IMG/VR virus record: IMGVR_UViG_3300029258_003221
Location: 1 to 64,000 of that record
Reading direction: 5' to 3' (one strand)
DNA length: 64,000 nucleotides
Shown here: piece by piece, positions 1 through 64,000 of the stretch
How the letters are laid out: each line of letters opens with the position of its first letter
Numbering within the stretch: position 1 is the first letter of the stretch
Notes under the pieces: model-generated
Databases searched by the model: none
What the model saw: the letters and a program-made list of their open reading frames with translations, nothing else
Told to the model about the DNA's origin: nothing
Position numbers and translations under genes: made by a program

Positions 1-2
1 AT

Positions 3-665
3 TGCCATGGAAGCATTTTGTCGAGCTGCATTGGCACCAGCAGCTTCATATCCACTAGCGAATATCACGACTTGTGGTTCGAAACCTAAATTGACAGATG
101 TAGTGCTTGTTCCATCTGTAAAAATACCTGCTGCTACATTAAGTCCAGCAGTGCCATCCCCACTGTCTGCTTCAGTGTAGTGAACAGTCATGCTTATGTA
201 ATCAATTCTAGCATCAACCTCTCTATCGTTTTCTTCGGCAGCAATAACAACGCCAAAGTTTGAATTATTGATATCAGAATAAGTCCAAGTTAGTCCCCAT
301 AATTCAGCAACACCACCAACGGTTACTGCTGCTACACTGGTAGGCCAATCACCGGGATCATCAGAAGCTCTATTGTCTCCTGATATAGTTCCACCTTTCA
401 CCAACCTAATAGATTCTGAATGTGCATTTCCCGGACCATCAGCATCTCTTTCGAAAGTTACTTCAATTCCATTAATTGTAGCATCAACAGGAATAGAGAA
501 ACCAAAATTTGTGGCTTTAATGTAATTGGAGATTTCTTCTCCAATGCCAACAACTGCATAAGATCCATTATTTGCTGTAACATTGCTTGTATTTGTCCAA
601 GCCTGTGTACCAATTGATGCATCATTCGCTACTGTGCTGGGGAAATTTGGACCTTCGGATGCCAT
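3..665 (-). CDS. Virion structural protein (tail fibre/baseplate-like), runs off the window start; missing from the ORF track
   Basis: ATG at 665, open to the window edge: MASEGPNFPSTVANDASIGTQAWTN...ATNFGFSIPVDATINGIEV...WGLTWTYSDINNSNFGV; G/T/N/A-rich beta-type composition. Confidence 0.6.
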   Translation of the reverse strand, partial: MASEGPNFPSTVANDASIGTQAWTNTSNVTANNGSYAVVGIGEEISNYIKATNFGFSIPVDATINGIEVTFERDADGPGNAHSESIRLVKGGTISGDNRASDDPGDWPTSVAAVTVGGVAELWGLTWTYSDINNSNFGVVIAAEENDREVDARIDYISMTVHYTEADSGDGTAGLNVAAGIFTDGTSTTSVNLGFEPQVVIFASGYEAAGANAARQNASMA

Positions 666-711
666 GCTTTTTCCTAATTAAATTCAAGACATGATATTTA
701 CGTCTCATAAT

Positions 712-744
712 AAAAAAAACGCTCCCGGTGGGTGACCGGGAGCG
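712..744 (-). terminator. Rho-independent terminator
   Basis: Perfect 10-bp stem cgctcccggt/accgggagcg, then a T-run on the minus strand, downstream of 808..1164. Confidence 0.85.
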
Positions 745-807
745 TCGGTAACAGAGAGTCAGGTCTTGTCTAAGACAATTCCCACTCCTAGGGTAATATG
801 CGTGGCA

Positions 808-1164
808 TTAGTTGCCAGTACTAGAGCCAGCACCTGAAACACCGAGCTTGATTACAGCCCATGTAACAGAGTTTGTGCCTGTTCCAGCCAATGTCAGTGT
901 GGTGGCAGTTGAAGTGATTGCCAAAGTTCCGCTGGTTGCAGCAGCAGTGCCACTTGCATCGCCAACGACAACAATGTAGTCACCAGAAACGCCGTCCATT
1001 GCTTCGAGGACAACTGTGGCAGCACCACCCGCAAGGGTAGCAGTACCAGCAGCCATAACTCGTGGACCGATCAAGTGACCAACACCAAGTGTCATGTGTG
1101 AAGAGCCTTTATTTTTTCCGTCAGCAGACCCAAGTCCGACGCCAGTTACAGATGTAGCCGCCAT
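808..1164 (-). CDS. Small G/A/T-rich putative virion (decoration-type) protein
   Basis: ORF track; composition; late-promoter-like CATAGATA upstream (1235-1242); followed by a terminator. Confidence 0.5.
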   Translation of the reverse strand: MAATSVTGVGLGSADGKNKGSSHMTLGVGHLIGPRVMAAGTATLAGGAATVVLEAMDGVSGDYIVVVGDASGTAAATSGTLAITSTATTLTLAGTGTNSVTWAVIKLGVSGAGSSTGN

Positions 1165-1320
1165 AGTGTTAATCTCCTTGGAATTAAAATCCTATGTTTT
1201 TTGTGCTTTGTGATTTCAAAGCCATTTTCACAGGTATCTATGACCTTCACACATATTGTTTTAGTTTTCGGTGCGCCAAAGTATCGTAAAAAAATGCATT
1301 TGGTGAACGTAAATAGAATA

Positions 1321-1893
1321 ATGGATGAAACACAGAAGCAAATTGTCACAGGAACCGTGTTAGGCGGTTCATCATTATACAAGCAGAGCAAAGGTCGAAA
1401 CTACTTTCTTTCAATGCGTAGTAAAGATCCTGTTTGGCTATGGTACAAAATTGCAATTCTGCAATCTTATTTTACTTCTGATAAACTGACTCAGCAAAAT
1501 GTAACTTATCGTTGCTGTTCTATTTGTCATGAAAACTTCACTGATTTATATCATCTACTTTACAAAGATGACAAAAGGCATCTTACAGAAGAGATTCTCA
1601 ATAAAATTACAGCAACAGGTTTAATGACTTGGTGGCTGGAAGGAGGCGGTTGGGCAGGAAGAGGCAAGAAAAATGCTTATCTTAATACAACAATGTTGGG
1701 AGAAGAAGGGACCAATCTTGTTCAGCGGTATTTCAGTGAATATTATGGAATCAAATGTAATGTCAACAAAAACAAGAATCGACGGAAAGTTTTGCTTAGT
1801 GTTCAGGGGACTTTGAAATTTTGGAAAACCGTTGAAGACAAATTTCCAAATTTTTACATTACAAGAATAGAAAAAGCCCTCAAAGCCAATTAA
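1321..1893 (+). CDS. LAGLIDADG_2-family homing endonuclease homologue with degenerate catalytic motifs
   Basis: QIVTGTVLGGSSL and LMTWWLEGGGW occupy the places of the usual LGDG and W(F/Y)MDDG motifs; start refined to ATG 1321. Confidence 0.7.
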   Translation: MDETQKQIVTGTVLGGSSLYKQSKGRNYFLSMRSKDPVWLWYKIAILQSYFTSDKLTQQNVTYRCCSICHENFTDLYHLLYKDDKRHLTEEILNKITATGLMTWWLEGGGWAGRGKKNAYLNTTMLGEEGTNLVQRYFSEYYGIKCNVNKNKNRRKVLLSVQGTLKFWKTVEDKFPNFYITRIEKALKAN

Positions 1894-1926
1894 GACCTTG
1901 AGGGCTTGATTGTTCAGAAACTGAGA

Positions 1927-2787
1927 TTACTCAGTCATTTTATCTTCTTCGGTCATTTCGTCGGTCATGTCATCAGCGACAACATCTTCAACGATTGGTT
2001 CTTCGATCATTTCATCAGTTGTGTCTTCAACGACTGGCTCTTCAACCATTTCGTCAGTTATGTCTTCAACAACGTCTTCAACGATTGGTTCTTCGACCAT
2101 GTCATCTTCAATGACGATCACATCATCGGTTGTGTCTTCAACAACATCTTCAATGATTGGTTCTTCGACCATGTCATCAGTTGTGTCTTCAACAACGTCT
2201 TCAACGATTGGTTCTTCGACCATGTCATCAGTTGTGTCTTCAACTGGTGCTTCAATGACATCCACAATAACTGGTGCCTCTGGAGCAGAAGGTGGGACAA
2301 CATCGATAACAGTAAACTCATAATGAGTACCGTCTGGAGAGCGGTTTCCAGCATCGTCGATATCAACCAAATAAACCATGCAGTGAGCATCTTCTGGAAG
2401 TGTCAACTTCCATTCCATAATGCTCAAATCCGTAATTTCATGGACTTCCTCTACGCCATCAACGATGACGTGCAGTTCACGACTGACAACGTCGTTAGCT
2501 CCAAGAGCAGGCAGTCCAAGTGTGTAAATATAATTCATGTCAGTTTGATCCTCCATAATTGACAAGATGGTGACTTGCTCAGGTTGTGGTAAAACAACCT
2601 CCGGTTCTGGCTCGGGCGTAGGCTCGGGCTCTGGTTCAGGGATGGGCTCTGGCACAGGAATCGGCTCTGGCGCAGGCACCGGTTCTGGTTCTGTTGTTTC
2701 TGGCTCGATTTTGAACACAGCCCAAATCAAAACGATTTGGATAATCAAGTGCAAAATGCAAGCAATAATGAGCAATAGTATCCACAT
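1927..2787 (-). CDS. Membrane-anchored acidic protein: N-terminal TM, (PE)n linker, FN3-like segment, acidic repeats
   Basis: Hydrophobic N-terminus; EPEPVPAPEP linker; LVDIDDAGNRS resembles an FN3 strand; EEPIVEDVVEDTTDDMV repeats. Confidence 0.7.
   Translation of the reverse strand: MWILLLIIACILHLIIQIVLIWAVFKIEPETTEPEPVPAPEPIPVPEPIPEPEPEPTPEPEPEVVLPQPEQVTILSIMEDQTDMNYIYTLGLPALGANDVVSRELHVIVDGVEEVHEITDLSIMEWKLTLPEDAHCMVYLVDIDDAGNRSPDGTHYEFTVIDVVPPSAPEAPVIVDVIEAPVEDTTDDMVEEPIVEDVVEDTTDDMVEEPIIEDVVEDTTDDVIVIEDDMVEEPIVEDVVEDITDEMVEEPVVEDTTDEMIEEPIVEDVVADDMTDEMTEEDKMTE
1985..2260. repeat. Imperfect tandem coding repeat, about 51-nt (17-aa) unit
   Basis: Recurring acgattggttcttcgaccatgtcatcagttgtgtcttcaacaacgtcttca. 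Confidence 0.85.
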
Positions 2788-2840
2788 AACGCATGTATCT
2801 ATGCGTAATAAGTATATCTCTGTATGTTTGAGAAAGTTGC

Positions 2841-2868
2841 TTTACAAGTTCTTTTTTTGTCGTACAAT
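2841..2868 (+). promoter_or_regulatory. Sigma70-like early promoter
   Basis: TTTACA-N16-TACAAT upstream of 2920. Confidence 0.6.
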
Positions 2869-2919
2869 GTTTTCATGAACAAACTCAAATTCCCCGTTAC
2901 TCGTTTCATGAGGTGACAC

Positions 2920-3378
2920 GTGTCTGCACAAAATCTTTCCATTGAACGACTCGAAAGCATTCTACAAAAACGTCGTTCTGATGCTCAGGATCTGGAAAAC
3001 AAAAGGAACAAACTTCTGGCTCAACTTGAAATCATCGACAACAAGTTGACAAAGATCAAAGGTGGGTCAACCACAAAGAAAACAAAAAGCCGATCTGTTG
3101 TTCGTGCAAGCAATGATCGACCGCTTCGTGCTTTTGTTGCTGATGCTCTGAAAAAGGAGCCTGCAAATTTGCAGGAAATCACTGACCGTGTGCTGAAAGC
3201 TGGATATAAATCCAACAGCTCTAAGTTCAAGAACGTTGTGTATCAAAGTCTTTTCCACAATGAAGAATTTGTTCATGACGCCAAAACAGGTCAGTATTCT
3301 TACAAAGCCAAGAAAAAGGCGGTGAAAAAGAAGACCACCAAGCGAACAACCAAGAAGAAGGTGGCGAAAAAGAACTGA
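2920..3378 (+). CDS. Coiled-coil plus winged-HTH DNA-binding protein with a Lys-rich histone-like tail
   Basis: N-terminal coiled coil; LRAFVADALKKEPANLQEITDRVLKAGYKSNSSKFKNVVYQSL; tail KAKKKAVKKKTTKRTTKKK. Confidence 0.65.
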   Translation: MSAQNLSIERLESILQKRRSDAQDLENKRNKLLAQLEIIDNKLTKIKGGSTTKKTKSRSVVRASNDRPLRAFVADALKKEPANLQEITDRVLKAGYKSNSSKFKNVVYQSLFHNEEFVHDAKTGQYSYKAKKKAVKKKTTKRTTKKKVAKKN

Positions 3379-3394
3379 TTTTTATTCAAGAATC

Positions 3395-3426
3395 AAAAAA
3401 GCCACTCCGAAAGGGGTGGCTTTTTT
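3395..3426 (+). terminator. Bidirectional Rho-independent terminator
   Basis: A6-gccactcc-gaaa-ggggtggc-T6. Confidence 0.9.
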
Positions 3427-3451
3427 ATTTGGAATACTCTAATATTCAACT

Positions 3452-3739
3452 ATGATTAAAGTACTTAAACTCACAACTGGCGAAGACATCATTGCAGATG
3501 TCGAAGTTTCCGAAAACACATATACGCTCAAACAATCTATTCGACTTTTGCTGACTCCTGAAGGAGGCGTAGTAATGATGCCATATGCACCGTTTTTGTC
3601 AACTGATACGGTTGACATCAAAGATGAATTGGTTGTTTTTTCAGGTGAACCTGAACCTAAATTGAAAAACTCTTACAATTCAAAGTTTGGCAATGGAATT
3701 GTTACTGCGGGTGCGGCTGATCTTAAGATCGTCACATGA
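3452..3739 (+). CDS. Sm-like protein of T4-like phages
   Basis: IKVLKLTTGEDII...MPYAP...EPEPKLKNSYNSKFGNGIV follows the pattern of the cyanophage-type Sm-like family. Confidence 0.7.
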   Translation: MIKVLKLTTGEDIIADVEVSENTYTLKQSIRLLLTPEGGVVMMPYAPFLSTDTVDIKDELVVFSGEPEPKLKNSYNSKFGNGIVTAGAADLKIVT

Positions 3740-3993
3740 AAAATCTGATCGACATCATTAATCAGATATTTGATGTGATACCAGACAGCTACGAAGATAA
3801 AGAATTTTTGTCTTTGAAGCTTGGGAGCATTAAAGAAAGCAGTAGATTGGCTTCACCAGAAACGCAAAGGCTTTGCTGGAGTAGATTTTTTTATGTCATT
3901 GACGAATGCATTTCGCCAATTGAAGAAGATTGGAAAACGTCAGTGGCTTTAATTATTCAAAGTGAAGCCACTGACTGGAAACAAGGTTTTTAA
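3736..3993 (+). CDS. Hypothetical protein
   Basis: ORF track; ATGA overlap with the upstream gene. Confidence 0.6.
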   Translation: MKNLIDIINQIFDVIPDSYEDKEFLSLKLGSIKESSRLASPETQRLCWSRFFYVIDECISPIEEDWKTSVALIIQSEATDWKQGF

Positions 3994-4160
3994 TCAACCA
4001 AACTTCGCATCATTGCCAAAGATTGTTTGAGAGAATCATTGTCAGTATGTTGACCAACTTCTTCATCCAAACGAATAAGTAATTCCTGAAGTTTGTCAAG
4101 TTGAATATATTCTTGACAAATTTGAACAATGTGAGTAGCTTCTGATGTAGTCGTAGGCAT
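3990..4160 (-). CDS. Hypothetical protein (56 aa)
   Basis: Start refined to ATG 4160 after a GGGAGGG RBS. Confidence 0.5.
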   Translation of the reverse strand: MPTTTSEATHIVQICQEYIQLDKLQELLIRLDEEVGQHTDNDSLKQSLAMMRSLVD

Positions 4161-4218
4161 TTTTTGCCCTCCCTTCTCTTCTAAAAGAGTTTCGAATTCA
4201 CAATTTGCAATCCAAAAA

Positions 4219-4752
4219 TTGGGCTGTTTCTCAATGAGCATAAAATGCGTATCTGATATTGATCGCCCGCTTATTGTCGGTGAAAGATACAAAGTAGAAT
4301 GCTTGAAGGCCAAAATAGGAAAACGGTTATTTTGGTTGCCTGTTCTTTGTTCACATGTTGGAGATTTTTCAGAAGAAAATCATTTTCATTTAGACAGTCG
4401 ATTTCTTACTGATTTCTTTTATAAATTGCTTAATTGGAAGCCACATTATGTTTTTGGCGTTCCTGATGATCAGATTTTAGGCAAAAGACTGAAGATCAAA
4501 ACTTGTGTACGCCAATTTGGAATTCCACACACAGATCAAGTTGATACTTTTCGCAAACTTCAAAATCTTTGCAAAAACAGAATTGTCAATTGTTTGACCT
4601 GCCCCCATCAAGGTGTTGATCTTAGCCAAGTGCCTGTCACAAATACTTTAAACGAATCTGTTCGTTATTGCCCGGCACATGGGTTGAAATGGAGTGCAGA
4701 AGATGGAAGAATGATTGAAAGAGACTCATTTTTTGAAATTTCCGGCATATGA
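4219..4752 (+). CDS. Protein with a C-terminal Rieske-like [2Fe-2S] motif
   Basis: TCPHQG ... YCPAHGLKW (CxH / CxxH pair). Confidence 0.6.
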   Translation: MGCFSMSIKCVSDIDRPLIVGERYKVECLKAKIGKRLFWLPVLCSHVGDFSEENHFHLDSRFLTDFFYKLLNWKPHYVFGVPDDQILGKRLKIKTCVRQFGIPHTDQVDTFRKLQNLCKNRIVNCLTCPHQGVDLSQVPVTNTLNESVRYCPAHGLKWSAEDGRMIERDSFFEISGI

Positions 4753-4753
4753 A

Positions 4754-4933
4754 ATGCTGTGTTTACTAAAGTCTTTATTGGTTATTGTGTCTTTCGTGTT
4801 GTTTGGCACATCGATTCAATTGATGATTTTGGGAAATTTTTTGATTGGGGGCTTGCTTTTGATTCCCGCTACAGATATACTTCGAGACATCTGTGAAACT
4901 CAAAAGAGTTTGGCACACCAGTTGCATAAATAA
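4754..4933 (+). CDS. Small membrane protein
   Basis: Two hydrophobic stretches; start refined. Confidence 0.4.
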   Translation: MLCLLKSLLVIVSFVLFGTSIQLMILGNFLIGGLLLIPATDILRDICETQKSLAHQLHK

Positions 4934-4978
4934 GCCACAGACATTAATTTCACTGTCATTTTGACACAGGAGAAGATC

Positions 4979-5329
4979 ATGAAACCCGACACGTAGAACG
5001 TCAAACATTACAGCTATATCTTTGTCAGGGAAGACCTGACAACCTCTCAGCAGGCGGTACAATGCTGTCATGCCGCCATCAACGCCACTGCCAAATACGG
5101 TCTAGGCGATTTGCCAGACCATCCTTATCTTGTCATCTTGGCAGTCAAGAATGAATCCAAGTTGCTCCGGGTACAAAAATACCTGTCAGAGCACGGAATT
5201 CAGTTCTCTTCTTTTCACGAGTCTGATCTCGATAATGAGCTTACGGCTATTGCGACCGAGCCCATTAAAGAGCATCAACGTGCAATCTTCCGCAAGTATC
5301 AGTGCCTTAAACCAAGGGAGGCTGCGTGA
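4979..5329 (+). CDS. Pth2-like peptidyl-tRNA hydrolase with an in-frame TAG at codon 6 (4994-4996)
   Basis: AGGAG-N6-ATG; MKPDT*NVKHYSYIFVREDLTTSQQAVQCCHAAI...FHESDLDNELTAIATEP. The Pth2-type VRxDL/QxxHAA motif lies upstream of the ORF-track start 5111, and no alternative start codon lies between the TAG and the motif. Confidence 0.8.
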
Positions 5330-5511
5330 TGAGTCAAATCAAAGACCTTATCGAAGAACTAAAATCTCTTACCCGTTATGACATGGAAGTCAGAGAATAT
5401 GGTCGAACCAAATTTCGTGATTCACATGCTGAAGCACGTGAAGTGGTTTCTGGAGATGGAGACTGGGTGGAGTGGGAAGATATTGTTTATTTGATCAAGG
5501 AGTATGAATGA
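5326..5511 (+). CDS. Hypothetical protein
   Basis: ORF track; GTGA overlap with the upstream gene. Confidence 0.6.
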   Translation: MMSQIKDLIEELKSLTRYDMEVREYGRTKFRDSHAEAREVVSGDGDWVEWEDIVYLIKEYE

Positions 5512-5521
5512 GTTTGAATGT

Positions 5522-5671
5522 GGGACAGAGGTGGATTGGTTCACACAAACCAACAATTTGTTGTTGGCCTGCATGGGTTCGAGTCCTGACAGGATGCAAT
5601 GAATTGTTGGGGAGGCAGAATTGCCAGCCGTTTTCGGAACGGCCTTGCAGGTTCGATTCCTGCCTGTCCCA
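5522..5671 (+). ncRNA. Expanded tRNA-like RNA (150 nt)
   Basis: Perfect acceptor stem GGGACAG/CTGTCCC; Leu-like D-arm; perfect T-arm GCAGG-TTCGATT-CCTGC; long variable arm GCCGTT-TTCG-GAACGGC; extra hairpins where the anticodon arm should be. Confidence 0.6.
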
Positions 5672-5676
5672 CTTAT

Positions 5677-5751
5677 GGGTGCGTAGCTCAATTGGCAGAG
5701 CAGCGAGTTCTAGCCTCGTGTTTGTTGCAGGTTCGATCCCTGTCGCACCTT
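5677..5751 (+). tRNA. tRNA with anticodon CTA (amber suppressor), Trp-like body, no encoded CCA
   Basis: Cloverleaf: GGGTGCG/CGCACCT; GCTC/GAGC; GCGAG-TTCTAGC-CTCGT (CTA at 5710-5712); GCAGG-TTCGATC-CCTGT. Confidence 0.85.
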
Positions 5752-5756
5752 TTTTA

Positions 5757-5914
5757 CCGCAGGTAGCTCAGTTGGTAGAGCGTTGCTTGTGTTGAAGCTA
5801 AGACAATGGTGTACAACATTGAATTAGTGAATGCACACGTGCTGTCAAAAGTGGCCACTTTTGGCTGTCATGTAAACATAGCAGAGGTCGGAGGTTCGAG
5901 TCCTCAACTGCGGA
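5757..5914 (+). ncRNA. tRNA-like gene whose anticodon loop is replaced by a 92-nt structured segment
   Basis: CCGCAGG/ACTGCGG; GCTC-AGTTGGTA-GAGC; anticodon stem TTGCT(5783-87)/AGCAG(5880-84); AGGTC; GGAGG-TTCGAGT-CCTCA. Confidence 0.65.
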
Positions 5915-5954
5915 ATATTTTCATTTTTCCCCGGATAGAAAGGAAGAAGTTGTG

Positions 5955-6356
5955 ATGTAGAAATGGCATTGGAATCAAAAACTTGGACCTGAAAACTGTC
6001 CATACATGGTGCGATGGGTGTTTGATTTTTACTTCTTCACCATTCGTATTCATCATTGGCTTCATAGTGACGATTTGCGTCACCCCCATGATCATCCTTG
6101 GTCTTTTTGGGCCATTTGTTTGTGGGGCGGATACACAGATGTTTCACCAGATGGCGAGGACCGAGTGCGACCGGGAAGTGTACGGTTTCGCTCGGCTCTT
6201 CACCAACATTCTGTTAAAGTTGATGAAGGTGGATGTTGGACCATCCTTTTGACAGGACGTGAGCATCGTCGTTGGGGTTTTTGGGTTAATGGTAAGTTTC
6301 GTAAAAGAAACAAGTATTTCTATATGATGGGTCATCACAATCCATGTGATTCATAA
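5955..6356 (+). CDS. Cupin-like phage protein with an in-frame TAG directly after the start (5958-5960)
   Basis: AAGGAAG RBS then GTG ATG TAG AAA TGG CAT TGG, giving M*KWHWNQKLGPENCPYMVRW...HHWLHSDDLRHPHDHPW; the ORF-track start 6006 lacks an RBS. Confidence 0.7.
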
Positions 6357-6944
6357 AACTTTCAACCAGTCACTCACGAAGTTTTGATCTGGCCAACCCA
6401 ACAATGTTGAATTGTAATTAGACAGTTTTTTAAAGATTGCACATTTTTGATTTCTTTCCATGAGTTTCCAATGCTTGTCTGCCATTAAAAACCTGCATGT
6501 GTAATTAACTGCTTCAAGCAAAACATCATCAAACATCACAAATCCTCCGACTTTGATGTTCCTATGAGTGTAATACCAATCAATCATAGGAATAGGGAAT
6601 TCATGTCCTCCATCTACCAAAACAAAGTCGTATTTTCTTTTCCCCATCACTGGCAGTAATTTGTCAGATGGGCCTTGGGTGTATTTGACGTTGTCCAAAG
6701 AGATATCAATTTCTTTTGCGACATCGTCAAGCTTGTTCATGAAATCATGCTTGAACAAAGAAATTGCTTGGTGGCTTTTAGAACGTTCTGCAAAAAAGAT
6801 GGTTGTCAGCCCGGCTCCTGTTTCAAGTGAAACTCCTTTTTCTGGAGCATATTTGTCTATCATTTGATAAACAAATTCATCCATGCACCCATGAGTGTGT
6901 GGTTTGTGTCTGAAAAAGGAACTCAACGCTTCATGATAATTCAT
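6351..6944 (-). CDS. Class I SAM-dependent methyltransferase (Methyltransf_24-like)
   Basis: LETGAGLTT, FVLVDGGHEF, VGGFVMFDD motifs. Confidence 0.85.
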   Translation of the reverse strand: MNYHEALSSFFRHKPHTHGCMDEFVYQMIDKYAPEKGVSLETGAGLTTIFFAERSKSHQAISLFKHDFMNKLDDVAKEIDISLDNVKYTQGPSDKLLPVMGKRKYDFVLVDGGHEFPIPMIDWYYTHRNIKVGGFVMFDDVLLEAVNYTCRFLMADKHWKLMERNQKCAIFKKLSNYNSTLLGWPDQNFVSDWLKVL

Positions 6945-6965
6945 TTTCTTATCTAGGTGTTTTGC

Positions 6966-6994
6966 TTTACACTTCGGAATTTTTGACGTAAAAT
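6966..6994 (+). promoter_or_regulatory. Sigma70-like early promoter
   Basis: TTTACA-N17-TAAAAT. Confidence 0.7.
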
Positions 6995-7048
6995 GATCTT
7001 GTCAAGAAGATTGATGACAGAGTATCATGGCAGGAAAAGGAAAACATC

Positions 7049-7726
7049 ATGTGTGAACCGCATCACAGCATTGTGCAATATCCAGACAATGACGATCATG
7101 GCCCTACCAAATCCCGGTTGGACGCTGCTGTGAAAGGTCTGCTGGATCAGGGGAAGAGAATTCTCCGTTGGTTTCATTTTTCTAAAATGGGTTCTGGCCA
7201 CGCCGGTGCTACTGGATTTGGTCGCACTCAAATGAGACACTTGCCAAATCCGACTTCCTATGAAGCCATGTGGTGGAACAGGACAGTCAAGCGTGATGGC
7301 GAGTTTCGTGGAGAGTCATTCGACATAGCGGATGCTCTGGAATGTGCTGAGGAATATGCCAATAGGACTTCGATTGGTGACCTTACTCAGCTTCGACGTT
7401 TCCTAGAGGTTTCAATGCAACAAACAAACCAACATCAAGGCTATGTCCGACAGTTTGTTGATGGAATGCTCAACAAAGAAGGGAGGGATAGTTTCCGAAA
7501 GCGTGCGAAAAAAGCATTGGGTTTGGATTTGGCAAACTATTACGGCATGTCAAATACTGGCTTTTTCAGATCGCTTACAAATGATGCTCGTAAACGAAAC
7601 AGCCTAACGAAGTTCATGCTGGGCTACACTCGCAAACGTGGGTTGCTGGTCCCGGAATGGGCTGACGATGCATCACTTTGGACCCCACCCGGCCAGAAGG
7701 GTTTGGAGGCGGCTCCAGTCCAGTAA
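7049..7726 (+). CDS. Hypothetical protein
   Basis: ORF track; promoter and RBS upstream. Confidence 0.65.
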   Translation: MCEPHHSIVQYPDNDDHGPTKSRLDAAVKGLLDQGKRILRWFHFSKMGSGHAGATGFGRTQMRHLPNPTSYEAMWWNRTVKRDGEFRGESFDIADALECAEEYANRTSIGDLTQLRRFLEVSMQQTNQHQGYVRQFVDGMLNKEGRDSFRKRAKKALGLDLANYYGMSNTGFFRSLTNDARKRNSLTKFMLGYTRKRGLLVPEWADDASLWTPPGQKGLEAAPVQ

Positions 7727-8071
7727 GCTTGTTTTGCACAAGTGAATTCCAGTCATGTGTGTAAGATGAGACTTAGGACAATCTGGTTACCCAAAATTAT
7801 ACTTAAAAATTAACATTTAGATTTTAGATTATGCAGAGGGCTATCAAATCGTCAAACGATTATGACCCGGCCAGAGAAAGGGTTCGAGGACCAACCTCGG
7901 TTTCAATTTGAAAACACTTACAGCGTAGACAAAAAACAAGATTTGATCACCTTCTGGAATAAGGTTTGATGATCTTCTTTTGTTAAATCTGATTTGTTTT
8001 CGCCGAAACAATCTGGTAAGCCCGTCCCAGAATTAAAAAAATAAAAAGTACAAAAAATCCAAAAGGAAAAG

Positions 8072-8105
8072 AAGAAGGGGGCACTTTGCTCCCTTCTTTT
8101 TTTGG
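8072..8105 (+). terminator. Rho-independent terminator
   Basis: agaagggggca-ctt-tgctcccttct followed by a T-run. Confidence 0.65.
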
Positions 8106-8156
8106 ATTTCACTCAAGTTTCAACAACCCCGTATCGATAATGAAAGGACAATTACC

Positions 8157-8624
8157 ATGACAGATACAGAGGTTACAATGAAAACTATTGACACAACAAA
8201 AATTGAAAAAGGTCACCTGATGGCCTTTGTTTACTACACCAAAGTGACAGATGTCAAAGATAATGGCTCCAGACTTGAAGTTGCTGATCTTGACAATAAC
8301 GAAGAGCCAATGTACGTGACAGGGCAACATCTTGTTGAACGTTCGTATTCAGCAGATTTGTATCAAGAAGAAGTCAAAGAAAACAAAACAAAGGTTGCTG
8401 AGATTTTAACCAAATCTGCGGGAAAACCATTTACTGTTTGTTTTGACAAACAAGATGGCGAAGAAAGAGTCCTTAGAGGCCGCATTATTACACCCGAGCC
8501 TTTTCTGGGTCGATCTAAGGTTGAAGATCTTGATGTTGACCCAAGCCAGCACCGATTTCGTCAAGTTGACCACAGAACACTTCATTGGTTGATCTTGGAT
8601 GGCATCAAATACGTCGTGAAATAA
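8157..8624 (+). CDS. Hypothetical phage protein (SH3/WYL-like barrel)
   Basis: FTVCFDKQDGEERVLRG motif; AAAGGA RBS. Confidence 0.55.
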   Translation: MTDTEVTMKTIDTTKIEKGHLMAFVYYTKVTDVKDNGSRLEVADLDNNEEPMYVTGQHLVERSYSADLYQEEVKENKTKVAEILTKSAGKPFTVCFDKQDGEERVLRGRIITPEPFLGRSKVEDLDVDPSQHRFRQVDHRTLHWLILDGIKYVVK

Positions 8625-8776
8625 TCCATGTTTTTGTCCACATTTACAGATGGACATTTGTGAACTACCCCGCCGCTAAAGACGGCGGGGCTTCTGACCC
8701 AGACAGTTGCCCACTCAATGCAGGTCTTGCACCATGACGATCAGCTATCTCCGTAGTTCCTACGGTTCTGTTTTTC

Positions 8777-8977
8777 TCATGTAGTCCTTGTCGCAAAATG
8801 CAAATGGTCATTACGAATGTTTGCAATTCTTAGGTCAAATTTGGCTAATGCTCGGCGAGCTTTTTCTCTTCCGTTGCTTCCCTTTTGTCTTCTGGAAAGA
8901 GCTTTCGCTAACACTCGCCGTTTCTTTTCACTATTCCTATAAGGTCTGATATTGGGAAACACCTTGCCATCACTACA
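8777..8977 (-). pseudogene. tnpB: tnpB internal fragment
   Basis: CSDGKVFPN...KALSRRQKGSNGREKARRALAK...IANIRNDHLH. Confidence 0.85.
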
Positions 8978-9028
8978 GGGGATGTTAGCACTGAGATCAT
9001 TAAGCGATACATTGAAGAACAGGGGTGA
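8969..9028 (+). pseudogene. tnpA: IS200-type (Y1) tnpA C-terminal fragment
   Basis: ITTGDVSTEIIKRYIEEQG* matches the Y1 transposase C-terminus (catalytic Tyr helix). Confidence 0.75.
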
Positions 9029-9131
9029 GTATTATTTTGAGCATTGCTTATAGGGCGGCTCTCATCCCGCTACCCTAAAGAGGCAAGCGGCGTTGCCGTA
9101 GGGGTTTTCCCGCCGCCAATGGATAAATCCC

Positions 9132-9170
9132 AAAAAATGTGAGCGTTTTCGAACGCTCACATTTTTTTTT
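9132..9170 (+). terminator. Bidirectional terminator
   Basis: aatgtgagcgtt-ttcg-aacgctcacatt followed by a T-run. Confidence 0.9.
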
Positions 9171-9175
9171 GTAGC

Positions 9176-9421
9176 ATGTTCATATCTAGGGTAATGACAA
9201 ACCATTGGGTCAACATAGGAAGGTTCATTTCCATCATCAATAAAATCCATGTTCTTGACTACAAAGTATCAAGAAAAGGGATGATGTATTTGTACGAAGA
9301 ATACACAAGATGGAACAGGGGTGATAATTTAGATAAAGTTGATCATTGGTATGGAAGTTTGTTGAAAATCAACGATGGAGAAAAGCTCAAAAGAAATTTG
9401 CGACGAGTTTTAACCATGTAA
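9176..9421 (+). CDS. Hypothetical protein
   Basis: ORF track. Confidence 0.5.
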   Translation: MFISRVMTNHWVNIGRFISIINKIHVLDYKVSRKGMMYLYEEYTRWNRGDNLDKVDHWYGSLLKINDGEKLKRNLRRVLTM

Positions 9422-9520
9422 AATTCCAGTCAACTTTATTTTAACCTTCTGGCAAAGGAGTCAGATTGGTAAGGATTTCAATACCTCAAACAAAAACACA
9501 AAGTGTTTTAAGTAGGAAAA

Positions 9521-9868
9521 ATGGCATATAGACGATCAAGAAAAAAGGTCATCATTAGAGAAGTGCCTGAGAAAATCATCGTTAAAGAAGTTCCTATCCT
9601 TGGAAGACATCGTCAAACAGGCGTGTTGCATCTCAATAAAGGAACACATTCAATTAACGTAGAAACAAAACATAAGCCGGAAAAAGTCTGGGTTTCTTTC
9701 AAAGAAGCAGAAGGCATTCCTGTTTGTCATGGTGACATTGATCGAGTAGGTGTAACTATTACGCCTGATGGATTCATTGTCGATGCTCACATTAACTCAG
9801 ATACACGATCAATAGAATGGCTATCATCACATCAACCTCCAAGACGCCGAAGACGACGACGCAGATAA
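9521..9868 (+). CDS. Hypothetical protein with an Arg-rich C-terminus
   Basis: ORF track; AGGA RBS; ends PPRRRRRRR. Confidence 0.6.
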   Translation: MAYRRSRKKVIIREVPEKIIVKEVPILGRHRQTGVLHLNKGTHSINVETKHKPEKVWVSFKEAEGIPVCHGDIDRVGVTITPDGFIVDAHINSDTRSIEWLSSHQPPRRRRRRRR

Positions 9869-10821
9869 TTGGATGGTATGGAAGAAAGAATATTGGAGAT
9901 GAGAGTTACAAGCTCTCATTTCCAATATGCTTTCCCAATTCAAACATTATCTTTGGTGGTGAATTTGAAAGCACCGATGCTTGCATCCTTGGTGGCGGGG
10001 ATATTTTGAATGATCATTATATTCAAAAATTATTAGACCACCCAGCTCCCAAGAAATACACGATTTCTACAGCAGTAAACGCCAACACGCCTTTTTCCAA
10101 GCTTAAACAACTTGATGGTGTTTATGTAAGGGATCTTCGCTCTATCGATCTCTTAAATTCACATTCTGTACCTTGCAGGTACATTCCCGATGTCTCTTTG
10201 ACATTAGAACCAAATAGAAAAAAGGGCCGTGAATATATTGAAAAAACATTTCACGGACATGATTTGTATGATCGAGTCATAGGCGTTGTATTGAATTGTC
10301 ACTTGTTTCAATCAAAGCCTCCTGATTTACTGACAAGGGATTTCATTACTTTTTGGAAAGTGATTTATGACCTTGTTTCAGTCATAGATAATACATCAGC
10401 AAGTTTTGTCTTTTTTCCAATGTGCACTGGCCTTCCTTATGATGATCGAGTCACAAATTCTATTTTGGCTAGTCGTTGCAAATTCTGGAAGAAAAATGCT
10501 GTTGTGTATGATGAACTCGATGTTCAGGATACCTTGAATCTAATTTCAGCTTGTGATGCTGTAATTAGTACGAGATTGCATTCAAGTATTTTTTGCTTGG
10601 CGTCTTCAGTGCCAAGTGTTGATTTGATTCATCACGATAAAAGCAAATGTTTCTTAGAGTCAGTAGGTCTTATTGAAAATTCAGTTTCTTATTGGAACAT
10701 GGACGTTTCAGTTGTAAAAAACATGTTAAACAACCTTCCTGACAAAGGTTCGCTTGACGAAAAACGGTATGAACAACTTTGTATTTTAGGCGAGGAAATT
10801 AAACATGTATCTCTCAGTTGA
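9817..10821 (+). CDS. Polysaccharide pyruvyl transferase family protein
   Basis: GWYGRKNIGDE, ILGGGDIL, YVRDLRS, IPDVSL, ISTRLHSSI. Confidence 0.85.
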   Translation: MAIITSTSKTPKTTTQIIGWYGRKNIGDESYKLSFPICFPNSNIIFGGEFESTDACILGGGDILNDHYIQKLLDHPAPKKYTISTAVNANTPFSKLKQLDGVYVRDLRSIDLLNSHSVPCRYIPDVSLTLEPNRKKGREYIEKTFHGHDLYDRVIGVVLNCHLFQSKPPDLLTRDFITFWKVIYDLVSVIDNTSASFVFFPMCTGLPYDDRVTNSILASRCKFWKKNAVVYDELDVQDTLNLISACDAVISTRLHSSIFCLASSVPSVDLIHHDKSKCFLESVGLIENSVSYWNMDVSVVKNMLNNLPDKGSLDEKRYEQLCILGEEIKHVSLS

Positions 10822-12085
10822 CAAACACAATTTCATTAGATTGGTATCAGAAACTCCAATTCGATCTAAAGATACGACAATTATTCAAACAGATGAAGTT
10901 GATCACAGTGTGCTCGGCAACAAAATTACATTTGATAAAAAGCCTGATTTGAGCAATTTGAAATTGGCAATTATTTGTAATTGGGGAGACCAATGTGGAA
11001 TTGCCACTTATACTAAACTTTTAGTTGATTCAATTCGCCCGAAAGTTAAAGAAGTTAGAATATTTGCAGAATATGTTGATGGTGCAGAGGAAGAAGAAGG
11101 CGTTGTTAGATGTTGGAGACGTGGCGAAAGTATGGCATCTGCGATAGAGCAAATAAAACACTGGAAGCCAGATATTATTCACATTCAACATGAATATGGA
11201 ATTTTCCCTAAAGCTACACATATGTTGAAAATGCTGGAAATGCTGGACGACATTCCCTACGTGCTTACAGCTCATGCTGTTTACCAACATTTAGATAAAA
11301 CGGTCTGCACAGCTTATGTGAAAAATATGATTGTTCATTCAAATGAAGCTAATGAAGTTTTGAATGATTTAGGTCATAGAAATAAAGTTTATGTGATTCA
11401 TCATGGATGTGTGGAATACCCAGACAGTTCTGAACTTTGGAACATTTTTCACAATGATCACACTGTGATTCAATTCGGATTTGGATTTGGCTACAAAGGT
11501 GTGGATCAGGCAATTGAAGCAGTTAAACATATTGTTGATACAAAAGCTCATCTTAAAGACGTTTTTTATTGTTATTTATGCAGTGAAAACACTCACACTA
11601 AAGCAACTCATCAAGAGTATTTGAACTATTTAAAAGACAAAATAGAAGCAGAAAAATTAAACGAAAACATCGTTATTTTGCGAGGCTTCCAGTCAGAGGA
11701 AATACTTGGAAATTTCCTGAGAACAGCCAAGTTGGCTATTTTTCCTTACAAAACAGATGAAAACAACATTGTTTATGGGGCATCAGGGGCTGTCCGTAAC
11801 GCTATGGCAAATGGAATTCCTGTTATTGCCAGTGATTCTCATTTGTTTGATGACCTTGATGGCATTGTGCCAAGAGTGCACAATGCTAAAGATCTAGCCG
11901 ATGAAATATCTAAGGTTTTTGAAAATGATGATTATCGAATGTCACTGAAGGCTAAGAATTTACAGTACGTTAAAGACAATAATTGGGAAATGACTGCCGA
12001 TAAACACATATCTGTTTATGACGATGTTTTAAGTCAATTTGAAACAGGAATTGTCAGGCTTAATCGCTATCAGGTGGTAGACTAA
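10805..12085 (+). CDS. GT-B glycosyltransferase (GT4-like)
   Basis: CGIATYT, IIHIQHEYGIF, QFGFGFGYKGV, SGAVRNAMANGIPVIASD. Confidence 0.85.
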   Translation: MYLSVDKHNFIRLVSETPIRSKDTTIIQTDEVDHSVLGNKITFDKKPDLSNLKLAIICNWGDQCGIATYTKLLVDSIRPKVKEVRIFAEYVDGAEEEEGVVRCWRRGESMASAIEQIKHWKPDIIHIQHEYGIFPKATHMLKMLEMLDDIPYVLTAHAVYQHLDKTVCTAYVKNMIVHSNEANEVLNDLGHRNKVYVIHHGCVEYPDSSELWNIFHNDHTVIQFGFGFGYKGVDQAIEAVKHIVDTKAHLKDVFYCYLCSENTHTKATHQEYLNYLKDKIEAEKLNENIVILRGFQSEEILGNFLRTAKLAIFPYKTDENNIVYGASGAVRNAMANGIPVIASDSHLFDDLDGIVPRVHNAKDLADEISKVFENDDYRMSLKAKNLQYVKDNNWEMTADKHISVYDDVLSQFETGIVRLNRYQVVD

Positions 12086-12248
12086 TCCCGCCCCAGTTTT
12101 CCGGGTCGTGTTTTTTCATGAAATCTTTGATGTCTTGAGACACATCAAAACACACCATATCATCCCAGCTTTGTGGTAAAAATGAAATTCCATCAATCAA
12201 ATTGTTGATGATTTTTATTGCCTTTTTCAATTCTTGTTCGTTGTCCAT
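12060..12248 (-). CDS. Hypothetical protein
   Basis: ORF track. Confidence 0.45.
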   Translation of the reverse strand: MDNEQELKKAIKIINNLIDGISFLPQSWDDMVCFDVSQDIKDFMKKHDPENWGGISLPPDSD

Positions 12249-12298
12249 CCTTGGCTCCTTTTGAGCAAAGTATACTAGATACCAAAAAGGTGGTCAAT

Positions 12299-13183
12299 GT
12301 GAAATCTCTATGCTTTACAACTTATGTTTTTGGATGGTATCAAGATTACATTCCAACTTACATCTATTCAATTTTGTTGGCTTTTCCGCAACACTTTGTC
12401 AAAATCTTCGTCAAAGAAAAGTTGACTGAAAACAACAAACGAGCCTTGGATTTAGTGAAAAGACACGTTTCTGATTCATTTGAAATCATAGAAGAATTTG
12501 ATGACTTAGATCATTGCAAAATACAACATTTGCCTTCTTTGAGATTTCTCATGACACGTGATTATTTTGAGGGTTTTGATTATGTGTATTTCGGAGATGT
12601 TGATTTCATTATCTACAATGAAAATGATGACAATTTCTATGACCATTATGTTGAACACATGAAGCAAACCGGTCTCCCATTTTCTAATGAATGGAATTAT
12701 GACCGAGGCAAATTTCGAATGACAGGGCTGCACTTTATTGAAAAAGATTCCTATTTTGATGCAATGGACTCGATTATTGAAGAGACAAAAAACCCAAAAG
12801 GAAACCTTTTCAGGAAAGAATGTAGTTATGATTCGAGAACATCTCCTTCTTACGATGAAGAGATGCTTTACTATATGACAACTCGCATTTTTGATCTTAG
12901 ACCACTTGATGGATATCTTAGACCATTTCATGGCTTGCATTTTGGCACTTTTAGGTCCGGTCTATACTCATGGTTTTCTGCAAATCAATTCAGTCGAAGA
13001 ACAGGCTTAAAATCTGAAATGCTACTTAAGGATTGTTTGCCTTTGTGGTGGAGAGACAAAGAAAAAATAGACGCTGTTATGAAAAGTGAACTCTTTCAGA
13101 AATTAAATAAACTCATGTGCGAAAAAGCACAAATTACAGTAACTAAAGCGAAAAATCATGTTTTTGCTAAATTGTTTGGATGA
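12299..13183 (+). CDS. Putative GT-A glycosyltransferase, paralogue 1
   Basis: YVYFGDVDF (DxD); start refined to GTG 12299 after AAGGTGG; paralogous to 13187..14044. Confidence 0.6.
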   Translation: MKSLCFTTYVFGWYQDYIPTYIYSILLAFPQHFVKIFVKEKLTENNKRALDLVKRHVSDSFEIIEEFDDLDHCKIQHLPSLRFLMTRDYFEGFDYVYFGDVDFIIYNENDDNFYDHYVEHMKQTGLPFSNEWNYDRGKFRMTGLHFIEKDSYFDAMDSIIEETKNPKGNLFRKECSYDSRTSPSYDEEMLYYMTTRIFDLRPLDGYLRPFHGLHFGTFRSGLYSWFSANQFSRRTGLKSEMLLKDCLPLWWRDKEKIDAVMKSELFQKLNKLMCEKAQITVTKAKNHVFAKLFG

Positions 13184-13186
13184 TCA

Positions 13187-14044
13187 ATGAAACTTTGTTT
13201 TACAACTTATGTTTTTGGATGGTATCAAGATTACATTCCAACTTACATCTATTCAATTCTTCATGCTTTTCCACAACACTTTGTCAAAATATTTGTTAAA
13301 GAAAAACTCACTGAAAACAACAAACAAGCATTGGATTTGGTCAAAAAACAAATCTCTAATTCATTTGAAATCATAGAGGAATTTGATGATTTAGATCATT
13401 GCGGAATCCCCCATTTACCAGCAATCAGATTCCTGCTGACACGTGATTATTTTGAAGAGTTTGATTATGTGTATTTCGGAGATGTTGATTTTGTCATTTA
13501 CAATCAATGGAATGATTCATTTGCAGATCGTTATGTTGAACACATGAAGCACACTGGCCTCCCGTTTTCTAATGAATGGAATTACGATTATGGGAAGTAT
13601 CGAATGACAGGACTGCATTTTATTCAAAAAGATTTTTACTTTGATGTCATGGACCCATTCATCGAAGAAATGAAAATTCCAAATGGAAACTTCTTCAGGA
13701 AACAATGTCGCCACAACCCCAAATGGCCATCATATGATGAAGAAATGCTTTTCAATATGGCCGTGCGTGCTTTTGATATTAGACCTCTTGATGGTTATCG
13801 AAGACCATTCCATGGCCTGCATTTTGGCACCTTGAGAATTCTTGATGTTGGTGATTCCTTTGTTGAAAATAAAGCACAGGAATCAGATGGCAGAAATTAC
13901 TTACAAGAGTGGCGAAATGAACCTAAAATACACAACATACTTCTAAGTCCTCTTTTTAAAGACTTAAATAAGCTCATGGGCAAAAAAGCACACGAAACAA
14001 TTTTTAAGACACAAACTGCTCTCTACAGAAAGATGTTTGCTTAG
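13187..14044 (+). CDS. Putative GT-A glycosyltransferase, paralogue 2
   Basis: YVYFGDVDF, RMTGLHF, YDEEML, PFHGLHFGT shared with paralogue 1. Confidence 0.6.
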   Translation: MKLCFTTYVFGWYQDYIPTYIYSILHAFPQHFVKIFVKEKLTENNKQALDLVKKQISNSFEIIEEFDDLDHCGIPHLPAIRFLLTRDYFEEFDYVYFGDVDFVIYNQWNDSFADRYVEHMKHTGLPFSNEWNYDYGKYRMTGLHFIQKDFYFDVMDPFIEEMKIPNGNFFRKQCRHNPKWPSYDEEMLFNMAVRAFDIRPLDGYRRPFHGLHFGTLRILDVGDSFVENKAQESDGRNYLQEWRNEPKIHNILLSPLFKDLNKLMGKKAHETIFKTQTALYRKMFA

Positions 14045-14589
14045 AGCAATTTCATGTTAATGTTTCCTCTAATTACCATTTCTCCACGAACATTCTGAAT
14101 ATGTTCATCACAAATTTCTTTTTGGCTTTCGTAAATGTCCACTAAAGCTACTTTTTCCTTCCAAACATCTTCTGGTAAATCCGGGCCATCAAAACAAAAT
14201 GTCCAAAGTTTATCCGAAGGTACAAGTTCACGCATTAGTTCGTTGATTTGCTTGTGATGGAGATGTCCGTATTCTCCATCTTCGTTGTGAGTGACGATTT
14301 TTGACCAATTTCTTTCATTGATGACACGTCTCAAATCTTCTCTTAATACATTGAAATCTAAAGGCGTAAAACGTTCATCGTGATAATCCCAAACTTCAAA
14401 TCTTGAATTGGTCACAAACATTACTTGCTGAAATTCGCCTTTGCGAATGGGATTTCGACCATTGGTAACACACACAACTTTCCAACCCGGTTCTGTTATT
14501 AACTGTGCTCCACCAAATAAAGATTCATCATCTGGGTGGGCTACGACCATAAGTTTATCAGGATCAGTGTTGACAGAAATTTCGCTCAT
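14041..14589 (-). CDS. PIG-L/LmbE family N-deacetylase
   Basis: VVAHPDDESLFGG and THNEDGEYGHLHH. Confidence 0.9.
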   Translation of the reverse strand: MSEISVNTDPDKLMVVAHPDDESLFGGAQLITEPGWKVVCVTNGRNPIRKGEFQQVMFVTNSRFEVWDYHDERFTPLDFNVLREDLRRVINERNWSKIVTHNEDGEYGHLHHKQINELMRELVPSDKLWTFCFDGPDLPEDVWKEKVALVDIYESQKEICDEHIQNVRGEMVIRGNINMKLL

Positions 14590-14674
14590 AGACTAATATA
14601 GTAGTGACCGGATTCAAGTGAAACGGTCATTCAACTGGATGCTAAACAACAGTTTCAAAAAAAGGAGGATTCAA

Positions 14675-15166
14675 ATGAACCTTATGCGTAGACGATCCAG
14701 CTTTCCACGTGACGATTTTTTCTTCCCCATTCAACAACACTTTGACAAAGTCTTCGAGGATTTTCTTAAAGATTTCAGCGTAGACAGCATCAAAGCAACA
14801 GGCAATTATCCTAAGATGGATATTTTGACTGAGGAAAATGATTGGGTGATTAAGGCCGCTATTCCGGGGACAAAATCCGAAGACATAGAAGTGGAATTTA
14901 TCCCTAACCCTGTCCATCATGGGCCTTCAAGTCTTGTAATTAGCGGAAAAATGTCAGAAGAACATCGATCCCCTGAAGATGCAGATTACTTCCTGCGAGA
15001 GTTGAAGAAATCCTCTTTCCGAAGAGAGATTGTTCTTCCTAAATGGATTAAAACCGATCCTAATGCGTCTTTTAAAGATGGGATTCTAAGGCTATCTTGG
15101 CCACTTCCAGAAGAAGTGACAGTAGAAGAACCAAAGGCAAGACGCATTGAAGTAAAAGATCAATAA
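14675..15166 (+). CDS. Small heat-shock protein Hsp20
   Basis: YPKMDI...IKAAIPGTKSEDIEV...FRREIVLP...ASFKDGILRL; AGGAGG RBS. Confidence 0.92.
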   Translation: MNLMRRRSSFPRDDFFFPIQQHFDKVFEDFLKDFSVDSIKATGNYPKMDILTEENDWVIKAAIPGTKSEDIEVEFIPNPVHHGPSSLVISGKMSEEHRSPEDADYFLRELKKSSFRREIVLPKWIKTDPNASFKDGILRLSWPLPEEVTVEEPKARRIEVKDQ

Positions 15167-15196
15167 GATCAATAAGATTGATTTTGATGTTAAAAA

Positions 15197-15226
15197 TAAC
15201 TGGGAGATCATTGGTCTCCCAGTTTT
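15197..15226 (+). terminator. Rho-independent terminator
   Basis: aactgggaga/tctcccagtt stem followed by Ts. Confidence 0.75.
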
Positions 15227-15245
15227 CAATTTGAAAGGAACACGG

Positions 15246-15740
15246 ATGTTTGATGAAAAATGGGACATGAGATTCATGCGGATGGCTAAGATGGTCTCTG
15301 AGTGGTCCAAAGACCCCTCGACGCAATGCGGTGCTGTCTTGGTAGATTCCAACAAAAGGCTTATCAGCGTTGGTTACAATGGGTTTGCACAAAACGTTGA
15401 AGACACCTCTGAAAGGTATGCTGATCGTTATGGCACCAAATACAAGATTGTCATTCATGCTGAGGTGAACGCTGTTCTTTTTGCAGACAGCTATCGTTTG
15501 CAGGGTAGCTGCCTTTACACATGGCCCTTCCAGTCATGTGCAGCATGTGCTGGCAAAATGATCCAAGTTGGTGTGAAAAGAGTTGTTTCAAAAGAGCCAG
15601 AGCATATTGACCTCACAAACGCCAATGATCCCAATCGATGGGAACGTGATTTTGTTCTATCTAAAGAGCAATTTACCGAATCAGGCGTTGAGATGAAATT
15701 CTACCCCAAAGAAATGTTTGAAGGCCAATTCTGGTGTTGA
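15246..15740 (+). CDS. dCMP deaminase
   Basis: SKDPSTQCGA, GYNG, HAEVNA, PFQSCAAC. Confidence 0.92.
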   Translation: MFDEKWDMRFMRMAKMVSEWSKDPSTQCGAVLVDSNKRLISVGYNGFAQNVEDTSERYADRYGTKYKIVIHAEVNAVLFADSYRLQGSCLYTWPFQSCAACAGKMIQVGVKRVVSKEPEHIDLTNANDPNRWERDFVLSKEQFTESGVEMKFYPKEMFEGQFWC

Positions 15741-16525
15741 AAATCGGTGTTTTCTCAGGGTCATTTGATCCACCGACAAAAGGACATGAGTGGATCATTG
15801 AAACAGCTCATGGTTTGTTTGATGAATTTTATGTTCTTGTTGGATATCATCCGAGAAAAACGCATCGACATGACACAGAAACTCGTTTAATGATGCTCAG
15901 AGACATTGCTCCTGAAGGAGTCTTTGTTGATTCATTGGGTAAGCAAAGTATTCGGAAGTACTTGAAAGATTTATCCGACAGAAAAAATGCTGAAATCACT
16001 TTGGTGAGAGGGATTCGAAATAAGACAGATTTTGAATACGAAAAAAACATCAATCATTATCATTCCAGTAAACCAGATTTGTTCCTGAAACAAATTTACC
16101 TGATTCCACCACCTCATTTGGAGAACATCAGTTCATCTCAAATTCGAGAGAAGGAAGTTGTTTACAAAGACACACTTCAAATGAAAAAGGCAAGGAAATA
16201 CTACAAATTGTGCCTTGATGCAGGTATAATTCAACACCCAACCACAATCACAGGTGATCAGGTCAGAAAAACACTTGATCCATACCCTTTCGATGTTGTT
16301 TCCTCTGAAATTTTCACTTTGATGAGGGTTGATCTTTACAAACTGCAAGTAAATGGAGATCGTTACCAGCCTTGTAGTGCCTCAACAGGCCCAGTTATGG
16401 TGGATTTGTTCCCAAATGGACCCACAGCTATTGAAGGCAAACATCGTGTTCTTGATGCACGAAAAAGAGGGGAAAAGGATATCCTGTGTTATGTGGGCGA
16501 TTTGGTGATTGAAAAATTGTCTTAA
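15734..16525 (+). CDS. CoaD-like nucleotidyltransferase fused to a ParB/Srx-like C-terminal domain
   Basis: GSFDPPTKGH, LVRGIRNKTDFEYE, ISSSQIRE; C-terminus AIEGKHRVLDARKRGEKDI. Confidence 0.75.
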   Translation: MLKIGVFSGSFDPPTKGHEWIIETAHGLFDEFYVLVGYHPRKTHRHDTETRLMMLRDIAPEGVFVDSLGKQSIRKYLKDLSDRKNAEITLVRGIRNKTDFEYEKNINHYHSSKPDLFLKQIYLIPPPHLENISSSQIREKEVVYKDTLQMKKARKYYKLCLDAGIIQHPTTITGDQVRKTLDPYPFDVVSSEIFTLMRVDLYKLQVNGDRYQPCSASTGPVMVDLFPNGPTAIEGKHRVLDARKRGEKDILCYVGDLVIEKLS

Positions 16526-16537
16526 GGAGCTTCAGGC

Positions 16538-16777
16538 GTGAATCCTTGGTTAAAAAGATCAGTTACTACACCACACAAATTACCGATTCGTATAAAAAAA
16601 GGATATGGAAGTTCTTGTCCACATTGTGGAGAAGAAGAAATAACAAATTCAATCCACAAAAGATTGACTTACAAATGCGGTTATTCCTCTGATGGCAATA
16701 AAGTTGTAATGACTCATTGTTTGGGTGATCATTTCACAAAACATTACGAAGTTGAAGAAGTCGAAACTTTCACATGA
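16538..16777 (+). CDS. Small Zn-ribbon protein
   Basis: CPHC...YKCG. Confidence 0.5.
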   Translation: MNPWLKRSVTTPHKLPIRIKKGYGSSCPHCGEEEITNSIHKRLTYKCGYSSDGNKVVMTHCLGDHFTKHYEVEEVETFT

Positions 16778-17151
16778 AACACGCATGCGTCCTCTGTGAC
16801 AAAGATTTAGAGCCTGTCAACCCAGACAAACCTGAAGCTCTCCAGCCATATGAAGGTGGAGAAATCAGGTTTGTGTTTGCTTATGGCAGTACCAAATTTG
16901 ACCACTTTCCCGGAAGCACTCACTTCAAGGGGCTTATCTGTGATGATTGTGGTGAACCACTCGTTAAGAAAATGAAGAGAACTGGCTATGACATGGATGG
17001 TGAGCTTCTGAAAGCGCCCGATGGGGAAAGATGGAAACCCACTGAAATGTCTGAAGAGGTGTTTAACGCTCTCAAAAAAGAATTAGAAGATATGGACAAG
17101 GAGGCTTCAGCAGCCCTCGATCAACTTATTGATGAATCAGAGATCGAGTAA
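16774..17151 (+). CDS. Hypothetical protein (two CxxC)
   Basis: ORF track; ATGA overlap. Confidence 0.6.
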   Translation: MKHACVLCDKDLEPVNPDKPEALQPYEGGEIRFVFAYGSTKFDHFPGSTHFKGLICDDCGEPLVKKMKRTGYDMDGELLKAPDGERWKPTEMSEEVFNALKKELEDMDKEASAALDQLIDESEIE

Positions 17152-17550
17152 GTGCTTCCTGTTGGCAACTGTCATGTGATAGGTTTTGCCAAACCCTTCT
17201 GGTGTATTCTCTTTAGAATCTACTGCCAAGCCCAAGTCTCTACGCAATTCATCCAGTCGATTTGAAAAGCAGTTAAGCCAATAATACATCTTGCTTTCGC
17301 CAAATCGCACACACGGCTCATAATAGAATTCAATATTCTCGCCTTCAAATGCTCTCCAAAATACAAGATTATTTGGCATTTCAACCTCTGGCCTTGAGAT
17401 CGTAATGTGGGCTCCGTACCGAGGGCGTCTCACATCCATGTATTTGGGCGTAAGTGCTCGATAGTAATCTGCGATTTGCTGATTGCAATCTAAGATCAAC
17501 CAATATCTGCTTGTGTATCTTAGACTGCCTGTTGCTTTAAATAAATTCAT
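17137..17550 (-). CDS. 2H phosphoesterase-like protein
   Basis: Two HxT motifs: GAHITIS and YHMTVA. Confidence 0.7.
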   Translation of the reverse strand: MNLFKATGSLRYTSRYWLILDCNQQIADYYRALTPKYMDVRRPRYGAHITISRPEVEMPNNLVFWRAFEGENIEFYYEPCVRFGESKMYYWLNCFSNRLDELRRDLGLAVDSKENTPEGFGKTYHMTVANRKHLLDL

Positions 17551-17621
17551 CTGAAGTGATCTTGTGGTTACATTGGCTTAATGTTAAACTCAGTTTTTCA
17601 AGCTAAAAATCGGAGTTTAGC

Positions 17622-18254
17622 ATGCATATTGATTGCTTAATAGAAGTCACTGGTCACAAATTTTCAAAAGATGATCTTGAATGTTTTGAATATTTGGAAT
17701 CGGATCTTGTTTTCGATGAAGAACTTGATGGCGTTTTAACCAAAGAATGGAAACCGCCTGAAGAAGATACGAAAAAGAAAAAAAGTTCCCGAAGAGTGTT
17801 TACTATGACGGAACAAATTCGAATGGATCATTTGGATGCAATTTTCCTTAAAGACTGTTGGGGAATGGAATTCAAGTTAATTCGTGAACTCCATGATGAC
17901 AACAATCAAATGAGCGGAATTGAACATGAAGTAGAATATTGTGGCTGGCAAGATGTTGCAGAACACTATTTTGATGATCTTGTAAAATTGCTTGAAGCTG
18001 AAATCAGTCAACCAAAGATTCGCCTAATAAAAGGGGGGTCTCTGAAAGACACATATCGCTCTTTGAGAAAGAAAGAAAGTCCACCATCGAAGACCCCAGT
18101 AATTATCACAGCATGGACATACGATGCTGGATATTGCAGTTGGGATGGAGAATATGATCCATCTTGGACTATGTTGGGTCGAGTAGATATGAACAAAATA
18201 CAAATAGTGAAGGAGAAAGATGTTTCGGATACCAGCGATAACGAGTCTGTGTGA
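17622..18254 (+). CDS. Hypothetical protein
   Basis: ORF track. Confidence 0.65.
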   Translation: MHIDCLIEVTGHKFSKDDLECFEYLESDLVFDEELDGVLTKEWKPPEEDTKKKKSSRRVFTMTEQIRMDHLDAIFLKDCWGMEFKLIRELHDDNNQMSGIEHEVEYCGWQDVAEHYFDDLVKLLEAEISQPKIRLIKGGSLKDTYRSLRKKESPPSKTPVIITAWTYDAGYCSWDGEYDPSWTMLGRVDMNKIQIVKEKDVSDTSDNESV

Positions 18255-18960
18255 TCAGGCCAAAGAACGTGCACGTCAAATTGGAAGGCTCCATGGCTCC
18301 ATCCGTGGAGGTGAAGGAAACTATACCGGATGTCTTCTCGAAGTGGCACACAAACTTTTGTTTGGTGGAAAGTTTTCATCTGGTGATGACATCTACGACT
18401 ATGATGTCCTCATGCCCGAGGATTGGTTCTATGCAGAACATGGACGTAGAGTAGACTGCAAAGCCAAAGAACGCACAGTTCCTCAAATGGACCCGGAATG
18501 GGATGCATCCATTGCTGATCACGCTGGCAAAGGCGTCACACAGAATTGTGACATTTATGCCTTTGGCAGCGTCTATGTGAATCGCTCACGGCAACCAACT
18601 TGGATATGGTTCATGGGTCTTATGTCCAAGAAAATCTATCTGGAAGGTCGTTCTCAAAACCCACAAGGGGAAGAAATTGATTCCAGAGGCAGACCCGTCA
18701 AACGGTGGAAAGACCTTGAAGACGGAGCCGAGTTCAGAAAGAAAGGTCTGCCCTATGATGACAATGGCTTCACCTGCCGAGAAGATTGCTGGAACCGAAC
18801 TTACAGTTACCTTGATCCATACAATGTCGATAAGCTTCCGCTGGAAGCTAAGAAAAAGGTGGCAACCGTGCTGGCTCAAGCCAAAAGGGAAAGATGGGAG
18901 AAAGCATCCATGTATCACATGTTAGGAATACCAAATGCAAAGCCCGTTAATCAATTATAG
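18220..18960 (+). CDS. Hypothetical protein, possible PD-(D/E)XK nuclease
   Basis: YDYDV...RVDCKAK pattern. Confidence 0.45.
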   Translation: MFRIPAITSLCDQAKERARQIGRLHGSIRGGEGNYTGCLLEVAHKLLFGGKFSSGDDIYDYDVLMPEDWFYAEHGRRVDCKAKERTVPQMDPEWDASIADHAGKGVTQNCDIYAFGSVYVNRSRQPTWIWFMGLMSKKIYLEGRSQNPQGEEIDSRGRPVKRWKDLEDGAEFRKKGLPYDDNGFTCREDCWNRTYSYLDPYNVDKLPLEAKKKVATVLAQAKRERWEKASMYHMLGIPNAKPVNQL

Positions 18961-19552
18961 TCTTATCCAAAAGGCTGTTGAATACTACGAATCCTGTGGC
19001 TATCAATACATAGAAGTTCCATGGGTTGTCTCACCCGAAGCACTGAACATTACTCGTCCAGCAAATCTTCCACCCATTGACAGCCCTCGCCTTGTTGCTT
19101 CAGGGGAACAATCCTTTTTGGAAATGATCCTTAAAGGAGAATTAGGAAAAGGGAAGTTTTGTTGTGCTACACCTTGTTATCGCCCCGGAGATCAAGGCAA
19201 AGACCCATATCACTTCGATCAATTCTTCAAAGTGGAATTGATCTCCAACAAAAGTGATGATACTGAAAGTGACAGAGGCAAATTTATCATTGATGCAATG
19301 GGGTTCTTTCAACGTCGGGGAGTCAGAATTCTGATCACAATGCCCGAAGATGAAGAAAGGGCAGAGTGCACAGAGAGATATTCTCCTATGGACCTTGTTG
19401 CCCCACTCGGCGATGAAGAAATCGAACTGGGTTCTTACGGAGTCAGGTGGAACAAAAACACAGGGTATTGGGTCTACGGAACAGGATTGGCTCTCCCCAG
19501 ATTTCAGCAGGTGCTCGATGGGATATCACAGAACAAAAATCAAGAAGGGTAA
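18935..19552 (+). CDS. Stand-alone class II aminoacyl-tRNA-synthetase catalytic-core-like protein
   Basis: GYQYIEVPW (motif 1), TPCYR...QFFKVEL (motif 2), GTGLALPR (motif 3). Confidence 0.75.
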   Translation: MQSPLINYSLIQKAVEYYESCGYQYIEVPWVVSPEALNITRPANLPPIDSPRLVASGEQSFLEMILKGELGKGKFCCATPCYRPGDQGKDPYHFDQFFKVELISNKSDDTESDRGKFIIDAMGFFQRRGVRILITMPEDEERAECTERYSPMDLVAPLGDEEIELGSYGVRWNKNTGYWVYGTGLALPRFQQVLDGISQNKNQEG

Positions 19553-19766
19553 GTTGGGCGAGGTCTCAAAGATCGAAGAAGAACTCGCTGAACTCAGAGA
19601 CGCTATCGCACAAGATAACAAAGTAATGGCTTTGGTTGAATTGTCTGACATGTGTGGAGCAATTAAACTCTATCTGGAAAAACACCACCCCTCAATTACA
19701 ATTCACGACTTGCTCAAAATGGCTGATGCCACAGCCTCTGCATTTCAGGATGGGACTCGATCATGA
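19518..19766 (+). CDS. MazG-like pyrophosphohydrolase
   Basis: KIEEELAELRDA...LVELSDMCGAI; start refined to ATG 19518. Confidence 0.65.
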   Translation: MGYHRTKIKKGKLGEVSKIEEELAELRDAIAQDNKVMALVELSDMCGAIKLYLEKHHPSITIHDLLKMADATASAFQDGTRS

Positions 19767-20044
19767 CGACAAGAACGATAGCTGAAACAACAGTCCATGT
19801 TCACCTTGATGGGACTCACAGGCTTATTGAGAGAAGCTTGGATCGTGCCTACAAAGATGCACTTTATGAGTTTGGGATCGATGAATACGCTCACTCAGAC
19901 AAAGTCGAAGAGTGGGAGCGTTCAAGTTGTTGTATCGAAGTTGAATTCGAGAAGCTGATTTTTAGTGGGGGTTATGTTGGCGGCGGAACCACTGTTGTCT
20001 ACAAAGCCCGATGTGAAAAAACCGAGGATGAAGAATATGACTGA
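19763..20044 (+). CDS. Hypothetical protein
   Basis: ORF track; ATGA overlap. Confidence 0.6.
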   Translation: MTTRTIAETTVHVHLDGTHRLIERSLDRAYKDALYEFGIDEYAHSDKVEEWERSSCCIEVEFEKLIFSGGYVGGGTTVVYKARCEKTEDEEYD

Positions 20045-20444
20045 TTGGAAAAAGTGGGCAAGGGATAATTTGGAACCTGAGAGACAGGAGGAATTCTTCG
20101 CAGAACTTGAGGAGATCAAGAAAGACTGTGAAAGAACTGAGCAGTGGTTAAATAACACAGAAGAGGCTCTTGGGCTGACAACCGAACACAAAGATTTCCT
20201 GCATAAGCACGACATCTACATTTCTACAGCCTACATTGGCATGGTGAGATTCTACAAAGACAATAGAACGATCTTCCAAACAACCATGTTCAATTTGTAT
20301 GAAAACAAGTCTGGTGGACTATCGCAAGACTACGATAACATGACCATAGAGGTTCATGATTATCTCAACTCAATCATGTCAGCTACTCCTGAATTACAGG
20401 AACAATTGCTGATGACAAATCTTCCTTTGTTTGGGGCCGACTGA
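20037..20444 (+). CDS. Hypothetical protein
   Basis: Start refined to ATG 20037. Confidence 0.6.
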   Translation: MTDWKKWARDNLEPERQEEFFAELEEIKKDCERTEQWLNNTEEALGLTTEHKDFLHKHDIYISTAYIGMVRFYKDNRTIFQTTMFNLYENKSGGLSQDYDNMTIEVHDYLNSIMSATPELQEQLLMTNLPLFGAD

Positions 20445-20602
20445 TGTCTGTTGAAGAAAACCCATTTGATGACATGTCACGTGAAGACATGATTTCTTTG
20501 TTGACGAAACTTCATGAGCTTATCGCTCAAACAGATGAAAGTGATGAAGACGCTTACAGTGATGCTGTTTGGAATGCGAGACAGTTGCTGCGGAAATTTT
20601 AG
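20444..20602 (+). CDS. Hypothetical protein (52 aa, not in the track)
   Basis: TGATG overlap; MSVEENPFDDMSREDMISLL... Confidence 0.55.
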   Translation: MSVEENPFDDMSREDMISLLTKLHELIAQTDESDEDAYSDAVWNARQLLRKF

Positions 20603-20604
20603 CC

Positions 20605-20633
20605 TTGAATTCATTCTTAGATTTTTCTAACAT
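20605..20633 (+). promoter_or_regulatory. Sigma70-like promoter
   Basis: TTGAAT-N17-TAACAT. Confidence 0.55.
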
Positions 20634-20684
20634 GCGTCGAATTCGATCCTAAGACAATCTTAGGGCAAGACAAAAGGAATTACC

Positions 20685-21131
20685 ATGTTAGAAACAATCA
20701 AGAAGAAATACCTGAATCGAATGAGACAGGAGATGAAACAGGAGTTTCTCAAAGAAGCTGAAAGGGAGTTTGACCGAGAATTCTCTCAGCAGTTTGAGAA
20801 ACCTACTCGTGCCAAGAAGAAGCCGTCTAAGAAAAAGACACGAGCCAAAAAGGTAATGAAGGGTCACACGAAGGCTGAAGATTTCATCCCTGCTGTCACT
20901 GCTTTTCTCAAGAGAAACAACGGCAGAGCTTCTAAGAAGGACATCGCTCAACACATCCTCCTGTCAGGCACTCTGACAGATGTGGATGTCCAGACTCACT
21001 CAGACGGCAAGTATCGGTTCTACAAAACGCTTGACAGAACCCGAAAGATCATGGTTGAGGCAGACGATCTTTCCACAAACAACCGATCTGGTATCTGGGA
21101 ACTCCAACAGAAGCAAACTGTGTTGTTCTAG
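20685..21131 (+). CDS. Mrr N-terminal (winged-HTH) domain protein
   Basis: FIPAVTAFLKRNNGRASKKDI...LTDVD...TRKIMVEADDL...SGIWEL. Confidence 0.65.
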   Translation: MLETIKKKYLNRMRQEMKQEFLKEAEREFDREFSQQFEKPTRAKKKPSKKKTRAKKVMKGHTKAEDFIPAVTAFLKRNNGRASKKDIAQHILLSGTLTDVDVQTHSDGKYRFYKTLDRTRKIMVEADDLSTNNRSGIWELQQKQTVLF

Positions 21132-21502
21132 TTCCCAAACAACCAATCCAAGAAGGGACGCCTTCTCTTTCGTTCTTTTGGCTGTTCCTCTTCGGTTGCA
21201 ATCATAGCCTCATCTTCATTGACATCTGCGGTGATTGTCGGTGGATTTGAGGCTTTTGGTTTACCCACATCCACAATAGCTGGTGATTGATTGTTGGAAA
21301 CCTGATAGGTGATTGCCCCACCCACTCCAACGGTCATGAGCAACAAAGTTGCAATCATTGCATGTTTCCAGTAGGATTTCTTTTGTGGCGGCGGCGTAAT
21401 TTGCCCCATTCCCACAAGCATTCCTCCCCCTGTATCCCCCTTTTCCTGAAGGGATTTCAGGTATTCTGGCAAATCTCCGAGCGGCATAGGTTCTTGACTC
21501 AT
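21128..21502 (-). CDS. Single-TM hypothetical protein
   Basis: Hydrophobic segment; AGGAGG RBS; CATACATA upstream. Confidence 0.6.
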   Translation of the reverse strand: MSQEPMPLGDLPEYLKSLQEKGDTGGGMLVGMGQITPPPQKKSYWKHAMIATLLLMTVGVGGAITYQVSNNQSPAIVDVGKPKASNPPTITADVNEDEAMIATEEEQPKERKRRRPFLDWLFGN

Positions 21503-21534
21503 TTTTGACTCCTCCTTTCTTATGTATGTTGGTC

Positions 21535-21563
21535 TTGAGATAGTTTCAAGAATGATCTATGAT
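21535..21563 (+). promoter_or_regulatory. Sigma70-like promoter
   Basis: TTGAGA-N17-TATGAT. Confidence 0.6.
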
Positions 21564-21585
21564 CAGATTTCATAGGGAGGATAAC

Positions 21586-22077
21586 ATGACATCAATAGGT
21601 GGATGGGGTGGCGAACACGCTAGTAACGAAGTGCTTGGTTTTCCAAGGAGAATCGACACTGAACAAATGACAGAAGCAGAATTGGCTATCACCAAAGCCA
21701 TGGAAGAAGTTGAGAAAGCCGGATGTCACCCGTTTTTGACTGATGCTGTTGTTCTACTCAGTGAAGCAAGAGAAAAAGTCGCTGATTTCGTAGACAAGAA
21801 AGAACTGAAGATGTCAAAGCTAACACTGAATAAAACCTGTGGTGCATGCCCTGAGCAATATGACGTTTTCTTGGAAGGGGAAAACGTAGGTTACATGAGA
21901 TTACGCCATGGTTACTTCACAGCAGAATGCCAAGGTAAGATAGTCTATGAAGGCACCCCAAAGGGTGATGGCATTTTTGAGCCAGAAGAAAGAGATAGGT
22001 ATTTGCATGAAGCTTGCCAAGCCATTCTGAAAGATTTGAATAGTCGCCAAGAAAACCTCTATGAAATAGAGGAATGA
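21586..22077 (+). CDS. Hypothetical protein, possibly two fused small phage domains
   Basis: GGGAGG RBS; second half begins MSKLTLNKTCGACPEQYDV...YMRLRHG. Confidence 0.6.
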   Translation: MTSIGGWGGEHASNEVLGFPRRIDTEQMTEAELAITKAMEEVEKAGCHPFLTDAVVLLSEAREKVADFVDKKELKMSKLTLNKTCGACPEQYDVFLEGENVGYMRLRHGYFTAECQGKIVYEGTPKGDGIFEPEERDRYLHEACQAILKDLNSRQENLYEIEE

Positions 22078-22078
22078 C

Positions 22079-22432
22079 ATGGAAGTCATACTGTCATGGT
22101 TTACATTCAGGTGTTTGGATCAATTGTTCGATTGGTCCATTCCTGTTGTTTCGACGATTTGGAAACACTTTCGACAAGCTTGGAAACAAAGTGAGTTTGG
22201 TGATCACTTCATCTTTGTTTGGATCAAATCTTCTCTGTTTCTTTGTATTCCGCCAATGTGTCTAGGGCAAATGTTGATTGTGTTATTTTCATTACTTGTA
22301 GGACAGTATTTCTTGCCTGAAGAAGATGCTTTGATCTACGCTTTTTCAACCTTCCCTTTTTCTACGGTTGTCTTAGGGTTTTTTATGGCTAGATTTTACG
22401 GAAACCCTTGGAACCCAAAGGTGGATCATTAA
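22079..22432 (+). CDS. Membrane protein
   Basis: Multiple hydrophobic segments. Confidence 0.5.
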   Translation: MEVILSWFTFRCLDQLFDWSIPVVSTIWKHFRQAWKQSEFGDHFIFVWIKSSLFLCIPPMCLGQMLIVLFSLLVGQYFLPEEDALIYAFSTFPFSTVVLGFFMARFYGNPWNPKVDH

Positions 22433-22612
22433 ATGTGCACACTAACAAACCTCGGCAATATGGGTGGCGAGCTACCCAATCTTGAATGCGACAATTGCGA
22501 CACGATATTCTCTGTAGTTTGGCACCGAACACCTGACTACGATGATATTCAATACTGCCCCTTCTGTGGAGAAGGCGTTGAAGAAATAGTTTGGGAAACA
22601 GAGGAGGAATAA
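22433..22612 (+). CDS. Small Zn-ribbon protein (59 aa, not in the track)
   Basis: CDNC...YCPFCG; TAATG overlap with the next gene. Confidence 0.65.
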   Translation: MCTLTNLGNMGGELPNLECDNCDTIFSVVWHRTPDYDDIQYCPFCGEGVEEIVWETEEE

Positions 22613-22908
22613 TGAAAAACCACTGGCTAAGCACAAGCCTTCATCTTTGGTATATTGATGATGGCGAACAACATTGGTATGCTGCATCCTCGGCAGATCG
22701 TGCCGTCGAATTGCACACAGAACCACTTCGTGACCCCAAAACAGGTAAAGTAGACCTCAGCGACCTTGAGGAAATTGAGGTTGAACAGGTTCCTGATGAC
22801 TCTGTTTTGCCTGTAAGACACGAAGATTACGACAACCAAGTGATCAGAAAGACTGCCAAAGAATGGTGCGAAGGCGGTGAAGGATTCATAGCTTCTACCG
22901 TCTACTGA
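22612..22908 (+). CDS. Hypothetical protein
   Basis: GAGGAGG RBS; start refined. Confidence 0.6.
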   Translation: MKNHWLSTSLHLWYIDDGEQHWYAASSADRAVELHTEPLRDPKTGKVDLSDLEEIEVEQVPDDSVLPVRHEDYDNQVIRKTAKEWCEGGEGFIASTVY

Positions 22909-22921
22909 CATACATACTCTC

Positions 22922-23236
22922 ATGAAATTCAAGGACTTCATGGAAAACAGGCAGCTTGGCAGATCATTGCCCGAAACAGGCTACACAAGCCCACATGCCA
23001 TCATTTATCGAGCCTCACTGGAACCCGATCTCTTGGGAAACCGTGAATATGTGACCATGAGCCGTAAATTCGCAGTCGAACACGCAGAACACCAAGCGGC
23101 TGTGGAAGAAGAGCCATGTAGTGTTTACCGCTATCTGGTGAAGTCCTCGAATGTCTATGAGGCATACAATCCCGGAGAGTATTTCTATGCTGGACCACCG
23201 GTTCAGGGAAGGATCATACATGTTGCAGAAGTTTAA
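22922..23236 (+). CDS. ADP-ribosyltransferase-like small protein with a capsid-targeting-like N-terminus
   Basis: MKFKDFMEN; IYRA...VTMSRKFA...GEYFY resembles an R-S-E triad. Confidence 0.45.
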   Translation: MKFKDFMENRQLGRSLPETGYTSPHAIIYRASLEPDLLGNREYVTMSRKFAVEHAEHQAAVEEEPCSVYRYLVKSSNVYEAYNPGEYFYAGPPVQGRIIHVAEV

Positions 23237-23768
23237 GACATTCCAAAGGTTTCTGACGGAGAAGAAGGATGCTGATTACAGCTACTCCTGCGTCATGTTG
23301 ATGTTCCCCTCCGAAGATGCCAAAAATGTCCTAGACTGGTCCAAGCAACACATCCCGGACGACAAAATCTTTGAGGATGATGACAAAGGCCGAGAAGACG
23401 AAATTCATGTTACAGTCCTGTATGGCCTACATACAAATGAATCTGGTCCCGTGGAAGAGATCATGGAGTCTCATGAGGGTTTTGAGATTGAGCTAGGAGA
23501 AATCTCAAAGTTCGAAAGCAAGGATTATGATGTCATCAAAATCGGAATCTCTGGAGAAGCTTTACATAAAGCCAACAAGACGCTCAGAGAGCTTGATTTC
23601 ACATCGAATTACGATGAATACAAGCCACACTGCACGATTGCCTATGTGAAAAAGGGATCGTGTGACGACCTGCTCGGAAACAAAGACTTCACAGGGCAGA
23701 AGGTTCCCGTCAAGGAATTGGTCTTTAGTCCCGCTGAGGGTGATCGGACAAAGATCGCTCTGACTTGA
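23220..23768 (+). CDS. 2H phosphoesterase (T4 57B/Acb1-like fold)
   Basis: EIHVTVLYG and YKPHCTIAY; start refined. Confidence 0.8.
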   Translation: MLQKFKTFQRFLTEKKDADYSYSCVMLMFPSEDAKNVLDWSKQHIPDDKIFEDDDKGREDEIHVTVLYGLHTNESGPVEEIMESHEGFEIELGEISKFESKDYDVIKIGISGEALHKANKTLRELDFTSNYDEYKPHCTIAYVKKGSCDDLLGNKDFTGQKVPVKELVFSPAEGDRTKIALT

Positions 23769-23815
23769 TTTTGCCACGAGATTTGGTAACATTCTCCTTT
23801 TGCACAAAGGAGATA

Positions 23816-24694
23816 ATGATGCAAACCCTATCCAAGTTAATGGTTGAAGAATACGACGCTGATCTAGGCCAAGAATGGAATCAAGATACACTCGATCTGA
23901 AGACCATGGTTACGGCCTTGTCGTTCCAAAGACACATCTACCTGAACCCGGAAGAGAACGTAAAAGCACGGAAAATCATTGAGAATGTGTTTCGATCACA
24001 TTGTGATTTTGTCGAAGTTCAAGGCGATTATGGCAATGTCATCGGTGGCTGGGATGCCGATCTGTCAGGCAAACACGTGATCGGAGGTCATTACGATGGT
24101 CCTCCGGGCAGCCCCGGAGCCGACGACAACGCCTCGGCAATCTCTTCTCTTTGCCTGCTGGCAAAGAAACTTTCGGACATAAAACCGAAAGATGTTGTCC
24201 TTGTGGCCTTCAATGGAGAAGAAGAAGGTCTTCTAGGTAGCTTTGACTTTGTTGAAAAGATGTCACCAAAGTCAGGCGTGATCCTTGAGATGGTTGGGTA
24301 TTTCGTGGAAGACGAAGATTCTCAGCAGATGCCTCAAGGTTTGCCAGAATACTCCGTAGGAGATTTCTTAGGCATTGTAGGCAATCGCTACACAGGTAGT
24401 TTGGGGAAAGAGCTAACAGACATTGCACGATCCATGAAGCTGAACCTTCCCATCAAAAACCTGAAGATACCTCTCGGCCTTGAAGAAAGATTGCCGGGCC
24501 TGAGTAACACCAGACGCAGTGACCACTACCCGTTCTGGAAAAAGAAGCTCCCGGCTGTCATGCTCACTGATACTGCCGAATTCAGAAATGCCAACTACCA
24601 CAGACGAACAGATACGCCCGATACCCTGAATTACAGTGGAATGGCACAGGTCGTCAGAATGCTTGAGCAGTATTGTCAGAAGTTACTCTCTTAG
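23816..24694 (+). CDS. M28 family peptidase
   Basis: GGHYD, PGADDNASA, FNGEEEG, ILEMVG, RRSDHYPF, NYHRRTD. Confidence 0.9.
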   Translation: MMQTLSKLMVEEYDADLGQEWNQDTLDLKTMVTALSFQRHIYLNPEENVKARKIIENVFRSHCDFVEVQGDYGNVIGGWDADLSGKHVIGGHYDGPPGSPGADDNASAISSLCLLAKKLSDIKPKDVVLVAFNGEEEGLLGSFDFVEKMSPKSGVILEMVGYFVEDEDSQQMPQGLPEYSVGDFLGIVGNRYTGSLGKELTDIARSMKLNLPIKNLKIPLGLEERLPGLSNTRRSDHYPFWKKKLPAVMLTDTAEFRNANYHRRTDTPDTLNYSGMAQVVRMLEQYCQKLLS

Positions 24695-24710
24695 GCAAAG
24701 GAGAAACACT

Positions 24711-24998
24711 ATGCCCAAAGCAGCAGCTAGACACATTTTGGTCGCCGATGAAGCGACATGCAGCCTTATCAAACAACAAATCGAAAGCGGAGAAGCCACT
24801 TTCGAAGAACTCGCCAGACAACACTCCAAATGCCCTTCAGGTAAGGCCGCAGGTGGAAGCCTCGGAACGTTTGAACCGGGACGTATGGTTCCTGAATTTG
24901 ATCAAGTTTGCTTCAATAGCATGGTTGGCGAAGTGCACGGTCCTGTGAAAACTCAATTTGGTTACCACTTGATTGAGATTACAAATCGAATCGACTAA
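24711..24998 (+). CDS. ppiC: Parvulin-type peptidyl-prolyl isomerase
   Basis: ARHILV, FEELARQHSKCPSG, GGSLGTF, MVPEFD, GPVKTQFGYHLI. Confidence 0.95.
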   Translation: MPKAAARHILVADEATCSLIKQQIESGEATFEELARQHSKCPSGKAAGGSLGTFEPGRMVPEFDQVCFNSMVGEVHGPVKTQFGYHLIEITNRID

Positions 24999-25216
24999 CC
25001 CTCGACCTTTATATCTTTGATGTAATCTCCACCGTCACCATCCCAGTGGAACCTCTTTTCTCTCTCGTCATCTGGATCAACGATGATTGAGAACGAATGA
25101 CCCGTGTTCCCATTGGATTTGATGTGTTTGATCAAGTCCTCAAGCTCATTGTCCTGATCATGACACGTGATTGTTATGGTTTTGGGGTTCTCACGCCATT
25201 CGTTTAAGCTTTTCAT
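24995..25216 (-). CDS. Small protein with a capsid-targeting-like N-terminus
   Basis: MKSLNEWRE; CCTATATA upstream. Confidence 0.6.
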   Translation of the reverse strand: MKSLNEWRENPKTITITCHDQDNELEDLIKHIKSNGNTGHSFSIIVDPDDEREKRFHWDGDGGDYIKDIKVEG

Positions 25217-25293
25217 ACAAACATACCTTCAAAGGTTTATGAAGCCTCTTGATACGCTTCGGGGGTCTTCTGACTGGTTTATATAGGTTTGTT

Positions 25294-25689
25294 TCACAAA
25301 ATAATCCGAGTTTCATAGGTCCAACTCCTGAAATGCCCTGAGCAATTCGCTATGGCAATTTGATGGAAAAGTGCACCGCCGCACACACTCACAGTCTCCA
25401 AGCTTTGGCCATAACTGTAATAAAATGACACGTGAGGATTCTCAGGAAACCAAGGCTGAACCGGGCTCACATGGTAATACAAGGCACTGAAATCCTCTCC
25501 GTATTCCGCTATTGGAGAGCCTTGTAAATTCAGGTAAACTGAGTTGAAATCACCTGATAGAAATGATTCAACTTCCTCTTTCTCTAAGAAAGAGTTGAGA
25601 GTCAGGTGAATTGGAAATCCATTCGTTAGGGAATTCCATGAATGCCTTTCGCTGGGCATCAACCAAACACACCATTTGAAGCTTTTCAT
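25294..25689 (-). CDS. Hypothetical protein
   Basis: ORF track; start refined. Confidence 0.45.
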   Translation of the reverse strand: MKSFKWCVWLMPSERHSWNSLTNGFPIHLTLNSFLEKEEVESFLSGDFNSVYLNLQGSPIAEYGEDFSALYYHVSPVQPWFPENPHVSFYYSYGQSLETVSVCGGALFHQIAIANCSGHFRSWTYETRIIL

Positions 25690-25700
25690 AAAGGTTAGGT

Positions 25701-26222
25701 ATGAAGATTTACACAAAAGCAGGAGACAAAGGTAAGACGTTTATGCCGGGAGAAGGTAAAGTAGATAAATACGATTGCTCCGTAGACGCTCAGGGAGAAA
25801 TCGATGAACTCAATGCGTGGCTCGCTCACCTCCTACAGGAACACCCGGAATCCCCCGAAGAACAAATCATAGTAAACGCTCAAAACGTCCTGATGCACAT
25901 CGGAGCACAACTTGCAACCAGAGAACAAAGACTCAGAGAATCAGATATCACTGAGTTGGAAATTTCCATTGATCGTATGGAAGGCGGTTTACCAGAACTG
26001 ACCAACTTCATTCTTCCTTGCTACCCAACAGAAGGACATATTGCCCGAACAGTTTGCCGACGTGCCGAAAGGCAAATGGCCGCTTGGGAAGCAAATGCAG
26101 ATGATAAAGAGAAATTCAATCTCATCCTGCCTTATCTGAACAGACTCAGTGACTTCCTCTTTGTCTGGTGCCGAACTCTCTGTGGTAACCTCGAAGAAGT
26201 TTGGTATGGAAACGATAGATAA
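25701..26222 (+). CDS. pduO: ATP:cob(I)alamin adenosyltransferase, PduO type
   Basis: KIYTKAGDKGKT, GEIDELNA, LTNFILP, ARTVCRRAER, YLNRLSDFLF. Confidence 0.93.
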   Translation: MKIYTKAGDKGKTFMPGEGKVDKYDCSVDAQGEIDELNAWLAHLLQEHPESPEEQIIVNAQNVLMHIGAQLATREQRLRESDITELEISIDRMEGGLPELTNFILPCYPTEGHIARTVCRRAERQMAAWEANADDKEKFNLILPYLNRLSDFLFVWCRTLCGNLEEVWYGNDR

Positions 26223-26225
26223 TCT

Positions 26226-26918
26226 ATGTTTTCTTTGGATGGACTAAGTGAAAATTTGGGTTATGTTGGTGAATCATTGATTGATTCATTGACAGATGCT
26301 GTTGATTTAACATATGCAATAATTAACGGTCTAATAACCCAGCAATTTGCTATCGATCACTTCCCAACTAATTCAATTCTCGTAAAAAACTTTGGCTTAT
26401 CACTTAGGTTGCGTAAAGTTGGTTTATCGCCGCCAGACCTAACAATTCGAATTGTCAAAAATGATGATGTTACCTTGTTGGCATCATCGGAAACCCTAGT
26501 TGACTTTGATTCAAATTTCACTACCACCGAATTGGACTTCACCGTTTTGGATAATAGTCCTTCTAGTTGGATTGGATCAAAAATTGAAATGGTTTCTGGA
26601 GTTGCCGCCGCAGGTCTAATTCAAATGTCAGAAATGGATTTGAATTACGAATTGTCTTTCCTCAATACTGAAATCGCCAGTGGAGGATGTGTTGTAAGTG
26701 GGAACTCAAATCAAAATTCGGTCAAAAACCTGTTTGTAACAGGTGGGGCTCTGTGTGGTGGGCAAGACTCATATGTTTCTGGCAGAAGAAATAACACCCC
26801 AACAGTTGCTACACTCAGTCAGTTCAGGAATGCCTTCAAAGGAACAATTCGTGGTTCTATAAATGTTCCAATTTGGCCAGATAGAACAAATCCTCTGATG
26901 AGACTTTGGATCAATTGA
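26226..26918 (+). CDS. Hypothetical, possibly structural protein
   Basis: ORF track. Confidence 0.55.
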   Translation: MFSLDGLSENLGYVGESLIDSLTDAVDLTYAIINGLITQQFAIDHFPTNSILVKNFGLSLRLRKVGLSPPDLTIRIVKNDDVTLLASSETLVDFDSNFTTTELDFTVLDNSPSSWIGSKIEMVSGVAAAGLIQMSEMDLNYELSFLNTEIASGGCVVSGNSNQNSVKNLFVTGGALCGGQDSYVSGRRNNTPTVATLSQFRNAFKGTIRGSINVPIWPDRTNPLMRLWIN

Positions 26919-26925
26919 AATAGAC

Positions 26926-26954
26926 TTGATCTCTATGATCAATTGAGCTAATCT
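26926..26954 (+). promoter_or_regulatory. Sigma70-like promoter
   Basis: TTGATC-N17-TAATCT. Confidence 0.55.
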
Positions 26955-26985
26955 TACACTTTCAAACATAAAACAGGAGGTTCTT

Positions 26986-27186
26986 ATGCTGAGCCCTACT
27001 TCTTATCTGTTCAACAAAATCTGTGAATACTCAATGAACCAATTTTCAGAAGGAAATATCACCGAAGAAGAATCTGAACAGATCATGGACAAAGCAGAGC
27101 TTTGTGATCTGGAAGGTATGGTTGACATGTGCGTCGAACATAACATCATTATCCCCAAGGAAATTCAAAAAGGATTGTCATGCTAG
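26986..27186 (+). CDS. Hypothetical protein
   Basis: AGGAGG RBS. Confidence 0.6.
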   Translation: MLSPTSYLFNKICEYSMNQFSEGNITEEESEQIMDKAELCDLEGMVDMCVEHNIIIPKEIQKGLSC

Positions 27187-27500
27187 AAAACCTAAGAGCC
27201 GCAAACAAACAACGACACAAAGAATGGGGCGAAGGAGCAGACCTCACACTCTCTTTCCGAGGACTGGAATTGGGTGGCGAAGCCGGTGAAGTCTGCAACG
27301 AACTGAAAAAACTGGAACGGACCCGATTCGGTATCGCTGGTGGAAAAGAAGATACTCAGGGTCTTCGTGAAGAACTTGCCGATGTCATCATCTGTGTTGA
27401 TTTGATCGCCATGGATATGGGCATCGATCTCGGAGACGCCATCAGAGAAAAGTTCAATATGACCTCCGAAAAATACGGTCTGGAAACAAGGATCGCCTGA
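27180..27500 (+). CDS. MazG-like pyrophosphohydrolase
   Basis: ELGGEAGEVCNELKK...LREELADVII. Confidence 0.85.
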   Translation: MLENLRAANKQRHKEWGEGADLTLSFRGLELGGEAGEVCNELKKLERTRFGIAGGKEDTQGLREELADVIICVDLIAMDMGIDLGDAIREKFNMTSEKYGLETRIA

Positions 27501-27518
27501 TCCAAACTATGATATGAC

Positions 27519-27677
27519 ATGCAAACTCAGACCATAATGCCACCACCAAAACCGCCCGAGGACAACATTGTTGCCTCGGGCTTTCCTGATGACATTCGAG
27601 ATATCGGTGACCGAATCGCCGCACTCTCCTCTGATCAAGCATCAAAGCTGTCCCAATACCTCGACGGAAAACAATGA
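27519..27677 (+). CDS. 52-aa protein resembling only the N-terminal domain of ribosomal bL12 (not in the track)
   Basis: MQTQTIMPPPKPPEDNIVASGFPDDIRDIGDRIAALSSDQASKLSQYLDGKQ; ATGA overlap with 27674. Confidence 0.55.
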   Translation: MQTQTIMPPPKPPEDNIVASGFPDDIRDIGDRIAALSSDQASKLSQYLDGKQ

Positions 27678-28489
27678 AGCACGACAGAGTTATGATCCTT
27701 GGCTCCAATGGATACCTTGGAAAAAAGTTCCATGAAGCCTACCCAGAAGCCATCACCACAAACATCGATATCATGGACCAAAGAGAACTCCTCAGTGCCA
27801 TCGATGTCAATTCACCCAATGTTATCATAAATGCCGCAGGAAAAACCGGTAGACCAAATGTGGATTGGTGTGAGGATCACAAAAAAGAAACTCTTAGATC
27901 AAATGTTACAGCCCCTCTGATGATCTGTGATGAAGCCCTCAAACGAAATATCTACTTCGTCCACATTAGCTCAGGATGCATATATCAAAATGGGGAATTT
28001 GGAGAAGATGATGAGCCTAACTTCAAAGGGAGCTATTACTCTAAGACGAAGGCGTTTGCTGATCAACTTCTGGCTGACTTTCCTGCTTTGGTCCTTCGCC
28101 TGAGAATGCCATTCGATGATTCCCTCGGCGAACGAACTCTTATCGGCAAAATCTTAAAGTACAAGCGTGTAATCGATGTCAAGAACTCCCTGACCTACAC
28201 GCCAGACTTTGTTGAGACTGCTCAAAAGCTCATAGATCGCCGCAAAACAGGCATCTACAATGTCGTGAATACAGGGTCCATCTCCCCATTCGAAATCATG
28301 GAGATGTACAAAGAACACGTCGATCCCAATCATGAGTTCGAAAAACTCCCTCTCGAAGAACTGGGAGACTACTGCAATACAGGTAGAAGCAACTGCCGAC
28401 TGTCAACAAAAAAACTGGCAGAAGAAGGATTGGAACTGCCTCCAATCCACACTCGGCTCAAAGAAGCTATGCAAAAGATCGCATCATAG
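27674..28489 (+). CDS. NDP-4-keto-6-deoxy-sugar epimerase/reductase (RmlD-like, rhamnose synthesis)
   Basis: ILGSNGYLG, NAAGKTGRPNVDWCE, SSGCIY, YYSKTK. Confidence 0.9.
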   Translation: MKHDRVMILGSNGYLGKKFHEAYPEAITTNIDIMDQRELLSAIDVNSPNVIINAAGKTGRPNVDWCEDHKKETLRSNVTAPLMICDEALKRNIYFVHISSGCIYQNGEFGEDDEPNFKGSYYSKTKAFADQLLADFPALVLRLRMPFDDSLGERTLIGKILKYKRVIDVKNSLTYTPDFVETAQKLIDRRKTGIYNVVNTGSISPFEIMEMYKEHVDPNHEFEKLPLEELGDYCNTGRSNCRLSTKKLAEEGLELPPIHTRLKEAMQKIAS

Positions 28490-28765
28490 CTCGATCTCTT
28501 CGTCGTCCCAGATGATAGCTTTCTGATCAAACCGCTTGCCGAGTTCCGTGAGGTCTTCTAAAGAGATGTCGCTGATCTCAAACGCATCTTCCTCGTGCCC
28601 ATTGTAGCTGCCTCGAACCGGAACAGGATCGTATCCACGATCTCTCAGAAACTGAAGAAGCTCTCTATTGGCGTCTTCGTTCTCCTTGTCCGGGAGCTTG
28701 TTACCCATTGGGTTGTGTGCAGTGATAACACCACGCTTTCTGACGAACTCTCGAAATGTGCCCAT
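28484..28765 (-). CDS. DUF3293-like protein with a capsid-targeting-like N-terminus
   Basis: MGTFREFV; ITAHNP...EN..AN..L...G.Y..EE. Confidence 0.6.
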   Translation of the reverse strand: MGTFREFVRKRGVITAHNPMGNKLPDKENEDANRELLQFLRDRGYDPVPVRGSYNGHEEDAFEISDISLEDLTELGKRFDQKAIIWDDEEIEL

Positions 28766-28781
28766 GCTGTATATATGAGAC

Positions 28782-29837
28782 TTACTTGATATACCTGTAA
28801 TCCTCGCCAGCCTTCAAGCTTTTTACAGTATTATACATCAATTTAATTGTGCTCTTCACATCCTTCTTGTGAACCATTTCAACAGATGTATGCATGTACT
28901 TCAATGGCAAACTAATCAAACAGGAAGGAATTCCACCAGCAGCTTTGTAAAAAGCTCCTGTGTCCGTTCCACTGTTGCCATTGTATGTGCCGATCTGAAC
29001 TTTGACCTTACTCTTCTTGGCAACCTTCAAAACCTTCTTCAAAAGATTTCTCTGAACATCAGGACCATAATACAAAGCAGGCCCATTCCCGCATGACACA
29101 TCACCACACAATCGTGTATTATACATCGGTGAATGTGAATCATGTGTTACGTCTGTAATGATGGCCACATCCGGCTTGATACTGTGAGCAATCATGTGAG
29201 CGCCACACAAGCCTATCTCTTCCTGAACTGCATTTACTACATGCAAACCAAATGGAAGCTCGTCTTTCTTTTCCTTCAACATTCGAGCAACCTGAGCAAT
29301 CATATAACCGCCCATTCGATTGTCTAAAGCACGACACAAATAGTAATCACCCATGACCTCAAACGGAGCATCATAAGTCATCACACAACCAACATGAATT
29401 CCCATCTCCTCAACTTGCTTTTTGTTCTCAGCTCCAACATCAACATAAAGATTCTTAACCTTTGGTGTTTCTGAGTCACGCTCGTGAATAGCAAGCCAGC
29501 CAAATACGCCACGAACAGTTCCCTTTTGGCCAATTATGTTCACCCGTTGACCCGGAGCAACCATCTCATCTGATCCACCTCGGCGAACAACACTGATATA
29601 ACCCTTTTCATCAATGTGCGAGACTGTCCAACCAATTTCATCGGCATGAGCTTCAATCACCACTTTGTATTTGGCATCAGGGTTTACTACGGCAACTGCT
29701 GTCCCATAAGAATCACAGTATGTTTCATCAACATACTGTGAGATGTAGTCCAGCCAGATCTTCTGACCTTCGGTTTCCCAACCAGTGGGCGACTGAGCAT
29801 TCAAATAACTTTGTAGAAACTTCTCTCGCTTATTCAT
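28782..29837 (-). CDS. M42 family aminopeptidase
   Basis: EAHADEIG, ALDNRMG, VQEEIG, IITDVTH, LKYMHT. Confidence 0.93.
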   Translation of the reverse strand: MNKREKFLQSYLNAQSPTGWETEGQKIWLDYISQYVDETYCDSYGTAVAVVNPDAKYKVVIEAHADEIGWTVSHIDEKGYISVVRRGGSDEMVAPGQRVNIIGQKGTVRGVFGWLAIHERDSETPKVKNLYVDVGAENKKQVEEMGIHVGCVMTYDAPFEVMGDYYLCRALDNRMGGYMIAQVARMLKEKKDELPFGLHVVNAVQEEIGLCGAHMIAHSIKPDVAIITDVTHDSHSPMYNTRLCGDVSCGNGPALYYGPDVQRNLLKKVLKVAKKSKVKVQIGTYNGNSGTDTGAFYKAAGGIPSCLISLPLKYMHTSVEMVHKKDVKSTIKLMYNTVKSLKAGEDYRYIK

Positions 29838-30376
29838 CTTTCAAAATCCTTTTCGGTTAATGTCTTGTAATTCCGTCGCCATCTCCACGCATACTGCTCT
29901 TTCCAAATGTCAAATTTCTCTTCACCAAGATTTCTTTCAATCCATTTGCACAAATCATTTTTGCTGTAACCCAATGAATCGCCAAGTAAGATGTCTGTTG
30001 TAAGAACAGAAGCACCTGTGTTCATTCTAGTTGGGTCTTCTAAAAGTAAAAATGCGTACTCCGCTTGATGAATTCTCCAAATATTATCTGGAGAACAAAT
30101 ACCACCTTTATACATGTCGTCATGTCTGCTTTTAAGACACTCTATCGGATAATATTTAAAATCTTTTTGTCCAAAATATCGTTCAAATTGATTTGCCATT
30201 CGAGGGCTTGTAAGAGCCATTGGTTTTTTGCGGGTTATCAATAAAGCAAATTCCACATCATTGTGCGGGCCGATACTTCCATGTTCAGAAAGTAATTTAA
30301 TCTCAGTCCAATCAAAAGATAGAAACGAAGAAATCAACTCATCACAATCTGTTATCCAATCTTTTTTACTCATCAT
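29834..30376 (-). CDS. Hypothetical protein
   Basis: ORF track. Confidence 0.6.
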   Translation of the reverse strand: MMSKKDWITDCDELISSFLSFDWTEIKLLSEHGSIGPHNDVEFALLITRKKPMALTSPRMANQFERYFGQKDFKYYPIECLKSRHDDMYKGGICSPDNIWRIHQAEYAFLLLEDPTRMNTGASVLTTDILLGDSLGYSKNDLCKWIERNLGEEKFDIWKEQYAWRWRRNYKTLTEKDFER

Positions 30377-30600
30377 TAATGTATCATGACCACTCGATTA
30401 GTTTTCTCTTTTAATTCTTCTGAATCAAAAATACTGACAGACCAACAATCCACTTCGTCATCAGACAATACCGACAAGTCTACAAAATTAGCCAATTCTA
30501 TGTAAGCCAAGTTAACACAACCAACAGAAACATAAACATCTAATTCCGGGTCAAACTCTGACAACTTTTCAATTAAATCTTTAACCTTCATCGAAACCAT
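30376..30600 (-). CDS. Hypothetical protein
   Basis: MKVKDLIEKLSEFDPELDV, a common small phage motif. Confidence 0.6.
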   Translation of the reverse strand: MVSMKVKDLIEKLSEFDPELDVYVSVGCVNLAYIELANFVDLSVLSDDEVDCWSVSIFDSEELKEKTNRVVMIH

Positions 30601-30868
30601 ATTTCTCTAATAATTCACTACATTGTGATTCACCATAGCCTTCTTCAAAGCAACCATTTTCATTAAGCTTAAGCAATACTTCATCTGATTGTTCTTCTAA
30701 GACAATGATGTGCATTTTCAATCTATTTACATCATCTTCAGCAGAAGTCGGTTTAAATCATCATCTCTTTGATTAAATGAAAATCCTACAATAGGAATTG
30801 CTCCTATCATCTTCAACACACTTCTTCTATCTACTTTCATTTTTAAACTCCTCTTTTCATCGTAAATT

Positions 30869-31075
30869 TTAGTCCTCAAATTTCACTTCTAACAAGTCTT
30901 CTGGGAGACCGCCTGTTATCATCAAAAATTCTCCAGCATCTTTCTTCTCAAAAGATAACCCTAAAGCCTCCAAAACATCATCAGCTTCAATTCTGTGATT
31001 CTGGAATTTTAGCTTACCGTCCACATAAAGACCAGACCAATCGTCGCCGTACACTAATGTAATTTGATTAGTCAT
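30869..31075 (-). CDS. Hypothetical protein
   Basis: Start refined to ATG 31075 (MTNQITLVYG). Confidence 0.6.
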   Translation of the reverse strand: MTNQITLVYGDDWSGLYVDGKLKFQNHRIEADDVLEALGLSFEKKDAGEFLMITGGLPEDLLEVKFED

Positions 31076-31202
31076 TTTCAATTCTTTCCAATAGAAAAAA
31101 ACCATCGTTTTCCAATTGAATTGCGTAAGGCACATCTTCAAAAAGGTAAGCGTAGATTTCTGTTTTCACATCATTTACCAAAGCTTCTTTATGCTCACAA
31201 TA
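31068..31202 (-). pseudogene. 3' half of the 78-codon gene split by the IS607 element
   Basis: YCEHKEALVNDVKTEIYAYLFEDVPYAIQLENDGFFLLERIEND*; joins in frame to 35891-35790 across the GG core. Confidence 0.8.
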
Positions 31203-31336
31203 CCGTTCCTGAAAACCTACGGAAATCTAGGATACGCAAAAATGCCCTAAATTCCTTGTTCCATTCCTGCTTCATTGAGGCTGGTTTCACTCAAAACTAC
31301 AAGTTTCAAGCCAGAGCCTTCCTCTCCACAAGCGTT

Positions 31337-32443
31337 TCATATCTCCGTCGAACTGGCGGCGATGTATTCTAAATTACAACTGGCATTGAAGTCTCGGTCG
31401 TGGTGAGTTCCACATCCATCGCAATCCCATTCTCGGTCTGCCAAGGTCAAGTTTTGATTGATCTGACCGCAAATCGAACATGCTTTGCTGGATGGGAAGA
31501 AACGATCCACAGGGACGATCCTGCATCCATACCAAGTTCCTTTATATTCCAGTTGTCTTCTACACTCGAAAAATCCAATATCTGCGATTGATCGAGATAA
31601 TCTTCTGTTCTTCAACATTCCAGACACATTCAAGTCTTCAATTCCAATCGCACGCTTGGTTTTCGCTAATGCTGTTGTCATCTTGTGTAATGTATCTTTA
31701 CGAATGTTGCTGATCTTGAAGTAGAGCCGAGCAAGACGGTTCGCCGCTTTCTTTCGGTTCTGACTTCCTTTTTGTTTGCGACTCAAACTTCTGTTGAGCC
31801 GCTTGAGTTTCCTTAGTTTTTTCTTGAGCGGTTTCGGGTTCTCAAAGGTTGTCCCATCGCTCACGGTTGCCAGTGTTTTGATCCCCAAATCCATACCAAC
31901 CACATCATGTTCGTCCTTCTGGATATTGGGTTCTAACATATCTTCTTCAACTTGAATGCTGACAAACCACCTACCTGCTCTTTCACTTACAGTTGCCGAC
32001 AATATCTTGGCATCGGTTGGCAGGTATCCACTTTCTTTGAGTTTTAGTTTTCCAAGTCTCGGAAGTTGGATTGTTTTCTCTGTTACTTTGATCGTTCCCG
32101 TCAGTCGAAACCCGCCGATGCCTTTTCTCTTACTCTTGAATTTCGGGAACTTTCCTCGCTTCTTGAAGAAATTGTCAAAAGCACGATCTAGGTTTCTAAG
32201 GGCTTCCTGTGGGCTACATTTGCTGACTTCATACATCCAAGGGAATGTATCTTTCTTGAGGTCGTTGAGGCGACGGTGAAGTTCAATGGCGTTGGGAATC
32301 TTATCTTTGACTTCCATCGCTTGCTTCTTCTGGTTCATGCCCCAATTATATGTGAACCTAGCAGCACCAGCATGTTTTAGACATGCGGTTCGCTGCTTGT
32401 TGTTCAACCTCAATTCGGTCTTATAGCCCCTCTGTATCTTCAC
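31337..32443 (-). CDS. tnpB: TnpB RNA-guided nuclease
   Basis: RuvC I VGMDLGIK, RuvC II GIEDLNV, zinc finger CSICG...CDGCG, RuvC III DRDFNAS. Confidence 0.96.
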   Translation of the reverse strand: MKIQRGYKTELRLNNKQRTACLKHAGAARFTYNWGMNQKKQAMEVKDKIPNAIELHRRLNDLKKDTFPWMYEVSKCSPQEALRNLDRAFDNFFKKRGKFPKFKSKRKGIGGFRLTGTIKVTEKTIQLPRLGKLKLKESGYLPTDAKILSATVSERAGRWFVSIQVEEDMLEPNIQKDEHDVVGMDLGIKTLATVSDGTTFENPKPLKKKLRKLKRLNRSLSRKQKGSQNRKKAANRLARLYFKISNIRKDTLHKMTTALAKTKRAIGIEDLNVSGMLKNRRLSRSIADIGFFECRRQLEYKGTWYGCRIVPVDRFFPSSKACSICGQINQNLTLADREWDCDGCGTHHDRDFNASCNLEYIAASSTEI

Positions 32444-32861
32444 ACTCCTCCTCTGCTATGAACTTGCCGAAATCATGTTCATTGAACTCAGCAGTTTCAT
32501 AGACATCCCATCCAAGAACAACAGGGTCTTCGCCAACAGGCAAAGGCTGTCCATGTCCATCTAACAATGTGCCATCACGTTTTACATCAATGTGTTTAGC
32601 TCGCCAGCCATCGTACCAAAAGCCACCACGATTGAATGTGATGCAACCTTTGGGTTTGTATTCAACAACAATGTCAAATGTTGCTTCCTGCCCCATACTA
32701 ACAGGCTTGCGTTGCTTGAATTCTTTGATCTTGCAACTTTTGGGTTCTTTGCTCATCCACTCTGTTTCATTCAACTTATTCATTAGACCAAACATCAACT
32801 TTGTTGGGTCTTTCGTAACCAACTCGAACTTCAAGTAAGTTGGATTCACATTATCGGTCAT
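32421..32861 (-). CDS. Cargo hypothetical protein
   Basis: ORF track; overlaps both neighbours. Confidence 0.7.
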   Translation of the reverse strand: MTDNVNPTYLKFELVTKDPTKLMFGLMNKLNETEWMSKEPKSCKIKEFKQRKPVSMGQEATFDIVVEYKPKGCITFNRGGFWYDGWRAKHIDVKRDGTLLDGHGQPLPVGEDPVVLGWDVYETAEFNEHDFGKFIAEEECEDTEGL

Positions 32862-34849
32862 GCAACCTCCTTCAAATAATGTTCTCTCGCCGCCGCAGCT
32901 TCCTCTATGGTGTCATAAGTCCCGACACTTTGACGACCAACTCTTGCTGACCATCTCCCATTGGCTTGTTTGTAAACACCCTTATGTCCAGAGCCAGCCA
33001 ATTTTTGGCAATCGCATTTTGAGTTTGCCTTCATATTGCCGGGCAATCGTTGAAACTCTTTGCCATGCTCGCACCTGACTGTCACATACTCAAAAAATCC
33101 AGCATATTCTGACGCCAACTCCCACCCTTTATCCTCAAGAAACTGCAACAATTTTTGCTTTCCGTAATCCAAGCAGTTAGTTCTTACACAATCGCATTGG
33201 GCGTGTGGCCGCACGGCAGATCGACGCTTCATAGTGAAAACTTCACCATGTTCGCACCTAATTTGGATTTCACCCTCGCCACTATATTCAGATAGCAACT
33301 CCCACCCACGATTGGCAAAGATTTCAGTCAAGTTATCCTTACCCATCTCAGTCATTCTTTCGCCAGAGGCGATGTCGCAACAACGTGGACAACCACACTC
33401 GTTCTTGAAGTTCTGCACCAGCGTCGTCCAGACATGACCCTTATCGCACTGGATGGTCATATCTCCGTAGTATCCTTTATACTCCGAGAGACGCTTCCAG
33501 CCCCTCCGCTCCATCTCAGTGTCAATAATTTGAGTTTGGTGTTCTTTATCTTGCGGACGTTTAGATGAATAATCCCAAGAGTAGAATTTCTCTTTCTTGC
33601 AATCCATCGAAACAGACGAATCTTCGTAAAGCCAATCTCTAATTCGGAGTGCTGGCGTTCCACTGTAGCTGAACAATGACGCTGTGGAGTTCTTTAGTTC
33701 TCGATCATACTCCTCTTTGCTTCGGTCTATCACAGTATTCTTCGAGACATTGGCTTCTTCAACAATGACATCCACCACATCCTCAAGGAATTTAGGAACA
33801 GCCCCGCAAATGCTGAATGTTGGAGTTTTGTAAACCTTATGCCTGTATTTCGTAGTGCCAACGCTCACTGACCCGTCGCCATCGAAAAGTCCTCGGATGA
33901 AGTGTCTTCTCAACTCTTTAGGAATATCAGGAAAAGAAACAAGAAAGGTTTTGTTCGGAATAACGCCATGTTTCATCAAGGCTTCTACGAAACCAGTGTG
34001 ACAACATTCAAGAGTGTATTTGGTTTTCTTTCCGCCCTTATTTTTGCTGCTCACATGATATGGACCAAGAACCTTGCCTGTATATCCGATTGCATCCTTG
34101 AACTTCTCTAAATGTCTCTTCCCTTCTACAACCAACGAAATACGAAGCCGGTGTGGATTGAGTGCAACTGATCCGTCTGCATAGATGAACCCAAGCCAAT
34201 ATGCCTTTTCTTCTGTGTCTATCTCATCAAAGAAGTTGAAATCAAATGTGTATTTTCTAATCAAACCAGCAGAGCGGCGACTGCCAACTTTCAGTGTTAC
34301 TGCACGCCCGATGATGGCATTCCAAGTTCTATTGGGCAAGCCAGCTTGGATGAACTCTTGACTTTCCTTGGTGTAACTTGAGCGAAGAAAATCATCTTCC
34401 TCAGATGACCACGAAAAATCAGGCTTACTCAAGCCCAGTTTGACCGCCTTGTTCCTAATCTCGGATTCAGTCTTGTCTGAAAGCAATTCAAGCAATTCCG
34501 AATTGCTCATGGTGGCATAATTGGATTTCAACAAATCTAACTCTTTAGAAGTCCATTTCTTTCGCTTTCTGGTAAGCCCCAATCGGCAGGCTCTATCTTT
34601 GATTGCCTTGTATTTGCGGTTCGGAAGCAAATTCGACCATTGATCGGCTGCGATCTTGCCATAATACTGCCTGACAACATCATCTTCCGCCAACTGCCAT
34701 TTAGTATCTTGCGTCAAGCCAAGCCGAGATAATTTGTGTCTTATAGAAGTGTCACTCTTATCCAACTCGTTACTCAACCAATCAGTCGGTTTATCCGCAT
34801 TTTCTACAAGAAATGCCTCTTCTTTCTTAGTCCAATGCTTTCCGCTCAT
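32858..34849 (-). CDS. Multidomain LAGLIDADG endonuclease: 4 Myb-like repeats, double LAGLIDADG, 3 Zn-ribbon repeats, AP2-like domain
   Basis: WTxxE repeats; YWLGFIYADGSV and FIRGLFDGDGSV; GW.LLSEY...C..GH...C repeats; SGHKGVY...GRWSARV...GTYDTIEEAAAAR. Confidence 0.9.
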   Translation of the reverse strand: MSGKHWTKKEEAFLVENADKPTDWLSNELDKSDTSIRHKLSRLGLTQDTKWQLAEDDVVRQYYGKIAADQWSNLLPNRKYKAIKDRACRLGLTRKRKKWTSKELDLLKSNYATMSNSELLELLSDKTESEIRNKAVKLGLSKPDFSWSSEEDDFLRSSYTKESQEFIQAGLPNRTWNAIIGRAVTLKVGSRRSAGLIRKYTFDFNFFDEIDTEEKAYWLGFIYADGSVALNPHRLRISLVVEGKRHLEKFKDAIGYTGKVLGPYHVSSKNKGGKKTKYTLECCHTGFVEALMKHGVIPNKTFLVSFPDIPKELRRHFIRGLFDGDGSVSVGTTKYRHKVYKTPTFSICGAVPKFLEDVVDVIVEEANVSKNTVIDRSKEEYDRELKNSTASLFSYSGTPALRIRDWLYEDSSVSMDCKKEKFYSWDYSSKRPQDKEHQTQIIDTEMERRGWKRLSEYKGYYGDMTIQCDKGHVWTTLVQNFKNECGCPRCCDIASGERMTEMGKDNLTEIFANRGWELLSEYSGEGEIQIRCEHGEVFTMKRRSAVRPHAQCDCVRTNCLDYGKQKLLQFLEDKGWELASEYAGFFEYVTVRCEHGKEFQRLPGNMKANSKCDCQKLAGSGHKGVYKQANGRWSARVGRQSVGTYDTIEEAAAAREHYLKEVA

Positions 34850-35532
34850 ACCTCCACAACCTCTTTCTGTTCCGCAGGCACAAGACCATCTTGTGCTACC
34901 GCCGCCAACTTCTCTTCTTTCTTTTTCCTGCGATTTTCAGCACTACGCTTGCCGTAAATCTTATTGCTGAACGAGGACATCAATGTGAGCATATCTTCTA
35001 CAAGTTCTTGCTCGTAGGACTTGCCCAACACATTCTCCATCCACTCGATCTGAACACCATGACTGGCGAAGAAGTCGTCCAAGAATTGAAAGTTGAAGCG
35101 AGTCAAACGATCTTTGTGTTCGACCACAACCTTGCTGATCTTCTTGTCCTTGACCAACTCAAACAGGTTTCTCAACTTCGGTCTGGTGTCCGACATGCCT
35201 GATCCTACTTCTTCGTAGGATTTGACAATCTTGTACTGCTTCTTGACGCAGTAGGACAAGAGCCGCCCGTTCTGTCGTTCTAGGTCGCCCTTTTTCTTCT
35301 GTTCGTGGGAACTTACTCTTGCGTAAGTTGCGACCTTGACTTCACTTTCTTTCTTGTGTTCCACGATCTCGCCGCAGAAGGCTTTGATGTCTGATAATCT
35401 GTACCTTCTGTGATTTCCCGGCGTTTTGACTGGAACTAGCTTTCCTTCTTTATCCCATTCTCTGAGCGTATCGAGGCAGACACCGAGGATGTCGGCTGTT
35501 TTACCGATGCTCAACAACTTCTGTTCGTTCAT
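34846..35532 (-). CDS. tnpA: IS607 serine-recombinase transposase
   Basis: MerR-like HTH (TLREWDKEG...TPGNHRRY); YARVSS; VVEHKDRLTRF; ELVEDML; start refined to ATG 35532. Confidence 0.96.
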   Translation of the reverse strand: MNEQKLLSIGKTADILGVCLDTLREWDKEGKLVPVKTPGNHRRYRLSDIKAFCGEIVEHKKESEVKVATYARVSSHEQKKKGDLERQNGRLLSYCVKKQYKIVKSYEEVGSGMSDTRPKLRNLFELVKDKKISKVVVEHKDRLTRFNFQFLDDFFASHGVQIEWMENVLGKSYEQELVEDMLTLMSSFSNKIYGKRSAENRRKKKEEKLAAVAQDGLVPAEQKEVVEV

Positions 35533-35704
35533 TCTCAATGAGTCCTTTTTCAAGGAACGCATCGAGCCATTCATCGTATTGTTCCTGAAACTCCTCTACT
35601 GTCGGTGTTTCCTCCAAATCAAAGAGAATCGGATGGATCGTACCATCCTCCATCTCAAACTCGGTTTTGGTTACTCTAACGATTTTTCGACTCAACATGT
35701 TCAT
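35501..35704 (-). CDS. Small acidic protein, first ORF inside the IS607 element
   Basis: AGGAGAG RBS; overlaps the tnpA start. Confidence 0.65.
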   Translation of the reverse strand: MNMLSRKIVRVTKTEFEMEDGTIHPILFDLEETPTVEEFQEQYDEWLDAFLEKGLIENERTEVVEHR

Positions 35705-35789
35705 TCTCTCTCCTATAATAGTCGTCTCAACTTCATTTTTTCTTTAGCAATCCGTAGATTTTCCGAGATTTTTCTTCAACTGCTTAGAA

Positions 35790-35891
35790 CCCTCCACTCA
35801 AAGTTTGATATTCGATGAACTGACTTCTTAAAGCTTCACTTGAGAGGCCAACCATTTCGATCTTTGGTCCTATTACTTTGTAACTTTCCAT
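35790..35891 (-). pseudogene. 5' half of the gene split by the IS607 element
   Basis: AGGAAAGG RBS; MESYKVIGPKIEMVGLSSEALRSQFIEYQTLSGG, then runs into the element. Confidence 0.8.
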
Positions 35892-36028
35892 TCAATCGCC
35901 TTTCCTTTGTAAATTTCGAATGAATTTTTCAACGCTGAAGGATATGGACGCTTAGGGTCTTGTAAAATTCTTAAACGTATCATTAAAATCAAAAATCCAT
36001 TTTTTAGCTCATCTTTGTTGATGTCCAT
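35873..36028 (-). CDS. Hypothetical protein (51 aa, not in the track)
   Basis: MDINKDELKNG...; AAAGGA RBS. Confidence 0.45.
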   Translation of the reverse strand: MDINKDELKNGFLILMIRLRILQDPKRPYPSALKNSFEIYKGKAIEWKVTK

Positions 36029-36051
36029 TTATCCTTTTAACCTCTTTAAAT

Positions 36052-36240
36052 TTATGAGCCTCTTGAGTTACGGGCGATCAAGTTATCGACCAAAAATTCA
36101 GCGATCTGACCGTTGTCCAACATCACTTTGTAATGTTCTTTGTCATCTATCCAACGGTCTAATACAATTGCATCATGTCGTTCTCTTGGTTCACTATGAG
36201 AGAATGCCACAACATGAGATTTGTCAGCAAATTTGAACAT
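36052..36240 (-). CDS. Hypothetical protein
   Basis: ORF track. Confidence 0.55.
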   Translation of the reverse strand: MFKFADKSHVVAFSHSEPRERHDAIVLDRWIDDKEHYKVMLDNGQIAEFLVDNLIARNSRGS

Positions 36241-36722
36241 TATTCAGCCATTTCTTGAATTTTAAAATTCAACACGTTTTTTCTTTTATACTCCTGAACG
36301 TCCTCGAATGTCATTCCTATGAATTTACCTAAAGGTATGTCGGTCTCCGTCTCAGGATCATCATACTGTAAAATCGATAACTCTAAGTCATCATAGGAAT
36401 ACGTTTCATTAGCTTCGTGATTGAGATTCTTGAATTCGTAAATCATGTTACGCTTCCATTCATCTCTGTTTGTGTTCCCATTCGTGTATGTTAAGATTAA
36501 ATCTGGAGCAGAATAAACATCGATTCTTGCCTTGTCATAGTGGCTTTCAGGCTCTTCATCAAAGAACTTAAGCAACACACGTTTGTTTGGATTGTCAACT
36601 TCCAATTTAGTGACAATCAACTGATTGTTTAGAATGTGTCTAACTGGATTACCCATTTTTCTCGGCCTCTTCAACGGCCATATGATACAAGCCTTCAAAC
36701 CAATTTGTGATCCCGTCGCCAT
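36240..36722 (-). CDS. Hypothetical protein
   Basis: ORF track; true start may be later. Confidence 0.55.
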   Translation of the reverse strand: MATGSQIGLKACIIWPLKRPRKMGNPVRHILNNQLIVTKLEVDNPNKRVLLKFFDEEPESHYDKARIDVYSAPDLILTYTNGNTNRDEWKRNMIYEFKNLNHEANETYSYDDLELSILQYDDPETETDIPLGKFIGMTFEDVQEYKRKNVLNFKIQEMAE

Positions 36723-37035
36723 TCACGACTTCACACAGATAAGTTTCCAGCTTTCCCGCTCGTCTCATCTTGTCTATCACATCATCACACCAAACATCGT
36801 GGTCATCATTTGCCTTTTCAAAAAGGTCAAGGTTGTCAGATGTATGATCCTCCGAGTATTGACATAGTTCTAGTAAGTCCAGCGTGTCTTCATGAACACT
36901 GAATTCTCTTAGGTCTTCACGCTCTTTGGTGGGATAAAGGATTACGTCAGCTTCTCCATCTTTGACCACAAATTCCCAGTATACTGTTACCTTAGACATC
37001 TTTGTTTTCCTTGTTTTGTTCTTTTTTGCTGTCAT
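36649..37035 (-). CDS. Hypothetical protein
   Basis: ORF track. Confidence 0.55.
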   Translation of the reverse strand: MTAKKNKTRKTKMSKVTVYWEFVVKDGEADVILYPTKEREDLREFSVHEDTLDLLELCQYSEDHTSDNLDLFEKANDDHDVWCDDVIDKMRRAGKLETYLCEVVNGDGITNWFEGLYHMAVEEAEKNG

Positions 37036-37174
37036 CTAACAAGATCAACAAATCTCTGATTGACACAACTGCTGAAGCGTTCATCTTCTTAGCCAATTCG
37101 GGGTGATTCATGTCATCAGGGATATTTTCTAGTTTGTCTTTGATATCCACTCCTTGAACTCCTTTTCGTCGCAA
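36992..37174 (-). CDS. Hypothetical protein
   Basis: ORF track; true start probably the internal GTG. Confidence 0.45.
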   Translation of the reverse strand: MRRKGVQGVDIKDKLENIPDDMNHPELAKKMNASAVVSIRDLLILLDDSKKEQNKENKDV

Positions 37175-37219
37175 ACATCGGCCTTAGACAAGTTCTCAGG
37201 GCCGGGCATTGGACGCAGG

Positions 37220-37513
37220 TTAAAAAAGATAAGAGATGTACTTGAAAAGCACAATGATGGCAGAGGGAAGACCTACGAAAAGACAAATGTTTTTTGTCAA
37301 TTCTATGAGGCTTATTTTTTTCAATCCCTTTTCTTGAATTTGAAACTCATAGACCCCATGATCTCGGCGTAATGAATGAAACCATCCTTCTCCTGTACCA
37401 CTCCATTGTTCATGTTGTTGCCGGGTGATTCCTAGTTCTTCTAACGTTGTAATCAACCGATTATTGCCTTGATTTTTTCTCATCTTCCACAAAGCTCTAT
37501 GTAAATCAAACAC
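37220..37513 (-). CDS. Hypothetical protein with a C-terminal TM
   Basis: ORF track. Confidence 0.45.
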   Translation of the reverse strand: MFDLHRALWKMRKNQGNNRLITTLEELGITRQQHEQWSGTGEGWFHSLRRDHGVYEFQIQEKGLKKISLIELTKNICLFVGLPSAIIVLFKYISYLF

Positions 37514-38623
37514 TTATTTCACCTTTGCCGCCTTTCTACGGCACTCTTTGCACCGGGTAGCATAGCCATCGCTCTTAGAACTGTCTACCCCAAACTCTTC
37601 GAACAACTTCACGTCCTTGCATCCATTGCACAACTTCTTACCCTCGGCAGCATAGGGATTTACCTTCTTCCTCTTAGACCTCTTTCCAGCAATGGAGCCT
37701 CCCTCACGCTCACAGATGTAACGACCATTTCGGGCAATGTTCTTCTCGTGGGTCTTCCTGAGAACCGTGTGAGTCTCATTACAAAAATTGCATTCGACTT
37801 CGACAGTGTCTTTGGCAATCTTCTCGTCGTAATGCTTCTTGGCTTTCTTACGATTTAGCTCTTTTCTGTGCTCCACATAATCTACTCCATGGAGTTTACT
37901 CATTTCCTCATCAGCCCATTTGGTTGCTTCTCTGTCATTTTCAAAGCCAAGTTCGGCCTCAGACCATATCTCAAAATCGTAACCATTTCGATCAGCATAA
38001 GTCATGTTATCCATGATTTGAATTTGAACTTTGTGTGACTGAAGCATTCGTTTGGGTTTTACTTCTACCAACTTTGACTCATTGATCAAGAAGTCAGCAC
38101 TTCGATCACGTCCGTCAATTTTGAATCCAATTTGAACTTCGTATGTTTTCACACTGTCGTCTGCTTCTAGCAACAATATGGCCTTGAGTTCATAGGATGA
38201 TTGGAACGGGAAGGTTTTTCCCATTTTCTTTGATTGGTAAACACCTCTTCTGCGGGTGGGCTCAAAGTCATTGTTCCTATGACGTTTTGTTGTCAATCCT
38301 GCAAGGTATTTCTTCAAACGCTTGCCTTCAGGCGTGGCCCACTTTTTGTTAGCTGAATCACGCATTTTCTGTTTTGTTGCTTTGGACCTTTTGTAGCTGG
38401 TCGCTTCGGCAATGCGTTGGCGTCCCTCTTCAGTGTACACACGAGTGGGGATAGCATTTGCTGTGGCACACTTCTGGCAGATGTATTTGCCGTTCTTTTG
38501 GATGTTCTCTTTGGCCTTGAATTTACCGGGATGCTTTGTTGTGCCACATTGTTCGCAATCTATGGAAATGTGATCTTTGGCTCGAACCCCTGCATAGATT
38601 TGCTCAAACTCTTTTACATTCAT
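37514..38623 (-). CDS. TnsA-like PD-(D/E)XK endonuclease with Zn-ribbon and basic helical segments
   Basis: PFQSSYELKAILLLEADDSV...ADFLI...LVEVKP; several CxxC; AGGAG RBS at ATG 38623. Confidence 0.8.
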   Translation of the reverse strand: MNVKEFEQIYAGVRAKDHISIDCEQCGTTKHPGKFKAKENIQKNGKYICQKCATANAIPTRVYTEEGRQRIAEATSYKRSKATKQKMRDSANKKWATPEGKRLKKYLAGLTTKRHRNNDFEPTRRRGVYQSKKMGKTFPFQSSYELKAILLLEADDSVKTYEVQIGFKIDGRDRSADFLINESKLVEVKPKRMLQSHKVQIQIMDNMTYADRNGYDFEIWSEAELGFENDREATKWADEEMSKLHGVDYVEHRKELNRKKAKKHYDEKIAKDTVEVECNFCNETHTVLRKTHEKNIARNGRYICEREGGSIAGKRSKRKKVNPYAAEGKKLCNGCKDVKLFEEFGVDSSKSDGYATRCKECRRKAAKVK

Positions 38624-38650
38624 AGCTTTCTCCTTAATCTCTAACATCGG

Positions 38651-38679
38651 AGAATAGCAGAAATACTTGAGTGAATCAA
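38651..38679 (-). promoter_or_regulatory. Sigma70-like promoter for the TnsA-like gene
   Basis: TTGATT-N17-TATTCT. Confidence 0.6.
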
Positions 38680-38701
38680 GTCCCTTTACAAGTTTTTTGC
38701 C

Positions 38702-38734
38702 AAAACAAAAAGCCTCACCATTTCTGGTGAGGCT
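38702..38734 (-). terminator. Terminator after the major capsid gene
   Basis: agcctcacca-tttc-tggtgaggct; T-rich on the minus strand. Confidence 0.85.
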
Positions 38735-38765
38735 CTTGTTCGTTTCAGTTGCTAAGCAGCTAAGC

Positions 38766-40205
38766 TTAGATGATGAAATTCGCCACGCTCATGCGGGCAT
38801 AGAACTTCGATCCTTCCCTTAACAACTTTTTTCCATACCGAGTCAAGATTCCCTTACGAGGGCAGAAGCTCTCAGGATCAAGCACTACGGGTGTTTGTGT
38901 CAGTGGCACGTAGGGACAGTAGAAATATCCCGAGTCCATGTAAGAATCACCTTTGTATCCCATGAGGATTTGACCTTGTGGGAACAGAGGGTCTTTGTAG
39001 AGACGCCATCTGTTGTTGATCGTACCAACATACTGAATACCAAGACTTGAAGTGAAGGTTTCAGAAGGTGCAGGTGCGAAACCAGCAGTAGCAGTTTCGA
39101 AGATAGAAGCAACTTCAGGGCTTGTGACAAGCCAGTTACATCCGCCTCTGAGCGTCTTACGGTGAACGACGTTAGAGACTTCGACAACCTTGATGTACAG
39201 GGCTTCGTACTTCTCTTTGATAGTGTCACCGAGTGCTGTATTGAAGTCCCAAACAGCGACAGTACCGGCGTTGTTACGCAGGTCAGTCAGAACCTCACGG
39301 TCGATCTCAAGATTGATTTCCTGAGCGAGGACAGCAGTCAATTCTGCCTCTGCATCAAGGTTGTGCTGAGATCGGAGGTCTTGCTGAGCTTCATAAGACC
39401 AGACAGCTTTGAGCTTACGGGTCTTAGCAGCAATTTCTTCAGATTCGACAACCAGATTAACTTCTGGGAGGTCTTGGTTGCATTCCATGTTGTATTCGTA
39501 AGAAACAACAGCGTGGTTTTCACCGGGATCACCGTCCCAAGTGAAGGTCATTTCGCCCGTGGTCAGGTCAATCGATCCGCTTGTAACAGCAGGAGAAGGA
39601 GCAGATCCAACGTTGGAGAAAGTGAAGGTTCCAGCTTCAGACACAACAAATGTCTGGATAGCGGTTGATCCATCATAGATGGTACCAGTGAGAGTACCAG
39701 CAAGGATAGGAGTGTGCTCAAGAGCACCGAAGGTGGAGGTTGTATCGCCACCGGCATCCGTTGTGGTAGTTTCATTCTGCACGAACTGATGCGTGTAGTA
39801 GATTTCCAAGTTTCCATCACCGGAAGCCAACTGCTGGAGTGATGTGCTGTCATCCGATGGGAATCCAGCGTTCAGATCAGCACCTCTCATGGCACCTTTG
39901 TTGCTGGAGTAGCGGAATCGCAGGTAGTACACCAAACCAGTTGGGCCGAGCAATGGTTGCACGGAAACAACTTTGTTTGCGATCAGTTGTGGGTAAATTC
40001 TTCGCACAAGCGGAATAGAAATTCGCTTGAACTGAGCGATGTCACCTGTGTCGGTCATGGTCTCATTGATGAGACGCTGGTTTTCCAGAAGCACAGCGGC
40101 TGTGGAACGTTCAAACCGATCAGAAATGCCATCCAGCATCTGAGTTCGACCCCATTTGGCTTCGATCTTAGCTGCTTCGTTTAGATATTGAGCATTTGCA
40201 TTCAT
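38766..40205 (-). CDS. gp23: Major capsid protein, T4 gp23-like
   Basis: IPLVRRIYP...VQPLLGPTGL...RKLKAVWSYEAQQDL...EINLEIDRE...GYFYCPYVPL...KGILTRYG. Confidence 0.97.
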   Translation of the reverse strand: MNANAQYLNEAAKIEAKWGRTQMLDGISDRFERSTAAVLLENQRLINETMTDTGDIAQFKRISIPLVRRIYPQLIANKVVSVQPLLGPTGLVYYLRFRYSSNKGAMRGADLNAGFPSDDSTSLQQLASGDGNLEIYYTHQFVQNETTTTDAGGDTTSTFGALEHTPILAGTLTGTIYDGSTAIQTFVVSEAGTFTFSNVGSAPSPAVTSGSIDLTTGEMTFTWDGDPGENHAVVSYEYNMECNQDLPEVNLVVESEEIAAKTRKLKAVWSYEAQQDLRSQHNLDAEAELTAVLAQEINLEIDREVLTDLRNNAGTVAVWDFNTALGDTIKEKYEALYIKVVEVSNVVHRKTLRGGCNWLVTSPEVASIFETATAGFAPAPSETFTSSLGIQYVGTINNRWRLYKDPLFPQGQILMGYKGDSYMDSGYFYCPYVPLTQTPVVLDPESFCPRKGILTRYGKKLLREGSKFYARMSVANFII

Positions 40206-40239
40206 TATTGAATCCTCTTTCGTTATTGTTTGTTAGAGT

Positions 40240-41148
40240 TTATTTCTCTTCAGGGGTTACACCTGAGAGGAAAAGAAGGTCGTTCATTTGATCATTTTCC
40301 ATGAGAACGTCTTCTTTCGGTTGTTTGTTATCAGCTTGTGGATTGTTGAATTCAGAAATAATCTGATCGCCATCCGCCACTCTATGTCCACGCCCGCTTG
40401 CTTTCTTTGCACTTTCCGCTCTTTCTTTTCTTTCGGTTTTCACTGATTCAGTGATCATATTTTGCTGTTCTTTAACAGCTTCGTTCAACTTGTTGTTATG
40501 CATAGTCAAACGAGTGTTCTTAGACTCAAGAACTCTCAGGTTAGCTTTAAGGTCATCGATTTGACGCTGTGACTCTTCCAGCTTAGCTGAGGTGACAGAA
40601 GAGTAATCTTCGTCAGAGAGTCGATCAGCGACGATATCGGTGATCTTGTCAAAAGCGACCTTATGTTCAAGAGTGCGAGGATCGTTGAGAACGTCACGCT
40701 TAGCGTGTTCATAGATTTCAGCGTTCTGCAACTGAAGGAACTGATCGACTTTATCGACCATGAAGTCCTTCATATCCTTGAGTTTATTATCAAATTCTTT
40801 GTAGAGTTCGACTTCGATGTTTTCTTTGTCGCCCTTAGCTTCTTCGATCATTTTGTAAGCTTCTTCGAACTGTTCTTCCATGTGGTTTTCAAATTCCTCA
40901 CGTTGCAGTTCCAGACGCTTCTGGAGATCGTCGATGATGGCAAAGGCTTGCTGATAACCGGCTTCACGAGATTCTTCAATCTCCTTCTTTTCGGTTTCGA
41001 GCTGCTCATAGGCTTCGTTCAACTTTGCGTTGTACTCTTCTTCGAGCTTAGCATTGGACTCTGTCATCATGTCTGCGACAGCCTTGGCAACATCTTCCAC
41101 CTGATCTTCTGGGATCAGTTTATTGAGTGCTTCTGTTAATTTATCCAT
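40240..41148 (-). CDS. gp22: Prohead core scaffold, T4 gp22-like
   Basis: Acidic coiled coil between the protease and capsid genes. Confidence 0.75.
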   Translation of the reverse strand: MDKLTEALNKLIPEDQVEDVAKAVADMMTESNAKLEEEYNAKLNEAYEQLETEKKEIEESREAGYQQAFAIIDDLQKRLELQREEFENHMEEQFEEAYKMIEEAKGDKENIEVELYKEFDNKLKDMKDFMVDKVDQFLQLQNAEIYEHAKRDVLNDPRTLEHKVAFDKITDIVADRLSDEDYSSVTSAKLEESQRQIDDLKANLRVLESKNTRLTMHNNKLNEAVKEQQNMITESVKTERKERAESAKKASGRGHRVADGDQIISEFNNPQADNKQPKEDVLMENDQMNDLLFLSGVTPEEK

Positions 41149-41149
41149 G

Positions 41150-41875
41150 TTAGATTAACCCCGACTTTATGGTTTCTGTTTGAGACTTCACAATACCGCC
41201 CAAGCAAGCTATGAGTGCCTCTTTGCTCACATTATTGGTATGTATGTTTGAGTCCTCATTTTTGAGATGAGAATTATTAGATTCCGATTCTTTTTCGATA
41301 ACAATTCCCCGAGAATTGTCTTCGTGTGCTTCATTCCTTGACTTTCGTGTAGTAGTATGTGGTCCAACAACTTTTTGCTGGAAGGCAGCAAAAGTAGAAG
41401 GGTCAGCAACAGCGTCGAAGGTGATAAGTTTATAGCTTTCACCAATAACGAGGATGCCATCTTCGTTTGTTGATCCATTACCAACTCCTCTTGAGGAGAT
41501 GCCGACCTTAACACCATCATTAATGAGTGCTTGAAGCACTCTTCCATTAGGTGTACTTAGGATTTCGCCTTCTCCCATGAGTACATTTCCTTCCCACCAT
41601 AATCTTGTGATAACGTGGGAAGCATCAGCAAAGTGAATAATACTATCTGAAGGGTGATCAAGTTCACCCAGCAGGCGTCGTTCAGCAATTGCTTCCTGTA
41701 AACGTTGCATGTTTTCATCCAAGACGTTGTATGGATACATGCGTTTGTTTTTGTTAACTGCTTCGGCTTCTTGAAATTTACCTCGGAACCTTACTCGTCC
41801 TGAATCACCAGCACTTTCGCAAAGTTCCAAGTTAAATCCTGAATCGTTACAGCTATCAATGAACATAGATTCCAT
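41150..41875 (-). CDS. gp21: Prohead protease, T4 gp21-like
   Basis: NKNKRMYP, LGELDHP, GISSRGVG, FDAVADPS. Confidence 0.93.
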   Translation of the reverse strand: MESMFIDSCNDSGFNLELCESAGDSGRVRFRGKFQEAEAVNKNKRMYPYNVLDENMQRLQEAIAERRLLGELDHPSDSIIHFADASHVITRLWWEGNVLMGEGEILSTPNGRVLQALINDGVKVGISSRGVGNGSTNEDGILVIGESYKLITFDAVADPSTFAAFQQKVVGPHTTTRKSRNEAHEDNSRGIVIEKESESNNSHLKNEDSNIHTNNVSKEALIACLGGIVKSQTETIKSGLI

Positions 41876-41888
41876 TATTTGCTGCTCC

Positions 41889-43745
41889 TTACTTGTTGAC
41901 TACGAGGTCTTTGTTGTCGATGGTTGCCTTGTGGCCCTTGCCACCGACGCCACCTGCTTCTTTAGGAACATATGGGTTTTGCAGTGCTGGCCATGTGTCA
42001 GAAGACTGCCATGATCCGTGGTGCTGTCCAAATGTGTCCTTATCAACGCCCTTTTCTCCCTTCATGGTGTAATCACCGAATGGAGAAGGAACGTAAGGGT
42101 TTTTCAAGCTTGGGAACGTTTCTTTAGAAGTGTTACCCCAGCTTCTGCCTCTCATTTCATCAGCGTGGCTACCTTTGTAGTTCATGCTGTCCTGTCCGAT
42201 GGCTGGTGCAGCGTCACCCCAGTTTCCTGAGAAGTCACTCGAAGGTTTGTAAGAGTGCTTAGCTTTCTTAGCCATATCTGGGTGATCTCCACTCACGGTA
42301 ACGTGAGCATTGTTAGAGACGCTCCAGACGCCTGTTTCCAGATTGGTTTCTACAAGGCTCTTAGACCAAGAAGCAACCTCTTCAGCCAATTCAAGTTCTG
42401 GCTTAGCTTGGTTATTGAGAACAGCAGCGAGATCATTAAGATAGCTTGCCGTTTCGTTCTTGAGAGCGGTATCGCCACGTCGGTCAGCTTTCTTGTAAAT
42501 CTTCTCAAGAGACTCATAGAGATCAGAGAAGACTTTTCTTTCCAGACCGAATCTTTCATCGATAGCTGGGTAGAAGCTTTCAACAACGTGCTGGAAGTAC
42601 AGGTAGTGATCAGCATTATCTTCTTCCAACTTAGGAGCAGAAGCCAAATGCAGAATTTGTTGTACTCGTTCTGTGTGAGCATCATGTGCGGTTCTCAGAA
42701 TGCCTTCGGCCATGAAGGCACATGTGTTATCGTCATAGTTCTTTTCACCAGCGATTCTAAGAGATTCGCCAATAATTTTTGCCAGTTCAGTTTGAGTGAC
42801 ATAAAGAACATTTGGAAATGCTCCGACAATATTTTCGAGGACTTCTTGCAGTGCCTCATTATCAGAAACATTATTTTGTCGTTTGAGATCAACACAAGCT
42901 CGACAGAAGTTTTGGTTCTCACAGAGCGAAGAAGCACCATCACGCAGAACTTTGACGTTATGGTTCAGGGTCTTCCAGTTGAAGTTCAGGACTTTGCCTT
43001 CGTTTCGAACTTTTCTTGTAGGAACTTTAAGTTGTGTAACATTTCCATTTTCATCAGTTTTGGAAACTGATTCAGCCAGAGCTGGTCCAAGTCTCATGTA
43101 CTGAACGTAATCGAGAACATTTTCAGCTACTGTGTAGCATTCAGCGATTTCATTGCCAGCAGCTTTTTCACGACGGATAAGAGCATCTTTCTTATCATCG
43201 TCTTGTTTTTCCTGACTTGGTGATTTTTTATCTTTGTTATGTTCTTCTTCAGATTTCTCTGAGAAGGTTTTGTGATCATGACTGAATGTGTCATCATCTT
43301 TTTTGGGCTCATGATCGATAGCTTTGTATCCGCCCTTTTTGCTATCGGGAACAATTCGCTTTGTTGCTTCCTGCCAATTGAACAGCCCCATGTAGTTTTC
43401 GAGCAGGGATGTTGCTTTGGTGGTATTGTCAACAAGCAAAGCGTCGATCATTTCCGACAGAGTTGACTTCATTTTGTTCTTCTTAGAATCATGATCGACG
43501 ATCAGTTCTTCAATTCCTGAAAAAGTGATATCGTCGTCTTTGACTTCGTATCCTGCGTGAACGTAGGTGCCATCGAGTGTTTCGAACAGTGCCGTTGATT
43601 CATTGAAGCAACGAAGCTTGAGATGGTCTTTTTGTAATGCTTTTGACAGAAGTTCTTCTGCTTCTCGAAGTTCAACTTCAGAGTTCGTAATAGAACCTTT
43701 AGTGATCGAGTCGAAGTCTTCCTGCTTGATGAGATGTCGCCTCAT
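41889..43745 (-). CDS. Large hypothetical protein of the head operon
   Basis: 618 aa; TATAAATA upstream; C-terminal duplicated motif (F/W)P.L.NPYVP. Confidence 0.7.
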   Translation of the reverse strand: MRRHLIKQEDFDSITKGSITNSEVELREAEELLSKALQKDHLKLRCFNESTALFETLDGTYVHAGYEVKDDDITFSGIEELIVDHDSKKNKMKSTLSEMIDALLVDNTTKATSLLENYMGLFNWQEATKRIVPDSKKGGYKAIDHEPKKDDDTFSHDHKTFSEKSEEEHNKDKKSPSQEKQDDDKKDALIRREKAAGNEIAECYTVAENVLDYVQYMRLGPALAESVSKTDENGNVTQLKVPTRKVRNEGKVLNFNWKTLNHNVKVLRDGASSLCENQNFCRACVDLKRQNNVSDNEALQEVLENIVGAFPNVLYVTQTELAKIIGESLRIAGEKNYDDNTCAFMAEGILRTAHDAHTERVQQILHLASAPKLEEDNADHYLYFQHVVESFYPAIDERFGLERKVFSDLYESLEKIYKKADRRGDTALKNETASYLNDLAAVLNNQAKPELELAEEVASWSKSLVETNLETGVWSVSNNAHVTVSGDHPDMAKKAKHSYKPSSDFSGNWGDAAPAIGQDSMNYKGSHADEMRGRSWGNTSKETFPSLKNPYVPSPFGDYTMKGEKGVDKDTFGQHHGSWQSSDTWPALQNPYVPKEAGGVGGKGHKATIDNKDLVVNK

Positions 43746-43812
43746 ATTTATAAACTCCTCAACTTAGATTGGTCGCTTCCAAAGTGTTAGGCACGTTTTT
43801 GTTCCAACTTAG

Positions 43813-43841
43813 CATAAATAGCCAGTGCCTACTTATTTATA
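43813..43841. promoter_or_regulatory. Divergent T4-type late promoters
   Basis: CATAAATA (+, 43813-20) and TATAAATA (-, 43834-41) between divergent genes. Confidence 0.7.
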
Positions 43842-43886
43842 TGGTATGCACCAAGCTCTAATTTTTGATAAGGAAACAGGTTTATA

Positions 43887-44240
43887 ATGCGGACATTTGC
43901 AGCTTACGCCCAAGAACGAGGTCTTAGAGAAGACATTGACGACATCCAAAACCCTGCTGATGGCTTCAAGCTTAATAGGGATGAAGACATGGGACAGGAT
44001 TATGACCATACTTTGACCGAGCTTATCAAAGCGGTTATGACTAAGTATGAACAGGAAACTATGCAGTTTTTACACGGTATTGCAGACCGTGGAGATCAGG
44101 AGGTTGCTGATCTTCTTAGAAAGCTTGACAAAGAGCACAAGCCATCTGAGCTTGAAGAGCCTCGGCACCCCACAGATATAGACAATGAGGTTATTCCACC
44201 TATTGCTGACACGGGTCATTCTGAAACAGGCGGGGACTAA
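43887..44240 (+). CDS. Acidic hypothetical protein with a capsid-targeting-like N-terminus
   Basis: MRTFAAYAQERGLRE. Confidence 0.65.
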   Translation: MRTFAAYAQERGLREDIDDIQNPADGFKLNRDEDMGQDYDHTLTELIKAVMTKYEQETMQFLHGIADRGDQEVADLLRKLDKEHKPSELEEPRHPTDIDNEVIPPIADTGHSETGGD

Positions 44241-44903
44241 TTAGAAAATTTTAGGGCTTGGTGGCGAAAGAATGTGTTTTGCATTCAAATTCAGAGTTTG
44301 AATTAGAAATTCTTGGTTTTGCATAATGAGTTCTGGCTGATAAATCATTGATCCACCAATACGTGGATCGTGTCCAAAGCCCAATTGAGCAATTTTTGGA
44401 TCACATCCTATGAACAGGCAATTTTGGCATCCTGTGAACCACAACATGTAAATTGTGGTTGTTATTGTCCCAAAGCCAGTTGCTATTCGATTACGCTTAA
44501 TGACTTCATCTTTGTCTAACAACCAGTCATATTTTTCGAAGAACCATGGTTCCAGCTTATTGTGAACCTGTGCATCTACTGTGACAGCCTTACCTTTGGG
44601 TCTATGTTTGGCTATCATAATATCTTGGTAATCAGGTCCGGTATCATCCAAAAATTGTGCTTGAACATAGATTGTTACAGGATCAACCTCTTGAAATTGA
44701 GGTCTCATGCCCAAATGATGTGAAAAGAAGAGCTTATGGGGACTTGGGCAAAGATGTTCATATTGAACGGTATCGTTAATGAAAAAGATTGGATCATTGA
44801 TATCTTTGATGTCTTTTTCGTAATCAAACAGGGTTGGTCCGCTTCCTAAGACGTAAACTGTATCTGATGTGAATTTGTTTTTGAGATCATTTAATGTCAG
44901 CAC
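44241..44903 (-). CDS. DUF115/Maf-like (GT29/GT42-fold) CMP-sugar transferase candidate
   Basis: VYVLGSGPTL, IFFIND, LWFTGCQNCLFIGCD; overlaps kdsB. Confidence 0.65.
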   Translation of the reverse strand: MLTLNDLKNKFTSDTVYVLGSGPTLFDYEKDIKDINDPIFFINDTVQYEHLCPSPHKLFFSHHLGMRPQFQEVDPVTIYVQAQFLDDTGPDYQDIMIAKHRPKGKAVTVDAQVHNKLEPWFFEKYDWLLDKDEVIKRNRIATGFGTITTTIYMLWFTGCQNCLFIGCDPKIAQLGFGHDPRIGGSMIYQPELIMQNQEFLIQTLNLNAKHILSPPSPKIF

Positions 44904-45628
44904 GGCAATTCTGGTATCATTGACGATACAAATTCCTCATAGTCATCTGGGGTGTCAACGCCTTTTGTTGCATTTTTGGTTTCAACCATTGTGATTTGAA
45001 ATCCCTGATCCAAAAATTGGAGTTGTTCGAGATCTTCACTTTTCATAGGAGAATTCCATTCTTGATCTCTCATTTGAAGATAGAATCGAATCATAGTCAG
45101 ACTTAGGCTGTACACGCCAATGTGATATAACAATTCTTCTGAGTTGTGAGGAATTGGTTGGCGGCTAAAGTAAAGAGCATGCCCAAGACTATTCACGACA
45201 ACTTTAACGAGGCTTTCATTTGATTTTTCTGCTGAACCTCGATAATAGAGAGATGCCATTAAAGGTTCATCGGGCATGAATGATGCAGTGTTGATGATGT
45301 TATGGATATCAACTGGGTTTACGCAGGGCCATTCTCCTTGAACATTTGTAACAGTGTCACAATCATCCAGTTTGGATGCCGCTAAGACAACACGGTCAGT
45401 GCCGGATTTGGTAGGCCGTTCATCATAATCTACCTTTGCCCCAAAGTTTTCGCAGGCTTCTTTAATTTTTTTATTATTGGTAGCGATGATAATTTCTTCG
45501 ACGTGTGGAATCTTTTTGCAATTTTCCCACGTGTGTTGAATCAATGGTTTCCCGGTTTCATCCAAAAGCAGTTTACCCGGAAGTCGAGTGCTTTCCATAA
45601 TAGCTGGAATCACAACGTAATTAGCCAT
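44897..45628 (-). CDS. kdsB: CMP-Kdo synthetase (3-deoxy-manno-octulosonate cytidylyltransferase)
   Basis: IPAIMESTRLPGKLL, SGTDRV, NVQGEWP, ALYFSRQPIP, HIGVY, EDLEQLQFL, GVDTPDD. Confidence 0.9.
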   Translation of the reverse strand: MANYVVIPAIMESTRLPGKLLLDETGKPLIQHTWENCKKIPHVEEIIIATNNKKIKEACENFGAKVDYDERPTKSGTDRVVLAASKLDDCDTVTNVQGEWPCVNPVDIHNIINTASFMPDEPLMASLYYRGSAEKSNESLVKVVVNSLGHALYFSRQPIPHNSEELLYHIGVYSLSLTMIRFYLQMRDQEWNSPMKSEDLEQLQFLDQGFQITMVETKNATKGVDTPDDYEEFVSSMIPELPC

Positions 45629-45629
45629 T

Positions 45630-45890
45630 TCAATCTCTTTCAGCTAAGCGATTTATTTTGAGGTCATGATATAAATCAGTTCCTCCAGACACAACACTTT
45701 TTACTTGAAGAGCTTCTTTTTGTCCACCCAAACCTAATTCTTCTAAGATAGCTGCAATGTCTCTGGCTTTCATTTGAGCAAGAGTTTCATTATCCAGACC
45801 TTTCCCATAATTCAAATGGTTAAGGATTCTTCTTAGTTCATCAAATTCACGCTGTCTATTTTCGCAGTATTCCTGAAAAGATTGCATCAT
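45630..45890 (-). CDS. Small protein with a capsid-targeting-like N-terminus
   Basis: MMQSFQEYCENR. Confidence 0.6.
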   Translation of the reverse strand: MMQSFQEYCENRQREFDELRRILNHLNYGKGLDNETLAQMKARDIAAILEELGLGGQKEALQVKSVVSGGTDLYHDLKINRLAERD

Positions 45891-46750
45891 ATCTCCGTCT
45901 TTGAGAAAATCTCGTCAAGCTTATTTAGAAGTGCTTTGTAATCTTCACAATCAAAAACTTCAGTCGCACAATTTCCTATACCATCTTCCGTGTAAAGTTG
46001 AGTGCATCCAACCTTAGTTGCTTTGGAGATTACCTTTTGTTCGTCTTCCTTTTTGCACTTCCATTTTTTGACAACAGATGCATTCGGGCAAATACATCTA
46101 TGTTGCTTCATTCTGTTTTCTACATTTCTTGCGAACCCTAACTTAACACGATTTTTATTGAATTCAGGAATTGGATGTACCATGTAGAAAAATCCATCAG
46201 ACTGTTCACACATAAGATATTTCTTTAATTTCTTGGCATCTTTTATAACCAACGCCTTTTTGTTTCGTCCACCAACCTCTGATCTTGTTTCTACAAATTC
46301 ACATTTGTTTCTTTTGGCCCATCGTTTAACCAAATTCCAGTTGGTATTGTATTGATCGATTATCTCGGTTACAGGGACGCAATTCTTTTGCAACAAACTA
46401 TCGCTGAATTTTTTAGCATCTTTGATAGACATTGCTTGGGTAGGTGGGTGTTTAGAGTTACGAATTGTTTTTGTTTTTATGTCGTTTTTATCAATCCATA
46501 ATCTAACAGTTTTTCTGTCTACATTATTTGTTTTAGCTATGTCTGGAACAGTTACCATATTTTTTGGTAAAGATGTCACATCTTTCCAATGATACTCAAA
46601 TTTGCAGGATTCATCAATAGACATAGCTTGCACTAATTTTCCATTGCCTGCTTTAACTTTTTGAGTTTGGATTTTGTGTTTTTTAACCCATCTTCTTACA
46701 GTTAATGGATCGCAGTTGCATTTTCTTGCTAAGTCGAGTATTGTTATCAT
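45887..46750 (-). CDS. HTH-repeat protein with a C-terminal GIY-YIG-like (T5orf172/MUG113) domain
   Basis: Three (L/I)A...VRxW repeats; GFFYMV...VKLGFARNVENRMKQH...EVF. Confidence 0.8.
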   Translation of the reverse strand: MITILDLARKCNCDPLTVRRWVKKHKIQTQKVKAGNGKLVQAMSIDESCKFEYHWKDVTSLPKNMVTVPDIAKTNNVDRKTVRLWIDKNDIKTKTIRNSKHPPTQAMSIKDAKKFSDSLLQKNCVPVTEIIDQYNTNWNLVKRWAKRNKCEFVETRSEVGGRNKKALVIKDAKKLKKYLMCEQSDGFFYMVHPIPEFNKNRVKLGFARNVENRMKQHRCICPNASVVKKWKCKKEDEQKVISKATKVGCTQLYTEDGIGNCATEVFDCEDYKALLNKLDEIFSKTEI

Positions 46751-46803
46751 AGGTTCTCCTTAACTTATGATAGCGTGCTGTGTATATTTTTTCCTACTCG
46801 TCT

Positions 46804-49329
46804 TTACATTTCTGAAAAATCTATCTCTTCTTCATCCTGCTCTTTAGCGTAATCCTTGATATCCAGATTGTATTTCTGAATATCTTCTTCTGTTGGATCA
46901 GGTAAAGGCGTGGCTCCTGTTGGTCCTTCCATTCCGCCTGATGGGCCTTGATCATCTCCTGTTGGAGCAGGTGCTCCACCCATTCCCATATCATCTTCAC
47001 CGCCTTCTTCACCTTCTGGCGGTTGATCTCCCAACATAGGACTTGGTCCACCAGCTTCTCCACCAATTTCGGTTTCGTCTGGTCCGGGAAGTCCAACGCC
47101 CAAAAGCATTGGGTTTTGAGCAATGATTTGGAGTTTGAGTTCTTCCATCTTTTGGATTTTAAGACGAGCAAGCATCTTCAGAGCTTCTTCTTCATCGTAT
47201 TTCATCCACTTGGTAAGAATATCAAAGTCCGACATGAGTTGTGCTCCTTTCAAAGCACCGGCGTTTTGAATTCTACCAGCTACAACTTCTGATCTTGTTA
47301 GCTCACGCCAATCAGAAGGTGGAGTTAACTTAATTTCCAAATCCTCATAGGCTTCTTTTGGGAAACCAAGCAGCGTTAAGTGACGGTTGCAAATTTCCCA
47401 AAAAGCGTTCTGAATGTGAGATTGAAGTCGTTCGATCATGCGAGCGAACTTCACATCCTGTGCAGACAGGGTGATTCTTGTACTTTGAACATCTTCGTTA
47501 TTGAAATAGTTCTTAGGGAAATTCAGAGCTGTAAACAGTTTATTTCTGAAGTAGACTGTATCATCGATTTCACCAAGATTCTGAGCACCCGGTAAAGTTT
47601 CAACTCTTGTGTTGGAGTTGGGCCTAACAGGAATCCAGTAATCTTCATCGGCTGCTGGTGCGTGCCAACGTTCTTCAACACTGGAGGCACCCGGCAATCC
47701 AGATTTTCCGGTAGCAACCTTTTTCTTTTTGAACTGATCTTTCATTCGTTCAACAAAGGCTTCCGCCCTGTAAGGCGGAAGCTGGAACGTGTCAATATAG
47801 AACACTCTACGTTCTGGTGCTCTTGTCAATCGATAAACCACCATGGCATCTTCCATCAATCTCAATTGATGAGCAGGTCCACGTGCTGCTTCAATAAGAC
47901 TTACACCATATGGATAGAATGTTTGTCTATCATCCCCGACACGAATATGCACAACCTGATCTGCTGCGAATCTAATAGCTGTAGCTTGTTGTAAATCTGC
48001 TTCTGTTGCCTGTGTGACTTCCACACGGGAAAGGCTTTGGTAGTCAGGCCCTTCTTTAGACTGTTGGAATTCAACCAATTTTCCTTTGGTTGTTTCAATT
48101 CGATACATGCTGTCAGGAGGCAATGGAACAAGACCTACGATACCATGTTTAGGGTTTTCCAAATCAATAATGACTTCATAAAAGAAGTCGCCCATGATGA
48201 ATAATCTTTTGGCCATGTCCCAACATGTATTTTGGTCCATATTAAGCATGTCACGATGAAACAATAGATATTCACATTCTTCTTTGACTGATTCATTGCC
48301 GCAAACAACCTGCATTACTCTGCCATCTTCATTTTTCTGGCAATTGTGAACAACTCCCCAGTTTGTACAGAAGTTATGATGTTTCTCAACAGTTAGGTCA
48401 TAGACATCAATCTCTTCCCAAGGTTGTATTCCGACAACTCTTCTTCGATCTTCTTTGCGACCGAGCCATTTCATCTCTTTGTTTGAGAATCCAGCTTTTT
48501 CGATTCGGCTTTTAATTGTCTTGAAGTCATGACCTGTCATGTCAACAATCTGCTGAGTCGTCAATCCTTCAGAGATGTATCGACAAAGTTTGTTAACGCT
48601 TTCAAGTTCAGGATTGTCTTTGCCCGTAGCCCATTCGTCGGCAAACTGTCGTTCGTGAATCCAGCCTTTGCGATGAGTATAAATTCTAGGGAACTGATTG
48701 ACTTTGATTTCGGTAATATCCGGGTTTGGCGAAATGCGATAGAAAGGCATGAGTTCATCACCGGAATTTAGTTCACCTGCTTCTCTCCATGTACCTTTTC
48801 TGGTCATAATTCGGTGATCAGGTGTGCAGATCACATAATTGCCATCATCAAAAATGATTTTGATTGTTTTGGCTTTTTTGGTTTTACGTGCATCAAATGC
48901 CCAGCCAAGCGTATAATCGCCTTTATCCTGATCATAGCAATAGACTAAGAATCGCTCGTTTTCATTGACGAGATCTTCGATCTTTTTATATCCATGTGGT
49001 GTGGCGATAAGAGTATCGCCAGCCAAACAGGTCTCATCTGCGAAAACGGTCATTGCCATTTCGATTTCCGGCATATTTCGCAGTCGTTCGTATTCTTTGT
49101 AGCGATGAACTCTATTAGTGACGGTACTTAAATCTACGAAATCATTAGTGTCTCGAAGGCGAATGGCCCCTCGTCCACCACCTGTAGTTCCGTCATTGCC
49201 ACCCCTGATGTCAGGAATAGCTCCATCAACTGGATATCCCGCTCCACTGGCATCTCGGTCTCTGCGTCTTGCGAGTGGATCATCAGTGAAAGCGTAAGTG
49301 AAAGTTTTGAAATAATCCCACCAAGCCAT
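46804..49329 (-). CDS. gp20: Portal protein, T4 gp20-like, with an intein
   Basis: RLMEDAMVVYRLTRAPERRVFYID, EDYWIP, VETLPGAQNLGEIDD, FARMIERLQ. Confidence 0.96.
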   Translation of the reverse strand: MAWWDYFKTFTYAFTDDPLARRRDRDASGAGYPVDGAIPDIRGGNDGTTGGGRGAIRLRDTNDFVDLSTVTNRVHRYKEYERLRNMPEIEMAMTVFADETCLAGDTLIATPHGYKKIEDLVNENERFLVYCYDQDKGDYTLGWAFDARKTKKAKTIKIIFDDGNYVICTPDHRIMTRKGTWREAGELNSGDELMPFYRISPNPDITEIKVNQFPRIYTHRKGWIHERQFADEWATGKDNPELESVNKLCRYISEGLTTQQIVDMTGHDFKTIKSRIEKAGFSNKEMKWLGRKEDRRRVVGIQPWEEIDVYDLTVEKHHNFCTNWGVVHNCQKNEDGRVMQVVCGNESVKEECEYLLFHRDMLNMDQNTCWDMAKRLFIMGDFFYEVIIDLENPKHGIVGLVPLPPDSMYRIETTKGKLVEFQQSKEGPDYQSLSRVEVTQATEADLQQATAIRFAADQVVHIRVGDDRQTFYPYGVSLIEAARGPAHQLRLMEDAMVVYRLTRAPERRVFYIDTFQLPPYRAEAFVERMKDQFKKKKVATGKSGLPGASSVEERWHAPAADEDYWIPVRPNSNTRVETLPGAQNLGEIDDTVYFRNKLFTALNFPKNYFNNEDVQSTRITLSAQDVKFARMIERLQSHIQNAFWEICNRHLTLLGFPKEAYEDLEIKLTPPSDWRELTRSEVVAGRIQNAGALKGAQLMSDFDILTKWMKYDEEEALKMLARLKIQKMEELKLQIIAQNPMLLGVGLPGPDETEIGGEAGGPSPMLGDQPPEGEEGGEDDMGMGGAPAPTGDDQGPSGGMEGPTGATPLPDPTEEDIQKYNLDIKDYAKEQDEEEIDFSEM
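48343..49029 (-). mobile_element. Intein (229 aa) in the portal
   Basis: N-terminal CLAGDTLIAT, block B CTPDHRIMT, C-terminal VYDLTVEKHHNF...VVHN followed by +1 Cys. Confidence 0.95.
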
Positions 49330-49386
49330 AAATTGTACCTCGTTTTCCTGTTACCTATTCATTAGTTAGTAGAGGATTTAGTAATT

Positions 49387-50184
49387 TTGAAAGTTTTGAC
49401 GTGTTCAGATAACGCTCTTGGAAATGCAATTTCTGATTTGTTGCCTTTGCTTTCGATCTGGAAAAGGCGTAATGCGACAATTCATGGCATTTTGAGAAAC
49501 AAACATGCTTATCGTCTATTCAGAGAAACTCCTTATTTTGATAGAATTTTACCACTCTATGACAAAGATGATTTGTGGCATGATTTAATCAAAGATGTAC
49601 CTCAATGGTTTGAAGATTACGATAAGGTCTATGTTGTCAATAACAGGCAAATGCCGGGGGTGGAAAAAAGCGAAAAGGTACCTGTTGATTACCGTCCAGC
49701 AATGAGGGTGGCAGAATATGGAGAGCTTTTTTCGCCAGAAGATATATTGCTGGATATCAATTGGTATCAAAAGTACTACAAAGACTTCAAATGTCACAGC
49801 AAAACAGTGTTATTGAACACCCAATCAACCAGTTTTCATCGATGTTATACGAGGCCATTAAAGGAAGAATTGGCTAAATTAGGATTTGATGTTCGTGAAT
49901 TTAATTACAGAAGAGATATTCGAGAGAATTTACATTTAGTTCATCAGGCAGCTCATATTTTAACTGTTGACACATCAACCATGTGGTTGGCTAGAACATT
50001 AGGGAAGGTTCCTTATGTTTTTATGGCACGTGAATCAGGGACTCTTCCTGCTTTTGGCCCAAACACAGAAAAGAGGCATGGGCTTAAAAACTTGATACCA
50101 TGGAAGGAAAATCTAAACGATACAGCTCCTGACTTTATTGCCAGTCAATTTTCAGGAGCTATTCAAACCATTCCGGTTATTTGA
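49387..50184 (+). CDS. GT9 (heptosyltransferase-like) glycosyltransferase
   Basis: N-terminal ALGNAISDLLPLL; C-terminal LTVDTSTMWLARTLGKVPYVF. Confidence 0.65.
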   Translation: MKVLTCSDNALGNAISDLLPLLSIWKRRNATIHGILRNKHAYRLFRETPYFDRILPLYDKDDLWHDLIKDVPQWFEDYDKVYVVNNRQMPGVEKSEKVPVDYRPAMRVAEYGELFSPEDILLDINWYQKYYKDFKCHSKTVLLNTQSTSFHRCYTRPLKEELAKLGFDVREFNYRRDIRENLHLVHQAAHILTVDTSTMWLARTLGKVPYVFMARESGTLPAFGPNTEKRHGLKNLIPWKENLNDTAPDFIASQFSGAIQTIPVI

Positions 50185-50702
50185 TGGAAGTCTTTGCTGT
50201 GTCTTTTTCCATTTCTGGAAGAGAACACGTAGCTATTAGCCGTAAAACTTCTTCCAACAAACTCTTTATCGCCTTTGAGCCCCCATGCTTTATCTTTTTT
50301 GACATAAGCGATGGTTACATGTGGGACATAGCTTTCGTAGCGATTGGAATAGACAACATTTGATTTCAACTTTTCATTAAGTGCACAAATTTGTTGACTG
50401 TGCACTTTAACGAATACGACATCGAACAGATTTGATCTTGTAAAAAGGTCAATTTCACCAAGTTGTATATCAACACTGGATTCGTTTCTGAATGTCTCGA
50501 ATGTCCTACGAGGTTTATCTGAATGGATTCCATAGAGAATCGTGACATGCATTTCATTTTCACGTCCGAAAAAGGGGTCTTTCGGGTCTCGAAAAAGAAT
50601 ATGATCAGGGATACTCTCATTACCCCATTGCATAATCTCTTCTGCTAAATAATGGGGCACATCGACGTGGACAGACGAGAAATCATAACGAATATTCTGC
50701 AT
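50163..50702 (-). CDS. 2H phosphoesterase, paralogue of 23220..23768
   Basis: GRENEMHVTILYG and YVPHVTIAYVKK. Confidence 0.8.
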   Translation of the reverse strand: MQNIRYDFSSVHVDVPHYLAEEIMQWGNESIPDHILFRDPKDPFFGRENEMHVTILYGIHSDKPRRTFETFRNESSVDIQLGEIDLFTRSNLFDVVFVKVHSQQICALNEKLKSNVVYSNRYESYVPHVTIAYVKKDKAWGLKGDKEFVGRSFTANSYVFSSRNGKRHSKDFHQITGMV

Positions 50703-50737
50703 GTCGCTATTTATTGCTAAGCTTTAATATTCTGAGA

Positions 50738-51448
50738 TTATTGTGGCGACATTGCAGCTTGTTGCACCGGTGCATTACCTTGGTTAATCTCCGGGTGTCT
50801 TCTACGAATAGCTTGCTGACGCTGTCTTTGCAGCCCTTCACGACCTTTTTGGAATTGAGCGTCATCTCGTTTGCCGAATTTAGCCTTCATGGCAAAATTA
50901 TCAATCATAGGCTGAGACGCTTTCATAAGACGATCATAGAATGCTTTAGCAATTTTCCATCCAATGTAATCGTTTTCCTGTGTAGCGTTACTTTGCATCG
51001 CACTCAGGAAATCACGCATTTGTTTAATGAATTCGTTTTTGACATTCTGCACACTTTGATCAATTGTCTGTTGATATTGCTTGAGTTTGGCCTGACGACG
51101 CATTTCTCTTTCTTCGTCGCTATTTTGCATGCTTTGCGTATTTTGCATGTTTTGATTTACACGAACTCTTTGATTGTATTTATCTGTTTGAGGATCTCCA
51201 CCACCAAGATTTCTGATAGCTGATCCCCAGTTAGATGGATTCATCATTGATCCACCCAAATTGAATTCACTCAGGAGGTCTTTTTCATTTTCAAATCCGC
51301 AATTAAGAAGAACGGGAAGTGCATGATTTTCCCAATATTTTTCAAAAGAGATATCTGACAGAACAATATTTGCACACAGTTCATCGAACTGTTCCTGAAA
51401 TTCACGATCTTGACGCTCTTCAGAATACAGATTGAAAGTCTTATACAT
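50738..51448 (-). CDS. Gln-rich hypothetical protein with a capsid-targeting-like N-terminus
   Basis: MYKTFNLYSEER; TCTAAATA upstream. Confidence 0.65.
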   Translation of the reverse strand: MYKTFNLYSEERQDREFQEQFDELCANIVLSDISFEKYWENHALPVLLNCGFENEKDLLSEFNLGGSMMNPSNWGSAIRNLGGGDPQTDKYNQRVRVNQNMQNTQSMQNSDEEREMRRQAKLKQYQQTIDQSVQNVKNEFIKQMRDFLSAMQSNATQENDYIGWKIAKAFYDRLMKASQPMIDNFAMKAKFGKRDDAQFQKGREGLQRQRQQAIRRRHPEINQGNAPVQQAAMSPQ

Positions 51449-51498
51449 TGGTGGTCTCCATAAGCTGTTTGAGTTATTTAGAGACCTAGATTAGATTT

Positions 51499-51915
51499 TT
51501 AATCCATAAACAATTTGCTATCATCTTCATCGTCTTTAGTGGTTCCGCTGGCTTTCTCCAGATCATCCAATTTTTGTTTCTCTTCATCGATCATAGAATT
51601 AAGTTGATCTAAAGACACGTTATTACTGACAGCAGAAGCGGTTGTGGGGCTTGAAGAAACTCCTGCCAGAACATTTTGCCATTGTTCAAACGCTGTTTGG
51701 TTGTTCTTTTTGCGTTTTATTTGTGTTTTTTGAACCGATTCCAGTTTATTGATGGCTTGTTTAATGTGGCCTCTGGCTTCTGAAACATTTCGATTATCGC
51801 TCATGGAATTGAGAGCAGTTCCAAGAACTGAGGAAAGTATACTTTTAGCTCTGGCAAGTTCGTTGATTTGTTCTTTCAAGGTTTTTCTCCCATTTTTCAA
51901 ATTCAGTGTGTGCAT
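51499..51915 (-). CDS. Coiled-coil hypothetical protein
   Basis: ORF track. Confidence 0.6.
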   Translation of the reverse strand: MHTLNLKNGRKTLKEQINELARAKSILSSVLGTALNSMSDNRNVSEARGHIKQAINKLESVQKTQIKRKKNNQTAFEQWQNVLAGVSSSPTTASAVSNNVSLDQLNSMIDEEKQKLDDLEKASGTTKDDEDDSKLFMD

Positions 51916-52177
51916 CTAATATTTCCCCTACATCATCATTTGTTGGAAAAGGGTATAGTTTTTTAAGATGCAGCATTTGACAGAATAATAGAGTGCCTTT
52001 TTTCCACTCTGCGATATTGAATTTATCACAACTGTCTTTGACTCTCTTACGAATGTAAGAAGCAGCAAATTCAATTTGTTCATTATCCAGTGGTGTTTCA
52101 CCAACTGGTGTTTTCAGCATGAGCTTGACATAATCACAAATGCCGCTTTGGCATCGATCTAACCAAAAGTTTCTCAT
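51845..52177 (-). CDS. Hypothetical protein
   Basis: ORF track; ACTATATA upstream. Confidence 0.55.
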   Translation of the reverse strand: MRNFWLDRCQSGICDYVKLMLKTPVGETPLDNEQIEFAASYIRKRVKDSCDKFNIAEWKKGTLLFCQMLHLKKLYPFPTNDDVGEILDAHTEFEKWEKNLERTNQRTCQS

Positions 52178-52217
52178 ATCGCTTTTATATAGTGACGTAA
52201 ATGAGGACTCTGATTTT

Positions 52218-54020
52218 TTACCAGCCGAATTCTTTTAACAATTTGTTGTGTTTTCTTTTGAAATGACTAGGCACAGCAAACTCATCTTTATCAATCGCAT
52301 TCATATTTAAATCTTCTTCTTCAAACCAATTGTCTGGAGCATCTTTAGTCAATTCAGCTTTGATATCTTCATAGATTTTGATTTTGAATGCTTCTTTTTC
52401 TTCTTCAGGAACATCATAACCAACAGGTACAAATCGGGCACGAGCATCACGTGCGTGCAAAGCCAGACACATTGCCATAATAGCATCATCATGGTGACCT
52501 TTTTCAGCTTCAGCTCGTTTGGTTTGTTTGTTGTAAACGAATGTTCCCAGTTCTTTAACGAATCTTCGACTACGAATTGCCATGCTTTTGTTGATCAAAC
52601 GTGTGTGTAGTGTTTCAAGATACAATGGTCTGTTGCTTCTTGTTGTTTTAACGCCTGCTTGTTCTTTTTTACCCTGCACAGTGTGAAAAATGTTTCCGTA
52701 ATGAAAATCGTGCTGTAGTTTATTGAGAACCGTTAATCCGCAACTTTGACTTTCAACAACAATGCATGCATCATTGTAGGTATGTCCAACCATGGCGAGG
52801 ATTTGAGCAAATGAATGCGGAGGGCAAGTATTACTGTAAAACTCTGCAACTTGTTCACATGTGCTTTGGTCTATGACTTGAAAACAAGTATTGTCTGCCT
52901 CTTCGCCTTGTCCTTCGGCAGGGTCTACACCGATGATATACTCTCTGCCATCAACAGGTTCTTTCCACACATGAAGAGCACCACGTTCCCACAAATCTTC
53001 GTCTTCAACTTTAAGTTCACGAGCTTCTGCACTATTGTTCCATTCCGGGAATAACATTCTCAAAGGTTCGATGTCTTTAATTTTTGCACGAAGTTCTTCA
53101 ATGATGTGTGGCGGAATGTAAGAATCACCAGCACCAAGAAAGTCACGAAGCACTTCCTGTTTCCAGCCTTTTTCACCAAGCTGAGCTTTTGTTTGTTTAA
53201 CCCATTTTTCATCGTGGTAATCGGGGTGTTCCCAATAGTCCAAGTCGATGATGTGAAAAAAGTTATCACCTTTTTCTGCATTGTGATATGTTTCTTCATA
53301 CCAGTTGCCTACACCGTTAACCGTAGAAATTGCGATACATCGACCACCAGTTGAAATAGTCGGATACATAGCTTTCCAAAACTTTTCCATGTTTGGAATA
53401 AACGCTGCTTCGTCAAGAATCAAATATGTAATAGCACGACCACGGGCAGCTTCTGGTGTATAGAAGAACAGTTTGCAGCCTGTATCGGAGAAAATCTTTT
53501 GGTGGTCGTTATTTTTGTCCATTTGAGGAGTCATCCAAGATGGAAGTTCCTCTAAGGCTCTTTTAGCGACTTCACCAGCAGCAATAGCTTCACGGTCAGA
53601 TTTAGATAAGACCATCATAGTCTCATCGAGCTTGAATAAACTTCTCCATAAACACCAGTTTACGGTCACGGTTGTCAATCCACCTTGCCTAAACTTAGAA
53701 ATTATGTTAAATCTGTAATCAGCGTATTCTTCAATTACCCTTCTTTGGTAATTGTACAGTACAAATGGAAGTAAACCGTGAATAGGATGAGTAATCTTAA
53801 CGTACTTGTGAGAAAAGTATGGAAATGACAAAGCACATTTGTACATCTCCAATTCTTGCTTCTCTACGCTGTAATTCTCAATATCTTCGATGGTTTCCAT
53901 TGGATCAATTTCCAATTCAAACTTATCGAATTTGTAATATTCACTGTCATATGTGGCATCATAGTACTCTTTCAATGAAGCGTATTTGCCACGCCAATTT
54001 GTATCAACAATGTAAGACAT
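52218..54020 (-). CDS. gp17: Terminase large subunit, T4 gp17-like
   Basis: SKFRQGGLTT (adenine/Walker A region), LILDEAAF (Walker B), ISTVNG, IGVDPAEG, HDDAIMA; start refined. Confidence 0.96.
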   Translation of the reverse strand: MSYIVDTNWRGKYASLKEYYDATYDSEYYKFDKFELEIDPMETIEDIENYSVEKQELEMYKCALSFPYFSHKYVKITHPIHGLLPFVLYNYQRRVIEEYADYRFNIISKFRQGGLTTVTVNWCLWRSLFKLDETMMVLSKSDREAIAAGEVAKRALEELPSWMTPQMDKNNDHQKIFSDTGCKLFFYTPEAARGRAITYLILDEAAFIPNMEKFWKAMYPTISTGGRCIAISTVNGVGNWYEETYHNAEKGDNFFHIIDLDYWEHPDYHDEKWVKQTKAQLGEKGWKQEVLRDFLGAGDSYIPPHIIEELRAKIKDIEPLRMLFPEWNNSAEARELKVEDEDLWERGALHVWKEPVDGREYIIGVDPAEGQGEEADNTCFQVIDQSTCEQVAEFYSNTCPPHSFAQILAMVGHTYNDACIVVESQSCGLTVLNKLQHDFHYGNIFHTVQGKKEQAGVKTTRSNRPLYLETLHTRLINKSMAIRSRRFVKELGTFVYNKQTKRAEAEKGHHDDAIMAMCLALHARDARARFVPVGYDVPEEEKEAFKIKIYEDIKAELTKDAPDNWFEEEDLNMNAIDKDEFAVPSHFKRKHNKLLKEFGW

Positions 54021-54109
54021 AAAATCCCCCAACTCTCTGTTACCTAGAAAGTAGTTATTAACTAAAAGGCGATTTTTGTTGCACATTCCAGAAAAAAATG
54101 AGGTAACAA

Positions 54110-55282
54110 ATGAAAACTGAATGGAAGTGGATAGCGATACTAGCTTTGATGTTCACTCTAAGCATGAGTGTATTATTGTTGTTTTCCAAGCATAGAAGTG
54201 CTCCCAAGTTTACCCCACCCAGTTACATACAAAGACCACCACAATGGGTAGAGCCGGAGCCTGAACCTGAACCAGAACCTGATCCATATACATTTGAAGA
54301 TGCTGTCACTTCAATTACCGAAGAGTCTCTTAAGAAAGATCTCTATTATCTTGCTTCAGATGAGCTTGAAGGAAGAATGTCAGGGAAAAGAGGAAATGTA
54401 ATTGCTGCAAAATTCATCAAAGACAAATTTGAAAGTTTTGGTCTTAAAACGATGTATCATAGATTCAGAATTCGAAGAATGAATTCAGGGCCTAAGAATG
54501 AACGAGGTGATGATTTTACTCAAAACATTTATGGTTGGATCGAAGGTAATGATCCAGAATTGAAAGATGAAATTGTTGTAATTGGTGCTCATATGGACCA
54601 CATTGGTTACGGTCCTTCAATGTCTCGTTGGGGAGGTGGAAGGATTCATCCGGGTGCGGATGACAATGCTTCAGGGACTGTTGCTCTCTTAGAAATTGCT
54701 GAAGCTTTTTCAATGATGAAAGACCGGATAAAGAGAACAATTGTTTTTCAGGCTTACTCTGCTGAGGAAATGGGGTTGATTGGAAGTCGATATTATTGCA
54801 ATAATCCTGAATTCCCAATTCACAACCCTTCTATGAAAAAGCACGTTTTCATGCTCAACATGGATATGATTGGGCATTTGGGACAAGGCAGGTTTGCTAC
54901 GTCGTTTTTTGATGGAAACAGTTCCATTGACATTGATCGATACATTAGAGAATTGAATGAAAAGTACTCTTTTGCCAGATCAATTACTGGTCGGCGAGGT
55001 GGAGGAAGTGACCATGCCTGTTTTTACAACAAGCGTGTTCCTGTTGCTTTCTTGCACACGGGAGGCCATTCACATTATCACAAGCCAAGTGACACACCGG
55101 ATAGAATCAACTATTCGGGGATGGAGAAAGTTGCACGTTATGGATTTGAGCTGGCTTGGAAGGTTGTTCAATCAGAAGCGAGTCCAACATTTAATCATGG
55201 CGGCTTTAAAGAATTGCCATACATTCATGATCACGGACACGGTGTTCCGTTCATACACAATCACACACACGGAGAGAATTAA
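54110..55282 (+). CDS. Membrane-anchored M28 peptidase
   Basis: N-terminal TM and PEPE linker; IGAHMDH, GADDNASG, YSAEEMG, LNMDMIG, GSDHA, YHKPSD. Confidence 0.92.
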   Translation: MKTEWKWIAILALMFTLSMSVLLLFSKHRSAPKFTPPSYIQRPPQWVEPEPEPEPEPDPYTFEDAVTSITEESLKKDLYYLASDELEGRMSGKRGNVIAAKFIKDKFESFGLKTMYHRFRIRRMNSGPKNERGDDFTQNIYGWIEGNDPELKDEIVVIGAHMDHIGYGPSMSRWGGGRIHPGADDNASGTVALLEIAEAFSMMKDRIKRTIVFQAYSAEEMGLIGSRYYCNNPEFPIHNPSMKKHVFMLNMDMIGHLGQGRFATSFFDGNSSIDIDRYIRELNEKYSFARSITGRRGGGSDHACFYNKRVPVAFLHTGGHSHYHKPSDTPDRINYSGMEKVARYGFELAWKVVQSEASPTFNHGGFKELPYIHDHGHGVPFIHNHTHGEN

Positions 55283-55284
55283 AT

Positions 55285-55713
55285 ATGACAGATGAAGAAT
55301 TAATTAACATGCTTCAAAATGATTTGAAGAACGAACGGAAGCATCTTGCTTTCTACACACAAGCTGCTGTTAGAATCAGAGGGCCTCATCGTGAAGAGCT
55401 TCGGGAGTTTTGCGAAACAGAGGCTAAAGGTGAACTACAGCATGTGACGGAGTTTTCAGAGCTTATTGTTCATTTGGGCGGCGATCCGGGAACTGATGTG
55501 AATCATTTTCCTAGTTTGAAAACTCCACGTGATATTCTGAATTACATTGTCAAGATGGAAGAAGAGGTTGCTGAAAATTACGCTCAGCGACTTAAACAAA
55601 CAGAAGATATGGAGAATGCCAACACGGCGTATGTTCATCTCTTCTATGAAGATCAACTTCAGGATTCTTGGAAGACTGCAAAAGAAGTCAAAGAAATGAC
55701 TTGGATTGTTTAA
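55285..55713 (+). CDS. Ferritin-like (bacterioferritin/Dps-type) diiron protein
   Basis: E..E...Y, ELQH, KMEEEVAENY, EDQLQDS carboxylate pattern. Confidence 0.75.
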   Translation: MTDEELINMLQNDLKNERKHLAFYTQAAVRIRGPHREELREFCETEAKGELQHVTEFSELIVHLGGDPGTDVNHFPSLKTPRDILNYIVKMEEEVAENYAQRLKQTEDMENANTAYVHLFYEDQLQDSWKTAKEVKEMTWIV

Positions 55714-55729
55714 TCAAAGAGAGTGAAAG

Positions 55730-56002
55730 ATGGCTTTTGTTGTTACTGAACCTTGCTTCAACTGCAAGTACACGGATTGCGTTACGGTTTGCCCTGTAGA
55801 TTGTTTCTATGAGGGAGAAAGTATTCTGTTCATCAACCCGAATGAATGCATTGATTGTCACAATTGCGTTCCCGAATGTCCGGTCGAGGCGATCTTCCCA
55901 GAAGATGAAGTGCCTGATGAATGGAAAGATTACATTCAGTTAAATGCTGAGATGGCACCTAAGTGCCCAAACATCACTGAGAAAAAAGACCCACTTTGTT
56001 GA
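55730..56002 (+). CDS. fdxA: 7Fe/2x[4Fe-4S] ferredoxin
   Basis: [18 protein letters not shown]...[16 protein letters not shown]. Confidence 0.95.
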
Positions 56003-56015
56003 AGGGAGCAAAGTC

Positions 56016-56573
56016 ATTCCTACCGAGCACGAATACAAATATGTGGTCTCACTGGACATTGCTGAAAAGTATGACCACAAATCGCTAAAGTCTATGAGCG
56101 ATGCTGTTCAAAATATCAAACAGGGTTATCTTGCTTTCTCAAAGGGCATGACACTTCGTGTTCGTTCTATCTCAGATGTCAAACGACAGAAGTGGTATAT
56201 GACTTTCAAGCAAAAAGTCAACAATCGGGTCATAGAGATTGAGAAGAAACTTGATGCCCGTGATGGCGTTGATCTTTGGGAGGTTTGTGTAGGTCGTTTG
56301 ACTAAGAATCGTTACATCATAGATGTGGATGGTTTGACATGGGAACTGGATTACTTCTGGAAAGGCCATCATTTGTATTTCATACAAGCTGAGGTCGAAC
56401 TGGATGAGGGTGCTCCTCGTCCTAAGAAGTTGCCAGATTTTCTTAATGACTACATTCTTTATGAAGTGCCCTTGACAGATGATAGGTTTTCTAATAAAAG
56501 ATTAGGAGACGCTGAATACGCCAATCGGCTTTACAAAAAACTTGAGGAGAAAAAGAAAAATGGCAAAGCGTAA
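56016..56573 (+). CDS. CYTH-domain triphosphatase, probable ATT start
   Basis: EHEYKY (ExExK), LRVR, IEIE, WELDYF, AEVEL; AAGGGAG RBS 7 nt before ATT 56016. Confidence 0.85.
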   Translation: MPTEHEYKYVVSLDIAEKYDHKSLKSMSDAVQNIKQGYLAFSKGMTLRVRSISDVKRQKWYMTFKQKVNNRVIEIEKKLDARDGVDLWEVCVGRLTKNRYIIDVDGLTWELDYFWKGHHLYFIQAEVELDEGAPRPKKLPDFLNDYILYEVPLTDDRFSNKRLGDAEYANRLYKKLEEKKKNGKA

Positions 56574-56883
56574 AAGGAATTACGATATTATTTACAGAAA
56601 ACCGGCTGCTAAGTTTTTCTACAAAGGAACACACAGTCATCCCGTTCGACGAACCGTATTGATTGTTGAAGACAATCCAGAATTTATTGTTGGCTATGAA
56701 CTGCGTGCTGGGAACACAGTGCGTTCAATGAAGGATGCTCCTGTTCACACTTATCGCAAGGACAGAATTGCACGTTATGGTGATTACTCAAGGCTGGAGC
56801 AACATATGCCAGCCGGGAAAACAGAACGAAGCACGACGCTCCGTCGAATGGATTTGCTGGAGTACGTCAAAGAAGGAACATAA
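56560..56883 (+). CDS. WYL-like/SH3-barrel hypothetical protein
   Basis: FFYKG...RRTV...VGYEL...TYRKDRI. Confidence 0.5.
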   Translation: MAKRKRNYDIIYRKPAAKFFYKGTHSHPVRRTVLIVEDNPEFIVGYELRAGNTVRSMKDAPVHTYRKDRIARYGDYSRLEQHMPAGKTERSTTLRRMDLLEYVKEGT

Positions 56884-56904
56884 TTGTTCTTTTGAGCTTT
56901 GCTA

Positions 56905-56945
56905 AAAGAAAAAAAAACCGTAAGATTTCTTACGGTTCTTTTTTT
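56905..56945. terminator. Bidirectional terminator between convergent genes
   Basis: A-run, aaccgtaaga-tt-tcttacggtt, T-run. Confidence 0.85.
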
Positions 56946-57151
56946 GTACTCATTTGATCAAATAGAGTTTCCAGATCGTTTCTTTCTCGTGCTGACAATT
57001 TGCTGTATGTTATTTTAACAACAGGCTTAGGTTTATCGCATTGGTCACTGTGATGTTTTATCACAGTGACCGTGTACGAAGGGATATTGTGAAAAACGCA
57101 TTTTTCCCAATTCCAAATATCCATCTTACATAAAGAATACCCAGAAACCAA
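56930..57151 (-). CDS. Hypothetical protein
   Basis: ORF track. Confidence 0.35.
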   Translation of the reverse strand: MVSGYSLCKMDIWNWEKCVFHNIPSYTVTVIKHHSDQCDKPKPVVKITYSKLSARERNDLETLFDQMSTKKEP

Positions 57152-57773
57152 ATGCCAACTGAAGCATAATCAGAACAGCCAATACCATGTTGACAACTGA
57201 GTCCGTGCCTCCAGATTTAGTTTCGCCTTCTTTAACTCTTTGTTGAACCTGAGCAGCCGCAGACATGATTGGCTGATGCATGTGCATGGCGTGATCATCT
57301 TCTTCGCTGAAATCGATATTTTCCATCATGGTTTGAATACCGGTAACAACAGCTTCAGAGATAGCTGGGCCAAGTTCAGGGCAGAGTTCTTGTTTTGTAA
57401 CATACTGCTTGTTGTCAGTAGCATAGTGTTCTGCAATGCCAAGGTGCTCTCGCATCTGGAGACGTGTTTCTGGCTCAAGTGATCTCACTTCAACTTCAAC
57501 GATCTCCCCATCCCTGACATGTTCCACTCGCTCTTCAGCAAGCACATTCTTGTGTTTTTGAACGATTCTTTTTTCAAGATGGAGTGGTCTTTTTTCTTCA
57601 GCAAAAATCTCAACAACTTTATCACCATCATCGTTAAATGACGTGTGACGTTCAGCCATACGACCATCAAATGTAGTTTGTTCGATATCTACAGAATTTG
57701 AGTAATCTTCGCAGCAGCAACAGTGCCTGTTGCCATGACCATCCGACATCGTTCTTTTATCAACGTTAGCCAA
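57126..57773 (-). CDS. Hypothetical protein with a C-terminal TM
   Basis: AGGAGG RBS before TTG. Confidence 0.65.
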   Translation of the reverse strand: MANVDKRTMSDGHGNRHCCCCEDYSNSVDIEQTTFDGRMAERHTSFNDDGDKVVEIFAEEKRPLHLEKRIVQKHKNVLAEERVEHVRDGEIVEVEVRSLEPETRLQMREHLGIAEHYATDNKQYVTKQELCPELGPAISEAVVTGIQTMMENIDFSEEDDHAMHMHQPIMSAAAQVQQRVKEGETKSGGTDSVVNMVLAVLIMLQLAFGFWVFFM

Positions 57774-57856
57774 AATGACCTCCTTAACTTAAGCGTCCTT
57801 GAATAGACAAGCAATCGTAAAAATATGTAGTCATCATAATAAAGATTTTTGGAACT

Positions 57857-58399
57857 TCAGATGCCCCACTTATCTCTAAGACGCTCTAAATATTCTCCTA
57901 CTTTTTTCATCTTTTGCTCTTTGCGAGCTTCTTTTTCAGCTTTCTTGTGAGCTTTTCTTATTTGAACAGCCTCTTCGTGAAGTTTTTCAATTCTGTCTTC
58001 CCATTCCGGGAATGGATTATATCTTTCTAAATCCCCAGCAATTTCCACAAAAACTTCATATCCTTTGAAAGTAACTGTCAGACGTTTTTCGTGATCAATG
58101 TACTTAATTTCCAAATGAATGCCTCTATTTAAGCCATCGAACATCCAGCCAACTTCATAAAGCCCACCACTTTCTGCATCAAATACAGGAATTTCATTCA
58201 TGATTTGTTCATTGCCGAAAGAGTCCATTGGCACTTCATAGGGATCTTCCCACAGAGGTTCTGATTCAGAACTGTGAAAAGTTATTGGGCTTCCTAAAAA
58301 TTTACAGATAACTCCGAGTTTCCCACCCGGACCCATTAAATTTTTTCTTGTTGCTTCTATGGTCCTTCTTTCTTTGACCATAGATTCCTTGGAATCCAT
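57857..58399 (-). CDS. Hypothetical protein
   Basis: AGGAGG RBS; start refined. Confidence 0.65.
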   Translation of the reverse strand: MDSKESMVKERRTIEATRKNLMGPGGKLGVICKFLGSPITFHSSESEPLWEDPYEVPMDSFGNEQIMNEIPVFDAESGGLYEVGWMFDGLNRGIHLEIKYIDHEKRLTVTFKGYEVFVEIAGDLERYNPFPEWEDRIEKLHEEAVQIRKAHKKAEKEARKEQKMKKVGEYLERLRDKWGI

Positions 58400-58445
58400 T
58401 TTCCCTCCTGAATTGTTACTCCTATATATTAGTGAAGGAGGGGCT

Positions 58446-59927
58446 ATGTTCAAAAAACTCAAATCAATGTTTTCAAGTTGTTTTAACTTCTACGAAACAG
58501 GCACAGAAATGGAAACCAGTGCCAGACGACGTTGGAGAATTAAAAAGAAACAAGTTAAATCTGGACCTGTTACAAAAGATAAAGAAATAGAATATCTGAT
58601 CAATGATCGTTCAACGCCTGATTTGGTTAAGATGGTTATGCCACCTGAGCCTTACAATCTTTTGAATTATTCAGTTCATCAATACAAAGGTGGTGGTTTC
58701 CCATCTGATTCAGATGAAGGGCGTGCTGCAAATGTGTATGTGACGGTTACAAACTGTTTGAACATGATGCGTAAGTATTCTAACAAACCTTTAGTGCGAT
58801 GGGCTGGCACAAAAGACCTTGCTGTTCTTCCTATGGCGGGAACTGATTTCAATGCATTTTACAATCGTAAATCAATGCAGTTTTTCTTTTCTTATGACCC
58901 TGTTGCAAAGGTGCCAATTTTCACATCAGAATCTGCTGACATTGTTGCTCACGAATTGGGCCATGCTATTCTTGATTCATTCCGACCTGACACATGGGGA
59001 GTTGCATCTCTTGAAGTTTGGTCTTTCCACGAAGCTTTTGCAGATCTAACAGCATTACTGTCAATCATGCAACACGATGAAATTCTCAAATATGTTCTTG
59101 CTGAAACCAAAGGCAACATAAGAATGGAAAGTGTTATGACTCGTTTAGCGGAAAGTATGGGACGAGCAATTTACAACATTACAGGTGGTCAGGGCGGTCG
59201 TCCAAAGAATCATCTTCGATCAACAATCAACAACTTTAAATACGTCAATCCGGGAACGCTCCCAAAACAAGCTCCTCACAACAAACTTGCCGCAGAATGT
59301 CACAGCTTTGGTCGTGTTTTTCTAGGTGCTTTTTATGATATTATGGAAATGATGTATCATGAAAATGTCGCACAGGGCAAAAGTCAGTTGAAGGCTCTTA
59401 AAGAAGCAAGAGATACTTTGGGCAAATATGTCTTCAAGGCAATTATGCATGTTCCAGTGAATGTCAAATTCTATGAATCATTTGCTAAAACAATGTTGTG
59501 GGTTGATCACAATCAACCAAACCGACCTTATTTTGAAAAGATGCGAGAAATTTTCCTTGATCGAAATTTGATGAAGCCTCAAATTCGCATGTTGAGTGCT
59601 CCTCCTGTTGATGAAGATGGAGACGGCATTGTGGCTTTGGGAAGTCAAGTTCCAATGACTTTGTCTCATCACATCATTCGAGCACAGGGACAAGATGAAA
59701 ACCCACTTTATGACGTAGAACTCGTTGCTGCCAAAGAAGGTGCATTTTTCTATGATCAAAATACTGGAAGTGCAATTGATCACGTCAGTGTTTCTGACGA
59801 AGATGTTCTTAGTGCTCTTCAGGATATGATTGTTTTTCTGCACGAAACTGGTGCAGTAAGTGATGATGAGTCTACGCCTTTTGAGATTAAAGATGGAAAA
59901 TTAGAGAGGACTCATTTTTCATGGTAG
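58446..59927 (+). CDS. Zinc metallopeptidase (thermolysin M4/M36-like)
   Basis: FNAFY, VAHELGHAILD (HExxH), FHEAFAD; start refined. Confidence 0.88.
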   Translation: MFKKLKSMFSSCFNFYETGTEMETSARRRWRIKKKQVKSGPVTKDKEIEYLINDRSTPDLVKMVMPPEPYNLLNYSVHQYKGGGFPSDSDEGRAANVYVTVTNCLNMMRKYSNKPLVRWAGTKDLAVLPMAGTDFNAFYNRKSMQFFFSYDPVAKVPIFTSESADIVAHELGHAILDSFRPDTWGVASLEVWSFHEAFADLTALLSIMQHDEILKYVLAETKGNIRMESVMTRLAESMGRAIYNITGGQGGRPKNHLRSTINNFKYVNPGTLPKQAPHNKLAAECHSFGRVFLGAFYDIMEMMYHENVAQGKSQLKALKEARDTLGKYVFKAIMHVPVNVKFYESFAKTMLWVDHNQPNRPYFEKMREIFLDRNLMKPQIRMLSAPPVDEDGDGIVALGSQVPMTLSHHIIRAQGQDENPLYDVELVAAKEGAFFYDQNTGSAIDHVSVSDEDVLSALQDMIVFLHETGAVSDDESTPFEIKDGKLERTHFSW

Positions 59928-60106
59928 ATTTGTCTAAGATATCCAATGTCATGGCTTACAGCCTGCCTTTGAAACCCAAAGGCTCGCCTGAGTATCAAAA
60001 AGACTACAAACCGGAGAATCATGCGGGTTGTGGCTGTAAGCCCAAAACTGTGACTACTCCTAAGAACGTTTGTCGATGTGCAGCAATTCGGTACAAAATT
60101 ATCTAA
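59921..60106 (+). CDS. Small Cys-containing protein
   Basis: ORF track; overlaps the upstream stop. Confidence 0.45.
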   Translation: MVDLSKISNVMAYSLPLKPKGSPEYQKDYKPENHAGCGCKPKTVTTPKNVCRCAAIRYKII

Positions 60107-60207
60107 TTTGCTCTGGACATTAAAAATTGTTTTTTGTAAGAAACTCTCAATGGATTATTCAGGGCAAGAGCTAATATACTCTTGCCTCTTTTTTCAAGGA
60201 GAGAATC

Positions 60208-60489
60208 ATGGTTGAGCGTTATGGGGAAGATTTTTTCCCGGAAGATATTCTTAGTGTTTATGACTCGGTTGACGAGGAAAATCCATATTACGACGACGAC
60301 GACGATGACGATGATTACCAATCAAATAATGATTGGTATGATGACGATGATGAAATTTACGATGACATCGATGAAGAAGACGAATGGTACAATGAAGACG
60401 ATGATGAATGGGATGACGATGATGACGACGAATGGTACGATGACGATGATGATTTAGACGATGACTTGTATGATGAGGACTATGAATGA
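60208..60489 (+). CDS. Extremely Asp-rich low-complexity protein
   Basis: AAGGAG RBS; D-runs punctuated by WY/YD. Confidence 0.7.
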   Translation: MVERYGEDFFPEDILSVYDSVDEENPYYDDDDDDDDYQSNNDWYDDDDEIYDDIDEEDEWYNEDDDEWDDDDDDEWYDDDDDLDDDLYDEDYE

Positions 60490-60851
60490 CAGCAATATTT
60501 TTGTTTCGATTCGTGGTGGTAATCCACATGTTAGTTTGCATAGGAAACGTAACTTGTTTCTTTTTGCTTCCTTTTGTTGAGCCCCCATGGATAGCATTGC
60601 CTTGTTGCACGTTGATATTCTTTCTTACTTTTCAAAAAGAGGTGACATGTCCTATGACTCGTTTTGAAAATAAGTTGAGACGCCAACTGGGAATGCGGGA
60701 AATTCGTGGCTTTATAGGCCACTACATGATTTGGCCGATTAAAAGAAGAATTCGGGATCGAAAAAGAGCGAAACTATATCCGCCAATTAAGGCAACAATG
60801 TTTCAGGGTTTGCAACTCAACTCTTCTTCATCTTCTTCTTCATCCCTTTAG
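60486..60851 (+). CDS. DUF2784-like membrane protein
   Basis: VVVIHML...CPMTRFENKLR...G; ATGA overlap. Confidence 0.65.
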   Translation: MTAIFLFRFVVVIHMLVCIGNVTCFFLLPFVEPPWIALPCCTLIFFLTFQKEVTCPMTRFENKLRRQLGMREIRGFIGHYMIWPIKRRIRDRKRAKLYPPIKATMFQGLQLNSSSSSSSSL

Positions 60852-61065
60852 ACATGTGCCTTCGCTGGTAATATTTGGCATCAGGGCTTTTTCGACCATA
60901 GACAGGTGGATTCTCATTATTATTGTGATGAGGAAACGCTCCAGCTCCTTTTTTAGCTATTTCTTTACTGTCACGTTCGACACTTCCCACGGATGAATCC
61001 ATGGTGCCACCACCACCCGGACCAGCAAGACTCTCTATCATCTGAAACCACTTTTTGAATGTCAT
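60817..61065 (-). CDS. Small protein with a capsid-targeting-like N-terminus
   Basis: Start refined: MTFKKWFQMIES. Confidence 0.55.
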   Translation of the reverse strand: MTFKKWFQMIESLAGPGGGGTMDSSVGSVERDSKEIAKKGAGAFPHHNNNENPPVYGRKSPDAKYYQRRHMSKGMKKKMKKS

Positions 61066-61105
61066 AACACTAATATATACCAAACCAGCTTTGGAAAAGG
61101 TAAAC

Positions 61106-61624
61106 ATGAGCGATAATAATTGGAATGGCATCATGAAGGTGCTCTGGATCAAGCAGGAAAGAGATGGCGAAGTCATCTATGAACAAAATAACATTCGCAA
61201 TCTTTTACACACAGATGGTGAATCTTTCATTTTGAGAGCAGTTTTTACTGGTGGTCAGGTCAGTTCTGTGATTCCCACGAACTATTATCTGGGATTAGAT
61301 AACAGATCAGAAATTGTAGCAGCAAACACTTTAAGTAGTCTTGTTGCTGAACCAACTGGTGATGGCTATGTTCGACAAGCTGTAGCTTCTGCTGGGGATT
61401 TTGTGGTGACTCTTGAAGGTGTAAATTACCGAGCAACAAGTCCAATTGTTGCATTTCGTGCAGAAGGTGGTAGCTGGGGACCAGTCCAGAATATTTTTCT
61501 AACAGATAGTGCCACCACATCAGGCACATTAATATCTTCTGCTCAATTAGATACAGCAGTGACTGTTGCCGATGGGGATCAAGTTACCATGAGAATTGGC
61601 TTGGTGTTGAAAGATTGTCCATAA
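61106..61624 (+). CDS. Tail-associated structural protein
   Basis: YYLGL...EPTGDGYVRQAV...F.A.GGSWG...GTLISSA.L...TVADGDQ pattern of phage tail-fibre-associated proteins. Confidence 0.65.
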   Translation: MSDNNWNGIMKVLWIKQERDGEVIYEQNNIRNLLHTDGESFILRAVFTGGQVSSVIPTNYYLGLDNRSEIVAANTLSSLVAEPTGDGYVRQAVASAGDFVVTLEGVNYRATSPIVAFRAEGGSWGPVQNIFLTDSATTSGTLISSAQLDTAVTVADGDQVTMRIGLVLKDCP

Positions 61625-61625
61625 A

Positions 61626-62114
61626 TCATCTTTCAGATTCAGATATTTCACCAATGTCAATATAATGCATGATTCTTAAGAAATCATCATTTTGTTTAAC
61701 TTTATTTTGCTCTCTATAATTCAAACGCTTAGAGCCTCCGTCCTCAATGTCCAAAAGAGATTTTGAGGAAATTTCAGATACAAATAAAGAATAATAATCA
61801 TCTCTTTGAGATTGATCCATATCTCTCCATTCTTTGTCGCTGATTCTTTTTGGCTCACTGCCTGCCCTGTTTGGCAGCGTAATTTCATATCCGTCTGCTA
61901 ATATCTTGACGGGATGCATTTTTTGATTGTTTTTGAGGTGATATTTGCAAAATATTTCCTTTGCTGGTTCGGATGTTGCTTTTCCCATGAACCATACTGG
62001 CACAGACACTCCTACAACTTCTACGGACTTTCCGTTGTGAAGATCATATCTTTGATCACGTGTCAGACGAATGTTGTGATGAATTGTTAGTGAAAGCATT
62101 TGTTTTGTGTTCAT
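61626..62114 (-). CDS. Hypothetical protein
   Basis: ORF track. Confidence 0.6.
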   Translation of the reverse strand: MNTKQMLSLTIHHNIRLTRDQRYDLHNGKSVEVVGVSVPVWFMGKATSEPAKEIFCKYHLKNNQKMHPVKILADGYEITLPNRAGSEPKRISDKEWRDMDQSQRDDYYSLFVSEISSKSLLDIEDGGSKRLNYREQNKVKQNDDFLRIMHYIDIGEISESER

Positions 62115-62146
62115 ACATACCTTTAGGTCTTAACTGGAGTGTAACC

Positions 62147-63106
62147 ATGCAAGGAATTCGTGTAAAGTACATTTTGTATCCGATGTCAATCATAATGAGC
62201 ATAGTCATGTTAATTGGCATCAGTATAAGAGTGCAAAGAGCAAACGTTCTGGAAATATCTGTTGATAACTCTAATCCAGAATTGACGATGCCTATCGTTG
62301 AAAATGACCCTTATGCACACTTGGCTGCAAATGTAGCTCCTGTTCCCAAAAGAGGAATTGAGTATCGAAAATGGTTGCAGGCTTCTGTTAGAATTCGAGT
62401 ATCTTATGCATCAGGTTCAGGCACTATTGTCTATTACGATGATAAAACAGGTTGGGCATACATTCAGACATGTGGCCATCTTTGGGGTGGCATGAAAAGC
62501 AACATGTCAGCCGAAGAAGGTAAACGAAGAAAAGAAAAATGTCGTATCAATGTTTTTTATCACAACGAAAAGAAACTTGATCAACCAAAAACATACAGTG
62601 CAGATGTGTTGTATTACAATAACAGAGGTGGTCCCGGTGGTGGACACGATTGTGCGTTAATTCGATTTAAGCCCGATTGGAAACCAAATTATTTTCCTAT
62701 TGCACCTTCAGATTATCGATATAAACCGGGCTCAATGTTACATTCAACTGGATGCGATGGCGCAACAGAAGCTGCACATTATGATGTGCGTGTCATTGGG
62801 TTTTCTAATTCTTCTCAGTTTCCAAGTTTGGTCACTACAGAAAACAGTCCAAGACCCGGACGTTCGGGTGGAGGATTGATGAATGACAGTTATTTTGTGG
62901 CTATTTGCTGGGGCACTTCAGATCGTTCTGGTAATGGTAACGGGTTCTTTACACCATTGAGTACAGTACGATATTACAACGAAAAAAATGGATTTGGTTG
63001 GCTTAATGATGTTGGAAGTAGTTTGGCAAGACAAATCCCAATTAAAGACAGAAACAACCCTCAAAGAAGGTATGAACCAGATTACATTCCATTGCCGGGA
63101 CGTTAA
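62147..63106 (+). CDS. Membrane-anchored trypsin-like serine protease
   Basis: TM; TCGHL (His), HDCALI (Asp), GRSGGG (Ser); start refined. Confidence 0.88.
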   Translation: MQGIRVKYILYPMSIIMSIVMLIGISIRVQRANVLEISVDNSNPELTMPIVENDPYAHLAANVAPVPKRGIEYRKWLQASVRIRVSYASGSGTIVYYDDKTGWAYIQTCGHLWGGMKSNMSAEEGKRRKEKCRINVFYHNEKKLDQPKTYSADVLYYNNRGGPGGGHDCALIRFKPDWKPNYFPIAPSDYRYKPGSMLHSTGCDGATEAAHYDVRVIGFSNSSQFPSLVTTENSPRPGRSGGGLMNDSYFVAICWGTSDRSGNGNGFFTPLSTVRYYNEKNGFGWLNDVGSSLARQIPIKDRNNPQRRYEPDYIPLPGR

Positions 63107-63468
63107 ACGTTGTCTCTCCAAGCTTTACCGAGTTCGCCGATGTGATCAGAATGTACAACAGTATCAAAATCCTGTTGTGCTAGTTGGAGCAATTGTCTCG
63201 CATATCCTTGTCGCCTAACATCTGGCATTGTGTAAACATTGGCAATTTGGGCATTAGTTCCATCTCTTGATACAACCTGAAGGGCACTAACAGCCTGCCC
63301 ATCAACCATGTAAATGTATCGATAAGAACCATGCGGTGAGACATACTTCACCGCACCATTCTTAGTGTCACCGCCCAAATTTTCTTCTGGGCCAATCTGA
63401 CTGGTTTGACCTGCTGGACTCAGAAGGTATTGCAGCATTTCATTTTCTAACCAAAGTTTAAACTTCAT
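63103..63468 (-). CDS. GNAT acetyltransferase with a capsid-targeting-like N-terminus
   Basis: IANVYTMPDVRRQGYARQLL; MKFKLWLENE. Confidence 0.85.
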   Translation of the reverse strand: MKFKLWLENEMLQYLLSPAGQTSQIGPEENLGGDTKNGAVKYVSPHGSYRYIYMVDGQAVSALQVVSRDGTNAQIANVYTMPDVRRQGYARQLLQLAQQDFDTVVHSDHIGELGKAWRDNV

Positions 63469-63480
63469 GCCTTATGTATG

Positions 63481-63999
63481 TCACAAGTTACTCATATCTC
63501 CATCCCATCCAGATTGCTGCGTGGAAAGAGGTTTGTAAAAAGGGCATTTGACACGAAAATCACATCTTTTACAGTGATGACCAACATTTCCCCAAACTTT
63601 ATCCGGGTCAGATTGTTCAATTCTTTTGAATGTCTTCAAAAGCTCTTGTTCAACTTTTATTAATGTTGATTCTGTGAAAGTCGCCGCTACTAAACTTCCA
63701 CCATCCACGTAATACAAACCTGCTTTAATGTTTTCAGGTTCAATTTCAAACTCTCGTTGTACCGCTCTTGCATAAACACACAATTGAAGATCCTGTGTGA
63801 TGGTTTTTCTTGTTTTTCTCCATCGACCTTTCTTGGTTGTTTTGTAATCTATGATCCAAGCTTTGTTGCCTTTAATGATCAAGCGGTCGATAAATCCTTT
63901 GACAAAACGTCCGTGAGGAGGATCAAGATCGTAGTAAATCTCATGTTCAACAATCCCATCTGTCCCCATGCTATCCATCAGTTTTTGAATGGATCTCAA
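63481..63999 (-). CDS. PD-(D/E)XK exonuclease (RecB/Cas4-like), 5' end beyond the window
   Basis: GFIDRL, IIDYKT, QLCVY, CKRCDF...CP. Confidence 0.88.
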   Translation of the reverse strand: MRSIQKLMDSMGTDGIVEHEIYYDLDPPHGRFVKGFIDRLIIKGNKAWIIDYKTTKKGRWRKTRKTITQDLQLCVYARAVQREFEIEPENIKAGLYYVDGGSLVAATFTESTLIKVEQELLKTFKRIEQSDPDKVWGNVGHHCKRCDFRVKCPFYKPLSTQQSGWDGDMSNL

Positions 64000-64000
64000 A

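Follow-up and report, generated by a model that had tools for sequence, protein, structure and literature searches.

An anchor-only homologue of ribosomal stalk protein bL12 in a large phage, probably of Planctomycetota

Here we asked whether a very short open reading frame (ORF) encodes a real protein, and whether it resembles, as had been suggested from the sequence alone, only the N-terminal domain (NTD) of the ribosomal stalk protein bL12 (L7/L12) and not its C-terminal domain (CTD). The DNA analysed (hereafter the window) is the first 64,000 nucleotides of the 234,631-bp IMG/VR virus record IMGVR_UViG_3300029258_003221, which CheckV estimates to be 44% complete. The features of the locus are as follows.

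27180..27500 (+), upstream neighbour, a MazG-like pyrophosphatase gene (Pfam PF12643 and PF03819), in the same frame as the mini-gene and separated from it by two in-frame TGA codons
27519..27677 (+), mini-gene of 52 codons plus TGA (ATG at 27519, TGA at 27675-27677), encoding a CTD-less paralogue of the bL12 NTD
27519..27590 (+), residues 1-24, a family-specific N-terminal extension (MQTQT...PPPKPP...VASGF) with no predicted secondary structure
27540..27557 (+), PPPKPP motif (residues 8-13), including a PPP triplet
27591..27674 (+), residues 25-52, a predicted bL12-NTD-like helical hairpin (helix 25-34, helix 38-51)
27674..27677 (+), ATGA overlap of the mini-gene stop and the start of the next gene
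27674..28489 (+), downstream neighbour, an RmlD/epimerase-like gene (Pfam PF04321, E 5.8e-16), the last gene of a long plus-strand block

The mini-gene is real and conserved

The observation underlying the original prediction, a 52-codon ORF coupled by ATGA to the following gene, was confirmed. An ORF of this length is not significant by itself, as dozens of similar length are present in the window, and a promoter and terminator scan around the gene was at chance level. We therefore examined its conservation. An exhaustive HMMER search of 1.84 billion representative proteins revealed 36 proteins at E<=1e-3, of which 33 are 41-84 residues long and align over the whole query. They align as M-x-TQT...PPxxPP...A-x-GFPDD-x-IR-x-LGDRIA-x-L(S/T)...A..L..YL, with P9, P10 and I33 invariant. 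A profile search of 5.8 billion proteins raised the number of small members to about 55 (median 58 aa), all of which are unnamed or called hypothetical and none of which has a Pfam domain. Two of the longer hits of the first search, P0004 (565 aa) and P0026 (744 aa), are built from repeats of about 58 residues, each starting GFPKDLRTxxDRFAEL, to which residues 19-42 of the mini-protein match (whole-sequence E 1.4e-8, summed over 8 repeats); these are probably an unrelated repeat family.

The closest relative, P0002 (41 aa, 74% identical), is a syntenic orthologue that lies upstream of the same epimerase gene in four other metagenome contigs, including those here termed L003 (197-322) and L004 (198-323). 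Over codons 1-36 the two genes differ by 18 synonymous and 9 non-synonymous changes, giving a dN/dS of about 0.05 with dS saturated, consistent with purifying selection. The orthologue retains the overlap with the epimerase gene, as GTGA, but a deletion of about 33 nt has removed helix 2 of the hairpin, and in that lineage the hairpin is either dispensable or decaying. Other family members overlap different neighbours by 4 nt. Gene callers started the window protein at the second ATG (46 aa, P0001), but the family alignment and the synonymous changes in codons 2-5 support the first ATG, at 27519. An 84-aa ORF on the opposite strand (27454..27708) was rejected because the homologues and the substitution pattern fit the plus-strand frame. 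A read-through fusion with the MazG-like gene was also rejected, because two TGA codons separate the two ORFs, the mini-gene itself ends in TGA and its homologues stand alone with other neighbours.

These data bear on the possibility that the gene is a spurious ORF or the decaying remnant of a captured rplL gene. The short length, the lack of a Pfam hit, the truncated orthologue and the absence of any listed RNA run would fit such a view. However, about 55 homologues share the same architecture in many unrelated contexts, all share a derived N-terminal extension, the dN/dS is low and, as described below, the small proteins are not scattered among host bL12 lineages. We consider this explanation very unlikely.

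Relationship to the N-terminal domain of Planctomycetota bL12

Searches with the window protein alone revealed no match in Pfam (even at E<=10), PHROGs, NCBIfam or PDB sequences, and there was no hit to PF16320 (Ribosomal_L12_N) in the whole virus record. NCBIfam searches with all family members gave nothing meaningful. Feature similarity in the ESM Atlas pointed to acyl-carrier (PP-binding) and PKS docking domains, but the best cosine was 0.72, whereas shuffled proteins reach 0.8 a third of the time, and there was no Pfam PP-binding hit; this lead was rejected.

By contrast, the family as a whole gave a clear answer. Of 33 members, 9 gave sub-threshold hits to PF16320, the best with E 3.3e-5 and 23.9 bits against the gathering threshold of 25 bits, so that no member reaches Pfam's own criterion. 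Because no stretch of the full family alignment was conserved enough, we scanned GTDB species genomes with a motif from a subset alignment. The scan landed on the true rplL genes of Pirellulaceae and other Planctomycetota MAGs, directly downstream of rplJ, with products that begin MSETAFADDIRQLGDKIVTLTLKQAKELSDYLKEVHGIEAAAGG. The family profile hits rplL in 5 of 5 Pirellulaceae MAGs at E 7.6e-12 to 2e-10 per genome and in 62 of 301 Planctomycetota genomes. Comparison by hhalign of the family with an alignment of 14 Planctomycetota bL12 proteins gave a probability of 97.7% and E 2.2e-12, covering bL12 residues 7-44. In the search of 5.8 billion proteins the small family is followed by full-length bL12 proteins: every hit above 120 aa carries the bL12 Pfam domains PF16320 and PF00542, and each one with an organism name is from Planctomycetota (Thermostilla, Phycisphaerales, Gemmataceae, Humisphaera and Tepidisphaeraceae). 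The motif DIRDIGDRIAALSSDQASKLSQYL that prompted the comparison is present in the window protein, and the pattern put forward for planctomycete bL12 was correct, as real Pirellulaceae bL12 reads FADDIRQLGDKIVTLTLKQAKELSDYL; BLASTP of the window protein against one such protein gave 15 of 29 identical residues. The two outcomes set beforehand as refuting the idea, lack of a profile match to the bL12 NTD and lack of conservation, gave a mixed result: the window protein itself has no Pfam match, but its family does match and the ORF is conserved.

To obtain a structural view, we modelled the protein with AlphaFold2 using the family alignment. The model contains helices at residues 25-34 and 38-51, with a pLDDT of about 96, while residues 1-24 have no helix or strand and a pLDDT of 67-69. 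Foldseek searches against PDB and AFDB-SwissProt gave no significant hits (E 2.8-9.8), although mitochondrial bL12 (bL12m) and chloroplast bL12c were among the few rows returned, and the family profile searched against PDB sequences gave only designed helical repeats and bL12m at E about 1. A Foldseek-independent alignment against 48,161 PDB chains ranked bL12m first (6gaw_CL; Z 3.5, rmsd 1.6 Å over 37 residues) and the T. maritima L12 N-terminal fragment second (1dd3_C; Z 3.3, rmsd 0.7 Å over 29 residues, with model residues 24-52 on chain residues 1-29), with the E. coli L7 NTD dimer (1rqt) at rank 24. The Z-scores are low in absolute terms, as expected for a 28-residue hairpin, but the ranking agrees with the sequence evidence.

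We next compared 55 small proteins with 76 bL12 sequences column by column. The positions conserved in the Planctomycetota bL12 NTD (I, L, G, D, R/K, I, L, A, L, Y, L) are 80-100% conserved in the small family, which shares the lineage-specific signature (D/E)IRxLGD(K/R)I..L(T/S)...A..L..YL. The HGI motif that ends bL12 helix 2 and leads into the hinge is lost in most members. The window protein stops at the residue aligned with bL12 His38 of this motif, which by hand alignment matches E. coli Phe30. It therefore lacks the flexible Ala/Gly/Pro-rich hinge and the CTD. Family members have a median of 5 residues after the YL motif and none has a CTD motif. The window protein has 4 residues after YL, carries IGD in place of LGD at residues 29-31, and is scored by the family profile at E 1e-26 in its own genome, so that it fits the family as we define it (40-100 aa, PP 18-22 residues upstream of an LGD(R/K)I hairpin and a stop soon after YL). 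No PF00542 (CTD) match and no uL10 match were found in the 234-kb record, and the mini-gene, lying between MazG-like and RmlD-like genes, is not in an rplJL operon. The protein thus does not qualify as a bL12, but it is a clear homologue of the bL12 NTD.

The N-terminal half, which the original prediction did not address, is a conserved proline-rich extension of about 24 residues that is absent from bL12 proteins. A PP dipeptide lies 18-22 residues before the LGD motif in 53 of 57 small members, and 47 of 57 carry a PPxxPP-like motif. Codons 1-24 fall within the stretch (codons 1-36) that gave the low dN/dS. The PPP run of the window protein would be expected to make its synthesis depend on EF-P. 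A PpiC/parvulin-type peptidyl-prolyl isomerase gene (24636..24998, +; E 3e-21) lies 2.5 kb upstream of the mini-gene. On a tree of the hairpin core, based on only 33 columns and hence of limited resolution, the small proteins and the bL12 proteins fall on opposite sides of a single branch (support 96/84), with the small proteins on longer branches. This fits one old capture followed by divergence, rather than repeated recent truncations of host rplL.

Large phages as the probable main carriers

Eight longer contexts were examined, and seven look like large phages, with dense small ORFs and few Pfam hits. Their lengths and notable genes nearby are as follows.

373 kb, endonuclease VII (seen in the 51-kb sister contig L048)
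275 kb, a phage zinc-binding protein
282 kb, PTH2, RmlD-like and NADAR
207 kb, T4 endoV-like and RNA ligase
90 kb, RRF and a phage metallopeptidase
60 kb, a tRNA synthetase domain
90 kb, a further IMG/VR contig

The eighth context, L005, is a true Planctomycetota contig, whose RpoD is 81% identical to that of a species genome. Its family member, P0003 (L005:6001-6168), lies 0.6 kb upstream of dnaG-rpoD in a segment of lower GC (0.52 against 0.58) that is not syntenic with the nearest species genome. A cellular origin of the small family is not supported, as no small paralogue was seen in the 301 Planctomycetota genomes searched and every match there was a real bL12 gene. We infer that the family is chiefly phage-borne and that its carriers infect Planctomycetota, although the host assignment rests only on the bL12 signature.

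Gene neighbours differ between the phages. In the window the mini-gene is the second-to-last gene of its plus-strand block, and the surrounding genes are a mixed set of accessory functions: a 2H-phosphoesterase matching the anti-CBASS protein Acb1 family (23151..23768, +; PF23474, E 1.8e-9; PF13563, E 2.9e-10), a candidate counter-defence gene of the same block; a cobalamin adenosyltransferase (25701..26222, +; E 8.9e-42); a DUF3293 protein (28484..28765, -; E 6.8e-16); and an M42 glutamyl aminopeptidase (28782..29837, -; E 5.6e-71). A thematic link to an amber/Pth locus had also been proposed. A tRNA with a CUA (amber-reading) anticodon, called tRNA-Pyl by ARAGORN (5677..5751, +), is indeed present next to a PTH2-type peptidyl-tRNA hydrolase (5015..5275, +; 29.4 bits, above the cut-off), but they lie 22 kb away, and a crude ORF-length comparison did not show whether TAG is recoded in this phage. 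Other carrier contigs hold translation-related genes within a few kb of the mini-gene (L006:276-752, L051:2657-3040 and L055:9848-10726; ribosome recycling factor, PTH2 and a class-I tRNA synthetase domain). This is suggestive, but large phages often carry such genes, and we treat the link as unsupported.

Inferred action at the ribosomal stalk

The bL12 NTD (E. coli residues 1-32) holds the dimer interface and the region that binds helix α8 of uL10, while the CTD recruits IF2, EF-Tu, EF-G and RF3 (PMC12548414; PMC1635324; PMC6146381). Our data show that the mini-gene encodes a real, conserved protein of a family carried mostly by large phages, that residues 25-52 are homologous to the dimerisation and uL10-anchoring hairpin of Planctomycetota-type bL12, that hinge and CTD are absent, and that residues 1-24 form a family-specific extension under purifying selection; dimerisation, binding to uL10, incorporation into host ribosomes, expression and any effect on translation are inferred. 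For dimerisation and binding to helix α8 of uL10 the only support is conservation of the core positions. The earlier interpretation, a CTD-less stalk competitor or adaptor that could tune translation, is thus partly supported: its homology component holds, whereas competition at the stalk remains inference.

The explanation we favour, at roughly even confidence, is that during infection the protein uses the retained hydrophobic core of the hairpin either to pair with host bL12 NTDs, forming one-headed dimers, or to homodimerise and occupy bL12 sites on helix α8 of host uL10. Either way the ribosome, or the pre-assembly uL10 complex, would end up with fewer CTDs, which should slow or re-weight steps that depend on IF2, EF-G and other translational GTPases. 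The conserved N-terminal peptide probably adds a second contact or recruits a partner. A functional analogue of this outcome is E. coli strain JE105, whose ribosomes carry a single bL12 dimer because a binding site in uL10 was deleted; these ribosomes are slower in the IF2 and EF-G steps, the strain grows worse, and the authors suggest that the number of dimers may tune translation rate (PMC3299993). No natural trans-acting protein with this effect is described there. Several points weigh against this model. It is inferred without experimental or multimer-model evidence of binding, no RNA run was listed to show expression, loss of the HGI end of helix 2 could weaken stalk binding, and the nearest relative lacks helix 2 altogether. 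In addition, a passive plug would not need the conserved N-terminal extension.

Three other readings share part of this evidence. A possible but less likely one is that the hairpin docks on uL10 or bL12 in order to display the PPxxPP peptide at the stalk in place of the CTD, bringing a phage or host factor to the ribosome rather than simply removing CTDs. The conserved sequence and spacing of the extension and its lack of predicted secondary structure, as is typical of short linear motifs, favour this view, but no partner has been identified, no co-conserved partner gene is visible among the differing neighbours and four members lack the PP dipeptide. An unlikely reading is that the protein binds free host bL12 or newly made uL10 before assembly and disturbs stalk assembly or the autoregulation of rplJL, for which the L10(L12)4 complex is the autoregulator (PMC4538822). 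The homology evidence is the same and the complex reassembles readily from free L10 and L12 (PMC1635324), but nothing in the sequence distinguishes this from action on the ribosome, and bL12 is very abundant (about 20-40 µM in E. coli; PMC12548414), so titrating it would need very high expression. Similarly unlikely is that the hairpin is a reused dimerisation module with no ribosomal role, serving a function of the N-terminal peptide, for example as a decoy or an anti-defence factor. The diverged end of helix 2, the relative lacking helix 2, the long, fast-evolving branches and the accessory neighbours, including the Acb1-like phosphoesterase, would fit this, yet the Planctomycetota-specific surface signature LGD(R/K)I...YL is kept at 80-100%, and not only the buried hydrophobic positions, and several carriers hold translation genes near the mini-gene.

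Virus-encoded ribosomal protein homologues are known, mainly bS21 and CTD-type bL12, and are usually read as replacements that keep ribosomes working. The mini-protein belongs among such homologues, as it is encoded in a virus record and its relatives lie in phage-like contigs. The original prediction took full-length bL12 to be known in phages, which is imprecise: the published phage homologues, which occur in varied genomic contexts and are thought to act on host ribosomes, match the CTD family Ribosomal_L12 (PF00542), either in proteins of 98-107 aa or embedded in larger ones, and keep residues that contact uL11, EF-G and EF-Tu (Mizuno et al. 2019, PMC6375957). The present family is the complementary half, the anchor domain only, and the predicted effect is therefore opposite in kind. 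A parallel case is the bL9 fragment of Mycobacterium phage 32HC, which keeps only the N-terminal, ribosome-anchoring domain of a two-domain ribosomal protein, although that anchor binds rRNA rather than a protein and the C-terminal part was replaced rather than deleted (PMC6375957). Our literature searches found no report of an NTD-only bL12 in phages.

The placement of this family shows that proteins invisible to Pfam, PHROGs and NCBIfam can be identified by using lineage-specific profiles. An anchor-only bL12 copy would be a candidate natural dominant-negative or adaptor at the ribosomal stalk. If it binds as predicted, it would provide a simple example of a phage tuning the number of stalk heads per ribosome, a small natural ligand for the bL12-uL10 interface, which is already being pursued as an antibiotic target (PMC6146381; PMC12548414), and a host marker (Planctomycetota) for a set of uncultivated large phages. 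In the boldest form of this view, which we hold only tentatively, large phages of Planctomycetota carry a dedicated, trans-acting "headless" stalk subunit that inserts into the host uL10-bL12 stalk and changes how many factor-recruiting CTDs each ribosome displays, or displays a proline-rich peptide there instead. This would be a natural way for a virus to re-tune host translation at the GTPase-associated centre, and the mirror image of the CTD-type bL12 pieces already known in phages.

What the first reader, a model, noticed from the sequence alone, without database searches (positions are those of the whole stretch)
31203..35791. IS607 element carrying cargo between tnpA and tnpB, boundaries supported by ORF restoration
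Seen: order small ORF - tnpA(serine) - 663-aa LAGLIDADG protein - 146-aa ORF - tnpB, each overlapping the next. Joining the flanks at one GG (AGT GGA GG|G TAT TGT) yields a clean 78-codon gene, MESYK...LSGG-YCEHK...IEND*, whose stop overlaps the next start. Related repeats sit at both ends (aaaatctcggaaaatctacgg; aaaacctacggaaatctagg). Established: IS607 tnpA and tnpB are normally directly adjacent. Inference: a composite element with a transposase, an RNA-guided nuclease and a protein-guided homing endonuclease in one coupled operon.
Basis: partly seen in the sequence, partly recalled or inferred. Interest (0 to 1): 0.88.

Follow-up and report, generated by a model that had tools for sequence, protein, structure and literature searches.

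The report
IS607 transposon carrying a homing-endonuclease cassette
A 4.6-kb IS607-type jumping gene sits inside a small gene of an uncultured jumbo phage, and a nearly identical phage genome lacks it; a swappable homing-endonuclease gene is nested between its transposase and its RNA-guided nuclease, an arrangement noted only briefly in the literature.

Summary
Contig L002 matches the window over 21.4 kb with one mismatch.

The insert is an IS607-family element. It has a MerR-HTH serine recombinase TnpA, TnpB, a GG core and no target-site duplication. Sub-terminal repeats sit at both ends. A structured RNA lies 3' of tnpB, and the left flank reads 5'-GAGGG, a published IS607 TnpB TAM.

- **orf67:** this is not cargo. 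It is a core gene of a large phage-borne IS607 subfamily.
- **The 663-aa gene:** a near-identical backbone (95.6%/89% nt, L137) carries an unrelated zinc-ribbon homing-endonuclease gene in the same place. L091 (93%/92% nt) carries only a 109-aa ORF.
- **orf146:** this is a rare accessory gene. It was always found just upstream of tnpB, and a nuclease gene precedes it in every copy whose upstream sequence is held.
- **Relatives of the LAGLIDADG protein:** six of the eight whose contigs were read (seven with flanking sequence) are free-standing.

Best reading: a recently mobile IS607 with a nested, exchangeable homing-endonuclease gene. Altae-Tran et al. 2023 mention such cargo in one sentence, so I file it as a new variant of a known kind. 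Interest is moderate.

The parts
31203..35789 (-). Whole IS607-family element, 4,587 bp. It begins TTCTAAGCAG and ends ...CAGGAACGG, counting one copy of the GG core.
   Evidence: Absent from L002, which is otherwise identical (1 mismatch in 21.4 kb). Homology to related elements L091, L092 and L137 stops at these ends.
35790..35794 (-). Left-flank target motif 5'-GAGGG, holding the TAM and the GG core dinucleotide.
   Evidence: 12 of 12 independent insertions of related elements have GGG at -3..-1, and 10 of 12 have A at -4. GAGGG is a published IS607 TnpB TAM (PMC11061315).
35705..35789 (-). Left end with two direct copies of the AATCTnCGG motif (about 35769-35749), the presumed TnpA binding sites.
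   Evidence: I13. Conserved in L091, L092, L082 and L137.
35501..35704 (-). orf67, a small conserved protein that is a core gene of this IS607 subfamily. Function unknown.
   Evidence: Found upstream of tnpA in most related loci. 12-sequence alignment. More than 2,000 homologues. AF2 pLDDT 78, but no fold match.
34846..35574 (-). tnpA, a serine recombinase with an N-terminal MerR-like HTH. The likely true start is the ATG at 35532 (MNEQKLLSIG).
   Evidence: Pfam Resolvase 2.8e-23 plus HTH_17/MerR. Best PDB sequence matches are IS607-family TnpA catalytic domains 6dgc, 3ilx and 6dgb. The start is inferred from alignment A2.
32858..34849 (-). 663-aa LAGLIDADG homing-endonuclease-like gene. It has N-terminal Myb/SANT-like repeats, two LAGLIDADG motifs (aa 217-228 and 317-328), three zinc-ribbon-like repeats and a C-terminal AP2 domain. 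The swappable cassette spans about 34873..32877.
   Evidence: Both catalytic Asp motifs are invariant in 14 relatives. Replaced by an unrelated nuclease gene in the 95.6%/89% nt-identical backbone L137.
32421..32861 (-). orf146, a rare accessory gene directly upstream of tnpB. Function unknown.
   Evidence: Five homologues in the 90%-identity clustered search and 94 representatives by profile search. Present in L082, L085, L089, L137, L142 and L143, always upstream of tnpB; a nuclease gene precedes it wherever the upstream sequence is held. No Pfam or PHROG hit. AF2 pLDDT 51.
31337..32443 (-). tnpB, an RNA-guided nuclease with GTG start. The RuvC D-E-D motifs (GMDLG, IEDLN, DRDFNA) are present.
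   Evidence: Pfam OrfB_IS605 7e-33, TNB 2e-20 and HTH_OrfB. PDB TnpB matches 8h1j, 8bf8 and 8iaz.
31203..31395 (-). Predicted reRNA (omega-RNA) scaffold. It overlaps the tnpB 3' end and runs to the right end. It contains a RAGATH-18-like core (31332..31264) and the right-end repeats (31231..31203), and ends ...AACGG.
   Evidence: Rfam RAGATH-18 scores 25.7 bits, below the 44.9 gathering score. The same position scores 29.1 bits in L085. RNAalifold on 12 elements gives 35 pairs, 19-21 of them with compensatory changes and 92% paired, against 38-57% for slid partners.
31183..31202 (-). Right flank (TATTGTGAGCATAAAGAAGC), the sequence the reRNA guide would copy. In the empty allele it sits directly 3' of GAGGG.
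   Evidence: In the window the only near match is preceded by AACGG, not a TAM.
35790..35891 (-). N-terminal 34 codons of the interrupted phage gene orf78. In the occupied allele it reads on into the element for one codon (F) and then stops.
31068..31202 (-). C-terminal 44 codons plus stop of orf78. The next gene's ATG is at 31075.
   Evidence: Intact in L002 at 14315-14548.

Best explanation
The insert is a recently mobile IS607-family transposon of a phage-borne subfamily. Its core is orf67, tnpA, tnpB and an reRNA.

**Shown.** The 4,587-bp unit sits 3' of a GAGGG motif in a 78-codon phage gene. There is no duplication, and an otherwise identical genome carries the scarless empty site.

**Inferred from the biology of the family.**
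- TnpA, a serine recombinase, excises the element as a circle and integrates it at GG.
- TnpB, loaded with an reRNA transcribed across the right end, recognises TAM (GAGGG) plus the 20-nt right flank. That combination exists only in the empty allele.
- Cleavage of empty copies, either after excision or in a co-infecting phage genome, lets recombination copy the element back in. The right end itself reads AACGG (C at -3) and so escapes cleavage.

**The cargo has two layers.**
- orf146 is a rare accessory gene tied to tnpB.
- The 663-aa LAGLIDADG gene is a free-standing-type homing-endonuclease gene nested between tnpA and orf146.
- Unrelated nuclease genes occupy exactly the same site in near-identical backbones. 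The nuclease gene therefore most likely spreads on its own among IS607 copies by endonuclease-stimulated recombination (intronless homing).
- It rides the transposon and uses its operon for expression, rather than serving transposition.
For: **Empty and occupied alleles.**

**IS607 hallmarks.** (proteins; end repeats; AGGG flank in 12 of 12 insertions).

**TAM and self/non-self logic.** These match published work: the GAGGG TAM (PMC11061315) and TGGG versus TCGG discrimination at -3 (bioRxiv 10.1101/2023.11.20.567912).

**reRNA.**

**Cassette behaviour.**
- L137 is 95.6% nt identical over the left end and tnpA, and 89% over orf146, tnpB and the right end. It carries a 550-aa DUF723/DUF4379 protein that hits the PHROG families 'homing endonuclease' and 'intron encoded nuclease' in place of LAG663.
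- L091 is 93%/92% identical on either side but has a 109-aa ORF instead of the whole slot, with sharp breakpoints.
- L143 has a third, unrelated LAGLIDADG gene in the slot, plus nuclease genes interrupting tnpA and tnpB.
- Of the eight closest LAG663 relatives whose contigs were read, six are free-standing and two (L082, L134) sit in IS607; for one of the six (L135) the contig starts 45 nt upstream, so the left side is unseen.

**Likely active enzyme.** Both LAGLIDADG catalytic Asp motifs are invariant in 14 relatives.
Against: - No activity was tested. The target of the LAGLIDADG enzyme is unknown.
- No nuclease-less tnpA-orf146-tnpB element, the predicted homing recipient, was found among the few lineages sampled.
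- The tight translational coupling (ATGA overlaps) and the constant pairing of a nuclease gene with orf146 could instead mean the pair has a function for the element.
- The LAGLIDADG tree is unresolved, so one capture versus several cannot be decided.
- The RAGATH-18 match is below Rfam's gathering score.
- Whether L002 is the ancestral site or a scarless excision product cannot be told.
Confidence: 0.7

Rival explanations
1. Integrated three-enzyme element. The LAGLIDADG protein and orf146 are working parts of the transposon. They could provide a second, protein-guided drive, a DNA-binding target selector or regulator, or a weapon against competing phage genomes. On this view they were selected together with tnpA and tnpB in one operon.
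For: - All five ORFs overlap and face the same way.
- A nuclease gene plus orf146 recurs in at least five lineages (window, L082, L085, L137, L143).
- orf146 divergence roughly tracks TnpB divergence.
- The protein carries many DNA-binding modules (Myb-like, zinc-ribbon, AP2).
Against: - A protein with fixed specificity cannot follow an element that inserts at many AGGG sites.
- Unrelated nuclease families substitute for one another in backbones 89-96% nt identical, and close relatives L091 and L092 do without any nuclease.
- Six of the eight relatives of the protein whose contigs were read lie outside any IS.
- In L143 nuclease genes break tnpA and tnpB themselves, which is parasitic behaviour.
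Confidence: 0.2
2. Passive passenger. The cargo was picked up once by illegitimate recombination and is simply carried. On this view the LAGLIDADG protein is inactive or domesticated, for example as a DNA-binding regulator like WhiA, and there is no homing.
For: - Other members of the subfamily carry non-nuclease cargo: DUF4238, helicase with methyltransferases, lipoprotein-like ORFs and a 109-aa ORF.
- The literature describes such cargo as 'WhiA/meganuclease-like'.
Against: - Both catalytic Asp residues are invariant.
- The ORF is intact at 51% identity between lineages.
- Precise replacement by another endonuclease gene at the same site is the signature of homing genes, not of random capture.
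Confidence: 0.08
3. Assembly artefact. On this view the insertion is a chimeric join in one metagenome assembly.
For: None, beyond the general risk with metagenomic contigs.
Against: - An independent contig (L141) covers the element and its right junction at 100% identity.
- Both junctions have canonical IS607 features shared with about 12 other insertions.
- The empty site is scarless and in frame.
Confidence: 0.02

Closest known systems
IS607 family insertion sequences (IS607 of Helicobacter pylori, IS1535, ISC1904/ISC1926; the ISFba1 TnpB-reRNA system)
   Same: - TnpA is a serine recombinase with a MerR-like HTH at the N-terminus.
- tnpB lies downstream.
- There is a GG core, no duplication, no terminal inverted repeats, and sub-terminal repeats at both ends.
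- A RAGATH-18-type RNA lies 3' of tnpB.
- The G-rich TAM (GAGGG) coincides with the insertion site.
   Different: - The element is 4.6 kb with five ORFs, instead of about 2 kb with two.
- It has an extra conserved small gene (orf67) upstream of tnpA.
- Two extra genes lie between tnpA and tnpB.
- The RNA scaffold is shorter and overlaps the tnpB 3' end. Only about 134 nt lie between the tnpB stop and the right end, against about 187 nt of non-coding scaffold in ISFba1.
Cargo-bearing serine-recombinase/TnpB transposons ('Ser-3' branch) noted by Altae-Tran et al. 2023 (PMC10691335)
   Same: [quoted passage not shown] Here I see LAGLIDADG cargo (window, L082, L134, L143) and helicase plus methyltransferase cargo (L096, L110).
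   Different: - Whether this element belongs to their Ser-3 branch was not tested.
- The passages of that paper retrieved here give one sentence and a figure on such cargo and mention no empty site, cassette exchange, orf146 or phage context; the full text was not read.
IStrons (for example CboIStron: IS607 or IS605 fused to a group I intron)
   Same: Both are IS607 backbones that host a second kind of selfish genetic device. Both are inserted in the sense orientation inside a host gene.
   Different: No group I intron was detected (Rfam E-value mode). The interrupted gene is therefore probably not rescued by splicing. Here the added device is a protein endonuclease gene, not a ribozyme.
Free-standing homing endonuclease genes of T4-like phages (seg and mob genes; intronless homing)
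   Same: Unrelated endonuclease genes alternate at one precise position between conserved neighbours in closely related backbones. The DNA-binding architecture is modular.
   Different: Here the conserved neighbours are genes of a transposon (tnpA and orf146), not essential phage genes. The homing gene is therefore itself carried to new loci by transposition.

Membership tests
IS607 family | Serine-recombinase transposase with an N-terminal MerR-like HTH and a C-terminal catalytic domain | tested here: met
   Pfam Resolvase (aa 82-221) and HTH_17/MerR (aa 20-66). PDB sequence hits to IS607-family TnpA 6dgc, 3ilx and 6dgb.
IS607 family | tnpB (RuvC-like OrfB plus zinc ribbon) downstream of tnpA on the same strand | tested here: met
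   The D-E-D motifs can be read in the translation.
IS607 family | Insertion at a GG dinucleotide, with no target-site duplication and scarless empty site | tested here: met
   Occupied versus empty alleles share only GG(T) at the junction. GGG flanks 12 of 12 related insertions.
IS607 family | Short repeated motifs at both ends instead of long terminal inverted repeats | tested here: met
   (I13). A 26-nt right-end block is conserved across the subfamily.
IS607 family | reRNA/omega-RNA (RAGATH-18 type) running to the right end, with a TAM in the left flank | tested here: inconclusive
   The Rfam RAGATH-18 match is below the gathering score (25.7 and 29.1 bits against 44.9). Covariation does support a conserved structure, and the flank GAGGG equals a published TAM. 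No RNA data were available.
IS607 family | Compact element of about 1.7-2.5 kb encoding only tnpA and tnpB (size range from my own knowledge of ISfinder) | tested here: not met
   The element is 4,587 bp with five ORFs. Canonical relatives of the same subfamily are 2.1-2.2 kb with orf67, tnpA and tnpB.
IS607 family | Transposition through a circular double-stranded intermediate | not testable with these tools
   This needs reads or PCR across the RE-GG-LE junction.
LAGLIDADG homing endonucleases | Two LAGLIDADG motifs, each ending in a catalytic acidic residue (monomeric type) | tested here: met
   LGFIYADGS (aa 219-227) and GLFDGDGS (aa 320-327). Both are invariant in 14 relatives. Pfam LAGLIDADG_3 and PHROG 4645.
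LAGLIDADG homing endonucleases | Site-specific cleavage of an allele that lacks the gene | not testable with these tools
   The target is unknown. No nuclease-less tnpA-orf146 allele was found.
Free-standing homing endonuclease gene (intronless homing) | Presence, absence or replacement at one precise site between conserved neighbours in closely related genomes | tested here: met
   Window versus L137 (a different nuclease gene), L091 (none) and L143 (a third nuclease gene).
IStron | Group I intron ribozyme at the 5' end of the element | tested here: not met
   No intron family reached E <= 1 in window 30500-36500. Rfam's intron models are not very sensitive.

The most novel reading that the evidence does not exclude
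In phages, the slot between tnpA and tnpB of this IS607 subfamily may be a dedicated landing pad where homing-endonuclease genes compete. orf146 would be either their conserved target or their partner. The result would be a two-tier gene drive. TnpB with its reRNA would drive the whole transposon into empty alleles of co-infecting phage genomes. The protein endonuclease would drive its own cassette, and perhaps flanking IS sequence, from one IS607 copy to another. The co-existing occupied and empty alleles found here would be a natural population in which an RNA-guided drive in a virus could be measured directly.
Probability: 0.3. Interest if true: 0.7.

Novelty: new variant of a known kind. 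Interest (0 to 1): 0.55.

Why it matters
TnpB-mediated 'restorative homing' has been shown in bacteria in the laboratory. Here a phage population holds both the occupied and the scarless empty allele, on backbones that differ by 1 mismatch in 21.4 kb. The TAM and guide target are reconstituted only in the empty allele. That makes RNA-guided homing between co-infecting viral genomes directly testable by read mapping or a simple plasmid assay.

The finding also shows that an IS usually described as carrying only tnpA and tnpB can be a vehicle, and a habitat, for other selfish genes. At least three unrelated endonuclease genes alternate at one site inside the transposon. This is parasitism nested three deep: homing gene in transposon in phage.

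There is a practical side too. The subfamily offers compact TnpB/reRNA pairs with an AGGG-type TAM, and LAGLIDADG enzymes with unusual DNA-binding add-ons.

Tried and rejected
- **IStron or group I intron.** I looked because a LAGLIDADG gene and a sense-strand insertion in a gene suggested it. Rfam in E-value mode found none.
- **Isolated phage relatives.** Megablast found nothing. The distant mode found only short tnpB matches to Microcystis and Nodularia phages.
- **Other copies of the 4.6-kb unit in IMG/VR.** Searches with the 663-aa protein or orf146 returned only the source contig.
- **Function of orf146.**
  - No Pfam or PHROG hit for it or for its longer relatives.
  - The AF2 model was too poor (pLDDT 51) to search.
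- **Function of orf67.** The model was decent (pLDDT 78), but there was no significant PDB fold match.
- **Broader orf146 alignment (A6).** It was too diverse for the locus finder. The narrower one found only four metagenome loci.
- **Right-end 26-mer in GTDB genomes.** One hit, in a Tepidisphaerales MAG contig with a 65%-identical tnpB. This gives no host clue.
- **LAGLIDADG tree.** The 14-member clade is a polytomy, so one capture versus several is undecided.
- **orf78 and its neighbours in 80 relatives of the capsid gene.** They are present only in L002, so conservation of the target gene could not be assessed.
- **Not done.** I did not hand the joined 78-aa protein to the database tools. 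The natural intact copy in L002 made that unnecessary.

Full report
**1. The observation**

All genes of the region lie on the minus strand. In order they are orf67 (35704..35501), tnpA (35574..34846), a 663-aa ORF (34849..32858), a 146-aa ORF (32861..32421) and tnpB (32443..31337). Each overlaps the next.

- Pfam gives Resolvase plus MerR/HTH_17 for TnpA.
- It gives OrfB_IS605, the Cas12f1-like zinc-ribbon domain and HTH_OrfB for TnpB.
- It gives LAGLIDADG_3 for the 663-aa protein. The two small ORFs have no hit. PHROGs agree.

GC content rises from about 0.35 in the flanks to about 0.44 inside. The window is a phage: the major head, portal and large terminase genes lie just upstream on the same strand. 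The capsid protein is closest (75.6% aa) to an uncultured 595-kb phage.

**2. The boundaries are proven by a natural empty site**

The window comes from IMGVR_UViG_3300029258_003221, a 234.6-kb contig. A second contig, L002 (IMGVR_UViG_3300017987_000083, 70 kb), aligns to the window over all 21,437 bp held, with one mismatch. The alignment jumps from window 35789 to 31204 with a 3-bp overlap (GGT).

The insert is therefore 4,587 bp (35789..31203 if one GG is counted with the right end).

A third contig from another dataset (L141) is 100% identical across most of the element and its right junction. The insertion is therefore not an assembly artefact, and occupied and empty alleles both exist in nature.

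orf78 and its small low-GC neighbours are found only in L002 among 80 capsid relatives. The target is an orphan gene in a variable region.

**3. It is an IS607-family element with an apparently intact homing system**

TnpA matches the solved IS607-family catalytic domains. TnpB matches solved TnpB structures over its whole length.

They are in inverted orientation and conserved in a dozen related elements. There is no duplication. The junctions share GG.

In 12 independent insertions of related elements, the three bases before the left end are always GGG. The base before them is A in 10 of 12.

In the window the flank reads GAGGG, one of the two TAMs determined for IS607 TnpBs (PMC11061315). 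The right end reads AACGG, with C at -3. This is the same self/non-self rule shown for CboTnpB, TGGG versus TCGG (10.1101/2023.11.20.567912).

TAM plus the 20-nt right flank are adjacent only in the empty allele.

The 3' region has a weak RAGATH-18 match directly after tnpB (25.7 bits, below gathering). L085 has one at the same place (29.1 bits).

A 12-element alignment folds into 35 pairs:
- 19-21 pairs have compensatory changes.
- 92% of cells are paired, against 38-57% when partners are slid and at most 82% in 500 shuffles.
- The structure was derived from the same alignment, so this is supportive, not decisive.

**4. What is core and what is cargo**

A search with three TnpAs found 38 viral loci. 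I annotated them by tblastn and by the end motifs.

*Core genes.* orf67 precedes tnpA in most of these loci. It aligns well across elements and has more than 2,000 homologues. It is a core gene of this subfamily, of unknown function (no fold match). Canonical members (L092, L093, L094, L102, L106, L109) are 2.1-2.2 kb with orf67, tnpA and tnpB.

*Cargo in other members.* These carry different genes between tnpA and tnpB:
- a 109-aa ORF (L091);
- DUF4238 (L095);
- a helicase with Eco57I-like and N6 methyltransferases, 5-7.5 kb (L096, L110);
- four lipoprotein-like ORFs (L114).

**5. The cargo in the window has two layers**

*orf146.* This family is rare: five clusters in the 5.8-billion-protein collection and 94 representatives by profile search. 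In every locus I could read (L082, L085-88, L089, L137, L142, L143) it sits directly upstream of tnpB. Wherever the upstream sequence is held, a nuclease gene precedes it.

*The nuclease gene varies.*

| Locus | Gene in the slot |
|---|---|
| Window, L082 | LAG663-type LAGLIDADG (51% aa to each other) |
| L137, L085 | Zinc-ribbon (DUF723/DUF4379) proteins that hit the PHROG families 'homing endonuclease' and 'intron encoded nuclease' |
| L143 | A third, unrelated LAGLIDADG ORF |

*The decisive comparison is L137.*
- It is 95.6% nt identical to the window from the left end through tnpA (to window 34874).
- It is 89% identical from 32876 through orf146, tnpB and the right end.
- Only the nuclease ORF is replaced.

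*L091.* It is 93% and 92% nt identical on either side, with flat identity up to sharp breakpoints. The whole slot is replaced by a 109-aa ORF.

*Trees.* In the TnpA and TnpB trees the window pairs with L091. Cargo states are interspersed with cargo-less elements.

*Relatives of the LAGLIDADG protein.* Of the eight closest relatives whose contigs I read, six are free-standing in phage or bacterial contigs (L083, L084, L128-131, L132, L133, L135). For L135 the contig begins 45 nt upstream of the gene, so its left side is unseen. Two are in IS607 (L082, L134). The clade is unresolved. Both catalytic Asp motifs are invariant.

**6. Mechanism**

*Shown:*
- insertion and scarless-absence alleles;
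- family hallmarks;
- TAM-and-target logic;
- cassette replacement.

*Inferred:*
- TnpA moves the 4.6-kb unit through a circle at GG.
- TnpB with its reRNA cuts empty alleles, so that recombination restores or spreads the element, including between co-infecting phage genomes.
- The LAGLIDADG gene is a nested homing gene. It spreads among IS607 copies and uses the operon for expression.

Two observations keep the integrated-function rival alive at about 0.2. A nuclease gene is paired with orf146 in every locus where the upstream sequence could be read, and the translational coupling is tight.

**7. Comparison with what is known**

Everything fits IS607 except size and gene content.

Altae-Tran et al. 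[quoted passage not shown] The architecture has therefore been seen.

My literature searches found no description of the following:
- an empty-site pair in a phage;
- the exchange of endonuclease cassettes at a fixed site inside the IS;
- orf146;
- endonuclease genes breaking tnpA and tnpB.

The library searched holds open-access papers and preprints only.

**8. Verdict**

I file it as a new variant of a known kind. Interest is 0.55. The find is solid and well documented and makes TnpB homing in viruses testable, but the headline architecture is not unprecedented and no function was found for orf146.

Noticed in passing
L113:5912-7001 and L143:1528-3089 (also L144): In two related elements tnpA is split just before the catalytic-serine codons (after ...AVRV). 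The 1.1-1.5 kb insert encodes a 312-321 aa LAGLIDADG protein. This could be an intron-borne or a free-standing homing gene inside the transposase gene.
   Followed up: partly
L143:5401-6388: The same element has tnpB reduced to N- and C-terminal pieces around an ORF (5461..6267) that carries an HNH-like motif. One IS607 copy therefore holds three nuclease genes.
   Followed up: no
L096:6244-11017 and L110:7717-13063: IS607 elements of 7-7.5 kb carry a ResIII-type helicase, an Eco57I-like methylase and an N6-methyltransferase between tnpA and tnpB. This could be a mobile modification or restriction module in phage contigs.
   Followed up: partly
L095:7642-8604; L114:7682-9519; L091:7693-8022: Other cargos occupy the same slot: a DUF4238 protein (with frameshifted tnpB), four lipoprotein-like small ORFs, and a 109-aa orphan ORF whose last codons overlap the tnpB start exactly as those of orf146 do.
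   Followed up: partly
L082:8335-9600: This element has a second, different LAGLIDADG gene (421 aa, with an endonuclease-VII-like zinc-finger N-terminus) between orf141 and tnpB. It therefore carries two homing-type genes in one slot.
   Followed up: partly
P0125 (673-bp ENA contig); P0254-P0262 and others: The orf146-like domain also occurs as the first ~145 residues of proteins of about 310 aa with no Pfam or PHROG match. In one short contig it is fused behind an ADP-ribosylglycohydrolase fragment.
   Followed up: partly
window 37514-38647 (-): A 377-aa ORF between the element region and the major head gene has a C-terminal endonuclease-VII/Lar-like zinc-finger domain. It may be another mobile nuclease gene.
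   Followed up: no
window 29800-31200 and 35800-36400: This low-GC (about 0.35) stretch of small orphan ORFs downstream of the capsid gene is shared only with L002 among 80 capsid-gene relatives. It is a hypervariable region and hosts the insertion.
   Followed up: partly
P0015 (931 aa, JGI contig of 26 kb): This distant LAGLIDADG relative is named by its source as a Pin-like DNA invertase and has several HTH domains. It may be a recombinase-type protein fused to a LAGLIDADG domain.
   Followed up: no
L146 (JBBQNJ010000018.1, Tepidisphaerales MAG): This is the only GTDB species-representative genome with the exact right-end 26-mer. Next to it lies a tnpB 65% identical to the window's.
   Followed up: partly

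What the first reader, a model, noticed from the sequence alone, without database searches (positions are those of the whole stretch)
32858..34849. Four-module DNA-binding endonuclease: Myb-like x4, LAGLIDADG x2, Zn ribbon x3, AP2-like
Seen: repeats W(T/S)xxE...L..R...I..(R/K)...LGL; intact acidic motifs YADG and FDGDG; three GW.(L)LSEY...C..G(H/E/K) units; a C-terminal AP2-like SGHKGVY...GTYDTIEEAAAAR. AP2 is known on HNH endonucleases. This stack on a LAGLIDADG inside an IS607 is unusual (inference).
Basis: partly seen in the sequence, partly recalled or inferred. Interest (0 to 1): 0.6.

Follow-up and report, generated by a model that had tools for sequence, protein, structure and literature searches.

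The report
Multi-domain homing endonuclease nested in phage IS607
The gene encodes a real and rare LAGLIDADG homing endonuclease carrying eight extra DNA-binding modules, and it sits in a slot of an IS607 transposon in a T4-like phage that related transposon copies fill with other, unrelated nuclease genes, so it looks like one selfish element living inside another.

Summary
ORF 32858-34849 (-) encodes 663 aa with four Myb/SANT-like three-helix repeats, a two-motif LAGLIDADG core, three Cys/His zinc units and a C-terminal AP2 domain. Both catalytic Asp residues (D225, D325) are invariant in 12 relatives. One refinement: the "Zn ribbons" belong to the CapR/DUF4379/DUF723 zinc-finger superfamily, already described as repeated DNA-binding modules of phage homing endonucleases.

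The gene lies inside a sharply bounded IS607-family element (31203-35792) of a T4-like phage. The gene order is orf67-tnpA-HE-orf146-tnpB-omega RNA, with overlapping stop/start codons.

Comparison changes the picture. A 93% identical IS607 copy lacks the endonuclease. Other copies hold a different nuclease gene in the same slot: a five-zinc-finger homing-endonuclease-like protein, an EndoVII/HNH-like protein, or a LAGLIDADG_2 protein. One copy carries further insertions in tnpA and tnpB.

The best reading is a free-standing homing endonuclease gene that has invaded a transposon, using the transposon's conserved sequence as its homing site.

Myb+LAGLIDADG proteins are very common. The full stack through AP2 is rare and unannotated. 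I rate it a new variant of a known kind, of moderate interest.

The parts
31203..35792 (-). Whole IS607-family element (about 4.59 kb). The left end begins with GGGTTC at 35792 and the right end finishes with ...GGAACGG at 31203.
   Evidence: Similarity to four independently inserted copies (L002, L010/L012, L011, L093) starts and stops at these points, and the flanks are unrelated. GG is present at both boundaries, as IS607 TnpA requires (PMC10690162).
35501..35704 (-). orf67, a small conserved gene inside the left end. Its function is unknown.
   Evidence: Present upstream of tnpA in every related copy, at 66-97% aa identity. No PHROG hit; Pfam and NCBIfam were not scanned for it.
34846..35529 (-). 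tnpA, an IS607-type serine recombinase (MerR-like HTH + resolvase catalytic domain). The likely start is the Met at 35529; the longer ORF reaches 35574.
   Evidence: Pfam Resolvase 2.8e-23, HTH_17 1.2e-9, MerR 4.6e-9. The alignment to the L002 TnpA begins at residue 17 of the long ORF.
32858..34849 (-). The 663-aa multi-domain LAGLIDADG homing endonuclease (P0001). Its start overlaps the tnpA stop (ATGA) and its stop overlaps the orf146 start (ATGA).
34286..34840 (-). Four Myb/SANT-like three-helix repeats (aa 4-43, 49-92, 97-139, 145-188).
   Evidence: Repeat alignment. The repeat profile hits MYB3 3.7e-8, c-Myb 1.3e-7 and GcrA 1.3e-4. Pfam Myb_DNA-bind_6 1.7e-4. AlphaFold2 shows helices 8-16/22-29/33-42 and the equivalent sets in the other repeats.
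33575..34255 (-). Monomeric double-motif LAGLIDADG nuclease core (aa 199-425). The motifs are ...GFIYADGS (D225) and ...GLFDGDGS (D325).
   Evidence: phrog_4645 4.4e-50, PDB 2dch 2.7e-6, Foldseek hits to LAGLIDADG enzymes. D225 and D325 are invariant in 12 homologues.
33002..33547 (-). Three CapR/DUF4379/DUF723-type zinc-finger units (aa 435-492, 500-556, 560-616). Ligands are C468/H472/C487/C490, C532/H534/C552/C554 and C593/H595/C612/C614.
   Evidence: Repeat alignment and ligand positions. Weak Pfam DUF723, DUF4379 and CapR hits. Relatives that match aa 446-619 at 1e-28 to 1e-33 score CapR 4e-24 and DUF4379 5e-24. phrog_559 1.2e-19.
32861..32992 (-). C-terminal AP2 domain (aa 620-663).
   Evidence: Pfam AP2 1.5e-5. 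PDB profile hit to TEM1 AP2 0.0067. Structural matches 2gcc Z 6.4, 7et4 rmsd 1.0 A, 7wq5 47% identity. phrog_99 1e-7.
32421..32861 (-). orf146, a conserved gene of unknown function that always lies between the nuclease slot and tnpB.
   Evidence: Every relative whose context could be read (six of seven) lies directly upstream of an IS607-type tnpB, at 58-84% identity; the seventh, P0042, could not be read. No Pfam, PHROG, NCBIfam or Atlas lead.
31337..32443 (-). tnpB, the RNA-guided nuclease gene of the element.
   Evidence: Pfam OrfB_IS605 7.4e-33, Cas12f1-like_TNB 2.3e-20, HTH_OrfB_IS605 8.5e-11.
31203..31336 (-). Right end and presumed omega RNA scaffold downstream of tnpB.
   Evidence: Conserved to the last base in all copies. 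A sub-threshold RAGATH-18 match lies at 31264-31332 (25.7 bits, E 0.23).

Best explanation
P0001 is an intact, probably active, monomeric LAGLIDADG homing endonuclease of the free-standing phage type. Its nuclease core is flanked by eight small DNA-binding modules: four Myb-like repeats on the N-terminal side, and three CapR/DUF4379-type zinc fingers plus one AP2 domain on the C-terminal side. These modules most likely lengthen and strengthen the DNA footprint around the roughly 20-bp site that the LAGLIDADG saddle reads. This is the same logic as the modular tails of I-TevI-like and T5orf172 endonucleases.

The gene is a selfish passenger. It has colonised the slot between tnpA and orf146 of an IS607-family transposon carried by T4-like or large phages, and it is translated as part of the tnpA-to-tnpB operon.

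Inferred mechanism: two phages that both carry this transposon family co-infect one cell. The enzyme cuts copies that lack it, at or near the tnpA/orf146 junction. Recombinational repair of the break then copies the endonuclease gene into the cut copy. The conserved transposon sequence serves as the homing site, and the transposon in turn carries the endonuclease to new genomes.

Shown here: the domain identities, the conserved catalytic and zinc ligands, the element boundaries, and the variable occupancy of the slot. Inferred: nuclease activity, the location of the target, and homing itself.
For: Domains.

Catalytic and zinc residues: D225 and D325 are invariant in 12 family members, as are the unit-1 ligands (C468, H472, C487, C490) and C532/H534 of unit 2; C552 and C554 are nearly invariant. 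The unit-3 ligands (C593, H595, C612, C614) are invariant in the 7-sequence tail alignment.

Element boundaries: defined by four independent insertion contexts.

Copies without the endonuclease: L010 is 92-93% identical in nucleotides across tnpA and tnpB but has a 109-aa ORF in place of HE+orf146. L011 has only about 120 bp there.

The same slot, with similarity resuming about 12 bp before the orf146 ATG, holds different nucleases:
- an orthologous LAGLIDADG in L002 (51% identity);
- a five-zinc-finger protein matching phrog_559 (4e-80) and phrog_9084 'homing endonuclease' in L093-95;
- an EndoVII/HNH-like protein in L097 (phrog_1035 4e-9);
- an HTH-LAGLIDADG_2-MerR-HTH protein in L100/101.

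In L100 a second LAGLIDADG_2 gene splits tnpA, and tnpB is interrupted as well. This damages the transposon and argues for parasitism.

Most other homologues are free-standing between ordinary phage genes, in L003-L009.

Tail modules are shuffled. P0013 carries the zinc-finger + AP2 tail (54% identity) on a LAGLIDADG_2 core. P0020 carries MerR-type HTH repeats on the same LAGLIDADG_3-type core as P0001.

Barth et al. describe CapR/DUF723 zinc-finger repeats as modular DNA-binding regions of phage homing endonucleases, and place nuclease genes at the boundaries of genetic exchange between phages.
Against: No cleavage or homing has been observed, and the target site is unknown.

No allele with orf146 but an empty slot was found, so the exact vacant site is not in hand.

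The endonuclease is far more diverged between the window and L002 (51% aa) than TnpA (81%) or TnpB (76%). That fits fast evolution or replacement, but it is also what relaxed selection would give.

The constant presence of orf146 beside every nuclease could mean a functional partnership rather than a mere landing site.

The overlapping start/stop codons with tnpA and orf146 look more integrated than a recent invasion would. This tight coupling is also seen in L002.
Confidence: 0.6

Rival explanations
1. General phage-versus-phage weapon. The enzyme cuts competitor phage genomes at sites unrelated to IS607 (marker exclusion, as with the T4 seg and mob genes), and the transposon is only its vehicle.
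For: Most homologues are free-standing in phage genomes next to unrelated genes, so the family as a whole does not depend on IS607. The tail modules are exchanged between different cores, which suits rapid retargeting.
Against: At least four different nuclease types sit at exactly the same slot in diverged IS607 copies. This points to something in the transposon itself attracting them. The window and L002 phages share no synteny outside the element.
Confidence: 0.15
2. Helper of the transposon. The protein-guided endonuclease works with or backs up TnpB, cutting empty phage sites so that the whole IS607 is copied in.
For: It is co-transcribed and translationally coupled with tnpA and tnpB. The arrangement is conserved in two phages that share no synteny outside the element. 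TnpB is known to act as a homing nuclease for its own element (abstracts listed: PMC10055086, PMC10690162).
Against: The window, L002, L010, L011 and L093 all have unrelated flanks. One fixed protein specificity cannot match unrelated empty sites. Nearly identical elements spread without it (L010, L012). In L100 nuclease genes break tnpA and tnpB.
Confidence: 0.12
3. Domesticated DNA-binding protein. The nuclease is silent, and the protein acts as a regulator or architectural factor of the transposon or the phage, as CapR does in the PLE satellite.
For: Eight DNA-binding modules is more than cleavage needs. Domesticated relatives of homing endonucleases exist (CapR). LAGLIDADG maturases such as bI3 are among the fold matches.
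Against: Both catalytic Asp residues and the surrounding motifs are invariant across the family. The slot is filled by unrelated nucleases in sister elements, which is not what a fixed regulatory role predicts.
Confidence: 0.08
4. A decaying remnant with no present function.
For: Homing endonuclease genes commonly degenerate after fixation. The Myb region is only 35-40% identical to L002.
Against: The 663-codon frame is uninterrupted, all modules are modelled with confidence (pLDDT 81.8), and all ligands are kept.
Confidence: 0.05

Closest known systems
Free-standing and intron-encoded phage LAGLIDADG endonucleases of phrog_4645 (for example I-MsaII of Staphylococcus phage MSA6 and its Kayvirus relatives)
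   Same: A two-motif LAGLIDADG_3 core preceded by a helix-turn-helix or Myb-like module; 27-34% identity over aa 147-422.
   Different: Those proteins are about 260-310 aa with one N-terminal module. This one has four Myb repeats plus a 240-aa zinc-finger/AP2 tail, and it lies inside a transposon rather than in or beside a phage core gene.
T5orf172 (GIY-YIG superfamily) homing endonucleases of ICP1 and other phages, with repeated CapR/DUF723/DUF4397 (spelling as in the paper; its figure legend also writes DUF723/4379) zinc-finger regions (Barth et al. 2023, NAR Genom Bioinform lqad076; Netter et al. 2021)
   Same: The same superfamily of repeated zinc-finger DNA-binding modules, present in variable number, and the same idea of a modular, exchangeable targeting region.
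   Different: The catalytic domain here is LAGLIDADG, not T5orf172. The zinc fingers are C-terminal and are combined with AP2 and Myb modules.
HNH homing endonucleases with AP2 domains (phrog_99 and phrog_13470 types)
   Same: A single AP2 DNA-binding domain appended to a mobile nuclease.
   Different: A different nuclease fold. Pfam's AP2 gathering score is not reached here (25.6 versus 33.3 bits), so membership rests on fold and profile evidence.
IStrons (a group I intron fused to IS607/IS605 tnpA-tnpB; Tourasse 2014, Zedaveinyte 2023)
   Same: A second selfish element combined with an IS607-type transposon, and the GG-dependent serine TnpA.
   Different: No intron RNA was detected in or around the element. 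The partner is a protein-only endonuclease gene placed between tnpA and tnpB, not a ribozyme at the left end.
Engineered megaTAL nucleases (a TAL-repeat array fused to a LAGLIDADG meganuclease). This comparison is from my own knowledge and was not tested here.
   Same: A LAGLIDADG core given extra affinity or addressing by an appended array of small DNA-binding repeats.
   Different: This protein is natural, uses three unrelated module types on both sides of the core, and has an unknown target.

Membership tests
LAGLIDADG homing endonuclease (monomeric, two-motif) | Two LAGLIDADG motifs, each ending in a catalytic acidic residue | tested here: met
   YADG (D225) and FDGDG (D325) are both invariant in 12 homologues and align to the two motifs of I-Tsp061I.
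LAGLIDADG homing endonuclease (monomeric, two-motif) | Tandem alpha-beta-beta-alpha-beta-beta-alpha fold | tested here: met
   AlphaFold2 secondary structure for aa 213-423. Foldseek probability 1.00 to I-Tsp061I, bI3, I-AniI and I-OnuI, with 116 matches at E<=0.001 for the whole model.
LAGLIDADG homing endonuclease (monomeric, two-motif) | Site-specific double-strand cleavage and homing | not testable with these tools
   Needs biochemistry and co-infection or plasmid homing assays.
LAGLIDADG homing endonuclease (monomeric, two-motif) | Sporadic presence or absence at one genomic position in related genomes | tested here: met
   Present in the window and L002. Absent from the 93% identical L010/L012 and from L011. 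Replaced by other nucleases in L093, L097 and L100.
IS607-family insertion sequence | Serine-recombinase TnpA with an N-terminal MerR-like HTH, plus TnpB | tested here: met
   Pfam hits. The YARVSS motif with the catalytic Ser is read directly from the translation.
IS607-family insertion sequence | Discrete ends found in different genomic contexts, with a GG core dinucleotide at the junctions | tested here: met
   The same ends occur in five unrelated flanks (window, L002, L010/L012, L011, L093). In the four whose junction sequences were printed (window, L002, L010/L012, L011), GG is present at both the left and right junctions.
IS607-family insertion sequence | Omega RNA encoded at the 3' end of tnpB | tested here: inconclusive
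   A 134-nt right end is conserved in all copies, but the only RNA-family match is a sub-threshold RAGATH-18 hit.
AP2 DNA-binding domain | Three-stranded sheet packed on a C-terminal helix, with the AP2 sequence profile | tested here: met
   Z 6.4, 6.3 and 5.7 to 2gcc, 7wq5 and 7et4, at 27-47% identity. Pfam AP2 at 1.5e-5, below the gathering score.
CapR/DUF4379/DUF723 zinc-finger superfamily | Profile match and four Cys/His ligands in a unit of about 60 aa | tested here: inconclusive
   Direct Pfam hits are weak (E 0.01-0.1). The link is transitive, through P0084, P0106 and P0151, which score above threshold. No solved-structure match was found for the units. Zinc binding was not tested.
Myb/SANT-like HTH | Three-helix repeat with conserved Trp and the Myb profile | tested here: met
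   The repeat profile hits Myb proteins at 3.7e-8 to 1.6e-5. AlphaFold2 shows three-helix bundles. Single-sequence Pfam scores fall just under threshold (22.2 versus 22.9 bits).
IStron | Group I intron at the left end of the element | tested here: not met
   No intron family matched in 29000-38000 at E<=1. The left end has only about 90 bp before orf67.

The most novel reading that the evidence does not exclude
The IS607 lineage defined by orf67 and orf146 is a dedicated nuclease hub. orf146 may be a functional partner of whichever protein-guided nuclease sits upstream, for example an immunity, targeting or repair-biasing factor. The element would then run two gene drives at once: RNA-guided TnpB for the transposon's insertion site, and a swappable protein-guided endonuclease for spread between phages. 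That would be a cooperative two-nuclease mobile element, not simple nesting.
Probability: 0.15. Interest if true: 0.8.

Novelty: new variant of a known kind. Interest (0 to 1): 0.55.

Why it matters
It shows a natural LAGLIDADG enzyme addressed by arrays of three unrelated small DNA-binding modules. This is the design principle that engineers reached with megaTALs. It also shows that such tails are swapped between different nuclease cores.

It further shows that transposons carried by phages can themselves be homing sites. In one IS607 lineage the tnpA-tnpB interval is occupied by at least four different nuclease genes, and in one copy tnpA and tnpB are broken by further insertions. That is a clear, testable case of selfish elements parasitising each other inside viral genomes. 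It also places a protein-guided and an RNA-guided homing nuclease in one operon, where their interplay can be studied.

Tried and rejected
- **IStron or intron reading.** Rfam found no group I or II intron in 29000-38000 or in L100.
- **Shared synteny as the cause of the window/L002 similarity.** tblastx and blastn show similarity confined to the element.
- **Close cultured relatives.** Megablast of 24 kb against 50,697 phage records found nothing.
- **A solved fold for the zinc units.** Foldseek and VIA-align on the C-terminal model gave only the AP2 matches. The PDB profile search gave only marginal ribosomal bL31 hits. I therefore do not call the units 'ribbon' or 'treble clef' on structural grounds.
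- **Function of orf146.** No Pfam, PHROG or NCBIfam family, and the Atlas leads all scored under 0.9 or TM 0.5.
- **orf146 in IMG/VR.** No relative other than the record itself.
- **P0042.** This orf146 relative, fused to an ADP-ribosylglycohydrolase hit, could not be read because no DNA was available.
- **L021.** A TnpB lies near a LAGLIDADG gene, but the arrangement is different, so it was not counted.
- **L097 protein.** It has no Pfam HNH hit. Its class rests on PHROG hits and on the H-x-D-H...N...N motif read by eye.
- **P0043 nuclease domain.** It looks PD-(D/E)xK-like to me, but this was not confirmed.
Full report
**Where it is.** The window is the first 64 kb of a 234,631-bp viral record, estimated to be 44% complete. 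It is a T4-like phage. It encodes a Gp23 major capsid protein (38766-40205, 9e-86), a T4-type portal that contains an intein (46804-49329), and a T4-type large terminase. No close relative exists among 50,697 deposited phage genomes.

ORF 32858-34849 (-) encodes 663 residues.

- *Myb repeats.* The four N-terminal repeats align to each other. A profile built from 25 such repeats taken from family members hits MYB3, c-Myb, B-Myb and GcrA at 3.7e-8 to 1.3e-4.
- *Nuclease core.* Residues 199-425 match phrog_4645 'endonuclease' at 4e-50 and I-Tsp061I by sequence profile. In the AlphaFold2 model (mean pLDDT 81.8) they match the monomeric LAGLIDADG enzymes by Foldseek. The two catalytic Asp residues, D225 and D325, are invariant in 12 homologues.
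- *Zinc units.* The three units each carry four Cys/His ligands. Their direct Pfam hits to DUF723, DUF4379 and CapR are weak. However, proteins that match this region at 1e-28 to 1e-33 score CapR and DUF4379 far above threshold. I therefore place the units in that superfamily. The literature describes it as the repeated, modular DNA-binding region of phage T5orf172 homing endonucleases. No solved structure matched the units.
- *AP2.* The last 44 residues form an AP2 domain by profile and by structure.

**How common is the architecture.** An exhaustive search gave 24,747 proteins at E<=0.001 but only 75 at E<=1e-30.

- Myb repeats joined to a LAGLIDADG_3 core are abundant, including proteins with five or more repeats.
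- The span from Myb to AP2 is found only in a handful of metagenomic proteins. These are P0002, P0003, P0004, P0005, P0009 and some fragments; those that carry a name are called hypothetical.
- Module numbers vary within this small family: one, three or four Myb repeats, two or three zinc units, and AP2 present or absent.
- The tail is exchanged between cores. P0013 carries a 54% identical zinc-finger + AP2 tail on a LAGLIDADG_2 core. P0020 carries four MerR-like HTH repeats on the same LAGLIDADG_3-type core as P0001.

**The transposon.** On the - strand the genes run orf67, tnpA (MerR HTH + resolvase), the endonuclease, orf146, tnpB. The endonuclease's start overlaps the tnpA stop, and its stop overlaps the orf146 start.

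Comparison with L002, L010/L012, L011 and L093 shows similarity that begins at GGGTTC (35792) and ends at ...GGAACGG (31203), with unrelated flanks each time. GG lies at both junctions, as the IS607 serine TnpA requires. The 134 nt after tnpB are conserved and give a sub-threshold RAGATH-18 match, consistent with an omega RNA. The partial genome holds a single copy of the element, plus one distant tnpB at 196245-196925.

**The slot.** This is the main new result.

- L010 is 92-93% identical to the window across tnpA and tnpB, yet it has a 109-aa ORF in place of the endonuclease and orf146. L011 has about 120 bp there.
- L002 comes from a phage sharing no synteny outside the element. It has the orthologous endonuclease (51% identity), orf141 (65%) and an extra 421-aa LAGLIDADG gene. 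Its TnpA and TnpB are 81% and 76% identical to the window's.
- Every orf146 relative whose context could be read (six of seven) lies directly upstream of an IS607-type tnpB.
- Similarity between copies resumes about 12 bp before the orf146 ATG. Upstream of that point each lineage has a different gene:
  - a five-zinc-finger protein matching phrog_559 and phrog_9084 'homing endonuclease' in L093-95;
  - an EndoVII/HNH-like protein in L097;
  - an HTH-LAGLIDADG_2-MerR-HTH protein in L100/101;
  - an unidentified sequence in L096, whose TnpB is 95% identical to the window's.
- In L100 a second LAGLIDADG_2 gene splits tnpA between the HTH and the catalytic domain, and tnpB is also interrupted.
- Most other homologues of P0001 are free-standing between ordinary phage genes.

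**Interpretation.** These facts fit a homing endonuclease gene that uses the transposon as its target and its vehicle. A sequence conserved across otherwise unrelated phages is a good homing site, and different nuclease families have found it independently.

I infer that the target lies at or near the tnpA/orf146 junction. I hold this part with less confidence, about 0.4. Free-standing phage endonucleases often cut at some distance from their own gene, and no orf146-containing empty slot was recovered.

The helper model, in which the enzyme drives the whole IS607 into empty sites, is weakened by three points. The insertion sites are unrelated. Endonuclease-free copies spread. In L100 nuclease genes damage the transposon.

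Domestication is weakened by the invariant active site. A wider role in phage competition cannot be excluded.

**Limits.** No activity, target or expression data exist. The zinc-unit assignment is transitive. The nuclease classes of the L093 and L097 proteins rest on PHROG names and on motifs read by eye. The survey of IS607 copies was opportunistic, not a census.

Noticed in passing
window 46804-49329 (-): The T4-type portal protein (Gp20) carries an intein splicing domain at aa 113-329, another selfish element in a structural gene of this phage.
   Followed up: no
window 37514-38647 (-): A 377-aa ORF next to the capsid gene carries repeated Cys-rich units, and its C-terminus matches phrog_1035 and phrog_2633 'endonuclease VII' (2.6e-7). 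It may be a further free-standing homing-endonuclease-like gene beside gp23. It has no Pfam hit.
   Followed up: partly
L100 1280-6400 (also L101): A related IS607 copy is riddled with insertions. A LAGLIDADG_2 gene splits tnpA, another LAGLIDADG_2 gene fills the slot, and tnpB is interrupted by an ORF with an HNH-like motif. No intron RNA was detected.
   Followed up: partly
L002 10335-11600: A second LAGLIDADG gene (421 aa) lies between orf141 and tnpB. It has an N-terminal EndoVII-type zinc module and an AP2-like C-terminal motif read by eye; no AP2 profile hit was obtained.
   Followed up: partly
window 32421-32861 (-) and 35501-35704 (-): orf146 and orf67 are conserved passengers of this IS607 lineage (58-84% and 66-97% identity), with no detectable family or fold.
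   Followed up: partly
genome C1 196245-196925 (outside the window): A second, distant TnpB-like sequence (27.5% identity over 240 aa) lies elsewhere in the same viral record.
   Followed up: no
window 28782-29837 (-) and 54110-55282 (+): The phage encodes an M42 glutamyl aminopeptidase (5.6e-71) and an M28 peptidase (1.6e-41), which are unusual cargo for a T4-like phage.
   Followed up: no
window 9817-12085 (+): A polysaccharide pyruvyl transferase gene and a group 1 glycosyltransferase gene lie side by side, suggesting phage-encoded glycan modification.
   Followed up: no
window about 28000-38000: GC skew turns strongly negative (-0.17 to -0.32), matching the switch to - strand genes that includes the element.
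   Followed up: no
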